64,000 bases of DNA from an uncultured Planctomycetota bacterium (GCA_963845755.1 CAWJTV010000005.1:768001-832000); one strand, 5' to 3'. Positions 1 to 64,000 are shown, counted from the first letter of the stretch. Notes: generated by a model from the letters alone, not told the origin. Numbers and translations are program-made.

Positions 1-465
1 GCGGGCATCCGCCTCGTCGACCTGCGCCTGTTCCTGGTCGAATTGCTGCTGGCTGATCGAGCCCCGCGACAATGCGTTGATCGCCCGGTCCCGCGCGAGT
101 GTCGTCTTGGCCAGTTTAAGCGACGCCTTGTAGAGTTCGACCTGGCCTTTGGCCTGATCGAGCTGGGCCTGGTAAGGCCTGGGATCGACCTCGAACAGCA
201 GTTCCCCTGCCTTGACTTCCGCCCCCTCCTTGAAGGGCATCCGTTTCAAGTAGCCCGTGACTCGCGGGCGTATGTCCACCGAATGGACCGCCTCGGTGCG
301 TCCCGTAAAGTCTACGTAATCGGTGACTTCCCGCCGGACGGGGTGACTGACCGGGACCACCGGTGTCTCGGCCGGAGCAACGCGCGGTCGATTCGCCTGG
401 CAACCGCCGGCTGTGGCCACGAAGGTCAAAGCAAATAAGCCTGGGAAGTACACACGCAAACGCAT
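1..465 (-). CDS. RND efflux periplasmic adaptor (AcrA/MexE-like lipoprotein), runs off the left edge
   Basis: Not in the ORF track; I translated it by hand: MRLRVYFPGLFALTFVATAGGC (lipobox)...EVTDYVDFTGRTEAVHSVDIRPRVTGYL...FKEGAEVKAGELLFEVDPRPYQAQLDQAKGQ. GAGG RBS upstream. Confidence 0.9.
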   Translation of the reverse strand, partial: MRLRVYFPGLFALTFVATAGGCQANRPRVAPAETPVVPVSHPVRREVTDYVDFTGRTEAVHSVDIRPRVTGYLKRMPFKEGAEVKAGELLFEVDPRPYQAQLDQAKGQVELYKASLKLAKTTLARDRAINALSRGSISQQQFDQEQAQVDEADAR

Positions 466-898
466 CGACGCCTCACTCGGGATGGTTTCGGAATAATCGT
501 GCAATTGTCATTTCACTTCCAGGTGGATCTGGTTCCCACGCTTCGTGGAGATTGGCCATGAGTTCGGACGTCCGGGCAAGGTGATCACAAACGTTCGTTC
601 ACGGTGATTGAACTCCCGTGGAAGACCTAGGACCACTTGAGGGCACCGACCGGTTCGCGTCACCGACACTACCATTGTATCTAAAGCGATAGTTTCGCGG
701 CCAACGGCCGAGGAAGGCATCAAATCGGGAATTCTCGGATGACTCAACTCCTTCTGATTCCGATCGCGGAGACTGCCCTGGCAACTCGGCAGGGAGACTC
801 TGGGGCGAATGATCGCCGAATGGGGATCCGGTCTAGCTTGCTGGTTGCAAGTTCCCATTGAATAATACAATGGAGTCTGTCGAGGCTTCGAGGCTCTT

Positions 899-1875
899 GT
901 GACCCGGCGGGATGATGCGGGAGAAGGAACCAGGAGACTGAACGCGGATGATCTGGCCGTTCCGGCGGCGCGAGAAGCGCCGCGCCCTGCACCGTTGGAT
1001 GCTGCCGCGATCGTACGGCGTGCGCGGAGGTTACGGTTCCGAGTGCGACCCGACGCGGTCTCCCAACTTGCAGGAGCGTATCACGGGGCTCGGCCTGGGA
1101 TCGGCCTGACTTTCGCGGAACTGCGTGCGTACGAGCCGGGTGACGACGTGCGGCACCTGGACTGGAACGTGACGGCGCGACAGGGGCGGCCGTTCGTCCG
1201 TCGGTTCGTCGAAGAGCGTGCCCTGTGCTTGTGGCTGGTGGTGGACGTTTCGGCAAGCATGCGGTTCGGCCCCGAGCGGAAGACCAAGGCGGACCGAGCG
1301 GCCCAAGCCGCCGCACTGCTGGCTACGGCCGCCGTTCAGAACGGCGACCGGGCCGGACTGATCCTCGTCAGCGATCGCATCGAGGTTGAGCTCGCACCGG
1401 CGGGGGGGGTTCGCCATCTCTCTCAACTGGTCCGCGCCTTGGTGGCGACGCCGACAACTTCGCCCAAGACGAAGTTGAGCGTCGGCCTGGCACGGGTGCG
1501 ACGCACCGCCCGGCGGGCGATGGTCGTGGTGATCAGCGATTTCATAACCGAGGAGCCGGTCGCAACCTGGCGCCGCGCGCGCGCCGACACGACACGATCG
1601 CGTTGCGGGTGGTCGATCCCCGAGAGGACCAACTTCCGGACGCAGGACTTCTGGCGCTGGAGGATGCCGAACGAGGCGTCACTCGCACCGTCGACGCGTC
1701 TTCCAGCCGGGTGCGCAAGCGTTACGCCGAGATCTCCGCCGGTCGCTCGGCGGCCTTCCAGCGCCGGTGCGCCAATTCGGGCATCCAGGCGTTCACGATG
1801 ACGACCGACACCGATCCGATCGTACCGCTGATCGAGCTCTTCTCCAGGCGAGCGACCCACCGAGGCCCCTCGTGA
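899..1875 (+). CDS. DUF58 domain protein (vWA-like, MoxR-associated), one frameshift near 1590
   Basis: G.GLTFAELRAYEPGDDVRHLDWNVTAR...FVEER...VDVSASM...VVISDF; continues in ORF 1603..1875 (VVDPREDQLPDAGL). Confidence 0.88.
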
Positions 1876-2442
1876 ATGATGCCACCTCCCAGCGTTTGGT
1901 TCCCCCTCAACCCAATCTCGGACCGGAGCCGTGGCAAGATCCACATCCGTTGACTCGTATGCTGCCATGGTTTCTGCTCCTCACTTTCTTGGCACTTGCC
2001 TTCTTCATAGGGCGTCGGTACTGGGAGGCGTCGGCCCGCTCCAGGCGGGACCGACCTGCGCCGGGAGATCTCACCGATTCCAATCCCTCGCCACGCGACC
2101 GCCTGGTCGGACTCTCCGCATCGATCCGCGAGGCACTGACCGTCCCGTTCGGGACGGCAGGTCTGCGCCATGACCACGGAGGAGCTGGCGGCCGACTGTC
2201 GACTCGAGAAGTTGCTCGGTGACCAGGACCTCCACGAACTCATTCGTTTCCTCGATCGCGTCGATCACTTGAAGTTCGCCCCCGAGAGGTCCAACCACAA
2301 GCAGGAGGTACTCCAGGAAGCACTGACAACCTGGGAGCCTCGAGTCGAGGTCCTCCGCGAACGGATTCGAGCCAAACCCCGAGAACGGGCCAAACTCCGA
2401 GGAGTGCGGAAGCCACCTGTCAGCCGAGGGGTCACGCGGTGA
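1872..2442 (+). CDS. membrane protein coupled to the DUF58 gene (Bat-operon accessory type), frameshift near 2160
   Basis: GTGA overlap with the DUF58 stop; one TM helix (LPWFLLLTFLALAFFIG), then TTEEL...FLDRVDHLKFA. Confidence 0.65.
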
Positions 2443-2470
2443 GCCCAGCGAATATCGGGCGATCGCTCTG

Positions 2471-3748
2471 CTATGGAAAGCCGTCGAGATCTCGTGCCGC
2501 GGAGTCAGCAGGATGGATCTCAGCCTTGGAGAAGGGCACGGCCAGCATGTCGGTGCGATAGACACCGGTCTGGATCCGGACGCGCCAGGTCATTTCGTCC
2601 GTAACGTTCAGGGCCGAACTTGGCTCGGCAGCCACGAAGGTCTCCGTGGTGTCTGCGGGCTGGAGGATGTTGAATTCCTGCCCGACGATGGCCCACTCAC
2701 TATCGACGGCCAGGGGGAATAGGCGGATGCTCGGGCCCTGCGACGTGGAGATATAAGGCTCCGACGGTCGAAGGCCGCGATCACGGGTCAGCTCGGGTCC
2801 CAGGGGGGTGATGGCGTGTTCCTTGGAGAGGTTTCGCATTCGCAGTCGGAGGACCAAGCATTCCTGCTCGCGGCGGCGCTTGTGGGGCTCGATGGAGCGG
2901 ACGAGCTCTATGGGCGCGGAGATTACGGTCAAGGGTGTGATTTCCAGATCGCCGAGCTGGATGGTCTGACCGAGTCTGGCGCGGTTCTCGGGGGGTATGG
3001 GCCGCGGCGCAGTCGCTGGTATGGCGTCGAGGGTCCGTGATGAGGAATCAATGACCGGCAGGTCGATGCTCGGGGAAACCGGCGCCGACGTACTCGACCA
3101 TCGCCCGGTCCACAGCATCCAGATCAGCGCGAGTGTGATCGCACTGGCGTAGCTCATCAAGAGGACCTGGCTCCAGGCTATCGTGGGCTCGGAGAGGTGG
3201 TCCTCTTCTTCCGATGCCAGTTGCTCATCGTGCCGGTCTCGGTCCTCGACCACGAGATCGATCCCTGGCTGTTCGCCTTCCGGGCCGAGTCCGGGAGTGG
3301 GCGCCGGCGGAGGTGGCGATTGTCCAGGTCGGTGAACCGTTGCTCCCGATTGATCCTCCCTGCCCGCGAGATTCAATGACGCGGCAATGACCGACCGAAA
3401 GATCTCCGATGTGCGTGGTGCTTTGCCCCGGTCTTGCTTGAGCAAAGGGGCATCCTCGTCCTGAGCTAATTTCACGGTCGGACCGGAGGATTCCAGATTC
3501 GGATCGGGGTCCGGTTGCTGGATGGACTGGGACAGGATGACATTGAGATCGTCGAAGCAGGAGTCGTAAGTCGGCTCGTCGGTGGCCGGGACCTCGACCG
3601 AGGGCGATTCGTGCCCGGGCGGGCGATGCGTGGAGGGCGAAGGCCGCTTGGCAGACGCAGCGTCTACGACCTTATCGGTAGGCCCGGTCGCGTGAGGCTT
3701 GTCGGGATTCGGGGTCGGATGCGGTTTGTTCGCGATGTTTCGAGGCAT
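2471..3748 (-). CDS. hypothetical single-pass membrane protein with a low-complexity N-terminus
   Basis: Long ORF; TM segment LLMSYASAITLALIWMLW followed by a beta-rich globular domain; start uncertain (3748 or 3781). Confidence 0.7.
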   Translation of the reverse strand: MPRNIANKPHPTPNPDKPHATGPTDKVVDAASAKRPSPSTHRPPGHESPSVEVPATDEPTYDSCFDDLNVILSQSIQQPDPDPNLESSGPTVKLAQDEDAPLLKQDRGKAPRTSEIFRSVIAASLNLAGREDQSGATVHRPGQSPPPPAPTPGLGPEGEQPGIDLVVEDRDRHDEQLASEEEDHLSEPTIAWSQVLLMSYASAITLALIWMLWTGRWSSTSAPVSPSIDLPVIDSSSRTLDAIPATAPRPIPPENRARLGQTIQLGDLEITPLTVISAPIELVRSIEPHKRRREQECLVLRLRMRNLSKEHAITPLGPELTRDRGLRPSEPYISTSQGPSIRLFPLAVDSEWAIVGQEFNILQPADTTETFVAAEPSSALNVTDEMTWRVRIQTGVYRTDMLAVPFSKAEIHPADSAARDLDGFP

Positions 3749-3896
3749 GATGAAGAACCCGCGAGTATCGGCCCGGATCATGCGAAGGTCTTTATGCGAT
3801 TTCGACCGCGGCCTACAGATAGTTTAACAATCAAGTTGTGTGCTTGGCGATACGCTTGATCCCATTTCACGAACCTTTCAGTCGCAAAGTGATGGC

Positions 3897-4688
3897 TCAG
3901 GAAGCGCGTCGGAGTCGGACGGTCGTGCCCGCACCCGCGGTCAATTGTCGGGCGGCATCACCGTTGACGACTGCGACCTCGACCCAGCCCGAACTTCCGA
4001 CCACGGCGACGAGGGTTCCGGACGGGCGTTCCCCGTAAGTGTTTCGGATGCCCCGGATCCGTTCTCCCGCGATCTCGACGACCCAGGCATCGTGGGCCGT
4101 GCCGACGAGTTGATCGGCGTTCACATTAGTAATCAAGTTACCGAATGCGTCTCGGAAGATCACCTCACCGACGATCCCAAGGTCATCGGCCGTCGGTTCG
4201 AAGTTCCGTAGCGTGATGACCTTGGTTCGCGGAGGGCCGAGCTCCTCGGGTCTACCGCCGCGGATCAGGTGGGCGGCGGCGGGGGCCATGATATCACGCC
4301 CGTGAAACGTGGCGGAGACGACCTCCCGACGGAGGGCCGGGCTGGTGATCTCCCATACGCCCTCGGGCGTTCGGCTCCGTATCACCCCCGTGATGAGGCC
4401 GTTATCGGGGAGCACGAACCACTGGCCGGCGACCCGGACCGCGATCAATCGTCGATCCGTACCCACGCCGGGGTCCACCACGGCGAGGTGGACCGATCCT
4501 TTCGGAAATGCGTCCACGATCGCCGCCAGGACGAAGCCGCCTTCGAGGATGTTCTGCGGCGAGATCGTGTGGCAGACGTCCACGATCTGGATCCCTGGCG
4601 CCATGTCGAGGAGGACGCCTTCGAGCGCGGCCACGTAGGGACCGCCGAGGCCGAAATCGGTGGTCAACGTGACGATGCCCGATCTCAT
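3897..4688 (-). CDS. SAM hydroxide adenosyltransferase (DUF62; fluorinase/chlorinase superfamily)
   Basis: TLTTDFG, VVDPGVGTDRR, PDNG, SATFHGRD and D.FGNLITN motifs. Confidence 0.92.
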   Translation of the reverse strand: MRSGIVTLTTDFGLGGPYVAALEGVLLDMAPGIQIVDVCHTISPQNILEGGFVLAAIVDAFPKGSVHLAVVDPGVGTDRRLIAVRVAGQWFVLPDNGLITGVIRSRTPEGVWEITSPALRREVVSATFHGRDIMAPAAAHLIRGGRPEELGPPRTKVITLRNFEPTADDLGIVGEVIFRDAFGNLITNVNADQLVGTAHDAWVVEIAGERIRGIRNTYGERPSGTLVAVVGSSGWVEVAVVNGDAARQLTAGAGTTVRLRRAS

Positions 4689-4775
4689 CGTGCCTTCCAG
4701 CCGGTCCGGTACGTCCGTCGGATCGCCGTCACCGGTTCAACCCATCAGCCCCGTCCGATTCGTTCGATGTTCGGT

Positions 4776-5126
4776 TCACGATTGGCGCGCCTCGTAGACC
4801 GCCGTGATTCGAGAGGTCATCCCACCTCGCGGGTTGAAATGACCGGCGACGCTCATCCTCCTCGGATGACACGATTCCACCAAATCGTCAAGAATCGTGT
4901 TGATCGCATGTTCGTAGAAGATTCCTCGATCCCGATAGCTGAACAGGTATAGCTTCATACTTTTCAGTTCGAGACAAGTCGCGCCAGGGATGTACTGGAT
5001 GACGATTGTCCCGAAATCGGGTTGACCCGTCTTGGGGCAAACCGCCGTGAATTCCGGGCACGTGATCTCGATCTCGTAATCGCGGTGCGGGAACTGGTTC
5101 GGGAAGGTATCCACCACGGAAGGCAT
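4776..5126 (-). CDS. queF: NADPH-dependent preQ0 reductase (type I QueF)
   Basis: PEFTAVCPKTGQPDFG, ELKSMKLYL, YEH and FNPRGG motifs. Confidence 0.95.
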   Translation of the reverse strand: MPSVVDTFPNQFPHRDYEIEITCPEFTAVCPKTGQPDFGTIVIQYIPGATCLELKSMKLYLFSYRDRGIFYEHAINTILDDLVESCHPRRMSVAGHFNPRGGMTSRITAVYEARQS

Positions 5127-5518
5127 GTCGGTCGAGTCCTCGCAAGGGTAAGGCGATCGACGCTCCGGAACGCACCAGCAAATCGGCCTGTCCCCCGACC
5201 CTGTGGGCTGGCCGGGGGGCGAGCCGATGCTCGCGAACGCTCGGCGTCTCGATCACCACTATTGTAGACGATGCGATCACGGGCCAGGTAGTTCGTCCGG
5301 ATGGATTCTTGAGGAATTGGAAACACGGATGGCACGACGGCGACTGGCTCCTCGGGAAATCTCCGTCTCCCGGAACGGTCGATTTGCGATATCAACGAAT
5401 GCCGTCTCACAGAATCGATCAAGGTTGCGGTCCTCGAAGGCCGGGTCGATGCGGTGTCGACCGAGGCGAAATGCTCGAGCTGTTCTGCTCGCATGATCGG
5501 CCCCACGGCGAGAGAGAA

Positions 5519-6969
<1,451 letters not shown>

Positions 6970-6973
<4 letters not shown>

Positions 6974-7791
6974 GGCGTGGTCTCCCCATTGGCGGGTCGT
7001 TCGCTCGAGTCGCTCGCGGACCGGGCCAGGAAGGGCGCGGCCCATTTCTTTTCTTCAGGCTGCAAACGCGGGCTAGTCGGTTGGTGGTAGTCAATCACCA
7101 TGTCGTAACCCGCTCTATCCATGAGACTATGAAGTATGGAATTGAGATCGAGGATCTGTTCCGTATCCGCGGGAAGAAGTGGGATGGGGATCGCTGGGAT
7201 CGGAGTGGTCCAGCGAAACGAGTACAGGAGGGCTCTCCTACGCGGCCTGGCATGGCAGACGAGGATCCGATAATCCTCACGGGGGGGCGGATTAAGCAGA
7301 GGCATCGGCCTGCCACCTCGCAGCAGGTCGACCTCGACGTAGTTAACCTTCGAGAGGACCAGATCGCGCCGCTTCTCGAGGTATTCAGCTCGACCGTCCT
7401 TCGTTTTCTTATTCGTTGGAGAGAGGACATCGATCACCGTCACGAGTTTGAGCCCTGGCAGCTCCTTGATCGTCACATAAGTCTCCTCGATCTCCTCGAC
7501 GGGGAGAACCACTTCGACCGGCTGCACTCCGGTGTGCTCCAGAACGGCGACACGCGGAGTTCCCCTTGCGGTGAGTCGTCTTCTGGCGCGGACGACGACG
7601 TCGGGCTCGTAGACACTGTCCACGTCCATGCCGGATAAGAGTGTTGTCCGTGACTCCACACCCACGAAGTACCGCGGTCGGAGCCGCGGCGCGAGGTCGT
7701 CGCGTATTGAGTTAATCAGGCCGCTGTGCAAGTCCGGCCAGAGGACGGAACTCTCGAGCCAGGGGTCCATGCCGGGAAATTGGGGACGCAT
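6970..7791 (-). CDS. DUF4058 family protein
   Basis: [15 protein letters not shown]...[10 protein letters not shown]...YLEKR...EVDLLRGG. Confidence 0.85.
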
Positions 7792-7800
7792 GGCAGGAAA

Positions 7801-10998
<3,198 letters not shown>

Positions 10999-11120
10999 AA
11001 TTCGATGCCTCTCCGAAGAACACCCGCCTCGCCAGGCCGAGCCGACTTCGGCCCGCCTCGAATTGGGGTGGCACTCTCGTCACCATTGCCAGGAGGTTGC
11101 GGCACCCGGAAGTCCCGGGA

Positions 11121-12584
11121 TCAAGGTGGGACTCGACACGGGCATGCCGAGCATTTCCATTGTACGCCGCGGCGCGCCGTATCTCCACGGGGTTCATCCA
11201 AAACGCCGGCATGCACTCGTGACCACGATGGATTCACGGACCTGGGTTCGTTTGCCGACTCTCCATGACTTCGGAGTGCTACACCAAAGAGAAGCATTAG
11301 CGTGATGGCGAAGAACAGGGCACGGAGAATCGGCAGCCGATGACGCGCCATCGTTGCGACTGGCGGCCTGGCTTCGTTTTGCTCATTCCCGCGATCGAGG
11401 AGTGGCGGCGTGGCCTGGTCGTTCTCCTCTCCGCGATCCTGCGGTGTAACCGAAGGTTGCTCTTGCCTATCCTGGTCCTCGAACCGCAGAGCGGTGGTTG
11501 CCTCTCGCGCTTCCTTCTGATCGACCGGTGGGTTTGCCGAAGACGGACCAGCCACCGCGGAATCCGGCTCCGCTCCCGGGCCGGATCGGCGGACTTTGAG
11601 CAGGGTGTCGAGGCTGCGGAACAGCGACCGGCTGCACGAGAACTGGTAGCGACGCAGCCGCTCTCCCTCGGTGCTGGTGTCGAACGACAGGAGGTCCGCT
11701 TGCCGGGCCACATCCGCCTCGGCGCGACGGCGATGCTCGGCGGTCAGCGGCTCCAGCCGCGCGATCGCCCGGTCCGCGACGCTCCGCAGCTCCTCGATCG
11801 TCGCCGCCTGGTCCTGCGCCAGTCCCTCGACCAACTGTCGGTCCAGCTTGCGCGCCAGGTACCCGTCGATCTCCGGGTGCGGGTTGGCCCGCCGGCGCTC
11901 GCAGTGGTTCTCCCACTCCTCGGCCGTCAGGTTCAGCGGCGGTTTCCCCAGCAGGCGGATCGCCCTGGACTTTTCGGTCGATGGCCAGGCCTGGCCCTGG
12001 TCGAGGATCGCGCGGAGCTCGATCCAGCGGTCGAGCATCCACTGGCAGCCGGGACCGGTGGATTCGAGGCGGCGGAAGATGGCCCCGGCGTGATCGAGGA
12101 CGTCGAGGGGCCGGGAGGTCTGGGACTTGCGGCCCGGGAGCAGGGCTTCGAGGATCTGGCTCTGAAGCTTGATCTCCCCCGACACGTTGCGATCGCTGAA
12201 GAGCCGACGGCCCAGCGCGGCGGCCTCTTCCTGCTGACGATTCGCCTCCAGGACCGGCAGCGTTTCGATGATATGGGACAATCGGGCGACCTCGGCGCGA
12301 TCGGCCCGATCCAATTTCCAGGAGGACTGCACCGCCTGCTCGACCAGGAACTGCTCGACGTCGTTTTGGGGCTGGAGGTTGCCGATCCAGGAGTCGAGCC
12401 GCTCTTGAAGCGCGTCGGGATCCTCGCCGGGCAAGACGAGAGTCCTGGCGGTCATGCCGTGCTTGACGGCGTTGAACCGGGAGCGGTTCTTGCCCTCGGG
12501 TGTCCGGGGTCCGGTGCTCTTCTGGGCATTGCGGCGGTTGATCTCGGCCCGATCGGGCCTGGTCTCGGTGCAGGTTGTGGTCAT
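11121..12584 (-). CDS. hypothetical protein of the NRRNAQKSTGPRT family (multicopy in Isosphaeraceae)
   Basis: AEINRRNAQKSTGPRTPEGKNRSRFNAVKHGMTA; start placed at MTTTCTET, which has an AGAGGAAGAG RBS. Confidence 0.75.
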   Translation of the reverse strand: MTTTCTETRPDRAEINRRNAQKSTGPRTPEGKNRSRFNAVKHGMTARTLVLPGEDPDALQERLDSWIGNLQPQNDVEQFLVEQAVQSSWKLDRADRAEVARLSHIIETLPVLEANRQQEEAAALGRRLFSDRNVSGEIKLQSQILEALLPGRKSQTSRPLDVLDHAGAIFRRLESTGPGCQWMLDRWIELRAILDQGQAWPSTEKSRAIRLLGKPPLNLTAEEWENHCERRRANPHPEIDGYLARKLDRQLVEGLAQDQAATIEELRSVADRAIARLEPLTAEHRRRAEADVARQADLLSFDTSTEGERLRRYQFSCSRSLFRSLDTLLKVRRSGPGAEPDSAVAGPSSANPPVDQKEAREATTALRFEDQDRQEQPSVTPQDRGEENDQATPPLLDRGNEQNEARPPVATMARHRLPILRALFFAITLMLLFGVALRSHGESANEPRSVNPSWSRVHAGVLDEPRGDTARRGVQWKCSACPCRVPP

Positions 12585-12979
12585 GGTGCTCTTCCTCTGG
12601 TGCGATGGCAATGGCAGTCGTTCTCGTCGAGTTCTCGTGAGGTTCTTCAAGAGACCAAGGGTTTCTCCGGAAGGCAGAGAGTTGAAGGCGGTATAGAGCG
12701 GTGACAAACCCGGCCAGGTTGAGAATGTGTTGCTCGGCTCGAGGGTGCGATACTCGCGGCCGTTTACTGATATGATCCGATCGAGCGCTCTCTCAGTTGC
12801 ATAAAAATTGCCGCATATCAAGTTTTTTCGCGCAGGGCAGCAGGAACAGTTTCACAACCATTTATCCAATCGACAGTTACGTCGAAAGTTGCCGAATCTC
12901 GGGAAGAGCCGGAAACTTCGGTTTGATGGTTTTGCCGTGATCTAAGCACCTGGCCAGGGTTATCCAGCACTGGGTCCCG

Positions 12980-13045
12980 GGCGAGCGGGGGGCGTCAGCC
13001 CCCAGTCAGGTCGATCGGACAGGGGGCTGACGCCCCCCGCTCGCC
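12980..13045. repeat. perfect 24-bp inverted repeat, REP-like
   Basis: GGCGAGCGGGGGGCGTCAGCCCCC (12980-13003) and its exact reverse complement (13022-13045), 18-nt loop. Confidence 0.9.
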
Positions 13046-13332
13046 TCTCGGAACCGCCTTCGAACCCCAAAGAGTGCAAGGAAACCACGGCCGGCTGCTC
13101 AGCGAGCCCGAGTTGGGAACGAAACCCGACTGGTGACGCTGAACGAGCCTCTTTCCGATGGGGACCCGCAAAGGGAGGGGCCCCATGGAGATGTCGAGGG
13201 GACCCAGGTGATCGGCGATCCCTCGATAGACGGGGTGAAGTCCCGCCGTCAGGCGCGAAGAGCCACGGAAGCCAAGGATTCAACCCGTCGATCCCAGTCG
13301 GAGGCGACATGGGAGCGGCTTCCGTTTCTCCC

Positions 13333-14324
13333 TCAGAAGCCGGGCTCCTCGTAAACACCGGGCACGGGGCCATCCGGCAAGGGCGGCGAAGGTGGGAGAT
13401 TGGACGAATCCTGGCACGATGTGGACTGAACGGAGTATTCCTCCGCGTGCCCGACGATCAGTTCCGTCGTGACATACTGCTCCAAGAACGCCGGCATTGA
13501 ATCGGTTACGCCGGGATCCGGAGCGACCGTTTCCAAGGATGCGTTGGCGGCCTGGTGGGCGATCGAGGCCGGTCGGCGACGATCGAGGAGGTGGCCGACG
13601 TCGAACCGTTCGCCGATGTAGTGGCGACGGACGTCGGGGTTCTTGAGGATCTGCTCGCGGTTGCCGTAGGCGAAGACGCGTCCCTCGCGGATCAGGTAGC
13701 AGCGATCGGTGACCTCGAGCGTCTCGCGGAACTGGTGATCGGTCAGGAGGATCCCCATGTTGTAGGCGCTCGGCCAGCTCGCGGATCGAGTCCTGGATTT
13801 CCGCGACCGTCTTGGGATCAATGCCGGCGAACGGCTCGTCGAGCAGGATCAACTTCGGCTCGGTGATGAGCGAGCGGGCAATCTCGAGCCTACGGCGACT
13901 CACCGCCCGAAACGCGATTGGCCTTCGTCTTGCGGATCTTGGTCAGCCCGAACTGGTCGAGAAGCTCGTTCTGTCGCTCGACACGCTGCTTGCGATTGAG
14001 ATGCTTGCGCGTCTCCAGGATCGCCATCAGGTTGTCTTCCACGGACAACTGTTTGAAGACGCTGGAGTCTTGTGCAAGATAACCCATGCCGGCCCGCGCA
14101 TGGAGGTACATCGGCAATCGCGTGATGTCGCGGCCGTCGAAGATGACCTGGCCGCCATCGGCGGGGATCAGGCCAATCGTCATCCGGAAGCTGGTGGTCT
14201 TGCCCGCGCCGTTGGGACCGAGTAGCCCGACCACCTCCCCCTGCTCCACATCATAATCAACGCCGTTGACAACCTGTCGGCGTCCGTACCACTTTTCCAG
14301 ACCACGGACCTGTAGCAGGGGCAT
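13333..14324 (-). CDS. lptB: LPS export ABC transporter ATP-binding protein, two frameshifts (near 13900 and 13780)
   Basis: [56 protein letters not shown]. Confidence 0.9.
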
Positions 14325-14526
14325 ACCTCGATCCTCCTTGATCGTTCTGGTCCTTGAGTCTTTAAGTTCTTGAGTCCTTGTCTTTGATAGCGTTCGGCCG
14401 TCTTCACTTGGCTGTCCGGGGACACGCACCGGGATGCCTGATGGCTGGCGAGGGATTGATAAGAGGCCCGGGACTGTCGAGGAACAGAGCCCAAGGACTT
14501 AAGGACACAAGATCCCAGGACCCAAA

Positions 14527-16267
14527 TTAGCGAATCCACTTCATTCGTTCGAGGTAGGGGCGGAAGATCAAACGGGTGTCGCGGTTGAGCCGGATGTCGG
14601 GACCGAACGGGACCCCATGTGGCCAGTAGACGTAGAAGGCCTTGCCCGTCAGGAGCTCGCGAGGGACCTCCCAGGGCTGTCGCCCGGACTCATCCCACAT
14701 GGCGTCCTCCGTCGTCCAGGCGCGGCTGTCCTTGCTCCGGGGACTGTTGTCTCCCATCATGAAGAAGGAATCGGGTCCGATGCGGAATTCCCGAGGTCGA
14801 ATCTTCGACAGATTCGGGAAACGCTCCGGGTCGGCCAGGAAGTTGAAGACTTCGGTTGGGCCGACGGGCCGGTCTGCCTCCCAGACATCCTCATAATCGG
14901 ACCCGGTGGGGGATTGGGTATAATAGATATCCCGTTTCAGGACAAGGTCGCTCGCCTCGAGTGCGACATTGCTCACGGCGAGTGCCGCGGGAGCCAGGTC
15001 GGCGGCCGTTGGCGCGAGAAGCGACTCGTCGCGGTCGTAGACAAATCCCGGCGCACTCGCGGGCTTTCCGTTGATGGTCAGGGTAATGCGGTCATCGACG
15101 TTGGCAAACTCCACCTGATAGCGGCCCGGCCCCTTCATCGTGGAGGTCCCCTTGCCGAGAACCTCATCGCCGCGCGTGAAAGTGGCCTCTCCTGACTCCA
15201 GTTCGATCGCGCAGCGGTAAGGGATCCCCGCCTTGACCAGCTCGAACCGAACCGTCCCATGCGGGGAAACCTTGGTGACCTCGATGCTCGATTCCAGCGT
15301 CAGGTCGCCAACCCAGTGAAGTTGCTTCCACGAGTTGTCATTCCGCCGGGACCCGATGGCCCGGCTGCGGGGATCCTCCAACTGATTGGTGTTGTACGAG
15401 TAGAAGTCGGTGACCAGGGTGGCTCGGGGCGGTCGAGGCAGTTCCTGATCCGTGATAAGGGCCTCCCACTGATCCGGTTCCGGGACGAGGTGGTGGTATC
15501 GCAGCTCGGACCAGGCCTCGTTCGGCTCGGCCGAGAATCGATAACGGCTCTCCGTCTTGTTGACCGGCTTCCAACCGTCCTTCCCTCGCCATCGCAACCA
15601 CTCGGGTCGATCGGCGAGCGCGCCGGGGCCGATATCGATCATCGTACACCATGATCTGCATGGCGGATTGATGACGCAGCGGCTTCCGGGCCAAATGGAA
15701 GGTATCCTCTCCCTGAGCTTTGACATAAACGTCGCCATGCGCGATGCGGAGGGTCTCGCCGGGAAGTCCGATCAGGCGTTTGATGTAGCTGAGCTCGGGC
15801 TCCTCGGGATAACGGAAGACGACGACATCCCAGCGTTCCGGCGGCCCGCTGCCCGGCAGGAATGGCAAGTCGTAAGGGAACATCATCACGAGGATCCGGT
15901 CGCCCTTGAAACTCGGCTGCTCGCGCAACTGATCATCTTGATAGCGGCAGTTCACGCAGATGCCCGAGTAGACCTCGCCGGCGAACGATCGCGTGTCAAC
16001 CTCGTCGGAGGCGTTCACCGTATAGGTGAATCCACATTGCGGACAGGCGACCTCTTTGTGCCGGCCCATCAAGGTCGGGGCCATGGATCCGGTCGGGATC
16101 ACGAATGCCTGGGCTTCGAATCCCCGAACGACCAGCGCCAGGATAAAGGCCACCACGACGGCCTCGATCGTGTCACGATAGCCTTCCTTGGTGCGAAGTT
16201 CAGTAGGGAGGGTGGATGGCCGGATGGTGCCGGCCGGTTTGGGCTGAATGGCGGTTGACCGTCCCAT
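14527..16267 (-). CDS. lepB: signal peptidase I, large planctomycete type, frameshift near 15630
   Basis: FVIPTGSMAPTL, GDRILV, WDVVVFRYP, YIKRL, MMGDNSPRSKDSR. Confidence 0.9.
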
Positions 16268-16491
16268 CGTCGCGTGTTCCCTTTCCTCGATCTCGCGGGG
16301 GCGAGTGGAGCATCGGTCCGTTGCGGTTCCGACGCACCTGGCTGCGACTGCGGTTGAGCGGCCGGTTCCGCAGCTTCCCCGCGAGTCTGACGATCATCCG
16401 GACCCGAGGCGATAGCGAAGGATCGGGTGTGATCCTCTCCCGGAATGCGTCGGGTTCGGAAGACGCGCAGACCGAGCGAGCGCAAACTGCC

Positions 16492-17946
16492 CTATCGAAT
16501 GTAACGAATCCGACGAGGATCGGGAACCCAGCAAACCGATCGCCCGAACACTTGGAGCGGGACCACCTCCCCCGGCAGATGGACGAGGAACGGCTTGCCC
16601 AGAAACATCGAGCCGGGAACCACCGGCTTTCCCTCCCAGAAACGCGAATCATTCGAAACCGGGCTATTGTCACCCAGGACGAAGTATTCATCCGGGCCAA
16701 GCTCGACGGGCGATCGCAGCCCGTTACCCTGGCGCGGGGTATTCGCCAGGGTGCCGGTGTAATGCAGGTCGCGGTAGATCTTCAAATCGCTCACGGTCAG
16801 CTCGCCCCCATCCACGCCTAGCCCGATCGGGCTTTCACCGACAATGGGGATGGCCCGTCGGCTCTCATAGTCGAACGGATCGAACAGAAGCCGACCATCG
16901 ACGGCCAACAGCACTCGCTGGTCGAACGCCGATGCCTCCAGGGTGACGGTGCGAGGCCAGTGCCCCTTCTCTCGGAAGGGATTCCAGCAGTTCGATAGGG
17001 CGACGTGTTTGCCGTTATGCACCAGCTCGATCTCGCCGCCCAGCCGGACCGGGACACGCACTTCGAACTGGTCGGAGCCGGAGCGGAGCGCCGCCGAGAT
17101 CGCGTCAACCGACTCCGTGACCGTCAGTCGGGCTGTCAGACCGAGGTCAACCACCTCGTTCTCGGCCGGGAAACCGCCACCATTGTACGCGTAGAAATCG
17201 CGAACCGGTCCGTAACGTCGGCGCCACGGGTCCCAATGCCGATAGAGGATCCAGTCGCCAGGCCCGACTCCGGGTGTAGCCTGGTGCACGAATCCCTGTC
17301 AACCTCGAACCCATCCCGTCTTCGACGAGCGATAACCCCAGCCCGACCGGAAGATCCAACGGGGAAATCGGTCCGAATCCCGGGGCTGATAACCGGAGTC
17401 ATGCACCAGGATGCGCATGGCCCTCTGTTCCTCGAGCGTCTTCCGGACGATCTGGCCGTCAACATAGATGTCGCCGTCGAGGATGCGGACCGATTCGCCC
17501 GGGAGTCCGACGACCCGTTTGACATAAGCCTGTGACGGTTCCCCAGGGAAGTGGAACACGGCGACCTCCCAGCGCTTCGGGCGCCGGAAGTCGTACAGGA
17601 ACTTCTGGACGAGTACGCGATCGCCACCACACTCGACGGCCGGCGCCCGATCCATGTCACCCTGACCGCAATTCGGACAGACCGCCATCCCCGAATGACC
17701 TTCCTCATCGATGCCGACCAGGAAGACGAATTCGCAGTTCGAGCAGACCAGCTCCCGATGCCAGCCCAGCAGTGTCGGAGCCATCGAGCCCGTCGGCACC
17801 ACGTAAGCTTCGGCTGAGAAGGTCCGAGCCAGGATCACGCAGAGACACAGGAAGACTAGCAGCTCGACGGTCTGGCGCACCACGCCCGCACCCCGTTTGA
17901 TCGGTTGGAGCTGTCGGCGATCGGGAATTGGCGGCGATTCAGTCAT
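16492..17946 (-). CDS. lepB: signal peptidase I, second tandem copy, frameshift near 17300
   Basis: YVVPTGSMAPTL, GDRVLV, YVKRVVGLPGE, LGDNSPVSNDSR. Confidence 0.9.
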
Positions 17947-17977
17947 TTTCGTGATACGGAATCGGCTGCGATCGTGT

Positions 17978-18090
17978 TAAGAAACTGTCCGAGAAGCGGA
18001 CCGGGGTTTGTAGGGTGGGTGAAACCCACCAGAATCGGGACACTTCCTGGTGGGTTTCACCCACCCTACAAGATTCTCGGATAGTTCTTA
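17978..18090. repeat. inverted pair of GTAG-type REPs inside a second, outer inverted repeat (MITE-like)
   Basis: TTGTAGGGTGGGTGAAACCCACCAG (18008-18032) and its perfect reverse complement (18047-18071); outer arms TAAGAAACTGTCCGAGAA / TTCTCGGATAGTTCTTA. Confidence 0.85.
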
Positions 18091-18215
18091 GGCCGGAGCC
18101 CCCGTGTCGGTCTCGGCCACTATTCAGAGAGAACCATCGGTCGTCCCTCGGCGGGGTCCAATCGGCCACGCCAAACCACAGCGGCATCCGTTATTCCCGA
18201 CGGTCAACTGCGCCA

Positions 18216-20022
18216 TCAATCATCACTGTCATCAAGCACTGAGAGGAAGGCGTCCTGAGAGATCTCGACGCTCCCTACCTGTTTCATACGTTTCTTCCCC
18301 TCCTTTTGCTTTTCCAGGAGTTTCCGTTTTCGGGAGATGTCACCTCCATAACATTTCGCGGTGACATTCTTGCGCAAGGCGGAGATGGTCTCGCGGGCGA
18401 TCACCCGGCTGCCAATCGCAGCCTGGATGGCCACCTCGAATTGATGACGTTCGATCTCGCCGCGCAGTTTGCGAACCAGCTTCCGGCCCCGGCGATCCGC
18501 ATGGCGCACGATGTACGACCGTCGAAAGAGCATCAACCCGCTGACCGGCGACCAGGATATCCAACCGGCAGAGTTCCCCGGCGCGATAGCCGATGACCTC
18601 GTAGTCCATGGTGCCGTAACCCCGGGTCGCACTCTTCAATTTGTCGTAAAGATCGTAAATCATTTCCGCCAAAGGCAATTCATAGCTCAAGATCGCCCGC
18701 GTCAGCGACAGATACTCCGTTTTCAAATAGACACCCCGACGATCCTCACAAAGCTGCATGATGGCGCCTATGCAATCAGACGGGATGATGAAATTCAGTC
18801 GAGCGATGGGCTCTCGGAATTCCTCGATCTCGCCGGAATCGGGAATTCGGGTGGGGTTCGAGATATAGCTGATCTCACCGCTCCGTGTAACGATCTCGTA
18901 CGTTACGGTGGGGGCGGTCTGGACGAGCGAGAGGTTGCTCTCGCGTTCCAGCCGCTGCTGGACGATTTCCATGTGGAGCATACCCAGGAAACCGCAACGG
19001 AAGCCGAATCCAAGTGCGTCGGAGGTTTCCGGCTCAAACGTAAAGCTAGAATCATTAAGCGCCAATTTTTGAAGGGCTGTCCTCAGATCGTCGAACTGCG
19101 TATGAGTTGCGGGGAACAAGCCGCAAAAGACAACAGGGACGGGCTCAAGGTAGCCGGGCAAGGCAACCTGCGCCGGGCCGGGGACCTGGGTGATAGTGTC
19201 GCCGATCCGGATATCGGAGAGCCGTTTGATGTTGGCGATGACGTAACCGACCTGTCCGACGCCCAGCTCGTCGCAAGCGACTTCACGTGGCCGAAACCGG
19301 CCAAGACCCGTCACCTCGTAGTCCGTTTCGCCGGCCATGAGGCGGATTCTCTGTCCGACGCGTAGTATGCCGTCGACAACCCGGACGTAGGTGATCACCC
19401 CCTGATAATCATCGAACTTGGAATCGAAGATCAAGGCGCGGAGAGGCGCCTTCGGGTCACCCGCGGGAGCCGGAACCCGTTCGATGATGGCTCGAAACAC
19501 ATCGGGAACCCCCTGCCCTGACTTGGCACTGACGGCCAGGACATCACTCGGCTCGATCCCCAGGCTGGTCATCATCTCTTCCTTGACGACCTCGGGCCGG
19601 GACGCCTGCATGTCGATCTTGTTGAGCACGGGTACGATCGCCAGGTCATTTCCCGCAGCCAGGTAGGCGTTGGCCACCGTCTGGGCCTGAACCCCCTGCG
19701 TCGCGTCCACGAGCAAGATCGCCCCTTCGCAGGCCGCGAGGCTGCGCGACACCTCGTAATGGAAGTCAACGTGGCCGGGCGTGTCGATGAGGTTCAGCTC
19801 GTAAACCTGGCCGTCCAGCGTGTAATTGATCGCGACGGCCCGTGCCTTGATCGTGATTCCGCGCTCGCGTTCCAGATCCATGTCGTCGAGCAATTGCTCG
19901 CGGAATTCGCGCTGGGTGATCGCTCCGGATTGAAGCAGGAGTTGGTCCGCGAGCGTGCTTTTGCCGTGATCGATGTGCGCGACGATCGAGAAATTCCGGA
20001 TGAATCGAGGATCAAAAGCCAT
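18216..20022 (-). CDS. lepA: elongation factor 4 (LepA), frameshift near 18510
   Basis: [39 protein letters not shown]-terminal [30 protein letters not shown]. Confidence 0.97.
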
Positions 20023-20454
20023 GGTCAGGTCCAGCACCTTGGTTTCGGCCATTTCGGACCGAGAAGTTGATTCCGAACTTCGATGTTTGGAAGCATGATT
20101 GAAGCAATTACAGGAAGGACTTTATCGAGGGGCTCCGACCCGTCGCGCCGGAACGGGCGGAGGGGAAAGGTCGTCGAGGCGAGGAGGCAAGCCGACGGGT
20201 CTTCAAGCTTTGTGTTCCATAAATCCTGGTTTCACCAGACCATCGGAATTCCGACGTCCGCCTTCGAGGCGAAGTTTCGGCTCTCTGCACTCAGATTGCA
20301 TGATTATATTGGGTCAGGTCAATGACGAGAAGGCGGGTTATGGTCGGCAACGCGGCAGAGCCGGCCGATCGCGATCGAGGGCTGCACCCGTGCAGGCGAG
20401 TTTTCCGGAACTCGTCACGTCCCTCTCCAATGATCCAGCCATCGGATCCAGGCT

Positions 20455-20581
20455 GGTCACGCCCGCTTCTTCTCGGGGTTCCGCCAGTGGAATGCGGCCG
20501 GCGAAGGAGGGCAAGGCACGTTGCGATCATGGCGTTACTCAAGACGAACTCGATGAAGATTCTCCAGAAGACTTCCTCCAT
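20455..20581 (-). pseudogene. degenerate fragment paralogous to the N-terminal membrane module of the 22620..26423 gene
   Basis: EEVFWRIFIEFVLSNAMIATCLALL(fs)AFHWRNPE versus EDVLWRMFVDSVVSNAVTATGLALLIWAAFGWRRSE. Confidence 0.65.
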
Positions 20582-20754
20582 TTCACTGAGTTTCTTGACG
20601 CTACAAATCCTTACAATATAGGGATTTGCGGAAATTCAGATTGTCGAGGGGCTCACGCCACTGGCCACGTGCGGTCACCCCCCGGGGCTTTGGGAACCGA
20701 CTCTCCGTGCGATTAATGAATATATTCTATTTGTTCATATCTTAGTATATTTGT

Positions 20755-20929
20755 CCGTAGGCTCCCCGCGCCGTGCGTGCATCTGGGGATTCCGAATTCC
20801 GGATTCGAGATTCCGGAGTCCCGAATCCTTCCCCTTCGGGAATCCGGAATCTCGAATCCGGAATCCCAATTGATTCCCCTTCGGGACTCGGGCATCTCGA
20901 ATCCGGAATCCCGATTGGGTTGCGGCCGA
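20755..20929 (+). repeat. composite repeat, copy A (GTAG head, heptamer arrays, GCGGCC hairpin), interrupted by the IS
   Basis: CCGTAGG..GCGCCGTGCG..GGGGATTCCGAATTCCGGATTCGAGATTCCGG...GATTGGGTTGCGGCCGA; near-identical to 22414-22600. Confidence 0.9.
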
Positions 20930-22391
20930 GGAACACCGACGAAATAACTTCCCGACTTCACACATTGGGTAAAATGCGGTAGTTCCAGCGTGGCAGGATG
21001 GCGTCCCGGAGCAGCTTCACGGCATCCTTGGCGGTTTCGCTGACCTTTCGGCCGAGTTGATAGACCTTGTCCAGGATGTCGACTTGAACCGTCAGGCCCG
21101 TCCGCGTCGTGGCTTTCCTCATCAGTTCGGCGACCCAGTCGATGTTGTGCAGGATGACGCCCTTGCAGACCCGCGTCAGGTGGGGGAACAGGCGATGTTC
21201 GATCGGGTTGAACTTCGAGGCGTACGGCGGATAGTGCGCCACCCGGATCTCCAACTCCAGGTCGTTGGCCAGGCGTTGCAAGTCGGCCCGGAACAAGTGC
21301 TGCTGGTAGCGGTCGTTGTCCGCCGGGTTGCTCCCGCCGCCATCGCAGAGCAGCAGCAGCGACGTCGCCTGCGGGTAGACCGCGTTGCCGAATCGGTCCC
21401 ACCAGTCCTTGACGCAGTCGCATGCGAATTCGCTGGTATCATGACTCGTGCCTAGGTGGATGTATCCGCGATTCTGCTTGAGGTCGTAGATCCCGTGGGG
21501 CAACACGAATCCCTCGGCGAACTCGTCGAAGTCGTGGTCGAACACCCGGATCGTCTGTCGCGTCTGGAGCGTGCCGGCGCGGAAGAAGTTGCCGAGCCGT
21601 TCTCGGGATTTCAGGTCCATGCTCAGGACCGGGTGGGGGGAGTCGAGGTATTCCCCCTTGAGCCGGCCGATCGTCTGGAATTGGTGGTCTCGCTCGGGGT
21701 GGCGGCTCAGCGGTTCCATGCGCAGGGCTTTGCGTTCATGGAAACCTTCCTGATCGAGCAGTTGGCTGACGATATGCACACTGACAAAGCTTCCACACTC
21801 TCGCATGCCACCTGCGATTTCGATCTTGGTCAAGTTGGTCCAGATCAGGGACTCCGCGGTTGGGCTGCCGGCGGTGCGATCGAGGAGGACCTTGTGGAAG
21901 TTGTTGGTGATCTCGGGGTCTTGATCGAGCCGCCGTCTCCGCCCCCCGCCGGGCTGGCGGACCTGCGGAGCGGGTTCGGCGGGGAGATCCTCGAGGTCGC
22001 GCTGGCCGTGACGAATGGTCTTGGGATCGACGCCCAAGACCTTGGCGATGTACTCGACCCCGCCGTGACCCAACTTGGCCGCCTCGACCGCCGCATACCG
22101 TCGCCGATCATTCTCGCGCAAGGAATGGTAGAATGCTCTCATGGTCCGCTCGACGTCCGGGGAATAAGGCGACATGATTGGCCTCCGGCTAAAGACCCAG
22201 ATACGGAACAATCCTCGCTATACCACCGCACGCCCCCCCGGGACCAGAAGGGCCCTCCGAAAACCGACATCGCGGGGAGGCAGACGGGTCTGCGCCCGAG
22301 GAACAGCCTGGATCTTCCTATCTTACCTAGGTTCTCATGGCGAACAGCAGTTTGGCACCATGAAATGGGGATGTTATTTCGTCGGCGTTCC
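20930..22391 (-). mobile_element. ISAzo13-family insertion sequence
   Basis: 24-bp terminal inverted repeats, 22/24 match (GGAACACCGACGAAATAACTTCCC / GGGATGTTATTTCGTCGGCGTTCC), enclosing a transposase. Confidence 0.9.
20958..22175 (-). CDS. ISAzo13-family DDE transposase
   Basis: LRENDRRRYAAVEA, GGGRRR, HDTSEFA, CDGGGSN, HYPPYASKFNPIEHRLF, WNYRI. Confidence 0.93.
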   Translation of the reverse strand: MSPYSPDVERTMRAFYHSLRENDRRRYAAVEAAKLGHGGVEYIAKVLGVDPKTIRHGQRDLEDLPAEPAPQVRQPGGGRRRRLDQDPEITNNFHKVLLDRTAGSPTAESLIWTNLTKIEIAGGMRECGSFVSVHIVSQLLDQEGFHERKALRMEPLSRHPERDHQFQTIGRLKGEYLDSPHPVLSMDLKSRERLGNFFRAGTLQTRQTIRVFDHDFDEFAEGFVLPHGIYDLKQNRGYIHLGTSHDTSEFACDCVKDWWDRFGNAVYPQATSLLLLCDGGGSNPADNDRYQQHLFRADLQRLANDLELEIRVAHYPPYASKFNPIEHRLFPHLTRVCKGVILHNIDWVAELMRKATTRTGLTVQVDILDKVYQLGRKVSETAKDAVKLLRDAILPRWNYRILPNV

Positions 22392-22413
22392 AAGGCCGCG
22401 TTAGAGTCGTCCT

Positions 22414-22600
22414 CCGTAGGATCCCTGCGCCGTGCGCGAAACTGGGGATTCCGAATTCCGGATTCGAGATTCCGGAGTCCCGAATCCTTCCCCTTCGGGA
22501 CTCCGGAATCTCGAATCGGGATCCCAATTGATTCCCCTTCGGGAATCCGGAATCTCGAATCCGGAATCCCGATTGGGTTGCGGCCGAAGGCCGCGTTAGG
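22414..22600 (+). repeat. composite repeat, copy B (intact)
   Basis: Same unit as 20755-20929, ending in GGGTTGCGGCCGAAGGCCGCGTTAGG. Confidence 0.9.
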
Positions 22601-22619
22601 GAAATGTCCTGGAAGTCAA

Positions 22620-25600
22620 CTATGGACTCGGGTGCCAGTTGTCGCCGATTTCAGCTCGAAGATATACCTCGCGGCGGGTCGGTGAAGTCGCCAGGATTTG
22701 CGCCATCTTGATGAACCCAAGGGGCCGGAGGTCCACGTCGCGGCGGTCTGCGAGCGCGGTCAGCTCGGCGACTAACAACGATTCGGCGTGTTCGGGATCA
22801 ACCAATGCCCAGGCCATGAGCCATCGGTCGCCCGCGAGTCCGGCCGACGGGGCGAAGTCGAGGCTACTCCGGGATTCGATGTCCCAGAGAATCTGTCGCG
22901 CTGCGACCGTGTCGGTCAGGGCCAGGACGGCGGCGGCGGCGATCTCCGAGCGAACCTGAGTTGCGGCGTCGCGGTGCGGGCCCGCGCCTCGGGTCGCCAA
23001 CACATGGGCAATCACACTATCCATGTCCGGATAGCCGGCATTCCGTGAGTGTGCGGCGATCCAGGCGGCCGAGAGAGTCGCGCCGCCAAATCCGTTGAAT
23101 TGCTCTGGATGGTCGAGCGGCCTGAGGGCAGAGTCGATCAGGCTGATAGCCCAGGCTCGGCCCTGATCGCCTGAGGAGGCCGCTTCCGCCAGCCACGCGA
23201 ACGCCTCGGCAGTAATTCCGACAGTGGCTCCTCCTGTCTGCCCTACGGTGTCCCGCGCAAGGTTGGGGTTCCTGGAGGCGACCTTGAAGGCAATCTCCGC
23301 CCTGGTCCGCGGCCTGGCGTCTGATACCGTTTTCATCGCATCGGCCATGGCGAGGGCACGCACCGGGTTGGTCACGGCGATCGCCCGGGCGACATGGGAG
23401 ACGGCAACCTCTCGCTCGTTCGGTTGCTGGATGGGCTCGATCAGCCGCATTGCGCGGTTCAGATCGATTGGTGCGAGCGAACCGGCGACCAGGCCGCGGA
23501 TCGCGGCTCCCTTGCCGTCGATCGCGATTCGGGAGGCCATCGCGACGGACTCCTCGATCAGCGCACGACCGTCATCCTGGCGGCCAAGGCGGACGAGTAG
23601 AGAACCGGCCCGCGCCATCGCGGCGGTCCGTTCGGGGCTCGGATCCAAAGCGCGGGCTCGGATGGCCGCTTCCTCGGCGAATCGCAGGGCCTTGGCCCGA
23701 TCCGAGTTCGCGAACCGATCCGCCAGGTCTTGCAGGAGATTCTGGCCAGGCGCGTCTCGGTCAGTCCGGAGTAGATCGAGCGCCGCCCCACCATCGGTCT
23801 CGGCCAACTGCTCGGCGGCGATGCGCCGGATTGCGTCGTCGTAGCGACCACCGTGCACGGCCGACCACGCCAGGGCCCGCTTCAGATCCAGGCGAGCCAT
23901 GACGAGTATACAGCCGGATGCGCCGTTATTGTCGGCGTCCTGACCGTATCGTTCCCAGAGTCGCGTCACGATTCGATCCGCTATGGTCCGCTGCACCTCG
24001 TATCGGGGCGGCTCGACGGGCTTCCAGGGTGCGAGCGGCGGTTCGTTGTCGCGGACGAGCCGGATCTTGACGTCGCCTGCATTCCCGTCGATCCGAACCC
24101 CCGCGAGCCGGTACGTGGGCACGCTAGCGAAGACGTACTTCCCACCAGGGTAGAGCCCTTCGAGCCGGAACCGGCCCTTCTCGTCGGTCCAGGTGCTGGC
24201 AAGGTCGGGTGCGTCGCCGCGGTTGAATACGGATGCTCTCGCAAAGGGTCGACCGGCGGCGTCCACCACGGTTCCCGACACATAACCGCTCGTATCTTCG
24301 AGCACGATCCGACCGAGGTCCCGCTCCTCCCCGGCCCGGCCGGTGCCCTCGGGCGTTTCGGCTTTACCATAGCCTTCGGCCTCGACCGTCACCTTGAATC
24401 GTTCGCCCGTCCAGAGGGCACGGGTCACGAATCGGCCGGAGGCGTCGGTCGTGTAGACATCCAGCGTCCCTCGCGCTCCGCTGGGCTGGCCCCAGTTGAA
24501 AGCGGGATAGCGGCCCCACCAGAGGGACACCTTGGCACCTTCGATCGGCCCTCCGACCCGGTTCGTCACCATCCCGCGGATGCGCCATGATCGTGCCGGC
24601 TCGATCGTCAGCGTGAGTCGTCCCCTTTGTTCTCGAGGCCGGATTGAGACGTCTGGGTTCGTCGCTGCGGTGTCGGTTCGTGACAGCACGGTGATGTTGT
24701 CGTCGGGGATGAGTTGTTCGAGGCGGAAAGTTCCATCGGGCTGAGTTACGGTCGTTGGGCCTTTCAGCGCCTGCGGAAGATCGTGGGGACTGATTACGAA
24801 AACATTCGCGCCAGGGACCGGACGACCCTGTCCATCCACGGCGATTCCGTCCACCGTCAGGGACCGGGCCAGCTTGAGATCCGGCCATTTCTGATCGCCG
24901 CCAACATTCAGCTTGGGCCAAATGTCGGAGTGGAGGCCGGTATTGGTCTTCGTGTGTCCAGGGACGACCTGGACGAGCCTCGGCGGATGCGGAATGGAGA
25001 CGCGATAACGGCCCTGGGCGTCCGTGCTGGCCCTCGGATGCCATGCACTGTTGTAGGGGTTCTGACCCAGGAGGACGCCAAGGTTCACACCGGCGAGACC
25101 CTGGCCATTCTCCGCGTCGATGACTCGGCCCTCGATCACGGGAAGGCGGCGGACCTTGACTGCCAGGCCGGCGACCGCCGAGCCAGGTGCGACCGTGACT
25201 CCGTAGACGCCCTGGGAATCGTAGGGCCCGTCGAATGGCGTGTCGGCCTGGATGGAATACCGGCCCGGTGGCACGTTGTCGAATTGGAATGATCCGTCCG
25301 CTTCGACGCGGGTCTCTTTGTAGACCCGCAGGGCGTACGAGTTCACCCGCACGTATCCGCCGGAATCCTCGCTGAGGAACACGCGCATTCGACCCTGTGG
25401 GCTGGGCTCGACATTCGGCTCGATTCGCCCGCGGACGCGGCCCAACCTGCTGTCCAGGACGATCTTCATCGGTGCCGTCGTATGCCATCGGAGGGAGGGA
25501 GAGGCGAAGGCAGGCGCCTCGATCGTGACCGTGATCATCGCGTCCTTGGGGATGTGACGAAGCGTGAAGGATCCCTCGCGATCCGTCCTCGCCGCGTGCC

Positions 25601-26423
25601 TCCGAGCGACGTCGCGGCTGAGCGAGATCGTGCCCGACGAGAAGTACGAGTGGCTGAGGGACGTCGGAAGAACCTCGACCCCGACGATCGGACGGCCCAT
25701 CTGGTCGGTCAGGCGACCACCGACCTCTGTGCCCTCCACGACCTCGATCGGATCGGGCGGCGGGCTGTTCCAGTACACGACGGATTGCCAGCCGGTCCAG
25801 CCGGACCGGTCGCGCACGAACAGGCTGACCGAGTAGGGCAACTGCCGCCCCGGACGGTTCCAGAACGCATTGAAGGAGTACCGTCCGTCTGCGTCGGCGA
25901 CCGTCTCGGCGACCGTCTTGCACGTCTCCCCGTCGCCATGGAGGACCCAGACGCGTGCGCCGGCGACTCCCTGGGACTTGTAGACGACCCGTCCGGCGAG
26001 GTCGCCCGGATCCGCGGCCGCGAACGGGATGCCTCCCACGGCCACCAGCCACGATACGCCCAGGAGGGCGAGGGCCTTGGTGGATCGTCGCCGATCCTCG
26101 GAGCGACGCCAGCCGAACGCGGCCCAGATCAGAAGGGCAAGGCCCGTCGCGGTCACGGCGTTGCTGACGACGGAATCGACGAACATCCTCCAGAGGACGT
26201 CCTCCAGGTTCCTGGCCTCTTGACGCACGGTCAGGTAGGGCATGATTCGCAATCCGACCACCGCGGTCAGAATAAGGCCGAGCGCCGTGGCCGTCACCTT
26301 GGAGACCTGGGGATGCCGGCTTCGACCGACCCAGGAGACGTAGAATCCCACGAGTATTACCGAAATGGTCGGTAATTGGGAGAGGATGTTCTGGAACATC
26401 ACGATGCGATCGGTGTTGCGCAT
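22620..26423 (-). CDS. large membrane-anchored protein with repeated carboxypeptidase-regulatory-like beta domains and a helical-repeat C-terminus
   Basis: Intact 1267-aa ORF; repeated G.V.D..GRP..GA.V...TD..GRF.L modules; about four N-terminal hydrophobic helices. Confidence 0.82.
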   Translation of the reverse strand: MRNTDRIVMFQNILSQLPTISVILVGFYVSWVGRSRHPQVSKVTATALGLILTAVVGLRIMPYLTVRQEARNLEDVLWRMFVDSVVSNAVTATGLALLIWAAFGWRRSEDRRRSTKALALLGVSWLVAVGGIPFAAADPGDLAGRVVYKSQGVAGARVWVLHGDGETCKTVAETVADADGRYSFNAFWNRPGRQLPYSVSLFVRDRSGWTGWQSVVYWNSPPPDPIEVVEGTEVGGRLTDQMGRPIVGVEVLPTSLSHSYFSSGTISLSRDVARRHAARTDREGSFTLRHIPKDAMITVTIEAPAFASPSLRWHTTAPMKIVLDSRLGRVRGRIEPNVEPSPQGRMRVFLSEDSGGYVRVNSYALRVYKETRVEADGSFQFDNVPPGRYSIQADTPFDGPYDSQGVYGVTVAPGSAVAGLAVKVRRLPVIEGRVIDAENGQGLAGVNLGVLLGQNPYNSAWHPRASTDAQGRYRVSIPHPPRLVQVVPGHTKTNTGLHSDIWPKLNVGGDQKWPDLKLARSLTVDGIAVDGQGRPVPGANVFVISPHDLPQALKGPTTVTQPDGTFRLEQLIPDDNITVLSRTDTAATNPDVSIRPREQRGRLTLTIEPARSWRIRGMVTNRVGGPIEGAKVSLWWGRYPAFNWGQPSGARGTLDVYTTDASGRFVTRALWTGERFKVTVEAEGYGKAETPEGTGRAGEERDLGRIVLEDTSGYVSGTVVDAAGRPFARASVFNRGDAPDLASTWTDEKGRFRLEGLYPGGKYVFASVPTYRLAGVRIDGNAGDVKIRLVRDNEPPLAPWKPVEPPRYEVQRTIADRIVTRLWERYGQDADNNGASGCILVMARLDLKRALAWSAVHGGRYDDAIRRIAAEQLAETDGGAALDLLRTDRDAPGQNLLQDLADRFANSDRAKALRFAEEAAIRARALDPSPERTAAMARAGSLLVRLGRQDDGRALIEESVAMASRIAIDGKGAAIRGLVAGSLAPIDLNRAMRLIEPIQQPNEREVAVSHVARAIAVTNPVRALAMADAMKTVSDARPRTRAEIAFKVASRNPNLARDTVGQTGGATVGITAEAFAWLAEAASSGDQGRAWAISLIDSALRPLDHPEQFNGFGGATLSAAWIAAHSRNAGYPDMDSVIAHVLATRGAGPHRDAATQVRSEIAAAAVLALTDTVAARQILWDIESRSSLDFAPSAGLAGDRWLMAWALVDPEHAESLLVAELTALADRRDVDLRPLGFIKMAQILATSPTRREVYLRAEIGDNWHPSP

Positions 26424-26473
26424 TCAATCGCCGCCCTTCTCAGGATGGATGCCTCGCTCACGTAACGAGGACT

Positions 26474-26726
26474 GCGGCCGCAATTGCAGAGGGATTCCCG
26501 ATTCGAGATTCCGGATTCCAGATGAACAAGGATTCAGGAATCTGGAGTCCGAAATCCGGAATCAAGGTTCCCCCAGATGCGCGCACGGCGCAGGAATCCT
26601 ACCAAGGAAGACTCTGACTTGCCTTGCGGCCGCAATCAAGGACAGATTCCCGATTCGAGATTCCGGATTCCAGAAGGGGAAGGAATCGGGAATCCTCGGT
26701 CGTGCGCACGGCGCAGGGATCCTGCG
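26474..26726 (-). repeat. two diverged copies (C and D) of the composite repeat, in inverted orientation
   Basis: GCGGCCGCAAT...GATTCCCGATTCGAGATTCCGGATTCCAGA...GCGCACGGCGCAGG(A/G)ATCCT occurs twice (26474-26602 and 26626-26726). Confidence 0.82.
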
Positions 26727-26890
26727 AAGAAAGACGCGATGACGCCGGCAAGGAGAATTTGCAGGCTTGCACATACTAACCCGAAGCGTCGGGGAGGCTC
26801 TGCGGCCGTTCCCCTCGCTGAAGCTTCGGGTTAGCATGTGGGCCTCCTTCGTCCCGGGGGATACCGCATGGACCGCATCTTTCCATACCT

Positions 26891-29800
26891 TCACTTGATC
26901 GTATCCAGGTAGGCGAGCAGATCCGCCATTGCCGGCACGTCGATCTGCTTCTCCAGGCCCTCGGGCATGTAGGAGAGACCCGTATTGCGCAGCTCCTCGA
27001 TCTGGAGGCGAAGGATGGTCTCCTCGTGACCGTCGGGCTGGCGGATGGTCAGGCTGTTGGCCGTCTCGACAGTGATCATGCCGGTGAGGACGCGCACCGT
27101 TTGTGGTGGCGAGGACGTAGTTGAGGAACTGGGGCAGGACTTCGCGGTTGGGGTCGAGGATGTTGAGCAGCACGGCTTCCAGGCCGCGGTTGCGGATGGC
27201 CGAGAGCTCCGCACCGACCTGCTGGCCGACTCCCTCGAGGCGGTGGCAGGTGGAACACTGCTGCGTGAAGACGGCCTTGCCGCGCGCGGGGTCTCCCTTC
27301 AGAGTGAGCGCTTTCTGGTAGGCGGCGACGACGTCCTGGCGCCGGGCCTGGGCCCCGGCGAAGAGGCGGGCGGCGCGTTCCCGGATCGCCGCGTCAGGGT
27401 AGGACTTCAGCAGATCCAGCCGGGCGGGCTCGACGTCGGCCCGGCCGATCGTGCCCTTCTCAACAGCGTCCAGGAAGGCGACCACCCAAGCCGGCCTCGA
27501 GAAGAAAGCTTCCGCGGCCGTCGCTCGCAACTTGGGGCTCATCTGCCGCCATCCGCGGATCAAGATGTCGGGAACCTGGAGAACGTCAAACTGAGCCAGG
27601 GTCGACACGGCCTCCGTCTGCACGATCAGTGGCTCGCTGGGGGCCAGGAGAGCGGTCAGGATTTCTTGCGCATCAGTCCATGAGGTAAACCGCAACGATC
27701 TCACGGCAGTCGTTCGTGTTACCGCGGATTTCCTGGCATCAACTGCGGTGGCGCGAGCCTCGGCCAGGACTTCATGCAGCAGCGCCTGGACGCGGTCGTT
27801 TCGCTTCTCGGAGAGCCGGGCACGGAATCTGACCGAGTCGGTGTTCAACATCGCCATCACGATCTTGCGGGAGAGGACCTTGTCCGCCGCCAACGGCCCG
27901 TCGAGGACTCGGAGAATCCTGGTCAGGTCGGCCGGCCGGTCGGTGGCGCCGGTCTGCCCGGCCAGCTCGGCCAGGAACGTGCGTCCGTGCCGCGAAGCAC
28001 GGAACCCGGCGTCCTCGGCCAGCCGCTCGAAGACCGCGCCGGTGCAGCCGGTCACGGAGCTGAGGATGGCGAGCCGCATCCAGGGATCGGCCCCATCGCG
28101 AACGGCCAGTGCGATCAATGCCGAGGATGCCCGGGCGGCCGGCAAGGCGCCGAGCGAGAAGGCCAACTGGTAGCGGACCATCGGGTCGGTTTCGTCCACC
28201 ATCTGCAACATCCGCCCCTGAATCGGTTCCGAATCGCGGGCGAACGGCTCGCCCAGTATCAGGGCATGCTCGCGGACGCGCGAGTCGGGGTCGTTCAGCG
28301 CGGCCAGGACATCCGCCGGCTCGATCGCGCGGAGCCCCGCGAGAGACCCGAGTGCGTGAACGCGCGCGATGGGCCGCTTCGACTCGGCGACCAGCCGACG
28401 CAGGGGAACGATCGCCGACCGGTCCTGCCGCTGATAGATGAGGCGCGATGCCGTATCGCGGTGCCAGCCATTGGCGTGCTCCAGCAAGGCGACCAGCTCG
28501 GCCGTCGTCGCCTTGGCGAGCCTGGGAATTCGCGGCGCGTATCCTTCCGGCGCAATGCGCCAGAGCCGTCCCCGATCGGCGCCGCTGGAGACGTCCATGT
28601 GCTTGAGGATCTGCGGAGGCAGGAAGGCCGCGCCCTCGATCAGCTCGCGATACATATCCACGACCCAGAGGCATCCGTCCGGCGCGTTGGCCAACTGCAC
28701 GGGGCGGACGTAGCCGTCGCGCGAGGCGAGGAATTCGCGGCCGACCTCCACGCTCCGGGCCGTCACGAGCACGCCGTGCGGTTCCGGGATGGCACGATGG
28801 ACCAGGTTGTTGGAGACCTCGCCGAGGAACAGGTTCCCGTGGCACTCGGCCGGGAAGGCGTCACCACGATAGACGGTGACCCCGGTCGCGCCGGTGAAGA
28901 ATCCGGCGGGAGAGCCCCCCTCGTCGGAGCCGGGGACGAGGCCCTGACTGCGCAGCCGGGTCCGCAGCGACCTCCAGGGCTCGATCGGGCTGATGCGGTG
29001 CAGCTTCGTGTACTTGCCGGCCGGCGCGACGTTTATCGCGGCCGCCGGTGCGTGGAGATGCGGATTGCGGGCAATGTAGCGACTATCGTACATCACCAGG
29101 TGGAACGGATCACTGTTGCCGCAGACATAAGTCCGACCCCAGTCATCCAGACACATTCCATGCTGGCCGACGCCGCCACTGAGCTCGAAGGTCTCGTCCC
29201 GCGGGTTGAAGAGCAAGCCATATCCCCGGACCGAGACCGACCTGGCCGCTTCGTGATCGGCGCGTCGCACGGAACCGCCGTCGAGGCTGGTCGAGACGTG
29301 GAATCGGTTGTCTAGCCCCCAATGGAACGAATTGAGCATCCCCTCCTGGCCCCGGTCCGTGCCGAACCCGGTGAGCACCACCCGGCGCACGTCGGCCTTG
29401 CCGTCGGCGTTAGTATCCTTCAAGTAAAGGAGATCCGGCGGCGAGCCCACATAGACGCCGCCATCCCAGCAGGCGAGAGAGGTCGCCATCGGCACGTTCT
29501 CGGCGAAGAGCGTGCTCTTGTCGTAGACGCCGCCGCCTCGCGTATCTTCCAGGAGACGGACGCAACCCCGGAGAGTTTGATTCGGGTTGGCACCGGCGTA
29601 CTGGTTGTACTCGGGAAATTCGGCGACGTAGAGCCGGCCATCCTCGTCGAACTCGATGGCCACGGGGCTACGGATGAGCGGTTCGGCGGCGACCAGATCG
29701 ACGCGGAAGCCCGGTCGCGGAACGAGTGCCCGATGCGATTCCGCTGGATCCTTCAATGGGAACCGTGGCAGCTCGCTGCCGTAATCCCTGTCAACGGTGT

Positions 29801-29921
29801 CCCGACCTGCTGAGGACTTCTGACCCGGACCGGATTGTCCCTCCGCACAGGCTGCTAGCGCGACGAGGAGAGCCAAGACCAGGGGACTGGCAACGAACAT
29901 CATTCGACGGCGGACAGTCAT
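26891..29921 (-). CDS. PVC-type membrane-bound dehydrogenase with C-terminal CxxCH heme domain, frameshift near 27100
   Basis: PGFRVDLVAAEPLIRSPVAIEFDEDGRLYV, RP...APDGCLWVVDMYR, HEAT repeats, CSTCH, SYMPEGLEK. Confidence 0.9.
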
Positions 29922-30079
29922 GAGGACCTGCCTCTTGGCTCGACAAACCGCGTTGGTATGAGGGCGGGGCGACCGCAAAGGTCGCGATCCGATGATGCCG
30001 GGATCGGGTGACCGGATCAAGAGAGTCGTTCGGGGCGGGACTCCGTCGGAGACCTATTCATAGAGACACCTCTTTCCTG

Positions 30080-30674
30080 TCACGCATCCGGCGTGTCGAG
30101 GATGCCTTGGAGCCGTTCGGCGAGTACCGGCGGCAACTCGGCGAGCCAACTTCGATCGATGAGGCCCACGCCGACCAGATCCCGGAGATGCGTTCGATCC
30201 TTGTCGCGATTCGACAACAACTTCATGTGGACCAAAGCCTTCAGGGTGATGACGAGAAAGCCGGCGGGATCGTCGATCGTGGACAGGTCGGGAGCCGGAA
30301 AGGGGTGCTCGGCGCGGAACCTTTTCCCCAGCAAAGAGCAAGTGGATCGACTCGCTGGGCTTGGCGTCTGGGCCATCGAGGAAAATCGTTACGTCGAGGA
30401 CTTCCCCGCGCACGAAGCCCACATGTTCGAGAACCGCGGTGATCCGCGGTAGGTCTTCGCGCCGAACGAGCAAGTCGATATCGCGCGTATTGCGAACCGC
30501 CCCTTCATCGACGGTCGTCACCCACGAGGCGACGGCATGGCCGCCCACCACCGCGTAGGGGAGGCCGGCCTGATTCAGAGCCGCCGTAGCTCGCAACAAT
30601 CGATCGCGCACCTTGGCCACGGCTCGCTCCATGCGGTCCAGGATTTCCCAGCCCATCGTCACGGTCGAGTTCAT
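30080..30674 (-). CDS. stand-alone nucleotidyltransferase-superfamily protein, frameshift near 30320
   Basis: YAVVGGHAV...RNTRDIDLLV (GG plus DxD); C-terminal LVHMKL..RDKDRTHL. Confidence 0.72.
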
Positions 30675-30788
30675 GATCCTCCTTGCGATTCCCGAGGGAT
30701 GGGGATGCCTATGCAATACCGCTTATCAGGGTATGGTATCACCCGCGGCACCCACCGCCAACTCAGTCTCGCCTCGGCCGGAAATGGA

Positions 30789-32198
<1,410 letters not shown>

Positions 32199-32351
32199 GA
32201 GGACCTCCGATTGCCAGGCGCGTTTCCGACCGCAAAGCCCCCGATGATCATGCCGCATGGCGAGCGCCGCCTCAAGTGGGGACGACTGGAGCGATTTCCG
32301 GCTTCCCGCGGCTCTCGAAGCCAACATTTCACAATTGTCAGAAGATTCTCG

Positions 32352-32379
32352 TTGACAGAAGTAGTCGAGCGGCGATACT
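32352..32379 (+). promoter_or_regulatory. possible sigma70 promoter for the DUF1549-DUF1501-EF-hand operon
   Basis: TTGACA, 16 nt, GATACT in the divergent intergenic region. Confidence 0.4.
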
Positions 32380-32528
32380 CATTGATTAAGATCGACCGAG
32401 ATCGTGTCACTCTCGGGACGCCGCCGAGACCCGGGATCAGGGGAGCCGATGGGGGAAGTCAGATCGGGCGATTCGGACTGAACGCCTCAGCTCGATGAGG
32501 GCTAAGCGGAACTGAGAGGATCACAACC

Positions 32529-34114
32529 ATGCACCCCGTAAGGCCTTGGATCGCCGTCGTCTTGATGGTCGCTGCGGCCCGGGCTGATGGGACGGTTGAT
32601 ACCCGCCGCGCGGGAACAACCAACGTCCCCCCCGCGAGGGACTGCGCAAGCACTGACAGCCCGCATCGACGCGGTGCTCGCAGCCCGCTGGGCGGAGGGC
32701 AAGATCCGTCCTGCCACGGTCGCCGACGACGGCGAGTTTCTCCGGCGCGTCAGTCTCGACCTGATCGGCAAGATCCCGACCGCCGCCGAGACACGGGATT
32801 TCCTCGACGACCCGAGCAAGGATAAGCGTCGCACCCTGGTCGAACGCCTGCTCGACAGCCCGGCCTACACGACGCGTGCGCGACCGAAATGTGGCGTCAG
32901 CTCCTGCTGCCCGAGGCTGATACCGAGGATCTGGCCCGGCAGGTCGCGGGCGGCTTCGAGTCGTGGTTGCGGAAGAAGGTCATCGAGGACGCGGGCTACG
33001 ATCGGATCGTCCGCGAGATCCTCACGGCCAGATTGAACGAACGCAATACCGACTCGTCCATGAGTCGGATCGATGCCTCTCCCGTGGCCTATTACGTGGC
33101 CAAGGAGCGGAAGCCCGAGAACCTCGCGGCCGGGGTCTCACGCGTTTTCCTGGGAATCCGCCTGGAATGTGCCCAGTGCCACAATCATCCGTTCGCTCGC
33201 TGGAAGCGGGAACAGTTCTGGAGCCTCGCCGCCTTCTTCGCGGAAGTGCCGTCCGGGGACCCCGACAACCCGCGCGCCGTGCGCGGGAACGCGATGCCCC
33301 TCCGCGCCGGGAGTTGAGCATCCCCGGGACGAATAAAGTCGTCAAGGCGTCCCACCTCGACGGTTCCAAGCCGGCATGGCGTCCTCGTGCGGAGACCCGG
33401 GAGATCCTGGCCGAATGGGTGACCGCCCCCGAGAATCCGTATTTCGCCAGAGCGATTGTGAACCGTGTCTGGGCACGATTCTTCGGAATCGGCCTGATCG
33501 AACCGGTGGATGACCTGGAGGGCGAGGCCGGTTCGGAGTTGAGCGGCCTGCTCGACGAGTTGGCAGGACAATTCCAGGCACATGGCTATAAGCTGAAGTT
33601 CTTGATCCGCGTCATCACGGGGACCCGCGCCTACAACCTCTCGAGCGTCTCAAACCAGACAGAGTCGACGACGCCGATCTTCGCGTCGATGCCGGTCCGC
33701 GGCCTCTCGCCCGGCCAGCTCTTCGACAGCCTCACCCGGGCGACCGGAGCCGAGGCACCCGACGCTCGAGCCCGCTTTCTCGAGCTGTTCGCAAGTCGCC
33801 AGGAGCGGCCAGCCGAGGCCGAGACGACGATCATCCAGGCACTGACGATGATGAACGGCACGTACATCGACGGTGCCACGAACCCGGAGACCGGCCAGGT
33901 GCTCGGCGCGATCGTCAAGGCCCCATTCCTGGACACGCCGGGTCGGATCGAAACCCTCTACCTCGCGACCCTGACCCGCCGCCCGAGGCCCGACGAGTTG
34001 GCGGTCCTGGTTCAATTTGTCGAGCGGCGAAAAACGTCCGATGAGCAAGAGAAAGCCCTCGCCGACATCTTCTGGGCCATCCTCAACGGACCGGAATTCC
34101 ACCTGAACCATTGA
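32529..34114 (+). CDS. DUF1549/DUF1553 protein, about three frameshifts
   Basis: DDGEFLRRVSLDLIGKIPT, FLGIRLECAQCHNHPF, NPYFARAIVNRVW, QALTMMNG. Confidence 0.88.
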
Positions 34115-34200
34115 CCCGGCTCGAGCGGTTCACCGACATCGAGCGCACTTCTTTCGTTTGACCCGACACGCGCCCGATGAGGCGCGAAGGGAGCGTCGCC

Positions 34201-35553
34201 ATGAGTCGCCCAATCCGGCATGTCCCGCAACTGAACCGACGACAGGTGATGCGGCTCGCTGCCGCGGGAGCCCTGGGTGCATCCGCATCCGGCTGGATCG
34301 AGGCGCTCGCGGCGGATACGGCCGCACACCCGAGGCGGCACAAGTCGTGCATTCTCCTCTGGATGTCGGGAGGCCCGAGCCAGACCGACACATTCGACCC
34401 AAAGCCCGGCCACGCCAACAGCGGGCCGTTCAAGCCGATCGCGACGGCGGTCCCCGGGCTGATGCTCGGGCCGCACCTGCCGAAGCTCGCCCGACAGGCC
34501 AAGGATCTCGCCATCGTCCGCTCGATGAGTACCAAGGAAGGGGATCATGGGCGAGCGACCTACTACCTGCGAACGGGTTACTTGCCCCAGGGCCCGGTCC
34601 GATACCCGGCGCTCGGCTCGCTGATCGCCAACGAGTTCGATGACGAAGCGGCCGAACTGCCTGGGTTCGTCAGTATCTCCCCGGCCCGGGGGATTAATGC
34701 GGCCGCGTTCACCTCGGGTTTCCTCGGGCCGAAGTGCGCGCCCTTGAACGTCGGCGAGCGGACCCTGGGAAGCGGTGCGGACGCGGGCAGTCCTTCGTTG
34801 CGCGTTGAGGATCTCGACATCCCGCGCGGCATCGGCCGCCCAAGAGCCGACGATCGGCTCGAGCTTATGCGAACTCTGGGCGACGAGTTCCTGGCGAACC
34901 GTCCCGGAGTTCCGACGTCCAGCCACCAGAGTGCCTATCTTCGCGCCGTGAAGATGATGAAGTCGGCGGCTGCCAAGGCGTTTGACCTGGATGAGGAACC
35001 GGCCGCCGTACACGACGCATACGGTCGAACTCCGTTTGGACAAGGTTGCCTGCTGGCCCGCCGCCTGGTCGAGCGAGGAGTCCCCTTCGTCGAGGTCACT
35101 CTCTCTTCGGTTGACGGCAACGCCGCCCTGGGATGGGACACTCACGCGCAGAATTTCGACACCGTCGAGAAACTTTGCGGCGTTCTCGACGCGGGTTGGT
35201 CTACCCTGATGACCGACCTTCGTTCGCGCGGGCTACTCGAGAACACGTTGATCGTCTGGATGGGCGAGTTCGGACGGACGCCCAAGATCAACGAGTCCGC
35301 CGGCCGCGACCATTTCCCGAACGCCTGGTCAACCGTCCTCGCCGGCGGAGGAATTCGTGGTGGCCAGGCAATCGGCGACACCGGAGCCGATGGCGAACAG
35401 GTCAAGGACCGGCCCGTCCTGGTCCCCGACCTGCTCGCGACCGTCGTCAAGGCCCTGGGGATCGACCCGGCCAAGCAGAACATCGAGAGCAACGGCCGGC
35501 CGATTCGCATCGTCGATCCGAAGGCCAATCTCATCAAGGGAATTCTGGGATGA
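34201..35553 (+). CDS. DUF1501 protein
   Basis: RRQVM Tat-like signal, ILLWMSGGPSQTDTFDPKP, WDTH, GEFGRTPKIN. Confidence 0.92.
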   Translation: MSRPIRHVPQLNRRQVMRLAAAGALGASASGWIEALAADTAAHPRRHKSCILLWMSGGPSQTDTFDPKPGHANSGPFKPIATAVPGLMLGPHLPKLARQAKDLAIVRSMSTKEGDHGRATYYLRTGYLPQGPVRYPALGSLIANEFDDEAAELPGFVSISPARGINAAAFTSGFLGPKCAPLNVGERTLGSGADAGSPSLRVEDLDIPRGIGRPRADDRLELMRTLGDEFLANRPGVPTSSHQSAYLRAVKMMKSAAAKAFDLDEEPAAVHDAYGRTPFGQGCLLARRLVERGVPFVEVTLSSVDGNAALGWDTHAQNFDTVEKLCGVLDAGWSTLMTDLRSRGLLENTLIVWMGEFGRTPKINESAGRDHFPNAWSTVLAGGGIRGGQAIGDTGADGEQVKDRPVLVPDLLATVVKALGIDPAKQNIESNGRPIRIVDPKANLIKGILG

Positions 35554-37267
35554 TCGGCTCAACGGCTTTCGTCCTCCTCACTCTGGCCGCGGCGCCCTCC
35601 CAGGAACACGCGCCGGCCGAACCGGGGAGTGATGGAGCGCGCCACTTGATCTTCCTCGCGGATCACCGACCCGTCTTCGTACGCCTGCGGGTTACGTCCC
35701 AAGGCCGGCCTTTCGAGGCGTCCTGGATCAACTCGGTCCGGACGCTTCACGCCAGCCTCGACCGTAATGCTGACGGTAAACTGACCACCAAGGAAGCCGA
35801 CCCAAAAGTCCTCGGTGCACTCGTGCGTCTGGCGACGGGAACGGCTGCGGTCTTCACGCTCGAAGGGCTGGATGCCCACCCGAAAGATGGTGTCGTCTCG
35901 ATCGACGAGTTGGCCGAAGCTCTCCTGCCGATCCTGGGGCCATTCCGTCTCCAGGTCGGCCGGCAGGCGATCAGCCGCACCGACTGCGCTCTTCGATCAG
36001 CTCGACCGCGATAAGGACGGCGCGCTCACCCGGCCCGAGTTGGGGGCGATTGCCGGATCACTTCGGCCGCTCGATCTCGACGATAACGAAATGATCACCC
36101 CCGACGAACTTGAGCCGTTCAACAGCCCGGCGCTGACCGCAATGCTCGACGAATCATCCGACCGGCGAGCCCGCTTCACCGCACTCCCGCCGGTCGTCGA
36201 GCTTGTTGCCGAGGAGTCGTCGCTTCGTCCGGCCCGGCTCCTGCTCAAGAAGTATGACAAGGCGCCGGCCGACCGTCCGGGGAGGCTCGACAACAAGCTG
36301 TCGATCGAGGAATTCGCCCTCGAGCCCGACGTCTTTGCCAGGGCCGATACCAACAAGGACGAGGCATTGAACACGCAGGAGCTTCGAGAGTTCCTCACAC
36401 GAATGCCGATCGATCTGACGCTCGATGTCAGCATGAGTTCCGAAGGTTCGGGCAAGGCGACGGCCCGCGTGGCAGACGGCGGCGCCCTGCCGAAGGGAGT
36501 TCAGGTCCGACAGCTCGCCGACGGTGATCTCGAGATCGCGATCGGTCAGGTACGGCTCGATATTCTCGTGGAAGAGGCAAACGTCGCGGCTCGCTGAGAC
36601 TCGTCGAGTGCTCGACCAGCGATTCAAGGTCACCGACAGCAACAAGAATGGATACCTCGAAGGCAAGGAACGAACTTCGATCGATGCTCCTCAATCGCCG
36701 CTCGCCGGTCTGTCGGATGTCATCGACCGGGATGGCGACGGCAAGATCTACCTGAAAGAACTGCTTGCCTTCGGAGAGCGCCAGGCCGACGCTGCGCGAA
36801 GCCGATTGGTCGTGACGACGGCCGACCAGGGCCGCGCGATTTTCGGCATTGTGGACCTGGACCGAGACCGTCGTCTCGGTGCTCGAGAGGTGATGCGCAC
36901 CGTCGACCGGGTCATGTCGTGGGATGGCGACAGTGATGGACACGTCTCAGCGGACGAGATCCCCTATCACTTCCGGGTCACCATCGCCCGAAGTGGGCTT
37001 CCCGGTCTGACGGGTGATCTCGGCGCCACGGCCACGCCACGGTCGATGGGCGCGAAGCAATCCACCGGTCCCACGGCCGGTCCGGACTGGTTTCAGAAGA
37101 TGGACCGAAACCACGACGGTGACGTCTCTCATCGCGAGTTCCTGGGTCCCCGCGACGAATTCGACCGTCTCGACCGGGACAAGGACGGCCTGGTCGACCC
37201 CGAGGAAGCCCGGGAGCCTACGGCGCCGAAGACGAAGGACGCCCCACGGAACACGAGCCGCCCGTAG
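35550..37267 (+). CDS. secreted multi-EF-hand protein, two frameshifts
   Basis: Many DxDxDGxL motifs (DRNADGKLT, DRDKDGALT, DSNKNGYLE, DRNHDGDVS); ATGA-coupled to the DUF1501 gene. Confidence 0.85.
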
Positions 37268-37536
37268 GTCGAGGGGGACCTCCTCGAAAAAGGGCGGATG
37301 AAGAAGGGAGGGGATAGAATCCGCGGACCTGGCGTTCTCGACCAGAAATGATGACTGACCTAATGGGCGTCATGGCTGGATCGATGAGCTGGAGTCCCGG
37401 CGTCAGCCGTTCTTCTCTCGCCTGATGGCGGGACTCCAGACTGCGTATCGAGGATTGACTGATCGCTCGTCGGGCCCTGGCTGCCCGCTGTGGGTAAACC
37501 ATGGGTCTCTCGGAGATCTTGACGGGATCGAGAGGC

Positions 37537-38071
37537 TCAGGACGACTTGCCCGCGGCTTTCGGGCTCTCCGCCGGTTTCGCGGCCGGTGCGACCTCGGTC
37601 GCCGGGCTGCGCTTTCTCTTCCGCGAGGCGGCGATAGTAACGCTCCAGGACGGTGCGGTACTCGGGCGGGAATCCCTCGGACATCGACTGGAGGATGCGG
37701 TCCCGCTCGCGGTCAGAAAGCTTGGCCCAGTCCTTGTTGTTCTCCCTGGGGTCCACGAGGGCGCCAATGCCGCCCGTGCCCCGGCGGATCCGCGAGTCGT
37801 CCATCCCACGAGTGGGATTGTTGGCCTTCATGCCACGGCACTCATCACACTTCTTTTCCAGAGAAGAGATGAGTTTGTCCAGTTCGCCGAGGATCACCTT
37901 CTGCTCGGTCTGCACTGGCTTGCCGGTCTCCTTCCGATTGAGTTCGTCCGTTACGCCGGCCATCTTCGCGGTGATCGCCTCGGCCGGCGGCTCGGCCCGA
38001 AGGGCGGGTTGGAGCAGGAACGACATCAAACCGGTCGCAACCAGCATGGGAAGTTTGCGTCTCATCATCAC
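37537..38071 (-). CDS. secreted hypothetical protein (planctomycete family), probable frameshift near 37605
   Basis: Signal peptide; WAKLSDRERDRILQSMSEGFPPEYRTVLERYYRRLA; the true end is 37537 or 37403. Confidence 0.7.
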
Positions 38072-38176
38072 CTCGTAGTCTCGGGGTCAGAGAAAACAGC
38101 TCGAATCGCTTTCCCACTCGAGCCCACCTCGTCCAGGTCGCCCTGAACGATTGGCTCGGTAAACGTCGTCGATGAT

Positions 38177-40075
38177 TCACTGAGAGTTGTCATCGGGGAA
38201 CGGCAGACGCTCCGCGATCTTCGCGAGCGACTCGCGAATCTCGTCTTGCGTGACTTCCAGCGTCTCGACCTCGTGCCGGACGGCCGGAGGCAGCGTGGAT
38301 GCGGCGGGGCGGGACTTGTCGACCCCGACTGTGTCGTCATTGAGCCGCGCCTGGATCATCCGCACCATCTTGAGCTCGGCGATCAGACGATTCAGCTCGC
38401 GCTCGCGTTCCCTCGGGTCCGAGGAGAGGGGCGAGCCCGGCGTCGGTGGCGTGGTTGACGGGAGCCTGCGGATCGACTGGGCCAGACCGAGCAAGTCTTC
38501 CTCGATTCGGGTCTCCATCGCGACCGTGCGAAGCGAACCGTCGCCTTCCTTGAGCCAACCCTCGATGCGACGCATCTCGCGCGAAAGGATGCGAAGCGTC
38601 ATCGGCAGGGCGATCCCATACTCGGTCTCCTCGACCAGGGCGAGCAAGTGCTCGGTGCGCTCGCCAAACTCGGCCTCGTTCTTCGATAGGCCGGCCAAGG
38701 TGATCAGGGCCGTCCGCGATTTCTGCAGGACGCGTGGCGCCTGGGCCTGGGTGGTCTCGCGGACCGACAACTGAAGCTCGTGCATCTCGGTCAAGTCGAT
38801 GATGAGGCGGGACCGGAGTTCGGAGCGAAGCTCGACCAGCAGCCGCTCGATCGACTGGAGGAACTCATCGCGCGACTTCACCAGAATTTCCAGCGCGGCC
38901 GACTGGTCTTCGGCCGCCGTCCCGGCCGTCGTCTTGCCGAGCCTCTGCTCGGCCGACCGCATCGTGGCGCTGGCGCGGATCAGGTCTTTTCGCAAGGCAA
39001 TGCCGACGTCGCCCAGCCGCACCGAGGTGGCATCGAGCCGTTCCGCCGCGCCACGGTTCTTGGCTTGATCGTCCTCGCGGCGCCGGAACTCGGCCTCAGC
39101 GATCGTTCGCCTGGTCTGCCCTACCTGCTCGTCGAGACGAGCGAATTCCTGACGAAGGAGGCCGAGTGCCTGATCCTCGGCCGCGATGGCGGCTGGGACG
39201 TCGGCTTTTGCCAGGGCAGTCACCGCCTCGCCCAGGTGGGTGTCGGCGCGCCGCAGGTGAGGCGGCTGGAGGTCGGCGAACAACGGGTCGTTGGCGAGGG
39301 CGGTCGCCGCCGAGCGAAGTTTGACCTGGCGCTCCCGGATCGCCGCGCAGGCTTGCTTGGCCGGCTCATCTGCGGTCTTCGACGCCTTCCTGGTGTCATC
39401 GATCACGGCTTGCTGGTCGCGGACGAGCGTCTCCAACTCGGGCCGGCGCGTTGCGAACCGCTCGAGACGATTGCGTTGCTCCAGAGCGAATCGGGACCAG
39501 CCCAACTCGCGACGCTCTTCCTTGACGATCCGTTCGAGCTGGCCGAGTGTCTCGCGCATCTGGCGGAGCCGCGCCAACTTGAGCTGAAAGTCGAGGTCCT
39601 CGGCGAGCAGCAGAGTGCGGAGGTGTTCCAGCTTGGCGATCAGCTCCTTCACCTCCGTCTCCGCCTTGCTGAGCTGAGCGTCCTTCAAGAGCTTGTGCGT
39701 TTCCCGCATCTGGTCGAGAATCTGCTCCTCGCGCGAGAATTTCAGGGCCAGACGGAGCCGCGAGGAGTTCTCCGGCTCGAGACCCAGCAGGGCCTCGGAG
39801 AGCCGGAACATCCGTTCCTCGAGCTCGTTCATCTGGGCCGCAACGTTCTCCTGATTGAATCCAATCGTGTCGCGATCGGACGTGGCGGGAGCCTTCTTCT
39901 CGGCAGCCTTCTTGTCATCGGTCTTCCTCTCGTCATCGAAGACCGAGGCCGCTTTGCCCGATGACTTCGTCGTCTGGGCCAATCCTGCCGACGAGATTAC
40001 GGCGCCCGTCATGATGATCATGAGAGCCAACCGTGCGATCGTTCTCAAGCAGCGATGAGTGCTATGGCTTGCCAT
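38177..40075 (-). CDS. secreted coiled-coil protein
   Basis: 632-aa ORF, signal peptide, long heptad-rich helices; may extend by frameshift to 38068 and couple with the next gene. Confidence 0.75.
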   Translation of the reverse strand: MASHSTHRCLRTIARLALMIIMTGAVISSAGLAQTTKSSGKAASVFDDERKTDDKKAAEKKAPATSDRDTIGFNQENVAAQMNELEERMFRLSEALLGLEPENSSRLRLALKFSREEQILDQMRETHKLLKDAQLSKAETEVKELIAKLEHLRTLLLAEDLDFQLKLARLRQMRETLGQLERIVKEERRELGWSRFALEQRNRLERFATRRPELETLVRDQQAVIDDTRKASKTADEPAKQACAAIRERQVKLRSAATALANDPLFADLQPPHLRRADTHLGEAVTALAKADVPAAIAAEDQALGLLRQEFARLDEQVGQTRRTIAEAEFRRREDDQAKNRGAAERLDATSVRLGDVGIALRKDLIRASATMRSAEQRLGKTTAGTAAEDQSAALEILVKSRDEFLQSIERLLVELRSELRSRLIIDLTEMHELQLSVRETTQAQAPRVLQKSRTALITLAGLSKNEAEFGERTEHLLALVEETEYGIALPMTLRILSREMRRIEGWLKEGDGSLRTVAMETRIEEDLLGLAQSIRRLPSTTPPTPGSPLSSDPRERERELNRLIAELKMVRMIQARLNDDTVGVDKSRPAASTLPPAVRHEVETLEVTQDEIRESLAKIAERLPFPDDNSQ

Positions 40076-40540
40076 CGAAAAACCTCGTGCCTGCGAGTCT
40101 TCCGAGACTTCTTGGCGACCTCGAGGACATTCTGCTCGATTCTGAGAACTCTGGCCATCGAATTCTCGACGACGCCAACCGTCTTACTTTCGTCGAAGGT
40201 AGGAGTTGATTGCAAGGGAAATCTTGACGATTTGTTGGAATGCGTCCAGGAATTCCGAGGGCCAGGGCGCAACCCATTTCAGGGCTCCGGGGGAAGCCCC
40301 AAAACCGCGACTCGTCGGATGCCCCCGAGGCGGGCATCGATGCGCGATCTCGAAGCAGGAAGGCCGATGAGTTCCGGAATGACCTCGGGCGGGGCGCGGC
40401 AATCGGGATCGCCCAGGCCTGACGGATTCGCACTGTCGCTCCTCTCGGCCTTGACTCGGGCTGCACTGCACGATAACTTCCGTCGCGGCTCGCCCGGACA
40501 TATCGGGCAGGTCGCCCCACGTCATAGAGGGAACGATGCG

Positions 40541-40789
40541 ATGCCAGACTTTCTCGACCTGCGTCGGCGTTTCCCGTCTCAGTTGGAAGTGACTCGACTT
40601 GTGGAGGAAGCCATCGATCCGCTAGAGATCGAGCTCAGCCGTGCTGAACTCCAGCGATTACGCGGCAAGCTCAAGAGCGAGATGCTCAGGCGCTACCTGG
40701 AGATCGCCGAAGAGAAAATCATGGCTCTCACCGAGGTTACATCGCCATCAGGGATCGATGAACCGTTAACCATGCGGACGGCCGGTTAG
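40541..40789 (+). CDS. small helical hypothetical protein (82 aa), convergent with the caspase gene
   Basis: MPDFLDLRRRFPSQLEVTRLVEEAID...; AGAGGG RBS; TTGACT-17 nt-TAACTT upstream (40451-40479). Confidence 0.6.
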   Translation: MPDFLDLRRRFPSQLEVTRLVEEAIDPLEIELSRAELQRLRGKLKSEMLRRYLEIAEEKIMALTEVTSPSGIDEPLTMRTAG

Positions 40790-42808
40790 TGGCATCTCCT
40801 TCTCATCCGGCTCGCGATACGTCTTTTTGAGTTTCCGCGCCGTCGCGAGGAACACGCACCCCACGTACGCGCTGCGGTCCACGACTTTGACTTCCTGGAA
40901 GCCCGCTTCTTCCAAGAATGACACAGCCTGCACTTCCGTGTAGCGTCTGATGAGGGGTACCATCTCCCGGTTTCTCGCGCGGGCACGCTCGAAGAGTTCC
41001 TTCTTCCTCTCCCATTCGCCCTTCTGTTCCAGGCTGCTCTGGATCTGCCGGAACAGCCTTTCCACGTCGGTCGTCTCGTCGGACGTTGACAGGGAAAGGA
41101 TGCCATCGTACTTCAAGACCCGTCGGATCTCCTTGAGGCATTCCACCGGCTCGTCCAGGGCAAAGAGCACATTCATCATCACGCAGGCGTCGTAAGTCTC
41201 GTCCGCGACACCCGTGAAATCGCCGTTCCCACTCTGGTCATTCGACGATTCCCTCCCACTTAACGCACTGACGCAGTCGCAATGGCTGATGAATGTCCGG
41301 GTCAGGTAATCTTCCCGGCTCGACAGTTTGTCGTGGAGTTTCCGGAGCATGTGGTAGTTGATATCGATGGCGTCTACTCGCCGGGTCGGCGAGGTTTCGA
41401 GGAGCCGGATTGTGGTGCTACCCGTGCCCGCACCGACGTCGAGACAATACTGGGCATCACCAACCAGGTCGGCGACCCGCTTAACGAGCTCTCGGTTCTT
41501 CTCGAAATCGGCGATGATCTCGTCGTAGCAGTCGGCGTAGCGGGACCACAATTCCTCGCGCTGCATTCCGTCCTTGAGCCGCGCCCAAAGCGCAGCCGGT
41601 CGCTCGGCGTAAGTCATGTTTAGAGTCACACACCAATTCCCGCTATCGTCACGTAGCAGTGACGCGAGTTTGACGAACTCGACCAAGCCCAGTCGTCGGG
41701 TTCTTAACACCAATCGCTCCGAGTGGACACGAGGAACCTTGTCGGGCGGCGCACTCGGCGGGAAGTCACGCACCGATGTGGGTCGTACTTCATCTTCCCA
41801 GTTCTCGAGTTGGGTTAGAAAGGTCTGGACATGACTGCCGCGCCGCAGCTTGAGAGGCTCGCCGATGAGGCTTTGAAACGCGGAGTTCCAATGCAGGAAC
41901 CGAAACTTACGGTCGAGGATATACGTTGGGGCGAGGTTGTCCAGCAGCGGGCTTTCTTCCCAGATGCAGAACTCGGCCGGATGGTGTTCGCCCTCAAGAT
42001 CGGTGATCGGTGCGACTACCATGTCAGGCGACGTCGCGTTCTTCACGAAAAGCCGCGGTGTCTGCAGGCAGCCATCTTCCTGCACGCTCTTGTGGATGTG
42101 CCGGAACAGGTTGTTCACGGTGATCAGGCCGAGGACGTTTGAATCGGGAACGGCCCTGGTCATCGCCACTCTTCCCTCGAGTCCGGTGACGAGGTGCTTC
42201 GTGAAGACTCCGAGGCCGGCCTTGGTGTCACCGAAGGCCCGCTCGCCCGCCGAGCACGCCGTCATCAGATAGACGCCTTCTTCTACCGATTTGGACTCCA
42301 GCTTCTCGGCGAGCACTGCACGCTGGATCGCTGTGGCGGTTTGTTCCTCGAAGCGCTGGTCCGAGAAATCCATGGTCCCCTTCGGTTCAAGGCAGTTGCC
42401 CACGGCGCCGCTGTAGCAACAATCCAGCAGCATCAGCACGCGCCGGCACCGAGAGTGTTCGACGGTTTCCAGCACATCGTCGAACGAGACCCGACGATGG
42501 TGGTTAATCTCGTCGGTATCATTGGCGGCAAAGTGGAGGCGAAGCCTGTCATCCAGAAGGCCGTGGCCGGAAAAATAGATGAGGATGAACTCGGGAGCCG
42601 TGCTGAGCGTGGCGAGCGCTGCGATCCGATCCAGGATGGCTGTGCTCGAGTTATCGATCATCGGGTCCCCGACCTGGAACGCCCCACGTTGCTTGCTTTC
42701 CAGGACGACTTTGAGACGGCGAACGTCGTTGACCGGCGTCTCCAGGTTGCGGAGGCTCGGGTAATGGGGAAAATGTCCGTTGGCGATGAGGATGGCATGT
42801 CTGCCCAT
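40766..42808 (-). CDS. caspase-family (peptidase C14) - PAS-like - class I SAM methyltransferase fusion
   Basis: YFSGHG (His82) and LDCCYSG (Cys131); PTYILDRKFRFLHWNSAF PAS-like motif; LDVGAGTG, IDIN and YDACVMMNVLF methyltransferase motifs; ORF intact. Confidence 0.88.
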   Translation of the reverse strand: MGRHAILIANGHFPHYPSLRNLETPVNDVRRLKVVLESKQRGAFQVGDPMIDNSSTAILDRIAALATLSTAPEFILIYFSGHGLLDDRLRLHFAANDTDEINHHRRVSFDDVLETVEHSRCRRVLMLLDCCYSGAVGNCLEPKGTMDFSDQRFEEQTATAIQRAVLAEKLESKSVEEGVYLMTACSAGERAFGDTKAGLGVFTKHLVTGLEGRVAMTRAVPDSNVLGLITVNNLFRHIHKSVQEDGCLQTPRLFVKNATSPDMVVAPITDLEGEHHPAEFCIWEESPLLDNLAPTYILDRKFRFLHWNSAFQSLIGEPLKLRRGSHVQTFLTQLENWEDEVRPTSVRDFPPSAPPDKVPRVHSERLVLRTRRLGLVEFVKLASLLRDDSGNWCVTLNMTYAERPAALWARLKDGMQREELWSRYADCYDEIIADFEKNRELVKRVADLVGDAQYCLDVGAGTGSTTIRLLETSPTRRVDAIDINYHMLRKLHDKLSSREDYLTRTFISHCDCVSALSGRESSNDQSGNGDFTGVADETYDACVMMNVLFALDEPVECLKEIRRVLKYDGILSLSTSDETTDVERLFRQIQSSLEQKGEWERKKELFERARARNREMVPLIRRYTEVQAVSFLEEAGFQEVKVVDRSAYVGCVFLATARKLKKTYREPDEKEMPLTGRPHG

Positions 42809-42837
42809 GGTTGATCCAGGTCGGCGGCTTTGCCGGG

Positions 42838-43252
42838 TTATTCAGCCAACGTGACGAGACCGCTGACGCTATGAACCAGAGCGGCCCAGTTTTCGAGGGC
42901 CGATGTTGCCTGGTCACGGGTTAGCCCCGCGCGGTGAACGTCAAACATTTTGTGTCATCATCGACGTGTAAGTTATAGTGAATCTCGGCATTATCGGCGT
43001 TCGGCTGGACCGCGCGGATCGCCTCGATCAGGGACACCAGAGCACCGCCCGATGCAACGATGGCGAGAGCGGTCAGGGAGACTGATTCGGCCTTACTCTC
43101 GACGAACTCCGCGACAGGTGGCGTCTCACTGGGGGGGGCGACTTGTTGGATGCCTGCCGCATCTCGTAGCAAGTTCCGGAGGTTTGACGCCTGCCGAATC
43201 AAGACATCGCGCGAAGTGTGCGCGACTGAAGTTCGAGCGTGATATGCTGCAT
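42838..43252 (-). CDS. EACC1-like small protease-partner protein, about 137 aa after joining two apparent frameshifts
   Basis: MQHITLELQSR(fs)RDVLIRQASNLRNLLRD...PP...ESKAESVSLTALAIVASGGALVSLIEAIRA...EIHYNLHVD...LTFTARG(fs)LTRDQATSALENW; ends 29 bp before the caspase ATG. Confidence 0.68.
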
Positions 43253-43639
43253 GATAACGCCCTTGATCATGCGGTGAAAGGAGATGGCATCTTCTTCACT
43301 CACCATCGAGACTGCCATCCTGCGCCGCGATCGGTATCTGCGGGGTCGATAACCTGCGACGGCTAGATCGAGCGACGCCGACCAGCGAATGCGGCCGCGC
43401 CGCCGGCATATCGTGACCCCAGCACACGAATCGAAGTTTGCGGGGCGGCACATGTTACTTCTTGATTTGAAACCAAAGCGGCTGCGCGGGTCAAGCTACT
43501 GCCCGTTTTTTCCCGCTCTGCATGACCACCCCGTCCGCTTGTGCAGTCACCTGGAACCCATCGCGGCGACGCAAGCAGATGGAGTTTCCACGGTCACGCG
43601 ATGTGACAATCTGGAGACGTGGAAGTCGTTCGTTGTTCC

Positions 43640-43905
43640 TCATCTCGGCTCTGACTCGTCGGGCGCGACGGGGACCAGGGGTGGTCGGCGCCATACTGGT
43701 ACTTCTTCGCCAGGTTCTCGTGATGGTCCGCGAGCCCTGGGTCCTCCGAAGGCGAGGACCGGATCATCTCAGCCATCTGACCGTGAGACGCGGCCAGCCG
43801 CATGAAATGGGCCGTCCGCTGCCAGAATGTGAGAGCCCCGAGCACCAGGGCGACGAACAGCACCACGATCATCCTCCGCCGCGTCGTCATCCGGGCGAGT
43901 CGCAT
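43640..43905 (-). CDS. small membrane-anchored protein (Isosphaeraceae ...KY..A..PW.PV.PD family), frameshift near 43675
   Basis: MRLARMTTRRRMIVVLFVALVLG...HHENLAKKYQYGADHPW(fs)PVAPDESEPR. Confidence 0.65.
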
Positions 43906-43928
43906 GGGTGCTCTCCGGTTCCATGCGG

Positions 43929-44414
43929 TCATCCTCCGCCGTGGGCGAGGTACGCCTCGACCATCAGGACGTTCGGCCCCGCCCGCTTGATCACCGCCAG
44001 CCGCGTCTCGGCGCTGGAGACCTCTTCCAGTTGCTCGTTGACGAACCACTGGAGGAAGTTCTTGGCGATGTGGTTCTTCTCCGTCGTCGCCAGCTCCACC
44101 AGGTCGTAGATCTGCCGGGTCGTCCGCAGTTCCGAGTCGAGAGCCAGTTGGACAGCATCCTCGGCGGATCGGAACTCGTTTCGTGGTGCAGCGACCTCGG
44201 GGATCACGACCCTCCCCCCCGCGTCGAGCACGAAACGGACGAACTTCATCGCGTGGTCGCGCTCCTCGTCCGCCTGCTTGAAGAAGATCTTGGCCAACCC
44301 GAACAGACATTCGCGCTCGAAGAACGACGCGATGGCGAGATACTGGTTCGAGTTGCCCAGCTCGTGGCCGACCTGGGCGTTGATGGCTTCATTGAACTTT
44401 TCGCTGATCAGCAT
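43929..44414 (-). CDS. ftnA: non-heme ferritin
   Basis: AINAQVGHE...YLAIA...QADEERDHAMKF...FLQWFVNEQLEE ferroxidase ligands. Confidence 0.92.
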   Translation of the reverse strand: MLISEKFNEAINAQVGHELGNSNQYLAIASFFERECLFGLAKIFFKQADEERDHAMKFVRFVLDAGGRVVIPEVAAPRNEFRSAEDAVQLALDSELRTTRQIYDLVELATTEKNHIAKNFLQWFVNEQLEEVSSAETRLAVIKRAGPNVLMVEAYLAHGGG

Positions 44415-44790
44415 GGCTCGCCTTTCTTGGACGCGAGTCGTTACGGGATGACGAGGGGTCGGGACCGGACCGGATCGCCATGATGGTCTAAACTGCGGAC
44501 GATGCTCTTGGGTAGCGTTGCACGGGTCTGAGTTCACTTTACTGACGTCAGAAAAAAAAACCAGTGATGGCAACCGTGACTCGGATTTGAGGTAGGTCGA
44601 GATTTCCCGGTCGGACCGCCGACTATCGCCAAAGGGCTCCTGGTTCAGAAGCAAGAACCCGAACTCATACTCAGACACCTCATTATGAAAACAATGCTTG
44701 CGTGCATTGACGTGAAAGGGTTCCCGGTGGTTCGCGGTCAAGTCGAAACGATCGGCGATCATGAGACGGGATTTCCGGTTGCCAGCAACC

Positions 44791-44843
44791 TTGACAGAGG
44801 TCGCCAACAGCGTTCAAATAACAAACCGACTACTCTGTTTTTT
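44791..44843 (+). promoter_or_regulatory. possible promoter and autoregulatory operator of the TetR gene
   Basis: TTGACA at 44791; imperfect palindrome AACAAACCGACTACTCTGTTT just before the RBS. Confidence 0.35.
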
Positions 44844-44853
44844 GGAGCGGGCG

Positions 44854-45489
44854 ATGAGGACCGTCAGGCAGCCGAGGGCGGTGGAGACGCGGGAGAAGAT
44901 CCTGGGGGAGGCATCGCGCTTGTTCGCCCTGAAGGGCTACCACGATACCAAGCTGGAGGAGGTCCTGAAGGCGGCGCAGGTCACGACGGGGGCATTTTTC
45001 CACCATTTCGGCAGCAAGGAGGAGCTGGGCTTCGCCGTGATCGACCGCCACATGGAGAAGCGTCGACAACTACTGGAGGACATCGAGAGACGCCTGCCGC
45101 CACCGGACCAGGATGACCCGTTGCAGCCGGTGTTCCGGCGACTGGACGCGATTCAGGAGATGATTCGCCGCCGCGAGCAGCGCAAGGGCGGCTGCATCAT
45201 CGGCAATCTCAGCACGGCGCTCAGCGATACCCACGACGCCTTCCGGCGGCGGCTGGCGGAGTGCTTCGAAGAGATGGACCTGGAGTTCAGGCCACACCTG
45301 GCCGCCGCCGCGGTCAAGTATTGCCCAGGGCGGTCCGTGGACGCCGGTGCGTTGGCGCGCTATATCGTGGCCATCGTCGAGGGCTCGATCATGCTCACGC
45401 GCACCCAGCAAGACCGGCACATGATGGCGCGCCACTTCGACTACCTGAAGGAGCACCTGAAGCAATCGCTCTGCGTTCACGGCTCATGA
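44854..45489 (+). CDS. TetR/AcrR-family regulator (NemR/LmrA-like)
   Basis: TREKILGEASRLFALKGYHDTKLEEVLKAAQVTTGAFFHHFGSKEEL; GGCIIGN. Confidence 0.92.
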   Translation: MRTVRQPRAVETREKILGEASRLFALKGYHDTKLEEVLKAAQVTTGAFFHHFGSKEELGFAVIDRHMEKRRQLLEDIERRLPPPDQDDPLQPVFRRLDAIQEMIRRREQRKGGCIIGNLSTALSDTHDAFRRRLAECFEEMDLEFRPHLAAAAVKYCPGRSVDAGALARYIVAIVEGSIMLTRTQQDRHMMARHFDYLKEHLKQSLCVHGS

Positions 45490-45798
45490 GGGAAGGAATG
45501 TTCGGCCCGGCTCGCCGCTCGTCGAACGCGCGTCGTGCTGGCGGAGGTGTCGCCCGACCGTACATGGCCATGTCAATCCTGGGTAGCGAGGACTCGGGAC
45601 CCATGACGAAGCTGAGCGTGTTCGCGATGTCGTACGAGACAGGATCGACACATGTTGGTACGCCATTTCGATGACCTGAAAGAACGGCTACGGCAGGCTT
45701 GCCAGATCCGGGTCGCTCGAGCCCACTACTCGGGTATGCCGTTTGTTCATGCGGATGGGTTGCCTACGAGACGAACTCCAACTGAAGGATAGAACCCG

Positions 45799-46468
45799 AT
45801 GAAGAGTCGCATTCGCTTCCGTGTCGGCGTGATGGCTTTGGCCGTGGTCGCGGTCGCGGGCCAGTCCTCCCAAAGAGCCGCCGCCCAGGTGCCGGATGAG
45901 AACCGCAAGCAGCTCGTGGAGGCCCTGGGCGCTCCCTTCATCGTTTTCCGCGAAAAAGTCCTGGACGAACTCAAGGTCTCCGACGAGCAGAGGGAGAAGC
46001 TGATGCAGTACATGATGGAGCAGATCATGGAAACCGGCCCATTCCTCGACGCGTTGACCGAGACCGGGCAGGAACGTGAAAAAAAGCTCAACGAGCACCG
46101 GAAGCATGCCAAGGAGAAGCTCGACAAGCAACTGAAGGACGTGCTCCAGCCCGGACAACGGAGTCGGTTGCGCCAGGTGACGCTCCAGCGAGAGGGCAGC
46201 TTTTGCCCTCGGCCAGGAGGACGTCCGGAAAGAGCTGAAGATCACGCAGGAGCAACTGAACCAATTCATGGCCGTGGTGCATGACTTGCAAAAGAAGGTC
46301 GAGCCTCTGGTCAAGGAGGCGCACTCGGGCGGCAATCCGGAAGAGATTCGACCGAAAATCGAGCAGCTCCGCAGGGACCACGCCAAGAAGCTCGAAGCCG
46401 TCCTCACCGACGCCCAGAAAAAGCAGTGGCAAGAGCTGCTTGGCCCACCGTTCGAGCTGGGTGATTGA
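45799..46468 (+). CDS. secreted helical protein (Spy/CpxP-like repeats), frameshift near 46205
   Basis: Signal peptide; ELKVSDEQREKL, VLQPGQRSRLRQ, VLTDAQKKQWQELLGPPF. Confidence 0.7.
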
Positions 46469-46517
46469 TCGGGGTCGTCCCCTCACGATGTTGGCTAGAA
46501 TACTCGGGGGTCCTGCG

Positions 46518-47840
46518 ATGAATGATGGAACAACGCGACGCCGTTTTCTCGAGGGTTCCGCCAGCACCGGGGCGGGGCATATCGCTTTGACTACCTTGAG
46601 CGCCAGTCCCTTCGCAGACGTTGTAGGGGCCAATGATCGGGTGCAGATCGGCGTGATTGGGACAGGCGGCCGAGCTTTGCAGTTGATGGACCATTTGATC
46701 CCCAAACCGAGGGATCCTGTTCAAGCCGGAATTCCGCAATGGAAGACAAAGCACGTGGACGGGGCCGACCTGGTGGCCGTGGCAGACGTCTACGAGCCCC
46801 ATCGCAACCAGGCCGCCGCCAGGGCCGGTCCGAACACGACCAAGTTCCACGACTACCGCATGCTCCTGGATCGAAAGGATGTCCAGGCCGTGATCATCGC
46901 GGCCCCCGACCACTGGCACAAACAAATGCTCCTCGATGCAGTCGCGGCGGGAAAGGACGTCTACCTCGAGAAACCGGTGACCCACACGCTCGAGGAAGGT
47001 CCCGACGAGATCCAGGCCGTGGAGAATAGCGACCGGATCGTGCAGACCGGTACCCAACAACGCAGTTGGCCTCACTACGTCCAGGGCCAACAAATCCTCG
47101 CATCGGGGGACCTGGGCGTCGTGCGGCTTGTGGAAGCCTTCTGGTTCATGAATTACGGCGTGAGAGGAGTCAATTCGCTTCCAAGAAGTCAGGTGCCTCC
47201 GGCCAATCTCGACTGGAAGGCCTGGCTGGGCTCGGCGCCCGCCCAGCCTTTCAATCCGATGAAATTCCGGACATGGCGGCAGTTCTGGGATTTTGGCGGC
47301 GGCAATCTTGCCGACTTGATGACCCATGCGATCGAGACTGTTCACTGGTACATGGAGTGCGACACGCCAACCAGCGCGGTTGGCATCGGCCACACTTACG
47401 ACTGGCCCTTTGAGTGTCCGGATAACCTGAGTTGTACGCTGGAGTATCCCAAGGGATTCCTGGTGACTTATGCGGGCTGCCACACGATGGGAATGGATTT
47501 CGGCAGCATCGTCTTCCACGGCTCCAAGGCGACCCTGGAAATCAGCCGGGCCGCTCTGGCTCTCTACGAAGAGGATCGCGGCCGAGGCTGGCCGAAGTTC
47601 AACCGGGCCGAACGGCGCTGGCGGCCGGAGCCCAAGATCTATGTCGAATCCGAGCACGAGGGGACCTCTGACCATCTGCGCAACTGGCTGGAATGCATCC
47701 GCAGCCGGAAGCAGCCCAATGCTCCCATCCGGGTCGGCGTGGCCGCCGCGCGGGCGGCCCATATTGGTAACGCGGCCCTGCGCAGTGGAAAAAAAGTCAA
47801 GTGGGACGAGAAGCAGCAGAAGTTGGTCTTCGCCGAATAG
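46518..47840 (+). CDS. Gfo/Idh/MocA oxidoreductase, Tat-exported
   Basis: TRRRFL, IGVIGTGGR, PDHWH, GKDVYLEKP, GTQQRS. Confidence 0.93.
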   Translation: MNDGTTRRRFLEGSASTGAGHIALTTLSASPFADVVGANDRVQIGVIGTGGRALQLMDHLIPKPRDPVQAGIPQWKTKHVDGADLVAVADVYEPHRNQAAARAGPNTTKFHDYRMLLDRKDVQAVIIAAPDHWHKQMLLDAVAAGKDVYLEKPVTHTLEEGPDEIQAVENSDRIVQTGTQQRSWPHYVQGQQILASGDLGVVRLVEAFWFMNYGVRGVNSLPRSQVPPANLDWKAWLGSAPAQPFNPMKFRTWRQFWDFGGGNLADLMTHAIETVHWYMECDTPTSAVGIGHTYDWPFECPDNLSCTLEYPKGFLVTYAGCHTMGMDFGSIVFHGSKATLEISRAALALYEEDRGRGWPKFNRAERRWRPEPKIYVESEHEGTSDHLRNWLECIRSRKQPNAPIRVGVAAARAAHIGNAALRSGKKVKWDEKQQKLVFAE

Positions 47841-47868
47841 AAGAACGGCGCACGAGAGGAGCAACTCC

Positions 47869-48513
47869 ATGAGTCGGGGCAGGGTTATCATACTGTCGCT
47901 GGCAATCGGAATCGTCGTGGCTGGCATCAGCATGCTCGCGCCAATTCGCGCCGACGACACGGCGGCTTTCAAGCCGCTCTTCAATGGCAGGGATCTCGAA
48001 GGCTGGGAGGCGACCAGGCCGGAGTTGTGGAGCGTCAGGGACGGCATGATCATCGGCAAACAGGGCAAGAATCAGCTCAAGAAAAACACATTCTTGGCAA
48101 CCAAGGAAAAATACGCGGACTTCGTTCTGAAGGCCTCGGTTCGACTGGTAAGAGATGAAGGCAACAGTGGCATCCAGTTCCGGACAAGAATCCTGCCCGA
48201 TGGCACAGCCAGGGGCTATCAGGCCGACGTCGCCAAGGGATACTGGGGCCTGCTTCTGGAGGAAGGCAGCCCGAAGCGACTCATCATCGAGCGGCCTGCT
48301 CCCGAGGCCGTGAAGAAACTGAAGCCCGACGAGTGGAACGAATATGAGATCACCGCCAAAGACCACCACATCACACTGGTATTGAACGGAATCAAGTCCG
48401 TCGATCTGGAAGACACGTCGGGAGACCTCAACGGTGTCGTCGCGCTCCAGCTCCACGTAGGGCCGGTGATGGAGGTGCAATTCAAGGACATCAAGATCAA
48501 GGAATTGGAATAG
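47869..48513 (+). CDS. DUF1080 / 3-keto-disaccharide hydrolase family
   Basis: LFNGRDLEGW, GNSGIQFR, GYQAD, EWNEYEI, G.VALQLH, V.FKDIKIKEL. Confidence 0.9.
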   Translation: MSRGRVIILSLAIGIVVAGISMLAPIRADDTAAFKPLFNGRDLEGWEATRPELWSVRDGMIIGKQGKNQLKKNTFLATKEKYADFVLKASVRLVRDEGNSGIQFRTRILPDGTARGYQADVAKGYWGLLLEEGSPKRLIIERPAPEAVKKLKPDEWNEYEITAKDHHITLVLNGIKSVDLEDTSGDLNGVVALQLHVGPVMEVQFKDIKIKELE

Positions 48514-48599
48514 TGAGCTCTGATGTGGGACGAAACAGGGAGGCGCCTGGTTTTTCAGGACGGCGGAGGCGGCTTGGAGGAAGCCCCTGAAACCGCCCG

Positions 48600-49110
48600 A
48601 CCTTCACACGGAAGTCGGCACGAGATGGCGGCGTGCCGATCATGGCGGGGATCGGCTCAGCAACGCCCCAGAGGTAAAACTTGAGGGCGAGCCCTTTCGC
48701 CACTGCAGCGGTGCGGCTGATGATCCGAGGCCATCTTCGTGATGCGCTCATACGTCATGCATAGCAGGCATTCCGTGATCGAGCAAGAGATCGGTGGGAA
48801 TGCGAGGTCATGGAAACGGGGGGGGAAACCTCAGGGCCAGAGCTCGGGATCCTGGGGAAGTCCTCAATTGGAGGCCAAGAACGGATCCCGACCCTTTTGT
48901 GCCTTTTCTCGCCGCGTGGCTGATGGGCGGCTCCGTCGCCGGCCCGGCGATCAGCCCGAGCTCATGGTCTCCGCCGTACTCGTGCTCGGCAAGTTCGTGG
49001 GCGACCATCTCCTCCGCCCGGTCCGCGATCCGGGTGCGCCGCCACATCCTCCGGGTGTCCTCCTCGTAGTTCGCCAGAAACTCGGGATTCATCAGCCCCG
49101 AATCCAACGT
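48600..49110 (-). pseudogene. remnants of two coupled hypothetical genes
   Basis: 5'-truncated ORF with AHELAEH motif (48808-49107), ATGA-coupled to a second frame with an internal TGA. Confidence 0.4.
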
Positions 49111-49140
49111 GATCTATTACGAGTGCGACACGGTACCCCT

Positions 49141-52100
49141 TCACTGGACGCCGGGGAAGATGATGTGAATCTCGCCGCGGCGGCTGTTCTCGTTCAGCCA
49201 TCGCAGAAAAAGCTCTCTCCTGCTTTCCCTGGTCCTATTGCTCGACTTTGTCATCATCCTCTTTCTGAAGGCGGTACTATCAAATTCGCCCTTGTAAGTG
49301 GGGTAGCTGGGCACGATTTGCGTCAAGGACTCCAATGAGAAGTGCCCGTTCAGATAGCCATCCGCCAGTAGATCCGTTGTCTCCTCGGGAGTGAAAAACT
49401 CGCTCAGCAGGATCAGAGGGCAACTCGACTCCCTGCAACGATCAATTCTTCCCAGCAATGCTTCTCTAAAGTACTGCCTAAGTTCTTTACTTACCTTTTT
49501 ATAAGTTATATTATTTGATATATAGATATGAGAATATTTTAAGGAAAGAGATGGATCGCTCGTAAAGTCATGGGCGGCGATGAGGTCGGGGGCAAGCTCA
49601 CTCCATCTGGCGTTGGATGGATCCAAGTCGATCAGCACATCGGCAGCGAAGTATCTCTGCCAGATTGCCCGCCCCTTGTCAGCGGCTATCTCCCACATCC
49701 GGGCTGAGAACCCTGGGTCATGTTTCTGCAGGATCGACGAAGCGAAGTCGGCTCCGGGTTCGGTTGGATAAGAAGCACCGAACCCTGGTCGTTTCGATCC
49801 CTTCTTGATGGGAAGAATCTGAAGGTAGAGGCTGTCCCGGATGTCGGGATGCGTGGGCATGAGTGCAGCACTGTAACGCATAATTTTATATGCATTATTA
49901 TCCCTCTTTGCGTCGGCAAGCTCGCTCTCCAGCATGGGGTCGATCCAGAAGCGGAAGGATTTCATGTTGTCGATCGCCTCCATGGAGGCGAGTCCCATCC
50001 GGAATTGATCGGCTAACAACGTCGCCCTGACATACTGACTCACGACGACCGGGAATACGCATGATAATGCGATGATGAACAGGGCGGAAATCAAGCCGGC
50101 TCTGTGCTTCCTTGAGGCGGCTCGCAACATGCGACGCTCCAATGGGCTCCACTTCGCTTTCCTAGTCAGCGCGAGAATGCCGAGCCACTCCGAGAAGCTG
50201 GGCAGGCTTTGCCTCCTCGGATTTGCGCCCCATACTCTCGCCGCTTCGGCGAGCCGGATCTCTGCCTTTCCCCTGCGGGTCTGCCGCTGTTTGCGGCTCA
50301 GCCACTCGCGCAGGGAGTGGACCAGATAATCGTGGCTCAACTGGTAATAACGCTCTCCAGTCCTCAGACTTGATTGATCGTCGTCTGAACCTTCCGGGTC
50401 CGTCGGCGTGATCAGTCGAAGATCCTGGTCGAGGATTCGGATCAAGTCTTCGAAGTCCCTGGGACGGTTTGCATAGCCCGATGCGTCGAGCAACTCGTGG
50501 CGTGATCGCATCTCCCCTTTGATGTCGGTGCCGGTCTCGGGCAACAGGGTTTTCAACACCGCCTGCGCCGGCTTCTGGTGGAAGCGGTGCTTGGGGTTGG
50601 CCTGGGGGGAACTGAACGCCTCGTCGAGGAACGTGGCGCCCACGCCCTCGGTGCCACCGACCTCCCTCAAGGTCGCCGGAGTCCAGGGCTTCCCCTTGAC
50701 CATCTCGGCGAACAGGGCGAGCCGCACCGAGACCACCTTACCGTCCTGGGCCAGCTCGTCGATCGTCTGGTCCAGGAAGGCGTGCTGATCCCTGGAGAGG
50801 TCGGCCGTACGATCAGGCAGATTCCCATAGGCGGTCCCGAAGGCGGAAAGCACCTTGCGTGCATGGCGACGGTCGAAAAGATCGACGGCAGCCGTGTTCT
50901 GCCCCTTGAGGAGTTCGACTTCCAGGGCATCCATGAACCGGGTCGCCGCCATCCAGAAATCATCCCGCACCATCACGATGGCCTGGACATGCTCGCCGTC
51001 GCATTGCCTCAAGGCAGCGACCAGTTCCGTGTTCCCCTCCCCACGGCTGGCATGGAGCCACTGCTCGAATTGGTCCAGAACCAGGAGCACTTTCCGACCG
51101 GAGCGGAGCAGCCGTCCCGAGCGGATCGCCGCCAGGGAACCGACCAGACTGACCTCCGCCGGCAAGTCCGGACTGACCTTCCGGAGCCCTCTCAGCAGCC
51201 GATTCTCCGTGTCCTCCGGGGTCGCCTCGATGTACACGGGCGAGACGTACTTCGCCAGACGAGGGAGCAGACCAGCCTTGACCATCGAGGACTTCCCGCA
51301 CCCCGAGGGACCGTAGATCAGCCCGACGCGGAATGTACGGTCAGGATCGGTCGTCTCGATGCGGGCTTTCCAGAAGCGGATGCTGTCGGGCAGACCGTCG
51401 CGGTCTCTCGGTCCCGGGAGCAATTCCAGGAAGAAGTCGGCGTCTTGATCGTCAAACGATCGCAGCCCCTTCGGGACAATCCTGATCGGGTGCAAGTCCG
51501 AGTCGGGAGCCTGGGGAGTGATCGGTGGCGGGGTGACCTCCCGGGGCGAGCCAGTGGGCAGATTGGCGGCGGCGCCGGGCGACACCGGGAGCGCGGGACT
51601 GACCTCATGATCCAGGAAGTAGCGAAGGTCTTCCGCCATGTCCCTGGCGGTCGTGTACCGCTCGGACGCCCGCTTCGCCAGCGCCTTCAAGCAGATCCGT
51701 TCCAGTTCCCTGGGGATCGTATCGTCGATCTGGCGAGGTGGGCGAGCCTCAGCCTGAGTCACCTGCTCGATGATCTCCCGCAACGAATCGCCCCGGAATG
51801 GTCTTCTCCCCGTCAGCATCTCGTACAACACGACTCCCAGGCTAAAGATGTCCGAACGCCCATCGACCCGGTGACCCTCGCCTCGTGCCTGCTCGGGACT
51901 CATGTAGGATGGCGTGCCAGCCAGTCTCCCGCTTCTGCCGGAATCCTCGTCTTTGAGCGCCAACCCGAAGTCAGCGACACAGGGCTTGCCCGAGGCATCG
52001 ATGAGGATGTTGGCGGGCTTGATGTCCCGGTGTACGAGTCCCTGGGTGTGCGGCGTAATGGAGCGCCTCGGCGACGATGGCGACGAGTTCCGCCGATTCG

Positions 52101-52565
52101 CGGAATCCGGGGCGAGCCTGTCCCATTCTGACCGCCAGATCGCTGCCTTCGACGAGCTTCGAGACCACGAAGCAGAGCCCGTCTTCCGTGCGACCCACGT
52201 CATGAACTGGCACGATATGGGGATGGTCCAGCTTGGCGAGGATGCGAGCTTCGTTCAGATACGACTCCATATCCTCGGGATGGGCGATACATCCGGGGTT
52301 CGGAACCTTGATCGCGACCGGACGATCGAGGTCGTCGTCGTGCGCGAGGTAGACCCGTCCGAATCCGCCCTGACCGAGGAGCCGGGCGATCCGGTAGCGC
52401 CCCAATCTTGATGGGATTGCCTGTCGCTGTTGCTCCGGTGCCGTCGCCAGGCGTCTTCGGAACCTCTGTTCCCGACACGTCTCTTGTCTCGTCCGAGGTG
52501 TAACTGGAGACCTCGACGTGCGGTCGCAGGTCCTCGGTTATAGACGGGTTCTTCGTCTCATCCAT
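49141..52565 (-). CDS. Ser/Thr protein kinase - STAND-like P-loop ATPase - TM - unknown C-terminus, two frameshifts (near 52400 and 52050)
   Basis: LGQGGFGRVY, VAIKVP, HRDIKPANIL, DFGLA, GTPSYMSPEQ; GPSGCGKSS, LDQFEQ, YQLSHDYL. Confidence 0.9.
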
Positions 52566-52754
52566 CGCCCGGTCCTCGACGACGACCGATCGCACACAGG
52601 ACGACCCGTTAGGATACCGCGCGGCACGGTTGGTTGCACCTGGTCGAGGACTCGCAGTCTTCCACTCCCGGGGCTCGCGAGTTCGACCCAAGCGCGGCTT
52701 CGCCCGTCGCAGACCACCTACCCGGGGGAAAAGCGGGGGAAAGGGGACGCGGCT

Positions 52755-52984
52755 GAATGCCATTAAGTTAAGCGTAAAGACAGATTCTAATTGCACTTAG
52801 GGTCGATCTCCCCGGCTCCAATCAGAAATAGTTTAGATATGTTAATTTGATTCTCAGAGCGAAAACACCCTGGATCCAAGCCGCATGGAATGATCTAGAT
52901 ATCAACATACTTATAAAATCGCCGAAAACATGCTCGACGCAAGCCGTTTGGAGATCAGGAGTTAAACTTAACTTAATGCCATTC
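52755..52984. mobile_element. 230-bp non-autonomous IS4-type element (MITE)
   Basis: 18-bp TIRs, 17/18 match (GAATGCCATTAAGTTAAG / CTTAACTTAATGCCATTC); perfect 11-bp target duplication GGGACGCGGCT (52744-52754 and 52985-52995); AT-rich interior. Confidence 0.9.
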
Positions 52985-53033
52985 GGGACGCGGCTCGTTT
53001 TTCGGGAAGGGGGGCGTGGCTTGGTCGAATCAT

Positions 53034-53085
53034 CTAAAACTCATTGACCATCTCACCGACTAAAACTCATTGACTATCTCACCGA
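53034..53085 (+). repeat. 26-bp tandem duplication
   Basis: CTAAAACTCATTGAC(C/T)ATCTCACCGA twice, 25/26 identical. Confidence 0.9.
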
Positions 53086-53415
53086 GGCGCGATTCAGAGT
53101 CCGATCCGGTGTCAGGGGATATGCAGCCGCCCCGTACCGCGGACGTCGTCAATCCGCGAGAGGTAGTCGAAGTGTTGCTTTCACGGCGTCCTTGCTCCAG
53201 GAGCTGTCTTAATTGAGCCAGGCGTTCGTTGCGGTCTCGTCACCGCTCGGGGAGTCGAAGCCTCTGCGACCGAATTTGCTCCGCGCGGTGTTCTCGGACA
53301 CGGCGCTCGTAATTGTGAAGTTCGTCGCGCTCTTGCCGGTAGTAGCCCTCGACGATCTCGATCTCCTCGTGGTCAGACTCGGAAGCCAGCGGATGATCTC
53401 AACGCAGGTGCAGTC

Positions 53416-54835
53416 TAGACCGACAATCCTCAATTGAGTGAGCATGAGCAAGGTGGCTTCTCCATCCTTGGTCGTTTGCCTCTTTTCACGCCACCTTCAC
53501 CCGCAGCGGGCGACCGGTGTAGGTCCAGTGGAACGGCTTGGCAAACACCCGATTGAAATACGCGATGAAGTTCCACAGCTTGCTCTGCAGGTCGTCCACC
53601 GAACTGAACGAGCCGCGCCGAATCACCTTCCTCATGATTACTCCGAAGACCGTCTCGATCTGGTTCAGCCACGAACTGTGCTTCGGCGTGTACACGAACC
53701 GGATCCGGTGGCCCTTCTCCGACAGGAACGCTTGCCGGCTGGCCACCGACTTGAGGATCCCGCGCACGTTCTTCCTCCCCAACGGCTCCGCGATCCCGCA
53801 CGCCTTGGCCACCAACCGCACCAGCATCTCCGAGCCATGGATGTTCAAATTATCCACCACGAAGATCCACCCCGCCTCCGGGTCGGTCGCCACCGTGTGC
53901 GCGATGTGTTCGACGAAATCCAACTCCGTCCGCGTCGGGCCGATCGTGGGGGTGATCAACTCGCCGGTCGTCACGTCGAAGTTGCCGATCAGAGTCAGCG
54001 TCCCATGCCGCGTATATTCGGCCTCGATCCGCTCGGGCCTCCCGTAGGTCATCGGCTGATCGGGGGCACTCCGCTCCAGCGCTTGCAACCCGGTCATCTC
54101 ATCGGTGCTGACGGTGTGCGTCCCCTGGTCCCTCGCCAGGGCCGGCGCCTCCTGGTAGGTGTCACAGACCGCCTGGACCCGCCCCGCAAAGACCACCGGA
54201 TCTTTCTCGCGGGTGTTGAGCCAATACCGCTTCTTGTGCGGCTGCAAGGCGGCCTCGCGGAGATAGCGACCCACTTGAGTGACCGAGATCGAGGGCACGA
54301 TGCCGCGCTTGATGGCCTCGTCGGCCAACTCCTTGGCCGTCCAGTGAGTGATCGGCCGGCCGGACTTCTCCGGGGGCTCGCAGGCCAGTGCCAGGATCGC
54401 CACGACCTGCTCGGGAGTGAACTTGCCGGAGGAGCCGGCGCGGGGCTCATCGCGGAGGACCTGCTCGACGGCCCGGCGCAACGCGGCGTGGGTCTGGGTG
54501 CACTCGATGCGGATGAGCCGCTCCCAGGCGTCGGCCCAACGTCGTCGCCAGGTGCTGACCTGCCGCCGCGACAGCCCGACTGCGGCGGCGATCTCCGCGT
54601 TGTCCCGCTTCTGGAAGGCCCAGAGAATGATGGCCGCACGTTGGCGGAGTTGAGACGAGGCGGTGGGTGCGTTGTGGATCGTTTCCAGGAGATCGTGTTG
54701 ACGTTCGGTGATGGTGACCTTGGCCGTCTTGCCCGGCATAGCGAGAGCCTCCCTGGTGGTTGCGAAGCTAGCGAATCCAGGTAATTCTAGCCGGGTCATC
54801 AAGCTGTTGGTGCCTCAATCAGGATTGTCGGTCTA
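53416..54835 (-). mobile_element. IS630-family insertion sequence with TA target duplication
   Basis: Ends CTAGACCGACAATCCTCAATTGAG / CTCAATCAGGATTGTCGGTCTAG. Confidence 0.92.
53486..54739 (-). CDS. IS630-family transposase
   Basis: HTH, STDEMTG, EYTRHGT, VDNLNIH, YTPKHSSWLNQIE. Confidence 0.95.
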   Translation of the reverse strand: MPGKTAKVTITERQHDLLETIHNAPTASSQLRQRAAIILWAFQKRDNAEIAAAVGLSRRQVSTWRRRWADAWERLIRIECTQTHAALRRAVEQVLRDEPRAGSSGKFTPEQVVAILALACEPPEKSGRPITHWTAKELADEAIKRGIVPSISVTQVGRYLREAALQPHKKRYWLNTREKDPVVFAGRVQAVCDTYQEAPALARDQGTHTVSTDEMTGLQALERSAPDQPMTYGRPERIEAEYTRHGTLTLIGNFDVTTGELITPTIGPTRTELDFVEHIAHTVATDPEAGWIFVVDNLNIHGSEMLVRLVAKACGIAEPLGRKNVRGILKSVASRQAFLSEKGHRIRFVYTPKHSSWLNQIETVFGVIMRKVIRRGSFSSVDDLQSKLWNFIAYFNRVFAKPFHWTYTGRPLRVKVA

Positions 54836-54948
54836 GTCAGCCTTTGCGAACGAATTTGGCGTCGTCGATTGAGTCGGACCAGAATTGAGGAAGGAGGACT
54901 AAAACGAATCAACTCACTGACGCAAATGCTTGAAAAACAAGCATTTAG

Positions 54949-54990
54949 TGGAGACGACCGGGATCGAACCGGCAACCTCCTGGTTGCAAA
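54949..54990 (-). tRNA. 3' half only of tRNA-Ala(TGC); att site of an integrated element, not a functional tRNA
   Basis: Minus strand TTTGCAA-CCAGG-AGGTT-GCCGG-TTCGATC-CCGGT-CGTCTCC-A (anticodon loop, T arm, U70, A73). Upstream DNA does not pair with the anticodon or acceptor stem. Confidence 0.88.
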
Positions 54991-55515
54991 GCGATCTATC
55001 CCGAGCAGCCTTCCGTGAGAAAACCCCTGGAATTATCGCTATTATGCACCTCGGGCGGTCAATGTGCAACGGTAAGTCATCATGCTCGTAAATCGCCGAA
55101 TAACCACGGTATTACCGGGTTCTACCGAGTTCGGTCATTACCGGAATCGCAGATCCGAGGCCTTGCACGCTAGGCGGGAACTCGATCCTCGGTTTGAGCA
55201 TCCTGGAGCGGAGAAATGGGACCTTTCCTCCGGCGGCCTTGATGGACCTTGCAGCTTAAGTTAAGTTCATCCGGCCTCCGACACGTCGGCGTTCGGTGGA
55301 AGAAATCACCTCGATACGGGCCCATCGACCGTACTTAGTGTTGGCAAGGCACCGAGCCACGGCGCAGTGGACAGCATTCTATGCTCACAGAATTTATCGA
55401 ATCGATCGCTTCGCTTGATGATTCAAATCGGCGTGCACTTCAGGTCAACCGAGGACGTTGACCAGATTCTCGACCAAGGAGACCGCTCCATTCCAGCCAA
55501 AGTCAAGGGAAGGGT

Positions 55516-55893
55516 ATGTTCGTCAAGGAGATGCTCAACGATAATCCACTCGCCAACGCCGCGATCGTCAACGATGCCTGGCGGGCGGCCGTCATGTTGG
55601 GCGGCATCAGCGTCACCTTCGTCAGCAAGATACGGTCCCGGATGGGGCTGTCGGGGAACCTGGGCCGCGGGCGAGGGAGCAGGACGAGGACGACCCGCGT
55701 GAGACCAGGTCGGAACGGACCACGCCGGTCCAGACCGGATCGAAGGGGACAGGCCCGGTCAAGGCGGGGAAAAAGGAGCGGTCTCAGTGATCTGGAGGTC
55801 GAGATTGACCGGCTGCTGATGAAAGTCGTGGAGAACGGCACGCTCCCCGAGGTCGAGAACGCGTTGAGAAATGCCCGGCGTCAGCTTTACTAA
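55516..55893 (+). CDS. small basic hypothetical protein, 5' end possibly decayed
   Basis: FVKEMLNDNPLAN..VNDAWRAA...R/G-rich linker...LEVEIDRLLMKV; a strong AAGGAG RBS precedes ATT rather than ATG. Confidence 0.55.
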   Translation: MFVKEMLNDNPLANAAIVNDAWRAAVMLGGISVTFVSKIRSRMGLSGNLGRGRGSRTRTTRVRPGRNGPRRSRPDRRGQARSRRGKRSGLSDLEVEIDRLLMKVVENGTLPEVENALRNARRQLY

Positions 55894-56060
55894 AGCCTGG
55901 CCGCCCGCTCTTGAAACTAGGTTCGAGCGGGTACCGGTCTCATCCAACGCATGGCGGACCGACAAATCCGAATTAGAGGACATCGCTTCGGCGGTTCGTG
56001 GCACTTCCGTGACAGGATTCTAAGAGGCGGTTAGAGTGGCACCGGCAAGAAAGGGGGTTA

Positions 56061-56669
56061 ATGAACACAGGTACGATATTCCCTTACTGGACGGCGACGA
56101 TGAGTCATCCGACGATTGACTGCCCCATCGCCCTTCCTAGCCTACACGCAACCCCTACTTTTCCGGCCCGATCCCAAGTCGAGAGGGTAACAGGGGATGA
56201 ACCCCAAAACGAGAGGATGGCCAGAGATATGACATTCTTGAGCGAGACGTTGGGGCGATTGGAGGCCCGGAACCTTACCCGCAAGCGGCGGATATCGCAG
56301 CACGCCTGGAACCACGCGATCCAGGTCTTGACAGAGCGCATCCAGGAACTTGACCGGCAGGCGGCGGAAGCGACCGGTCGCGTGGAAGCGTCTCGGAGCG
56401 CAGAGGAACATAGGGCGGCGCAGCACGAGAGAAACGTGGCGGTCTGGTTGAGATCGCGGCTCCTCACTGCGAAGGAGAGGATTCAGGAGCTAACGAATGG
56501 CCTCAAGGAAGTCGGGAAAGGCCCAGAGCGAAAGTCGCTTGCCGATCCATATATCAGGCAGATTCGTGCGGCGCGGGCCGCGGAGACAGAAGCGGAACAG
56601 CGGTGGAGATCCGCAATGGCCAAGACGACATCCTCCGCATCGTCGGGGACAGCGGCGGCTGCAACCTGA
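56061..56669 (+). CDS. coiled-coil hypothetical protein
   Basis: 202-aa ORF with AAAGGGGG RBS, helical composition; start uncertain. Confidence 0.5.
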   Translation: MNTGTIFPYWTATMSHPTIDCPIALPSLHATPTFPARSQVERVTGDEPQNERMARDMTFLSETLGRLEARNLTRKRRISQHAWNHAIQVLTERIQELDRQAAEATGRVEASRSAEEHRAAQHERNVAVWLRSRLLTAKERIQELTNGLKEVGKGPERKSLADPYIRQIRAARAAETEAEQRWRSAMAKTTSSASSGTAAAAT

Positions 56670-57004
56670 CCTTCGGGGGCTGGGATCCGGCGTGTCTCCC
56701 GGTGCGGTAAGTCGAACACGCGGAAGTGCATCGCGCTGGCGGGGAACCTCTCGGATTCCCTAACTGAGATGGTGGACTCGAAGTGACTGGGGCACAGGCG
56801 ATCGAGGGTCAAGCTCTCCGTCGTTGCGGGAGCCTCCGCCTCCGCCGCAGTGCCTACGAAACCGTACCAGCGGGAGACAGCCTCTGCAGTTGGTGGCGCA
56901 GAGGAGGCCGGCTCGCGGCATCTTGTTCGGCGTCCAATTAACCCGGATAATCCGAGCTGTCGATCGGACCGTCAAAGCGTGCTAAACCCTCGTGCAGAAG
57001 CCCA

Positions 57005-58170
57005 ATGCCGCAGTCGATCCCCAAGGGCCTGACCCGGGAATGCGTCCTCCAGGCGCTCGCCGACCTAGACGCCGGGATCGAGCACCCCTTCGGGCCTCCG
57101 ACCGGCTACGAGCTGGTGCACGACGGCATGAGGTACGCCCCCAAGGCGGTCATCGGGCTCGCCTGCCGGTCCCTGCTCGGCCGGGTCCTGCTACCGGACG
57201 AGTTCAGCGGCGGCGAGGCGCCGGGGCAGGCGAATTATGTTCTCCGGGAACTGGGCTTCACGGTGGCGAGGAAAGCCGAACTGTCCGACGTCGGAGGAAT
57301 CGGAGGAGGTCCTCGAGCGGGGGCAGTCCTGGACTGCCTACGAGGTCGAGCTGATCGTCGCCGACTACTTCGAGATGCTCCGGGCCGAACTGTCCGGAGA
57401 GGGGTTCAGCAAGGCCGACCACAACCGGGAGTTGCGATCGATGCTCGACAACCGCTCGAAGAGCTCGGTCGAGTACAAGCACCAGAACATCAGCGCCGTC
57501 CTGATCGGGATGGGCCTGCCCTACATCGACGGGTACAAGCCGGCCAGGAACATCCAGAAGACGCTGCCGCAGGCGGTCGGCGAGTATCTGATCCGGCATC
57601 CCGAGTTCTTCGAGAAACTGGCCGATGGGCCGGTGCTCAACCCGACCCACGTACCCGTGATCGGGGACCGCCCGATCGAGGATTACTTCGAGAGCCGTCC
57701 CGACGCGATCATCGTCCCCGGGAACGACGACAAGCCCTGGCTCTCGCGGCGCGGCCGAAAGATCGACTTCGCACGCCGGGATGCCTTCAACCGCCACCTG
57801 GGTCAACTGGGCGAGCAGTTCGCCATCGAGATCGAGAGACAGCGGTTGATATCGGCCGGGACGGGACGATCTCGCGGCCAAGATCGAATGGGTGGCTCAG
57901 ACATGCGGGGACGGCGTTGGGTTCGATGTGCTGTCGTTCGACCCGAACGACGACACCGAGCAGTTCATCGAGGTCAAGACGACGGGACTGGGCAAGCACT
58001 TCCCGTTCTACATGACCGCGAACGAGGTGCGATGCTCCGAGGATCGGCCGGCGCAGTTCCGGCTCTACCGCGTGTTCGATTTCGGCCGGAGTCCCAGGGT
58101 CTACGTGGTATCCGGGGCCGTGTCGCGGGAATTCCGACTGGAGCCAGTCGAATACCGCGCATCGATTTGA
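57005..58170 (+). CDS. DUF3883 (NO_VEIN-like PD-(D/E)XK) nuclease with two N-terminal putative DNA-recognition domains, two frameshifts
   Basis: GMRYAPKAVIGLA...FSGGE...NYVLRELGF; WTAYEVELIVADYFEML...SVEYKHQNISAVL; GQLGEQFA...GDGVGFDVLSF...IEVKTT...NEV...LYRVFDF. Confidence 0.82.
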
Positions 58171-58255
58171 AGCAGGCGACTATCCATCGCCTTTCTCGTG
58201 GTTATGGGCGACTTGGCCCGGCGGTAGGGCAAACTCAACGAGTGAATCGTACGTG

Positions 58256-59182
58256 TTAGATTTCACTCTCGTCGAAGAAGTCGTTTGAGACCTCTTTCAA
58301 TGAATAGGTCTTCGTCGTCGTCACACCGAGGTTGTGCTCGATCATCAGAGACGCCAACTGGTCGCCGTCGATCAACACGACCTTCTTCCCCTCGATCCGG
58401 TCCACGAAATCCATAGCATCCTTCGTGAAGACCGAGGTCGTCATGATCACTCCTTTCCTTGCCCGGATGTAATCCATGCTGCCGACGAAGCCCTGGACGA
58501 CCGGCCTGCCCACGGGTCCATCCCATCGCTTCGCCTGGATACACACCACGTCCAGCCCGAGCTTGTCCTGCTTGATCACTCCGTCAATTCCAGCATCACC
58601 TGACCTGCCGGTGACGGAACCGTGCCCCGTCACCCCGCCATAGCCCATCGCCATGAGGAGCTTGACCACGACACCTTCGAAAAACGTCGGCGAGCACAAT
58701 CTGAGCCGCGATAGGAGTTCTTCGGCGGTGGCCTGGGTAAGCGACTTATGGGCTGCGTCGATCAATTCGAGTGGGGTCCGCCTCTCCTCAATGACGGTCG
58801 TCGCTTCCGACGAGCCGATGATCTCGTCTTTGGGCTGCGACTTGCCGACGAACTCACAGTACGCGGGAAACCGCTTCAGGAACCTGACATTGATCGCTTG
58901 GGGCCTCTCGGCCAGTACCTTGCGGCCCAGGTCGGAGATACGGACTCGGCCGCGTATCGGGTTCTCCAACAGCCCTGCGGCCTTGAGGTGTGACTTGGCC
59001 CAGGCCACTCGGTTACTGAAGATCGTTTGCTGTCCGCTGGGCAGAATCTCCTCTCGCTCTTCATGTGTCAGTTGGAACCGGTCAGCAAGCTTGGTAGTCA
59101 AATCCCGCATGATCTGCTCGTGTCCATCGGCCAAAGCCTCGACCAGAGGGAGCATCACAGATTGAAAGTCGGGGATTGGCAT
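58256..59182 (-). CDS. mrr: Mrr-family type IV restriction endonuclease
   Basis: MPIPDFQSVMLP...NRVAWAKSHLKAAGLL (Mrr_N); FFEGVVVKLL, DAGIDG, IQAKRW, LIDGDQL (Mrr_cat). Confidence 0.95.
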   Translation of the reverse strand: MPIPDFQSVMLPLVEALADGHEQIMRDLTTKLADRFQLTHEEREEILPSGQQTIFSNRVAWAKSHLKAAGLLENPIRGRVRISDLGRKVLAERPQAINVRFLKRFPAYCEFVGKSQPKDEIIGSSEATTVIEERRTPLELIDAAHKSLTQATAEELLSRLRLCSPTFFEGVVVKLLMAMGYGGVTGHGSVTGRSGDAGIDGVIKQDKLGLDVVCIQAKRWDGPVGRPVVQGFVGSMDYIRARKGVIMTTSVFTKDAMDFVDRIEGKKVVLIDGDQLASLMIEHNLGVTTTKTYSLKEVSNDFFDESEI

Positions 59183-59505
59183 GACTTCACCTCGCTGCTT
59201 CGCTCAACTCGGCGGAGTGACCTGCGACGATGGCTCGGACGACCTCTCGCTCCGCTTCCAATTCTGCTCGCAACATCACCGGTGAGGAATAAGGAGGTCG
59301 TTGAACTAAATCTGGAACGACTGAGTATGGCGACTCGCTACTTTTCCCAAGGTGACACGAGTGTTGCGAGTGGTGGCGAATTCCCGTCGAGGGCCGCCGA
59401 GCCGGAGTCTGGGAAGAATCGGATCTCAATCGTAGGCGATGCCCCGGTTCCTGACGCTTCGGTCGAATTCGCTACCAGACTCAGTGTTGGGTCAAGGCCC
59501 TCCTA

Positions 59506-61637
59506 TTAGAAGGCGGTCTGGCTCTCGCCGAGCCACCGCTCCGCGCCGGGCACATCGAGGAGATACCGAGCGACGACTTCCCTCTCGACCCAGGGCGGCA
59601 TGAGCGGCTGGAACTTGCTGAGGCGATAGCCCGGGAGTGAATCGAAGATGCCCGTTCCACATAGCTTCGTCGTCCCAGACCGCGGGAGAGCGGAGGGTCG
59701 CGACGGCATCCTGGAAGCGGGGGAAGGTCAGGTCGTCTGCCGCGGAGTCTCAGCGAGGAAGTTGTCGGGGACGATCTGCACACCGGCGAGCAGCGTTCCC
59801 AAGGCCGTAGCGGAGCGTGGTGTTGATTCGGCCTCCAGCGAAGGTCCACCAGCGGATCTCGTTGTCGTCGATCTCGACGCCGGGACTGACCGGGGGCAAC
59901 GACTCGCGCCCAGGGCGTCGCGCCGCTCGGCGAGGAGGGCGGCGGCTTCGGGGGTGAGGTAGCTGTAGGTGTCATCGGACGCGAGCACGTCGCGGATCTT
60001 CCGGCAGATGGCCTCGCTGAGGAACTGGGGGATGAACCCGCCCCACGTGGGCTGCTTGCCGCGCGGGGCGGGGCCGACCACGACCCGGCGGTCGTCGTGA
60101 CGCACTTCGAGCACGGCCCACGCGCGGCCGCCGAGGAGGAAGCAGCTCACGCCCTCGACGAGGCGGTCGACGAACTCCTGGTTGAGCGTGCCGAGCGGCT
60201 GACCGGTCGCCAGTCTGCACGGTGTAGCTCTGCGGGCTCGAGAAGACGGCGAAGAGCTCCATGAAGTTCCGCCGGCCGAAGCGACGCTCCGCCTTCGGCC
60301 CGAAAACGAGCCGGCCGCCCGTTAGCAACGAACGACTCGTCGTCGATCATCCAATCGACGAGGCGGTCGAACTCCTCGCGGCGAATGCCCTTGAAGTCGG
60401 GGACGCGCGACAGGTGATCCCATGCCGGTTGCGGGGCGACGCCGTCATCCGCGAGCGACATGGCGAGCAAGCTGGTGGATGAGGACCGGCCAGCATCGAT
60501 CGTTCACCGACGACGTGCTCGACCCAGCCCGACTTCGCGAGCTCGATGAGGGCGATCGCCTGGAGCACGCCGTCGGTCGTCTCGCAGAAAAACGTCGTGT
60601 TCGCGACCTGGCCCTGCGCGACGCCCGGTGCGGCCCATGCGCTGGAGGAAGGAACTCACCGTGTCCGGGGCCTCGGACTGGAGCACTCGGTCGAGGTCGC
60701 CCACGTCGATGCCCAGCTCGAGCGTCGACGTGCAGACGATGCAGGCGTCCGAGCCATGGTGGAACTGCTCCTCGGCGATCACGCGCTCCTCGCGCGAGAC
60801 CGCGCTGTGGTGCACGAAGACCGTCGTCCCCGTCTGTCGCATGTGGCTGGCTACGGCCTCGGCGGTCGCGCGGGACTGGCAGAAGAACAGGCTCTTCACT
60901 CCACGTGCTGAACGGGCAGCCTCCTCGGCGATCAGGGCCGAGCTCCGGACGGTGGACGACGAGGAGTTGCTTGCGGCTCGGCGGCTTCGGCGGGTCGACG
61001 ACCACGCCCGGTCTCGTGCGACGTCCCCTGGAGCCAGCGGAGGATCTCTTCGCGGGTTGCCCACCGTCGCGCTGAGCCCGACGCGCTGGACGTCGTGACG
61101 CGACAGGGGTGCGGATCCGCTCGAGCACGCTCATCAGGTGCGCACCGCGGTCGGTCCCCGCGACGGCGTGAATCTCGTCGATGACGACGAGTTCGAGGTC
61201 GGTGAAGAGCCTGGCCGCGTCGACCCGCTGCGAGACAGCATCACCTCCAGCGACTCGGGCGTCGTCATCAAGAGCTCGGCCGGCTCGCGGAGGAAGCGGC
61301 GACGGTCGTGAGTCGGGGGTGTCCCCGTGCCAGACGAAGCGGTGGAGGCCGACCATCTCGGTGTAGAGTCCCAAGCCGATCGGCCTGGTTATTGAGCAGG
61401 GCCTTGATCGGCGCGACGTAGAGCACCCCACGGCGTCGGTCGGCTCGTCGATGAGCCGGGAGATCGCCGGGAACATCGACGCTTCCGTCTTGCCCCCGGC
61501 CGTCGGGGCGAGGACGACACGTTGTTCCCCGTCGAGGATCGCTTCGCCCGCCTCCTCCTGCACGGGGCGAAGGCTCGTCCACCCGAGCCGGGCGACGATC
61601 GCCTCCTGGAGCCGCGGCGCGAATCGAGCGAAGACGC

Positions 61638-61641
<4 letters not shown>
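59506..61641 (-). CDS. brxHI: Lhr-like DEAD/DEAH helicase BrxHI, roughly ten frameshifts
   Basis: APTAGGKTEA, VIDEIH, TSTLELGIDVGDLD, FLQRMGRTGRR, RNFMELFAVFSSP; GTGA-coupled to brxD. Confidence 0.85.
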
Positions 61642-62964
<1,323 letters not shown>

Positions 62965-62968
<4 letters not shown>

Positions 62969-64000
62969 GTTGTCGTCCCCTCCCGCACGTACCGCTTCAC
63001 GCCGCCGATCACGTCGATCCGCACGTCGAACGGGAGCCTTCGCCGCAAACTCCTCGAACCGGTTCGCGAACCGCCGGAGCTCCCGCGGCCCGCCGAGCAT
63101 CGCCGACGCCTCGACCTCCGTCACCGCGCCGTGCACCGCGAGGTGCTCGAACAGTTGGCGGACTCCCCCCTCGGGGAGGTATCGACAGCCAGCTCCGATT
63201 CGATTCGACCGTCGTGAGCACGGGGAGCCAGCATCCTGTGTACCACGCGGAGCGGTCACCGCGAAACGCCCGTCCACCACGCAGGGAACGACCTCCGCCT
63301 CGGCCCCCTGGTGGTAGATTTCGACCAGCACCCTCGCGTCGGCCGGGCCGGAGAGGCGGAAGAAGAGCTCGAACGGCTCGCCCACGGTCGCGACGATCGA
63401 GCCGGCGGCGATCCTGGCCCCGCCGCGTGCCTGGCACGGCTCGACGTGGACCTCGGGAAGCTCGGGCACGCGGAGGGCGAGCTCGATCTCGGGCACTCCG
63501 CCGAAGCCGAGTTCCCCCTGCGGCGGTGCCAGCACCGTCGCCTCGATGCAGTGCATGCCGCCGACGCCTTCCTTCGCCGTGGCGCGGACGACGTAGCGGG
63601 TGTTGCTGCCGCCGACCGCCGCCCGGTGGACGAGCGTGAGGACCGGGATGACCCGCTCCTGAAGGCTGTTCCCGCCGTGCACGAAGCCGGTCGGTCGCCG
63701 GCCGGTGTCGAACAACGCCGTCGTCTCGGGGAACATCAACTGGTCGGTCGAGTCGTAACCCAGGTCCGAGAGCGGGACCCTCACCTCGCCCTGGTGGTCC
63801 GCGGCGACGGCCGAGAAGACGTGACGGCGCTTCGGGTCGACCTTGCGGCCGTGCGGCTGCGCCGTGCGGGCGCCCTCGTCGATGAGCAGGAACCCGTGGT
63901 CGGCCGTGAAGACGAAGCGGCGGACGCCCACGTCTCGGAGGAGCTTCCACGCCGCGCGGAGTTTCTGGAGCACCTGGTCGAAGACGGCGGGGCCGACACC
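62965..64000 (-). CDS. pglZ: BREX PglZ (alkaline-phosphatase fold), C-terminal part, probably type 6
   Basis: FVFTADHGF and HGGNSLQERVIPV motifs; ATGA-coupled to brxD after a frameshift near 63030. Confidence 0.88.

Follow-up and report, generated by a model that had tools for sequence, protein, structure and literature searches.

The systems closest to the locus described here are the two-gene EACC1-caspase pairs, which Kaur, Burroughs, Iyer and Aravind (2020, PMC7159879) described in their main text as "System 4", with up to 50 alternative domains at the C-terminus of the caspase; these variable domains were read there as effectors freed by autoproteolysis, and not as sensors. A mechanism has since been reported for one pair, EACC1-KrAvs12 of Ktedonobacter racemifer, in the main text of a preprint (Evans et al. 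2025, bioRxiv 10.1101/2025.11.14.688446): the caspase cuts EACC1, whose C-terminal fragment is toxic and makes liposomes permeable, and the C-terminal domain of the caspase acts, in this one characterised case, as a sensor. EACC1-caspase modules have thus just recently been shown to be protease-licensed pore-formers. Bacterial gasdermins with their proteases, Pepco/Trypco with trypsin, and MBL nucleases with proteases follow the same logic of a latent effector licensed by an adjoining sensor-fused protease, but they belong to other effector and protease families, and homology with the present locus is not claimed.

The analyzed DNA was a stretch of 64,000 nt from an uncultured Planctomycetota bacterium (GCA_963845755.1), hereafter the window. 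It carries a pair of genes that is a new sensor variant of this known and experimentally characterised EACC1-caspase system; the "candidate new conflict system" of the initial annotation was in this respect an overstatement. Our main reading, to which a probability of about 0.75 was given, is that the locus is a two-gene protease-effector module composed of a divergent EACC1 and a caspase fused to a PAS-methyltransferase sensor, the latter drawn from stand-alone enzymes associated with FeeM-like synthases. The features of the locus are as follows.

40766-42808, minus strand: caspase-PAS-methyltransferase gene (large gene), 680 aa, one uninterrupted ORF
42008-42808, minus strand: caspase-like domain, aa 1-267 (Pfam Peptidase_C14, NCBIfam NF047832, invariant GHG/DCC)
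42563-42565, minus strand: codon of catalytic His82, caspase-like domain
42416-42418, minus strand: codon of catalytic Cys131, caspase-like domain
41606-41950, minus strand: predicted PAS fold, aa 287-401 (AF2 models and Foldseek; Pfam PAS weak)
41510-41599, minus strand: predicted long linker helix, aa 404-433, directly after the PAS fold (AF2 models)
40835-41503, minus strand: class I SAM-dependent methyltransferase, aa 436-658 (Pfam Methyltransf_11, 12, 23 and 25; invariant columns; Foldseek)
42809-42837, minus strand: spacer of 29 nt between the stop of the small gene and the ATG of the caspase gene (42808)
42838-43252, minus strand: EACC1-like small gene, approximately 138 codons in three frames, TAA at 42838
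43252-43202, minus strand: piece 1 of the small gene, N-terminal strand
43202-42921, minus strand: piece 2, a 93-aa ORF with Pro-rich linker, hydrophobic helix with small-residue patch, and two strands
42948-42838, minus strand: piece 3, C-terminal helix to the TAA
approximately 43221-43225 (near 43223), minus strand: 5' frame break, one base missing with respect to relatives; frame overlap
42925-42928, minus strand: 3' frame break, run of four G

The large gene was open from end to end and retained the catalytic His82 and Cys131, as the initial annotation had proposed, and its domains were recovered by profile, fold and conservation analyses. Residues 3-255 matched Peptidase_C14 (Pfam; E 3.9e-12, 46.8 bits vs. 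a cut-off of 21.4), and the best family by far was NF047832 (NCBIfam), "caspase, EACC1-associated type", with an E-value of 3.5e-36 and a score of 124.7 bits, under the curated cut-off of 140, over positions 2-210 of the 211 in the model (a homologue from locus L009 scored 111.5 bits). The earlier assignment of the caspase to the EACC1-associated kind therefore agrees with its closest family. G81-H82-G83 and D129-C130-C131 were invariant in all 17 aligned family members, the second Cys of the caspase motif was conserved at 90% or more in a 24-sequence alignment, and Foldseek matched the region to the MALT1 paracaspase.

The PAS segment was only weakly detected by Pfam (PAS_8, E 0.017, 15.4 bits, cut-off 21.8; PAS_4, E 0.029, 15 bits, cut-off 23.1), and its fold is confirmed at the level of structure prediction. 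Modelled with AF2 (pLDDT 79), aa 270-440 had the arrangement strand-strand-helices-strand-strand-strand with a long helix behind it, that is, a five-stranded antiparallel PAS fold, and a Foldseek search with this region returned 28 matches with E ≤ 0.001 (best 9e-5, target TM-scores 0.5-0.65), with PAS domains among the top matches listed (3olo, DosP, LOV, HIF2a/ARNT, NifL). A PAS domain of the LOV/flavin type was considered and rejected: LOV was among the fold matches, but the conserved residues did not include the flavin-binding Cys motif, which we take to be the mark of such domains.

The methyltransferase was recognized well above the Pfam thresholds (aa 456-572; Methyltransf_11, 47 bits vs. 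a cut-off of 21.2; Methyltransf_12, 47.1 bits vs. 30), and the AF2 model of the PAS-methyltransferase had a pLDDT of 83.5. Foldseek related the domain to Coq5, phosphatidylethanolamine and phosphoethanolamine N-methyltransferases and CouO/NovO, with E-values of approximately 1e-10 to Coq5 and related enzymes. Motif I reads GAGTG at 459-463 (GxGTG), with G459, G461, T462 and G463 invariant in 17 family members, and the acidic residue D482 as well as N484, D511 and D540 were conserved in the family alignments. Invariance of the SAM-binding motifs makes it very likely that this part of the protein binds SAM. General resources gave little more: the best ESM Atlas score for aa 270-662 was 0.75 (a CheR+PAS cluster), under the level of a usable lead, and what PADLOC returned on the large protein was generic (mad2 on the methyltransferase, and a caspase model).

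Directly upstream lies the small gene, which the initial annotation had placed 29 nt away and described as split among frames. This held: seven intact relatives of 130-168 aa were found among 1.84 billion representatives (E 2.7e-8 to 5e-4), and all three pieces of the gene, including the N-terminal strand and the C-terminal helix, aligned with them, which implies two one-base breaks. The claim that the product is an EACC1 stood at the level of profiles and failed at that of the Pfam model. Comparison of a subfamily profile (nine sequences) with an EACC1 profile (32 upstream ORFs passing the Pfam cut-off) gave an hhalign probability of 99.2% over 126 columns (E 1.3e-19), vs. 0.3% for the subfamily against an unrelated PAS profile as a control, and an HMM of the 32 verified EACC1 proteins had a single match in the six frames of the window, namely the small-gene piece (E 0.0018). 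The Pfam EACC1 model itself (PF19953, cut-off 23.6 bits) gave no match at E ≤ 10 on the 93-aa and 124-aa pieces, nor at the locus in a six-frame search of the whole genome; three of the seven intact relatives scored 15.5-19.2 bits and the partner genes of two related loci 17.7 (L014) and 16.6 bits (L065), so that no member of the subfamily reached the cut-off. NCBIfam yielded nothing useful on the pieces, and PADLOC no match to the small protein. The translation contains a hydrophobic stretch of approximately 20 residues with S-G-G-A, and the protein fits the layout described by Kaur et al. (2020), i.e. one hydrophobic helix with a central small (Gly) patch between short alpha+beta flanks. At the profile level, the small protein is a real, divergent EACC1.

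The two breaks fall within 415 nt, next to a large gene of 2043 nt that is intact, and raise the question of whether the pair is functional in this organism; with its small gene broken twice in the assembly, the module may be dead in the strain of the window. One reading, which we regard as a real possibility though not the probable one, is that of a decaying remnant, in which the EACC1-like gene is truly frameshifted twice and the large gene alone survives, perhaps through selection against a toxic pore-former. This would explain why two breaks occur in so short a gene beside an open one. Against it, a near-identical contig from a soil metagenome carries, at the very position of the 3' break, an additional G behind 42927, with which the reading frame continues into the C-terminal helix; this break is therefore due either to an error of assembly or to a difference between strains. 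The corresponding record covers 42782-42942, and with it the 3' break alone (0 other letters, 1 gap, depth 3.2), with no contig across 43145-43600, where the 5' break lies. In favour of decay, the contig does not have the window's bases at 43083 and 43084, and may on that account represent another strain and not the same DNA. At the 5' break, the alignment of the subfamily HMM begins at residue 26 of the piece 42924-43295. Many other frame splits occur nearby, which also speaks against decay of this gene in particular: an EF-hand gene (35133-37267) is distributed among three frames that overlap, a single ORF holds BrxA and BrxB together with the N-terminus of BrxC, and PglX in the window lacks the first ~395 model positions. 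Together with the fused and truncated BREX ORFs, a completeness of 87.9% and 49 contigs, these splits form a pattern typical of assembly indel errors. Programmed frameshifting was rejected for both breaks, as the seven relatives and five partner genes of related loci were single open frames.

In order to place the pair in a wider context, nine caspase-fusion loci (the window, L012, L013, L014, L065, L090, L009, L091 and L167) and five loci with stand-alone PAS-methyltransferases were compared. The single-protein search for related loci had yielded one locus, the others coming from alignment-based scans. A small gene directly 5' of the caspase gene and on the same strand was present in the six fusions lacking a C-terminal TIR (the window, L012, L013, L014, L065 and L090), and in all six it was EACC1-like, while none of the three fusions with a C-terminal TIR (L009, L091 and L167) had such a gene; the conserved pairing on which the initial annotation depended was hence observed outside the TIR members. 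Scores of the partners against the EACC1 HMM were 63 bits for L065, 43 for L014, 39 for L090, 22 for L012 and 11.8 (E 0.023) for L013, the last being only weakly similar (E 7e-4 and 0.023). The pair of L012, from an Urbifossiella MAG, was intact, as was that of L014. At a broader scale, the ORF that immediately precedes a related caspase matched EACC1 in 65 of 98 loci (E ≤ 0.05), and 53 of the 98 were at or above the cut-off (hand count). The PAS-methyltransferase variant was rare: approximately 25 proteins were seen, none of the 46 other EACC1-linked caspases in the sample ended in PAS plus methyltransferase, and the gene was sporadic, being carried by none of 40 relatives.

The presence of EACC1 in six of six fusions without TIR and its absence from three of three with TIR fit the two as alternative effectors, and their mutual exclusion suggests that both serve as effectors, with the PAS-methyltransferase as the regulatory part that stays constant. 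The family would thereby offer a natural effector swap, EACC1 vs. TIR, on one protease-sensor chassis.

The pair shares with described EACC1-caspase systems a small 5' gene for a protein with one hydrophobic helix and a small-residue patch, a tightly spaced 3' gene whose product starts with a caspase and varies at its C-terminus, a caspase whose best family is the EACC1-associated type, and a small protein homologous by profile. It departs from them in that its small protein is a member of a divergent subfamily under the Pfam cut-off, with K-A-E in place of the canonical K-G-D before the helix; in that the C-terminal region consists of PAS plus a class I methyltransferase; and in its hosts, the known systems being found mainly in Actinobacteria, whereas the variant was observed in Planctomycetota, Acidobacteriota, Verrucomicrobiota and one gammaproteobacterial MAG. 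The architecture was absent from the main texts of Kaur et al. (2020) and Evans et al. (2025), in line with the earlier remark that no characterisation of it was known, and the proposal that the protease cleaves a membrane-active EACC1 under the control of variable C-terminal sensors finds support in the same main texts, taken together.

By analogy with the EACC1-Avs12 pair of Ktedonobacter, the module would work as follows. In the upstream EACC1-like protein, a linker would join an autoinhibitory part at the N-terminus to the hydrophobic helix that bears the small-residue patch. A signal at the C-terminal region of the large protein would activate the protease, which would cut EACC1 in the linker ahead of the helix, possibly on the C-terminal side of the Glu in the conserved K-A-E, a guess based on its alignment with the canonical K-G-D. 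The freed C-terminal fragment could then oligomerise into a membrane pore and kill the cell, presumably as a defence. The PAS-methyltransferase would be the regulatory sensor, recruited from stand-alone forms that work with FeeM-like synthases, and would most likely bind SAM together with a lipid-like small molecule. Such a variant is of interest because it offers a sensor with tractable chemistry, a PAS fold joined to an intact SAM-binding methyltransferase.

Evidence on the nature of the ligand came from the relatives of the C-terminal region. The same PAS-methyltransferase also exists as a stand-alone protein, and at all five loci where it does (L009/L164 and L170-L173) its gene lies directly downstream of a gene for a FeeM-like N-acyl amino acid synthase, an arrangement newly reported here; a FeeM-like gene also precedes four of the nine caspase fusions (L009, L065, L091 and L167). 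Stand-alone forms are approximately 33-37% identical to the C-terminal region of the window's protein, with which they share substrate-side residues, and the SAM motifs do not vary among either the fused or the stand-alone proteins. These data point to the PAS-methyltransferase as a putative sensor that binds a small molecule and SAM, and since the sister enzymes always follow a FeeM-like gene, a lipid-like small molecule as ligand or substrate is a better lead than the level of SAM/SAH. FeeM-type synthase clusters are known (Van Wagoner and Clardy 2006, as cited in PMC7293339), and planctomycetes make N-acyl tyrosines by means of a synthase and a methyltransferase according to the main text on the stieleriacine cluster (Kallscheuer et al. 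2020, PMC7293339); the methyltransferase is called SfmM2-like in that text. In contrast to the stand-alone relatives, which adjoin FeeM-like genes as in FeeM-type clusters, the window's PAS-methyltransferase forms part of a caspase fusion and lacks an adjoining synthase: no FeeM-like homologue was detected between positions 36000 and 48000 of the window, and the only match in the genome was on another contig.

A tentative and still rather doubtful extension of the main reading is that the caspase, with EACC1 or TIR as its effector, is a death switch wired to an endogenous lipid signal. On this view the PAS-methyltransferase would be a copy of an enzyme whose substrate is the product of a FeeM-like N-acyl amino acid synthase. 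The fused copy might bind or turn over that N-acyl amino acid with SAM, and accumulation of the metabolite, its loss or its failed methylation might license the protease; methylation could fail, for example, through depletion of SAM or obstruction of the pathway by an invader. If so, the family would represent a suicide system whose pore or NADase is gated by a metabolite. Programmed cell death would in this way be tied to secondary-metabolite or quorum-type chemistry, and the family would be among the few bacterial death modules gated by a self-made small metabolite instead of a phage protein.

The roles could also be reversed, with the membrane EACC1 as sensor, the caspase cutting itself, and the methyltransferase, as a second effector or working enzyme, modifying a target in the cell or the invader. 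Release of C-terminal effectors by autoproteolysis is the model of Kaur et al. (2020), all SAM motifs are kept, and some members add at the same end a TIR, a typical effector. We consider this unlikely, as experiments on one EACC1 pair identified EACC1 as both death effector and protease substrate (main text of Evans et al. 2025), the fold resembles small-molecule and lipid methyltransferases and not obvious killing enzymes, and TIR and EACC1 exclude each other in the sample.

Sensing of the SAM/SAH level, as proposed in the initial annotation, would have the PAS-methyltransferase fire the caspase when, for example, phage enzymes degrade SAM and so defeat BREX or restriction-modification. SAM is very likely bound, as stated above, and the single characterised EACC1 caspase does use its C-terminal domain as a sensor in the account of the preprint's main text. 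A defence island also lies 6-17 kb away (kinase-nSTAND, Mrr, BREX), its BREX and type IV restriction enzyme at 15-17 kb. The nearness of BREX was thus correctly noted, as its genes extend from about 60.4 kb of the window onward, ~17 kb from the module, but nothing beyond distance connected the two. The interval is filled with ~17 kb of unrelated genes and transposases, and the immediate neighbours of the pair are housekeeping-like (ferritin, TetR and a DUF4175-like protein). No BREX genes, nor a conserved link to methylation systems, were seen in flanks of up to 4 kb at the eight related fusion loci; within the same flanks these loci shared none of the window's neighbours except the pair itself, and in the neighbour comparison, which set seven of the eight against the window, the only common gene beyond the pair was the FeeM-like one. 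Moreover, a bare SAM sensor would need neither a conserved PAS fold nor the substrate-side residues common to the stand-alone enzymes, whose linkage to N-acyl amino acid synthases points elsewhere. As nothing supports it specifically, this reading appears quite improbable.

Very unlikely, finally, is a function outside death or defence, in which a biosynthetic or regulatory enzyme of an N-acyl amino acid pathway would be joined to a caspase that processes a small membrane protein for housekeeping: relatives are linked to a FeeM-like synthase and the window's immediate neighbours are of that kind, but protease and small protein belong to an EACC1-caspase pair with experimentally shown toxicity (main text of Evans et al. 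2025), some members bear a TIR, and the gene is sporadic, as is usual for conflict genes.

The proteins of this family are currently annotated merely as "methyltransferase domain-containing protein" or "UbiE".

The best-supported reading of the locus was that of an EACC1-caspase protease-licensed pore module, of a known kind, in a rare variant whose regulatory region would be a PAS-methyltransferase derived from a small-molecule enzyme with linkage to a synthase. By analogy with the characterised relative, cleavage, pore formation, a trigger and a defence role are predicted for the module. The genes and domains described in the initial annotation stood, and its interpretation was supported in part.

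The large gene (40766-42808, minus strand) was an uninterrupted frame of 680 codons with the N-terminus MGRHAILIAN. Pfam matches corresponded to Peptidase_C14 at aa 3-255 (E = 3.9e-12, 46.8 bits vs. a cut-off of 21.4) and to a class I methyltransferase at aa 456-572 (Methyltransf_11 and Methyltransf_12, 47 bits; cut-offs 21.2 and 30), with a faint PAS signal in between (PAS_8, E = 0.017; PAS_4, E = 0.029). The best NCBIfam model for the N-terminus was NF047832, "caspase, EACC1-associated type" (E = 3.5e-36, model positions 2-210 of 211), with a score of 124.7 bits, lower than the curated 140 bits. An AF2 model based on 17 family members (mean pLDDT 83.5, pTM 0.63) comprised:

aa 1-267, caspase domain
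aa 287-401, strand-strand-helices-strand-strand-strand unit
aa 404-433, long helix
aa 436-658, Rossmann-type methyltransferase

The methyltransferases matched by the whole model in Foldseek were small-molecule and lipid enzymes (yeast Coq5, 4obw; phosphatidylethanolamine N-methyltransferase 8ys9; plant phosphoethanolamine N-methyltransferases; CouO, NovO and SpnF), and the MALT1 paracaspase was also matched. When aa 270-440 were modelled on their own (pLDDT 79.1), Foldseek gave 28 matches with E ≤ 0.001 (target TM-scores 0.5-0.65), and the top matches listed included PAS domains (3olo, DosP, LOV domains, HIF2a/ARNT PAS-B and NifL). Based on Pfam, the AF2 model and Foldseek on the PAS region, the three domains originally proposed, and their boundaries, were correct.

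A word-indexed search of 5.8 billion clusters retrieved 25 proteins at E ≤ 0.001, 15 of them with both caspase and methyltransferase families, while two caspase-only matches carry the NCBI name "caspase, EACC1-associated type". Using aa 270-680 as query, five further fused proteins and one stand-alone PAS-methyltransferase of 418 aa were found. These proteins are named in their sources only "methyltransferase domain-containing protein" or "UbiE". Residues invariant in the family included His82, the DCC motif, the GxGTG loop, N484 and D540, together with a set of positions in the PAS region. Forty genomes related to that of the window, among them one from the same genus, all lacked the large gene at E ≤ 1e-10. 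The contig of the window carries another, distant caspase-domain gene, located within an open frame of 707 aa (L011; G000:C5:198007-198570; E = 4.8e-5 against aa 26-213). DNA context was available for nine caspase-fusion loci, the window and the following:

L012, Urbifossiella MAG
L013 and L014, Acidobacteriaceae MAGs
L065, Verrucomicrobiales MAG
L090 and L091, metagenome contigs
L009, Planctomycetales MAG
L167, gammaproteobacterial MAG

At the small gene (42838-43252, minus strand), the ORF list held only a 93-aa, TTG-started frame (42921-43202). Searching all 1.84 billion representatives with HMMER recovered seven relatives (E = 2.7e-8 to 5.2e-4), each 130-168 aa long and extending beyond the match by about 20 residues N-terminally and 25 C-terminally. 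These missing ends are encoded in the window in other frames: that of ATG 43252 encodes a short strand aligning with the relatives' N-terminus, and that ending at TAA 42838 a helix that differs little from the C-terminal one of a relative (P0027). The gene therefore has about 138 codons and two one-base deficits:

near 43223, minus strand, 5' frame break (one-base deficit)
42925-42928, minus strand, 3' frame break in a run of four G (one-base deficit)

A gap of 29 nt separates its stop (42838) from the start codon of the large gene, the spacing first reported.

Contigs from four soil-metagenome runs were aligned to 42300-43600. A 162-nt contig from one run (X1), covering 42782-42942, showed no substitutions and a single difference, an extra base at 42927, which by codon reading joins the 93-aa ORF in frame to the C-terminal helix (3' break only); the depth of this contig was 3.2, and a single-contig difference at depth < 5 may be an error. 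A second X1 contig had mismatches to the window at 43083 and 43084, and X1 may therefore stem from a very closely related strain instead of carrying the same DNA. Other frame splits occur nearby in this assembly (completeness 87.9%, 49 contigs), with BREX ORFs fused or truncated. On balance, we lean slightly towards a small gene that is intact in the living organism, a matter without bearing on the identity of the module.

An EF-hand gene appeared to be spread over three overlapping frames at 35133-37267 on the plus strand (ORFs 35133-36014, 35815-36597 and 36524-37267; EF-hand motifs in all three, Pfam matches on two), which implies two more frame breaks, probably assembly indels. A signal peptidase S26 domain split over two adjacent ORFs at 16495-17946 on the minus strand (model positions 40-111 and 129-165) may reflect another.

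The EACC1 identity proposed for the small gene held as profile-level homology and fell short of the Pfam cut-off. PF19953 gave no match on the window's small-gene pieces, nor at this locus in a six-frame genome search, and scored 15.5-19.2 bits in three of the seven intact relatives, under the cut-off of 23.6, so that the formal model test was negative. In 98 related loci, the first ORF upstream of the matched caspase had an EACC1 match at E ≤ 0.05 in 65 cases and one at or above the cut-off in 53 (counts made by hand). Comparison by hhalign of 32 verified EACC1 proteins from those ORFs with the window's subfamily (9 sequences) gave a probability of 99.2% (E = 1.3e-19) over 126 columns, essentially the whole domain; the control, the subfamily against an unrelated PAS profile, gave 0.3%. 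When the window and seven loci were searched in all six frames, the HMM of the 32 proteins had the small-gene piece as sole match in the window (E = 0.0018), and matched the partners in L065 (63 bits), L014 (43), L090 (39), L012 (22) and L013 (E = 0.023). The hydrophobic helix of the small protein, with its S-G-G-A patch, resembles the "unusual patch of small residues" noted for the EACC1 helix by Kaur et al. 2020 (PMC7159879). In the profile alignment, the conserved K-A-E preceding this helix aligned with the canonical EACC1 K-G-D; according to Evans et al. 2025 (bioRxiv 10.1101/2025.11.14.688446), Ktedonobacter EACC1 is cleaved at Asp49, in the linker with K-G-D, and by analogy the subfamily would be cut after the Glu of K-A-E.

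An EACC1-like gene was directly upstream in all six fusion loci without a TIR domain and missing in all three fusions ending in TIR (TIR_2, 53-66 bits, in L091 and L167; PADLOC/NCBIfam TIR-like matches in L009); in L091, caspase and PAS-methyltransferase-TIR occupied two overlapping ORFs. This complementary pattern, in a small sample of nine loci, is consistent with a single protease-sensor chassis that takes either of two effectors. A few related caspase loci had a non-EACC1 ORF upstream (L042:3473-3982, L073:3692-3946, L121:205-588), encoding a Uma2-family endonuclease, a BrnA antitoxin or a ThsB-like TIR protein.

When the post-caspase region was scanned in 46 other caspases with verified EACC1 upstream, no methyltransferase or PAS was found (0/46). 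Families detected were FGE-sulfatase (11), Lcl_C (4), AAA_11/12 helicase-like (3), PAP2 (2), and DnaJ_C, FtsK, TPR, HEAT, GUN4 and a second caspase (1 each); 20 had no family at E ≤ 1e-6. The main texts of Kaur et al. 2020 and Evans et al. 2025 mention no methyltransferase or PAS with EACC1-caspase, and their supplements may list such an architecture; in the one paper found to name EACC1, caspase and methyltransferase together, the methyltransferase appeared in an unrelated context.

In L009, the gene order was a FeeM-like N-acyl amino acid synthase, a stand-alone PAS-methyltransferase (27% identical to the fused copy) and the fusion. A scan with the PAS-methyltransferase alignment yielded four further stand-alone genes (L170 and L172, Pirellulaceae; L171, Planctomycetia; L173, Gemmataceae), and a synthase relative was directly upstream on the same strand in all five stand-alone loci (blastp E mostly 1e-12 to 1e-17; weak in L171, about 1e-5). 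The Pfam FeeM model was at or above cut-off in L009, L172 and L173, reached 21 bits in L170 and had no match in the L171 gene. A FeeM-like gene also preceded four of the nine caspase fusions (L009, L065, L091, L167), and none was found within the examined flanks before those of the window, L012, L013, L014 and L090; in the window's genome, the single FeeM-like gene lay on a different contig, and no second PAS-methyltransferase was found. SAM-binding and many other residues were invariant across fused and stand-alone forms, and the fused copy therefore probably keeps the same binding chemistry. The initial annotation proposed the PAS-methyltransferase as a sensor, for example of SAM/SAH, which is possible, yet no specific support for SAM/SAH sensing was found. 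The linkage to the synthase points to a ligand or substrate of lipid-like nature. Both ideas can be combined, a bound metabolite being left unmethylated when SAM is drained. The main value of the locus lies in tractable sensor chemistry, a natural EACC1/TIR swap and the synthase linkage.

The synthase followed directly by a PAS-methyltransferase was itself a conserved two-gene unit in Planctomycetota MAGs (L170:2268-5140, L172:2350-5047, L173:2233-5052, L171:1948-5035, L009:1493-3495), the synthase being often extended at its N-terminus by an unexplained stretch of about 180-300 aa. The unit looks like an undescribed small-molecule pathway, perhaps N-acyl amino acid methylation. Planctomycetes are known to produce N-acyl tyrosines with such synthases and a methyltransferase (PMC7293339).

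TetR and an oxidoreductase were among the immediate neighbours of the module, and its surroundings included:

38177-40075, DUF4175-like coiled-coil protein, immediate neighbour
43929-44807, ferritin, immediate neighbour
49144-52203, minus strand, kinase-nSTAND1 protein (1020 aa), 6 kb from the module
57237-58256, PDC-S36-like gene (E = 2.2e-51), adjoining the Mrr gene
58259-59182, Mrr type IV methyl-directed restriction enzyme (PADLOC, E = 3.4e-78)
about 60448 to past the window end, BREX (BrxHI, PglZ, PglX, BrxC, BrxB, BrxA; L193:4448-18958 = G000:C5:828448-842958)
20961-22211 and 53489-54802, both minus strand, two transposases (ISAZ013-type DDE and DDE_3) flanking the wider region

BREX, starting at about 60.4 kb, was essentially where it had been placed, 16 kb away, and no link between it and the EACC1-caspase module was found. 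Its ORF structure looks scrambled by frame errors: the BrxD start is fused onto PglZ, PglX lacks its first ~395 model positions, BrxC lies in two ORFs, and BrxA, BrxB and the BrxC N-terminus share one ORF. The 1020-aa protein combines an nSTAND1 NTPase with a Ser/Thr kinase domain resembling PD-T4-6 kinases (E = 3e-48), and is likely the product of a separate conflict-system gene. A SAM hydroxide adenosyltransferase (SAM_HAT_N and SAM_HAT_C; 3900-4688, minus strand), a SAM-cleaving host enzyme 36 kb from the module and probably unrelated to it, was also observed.
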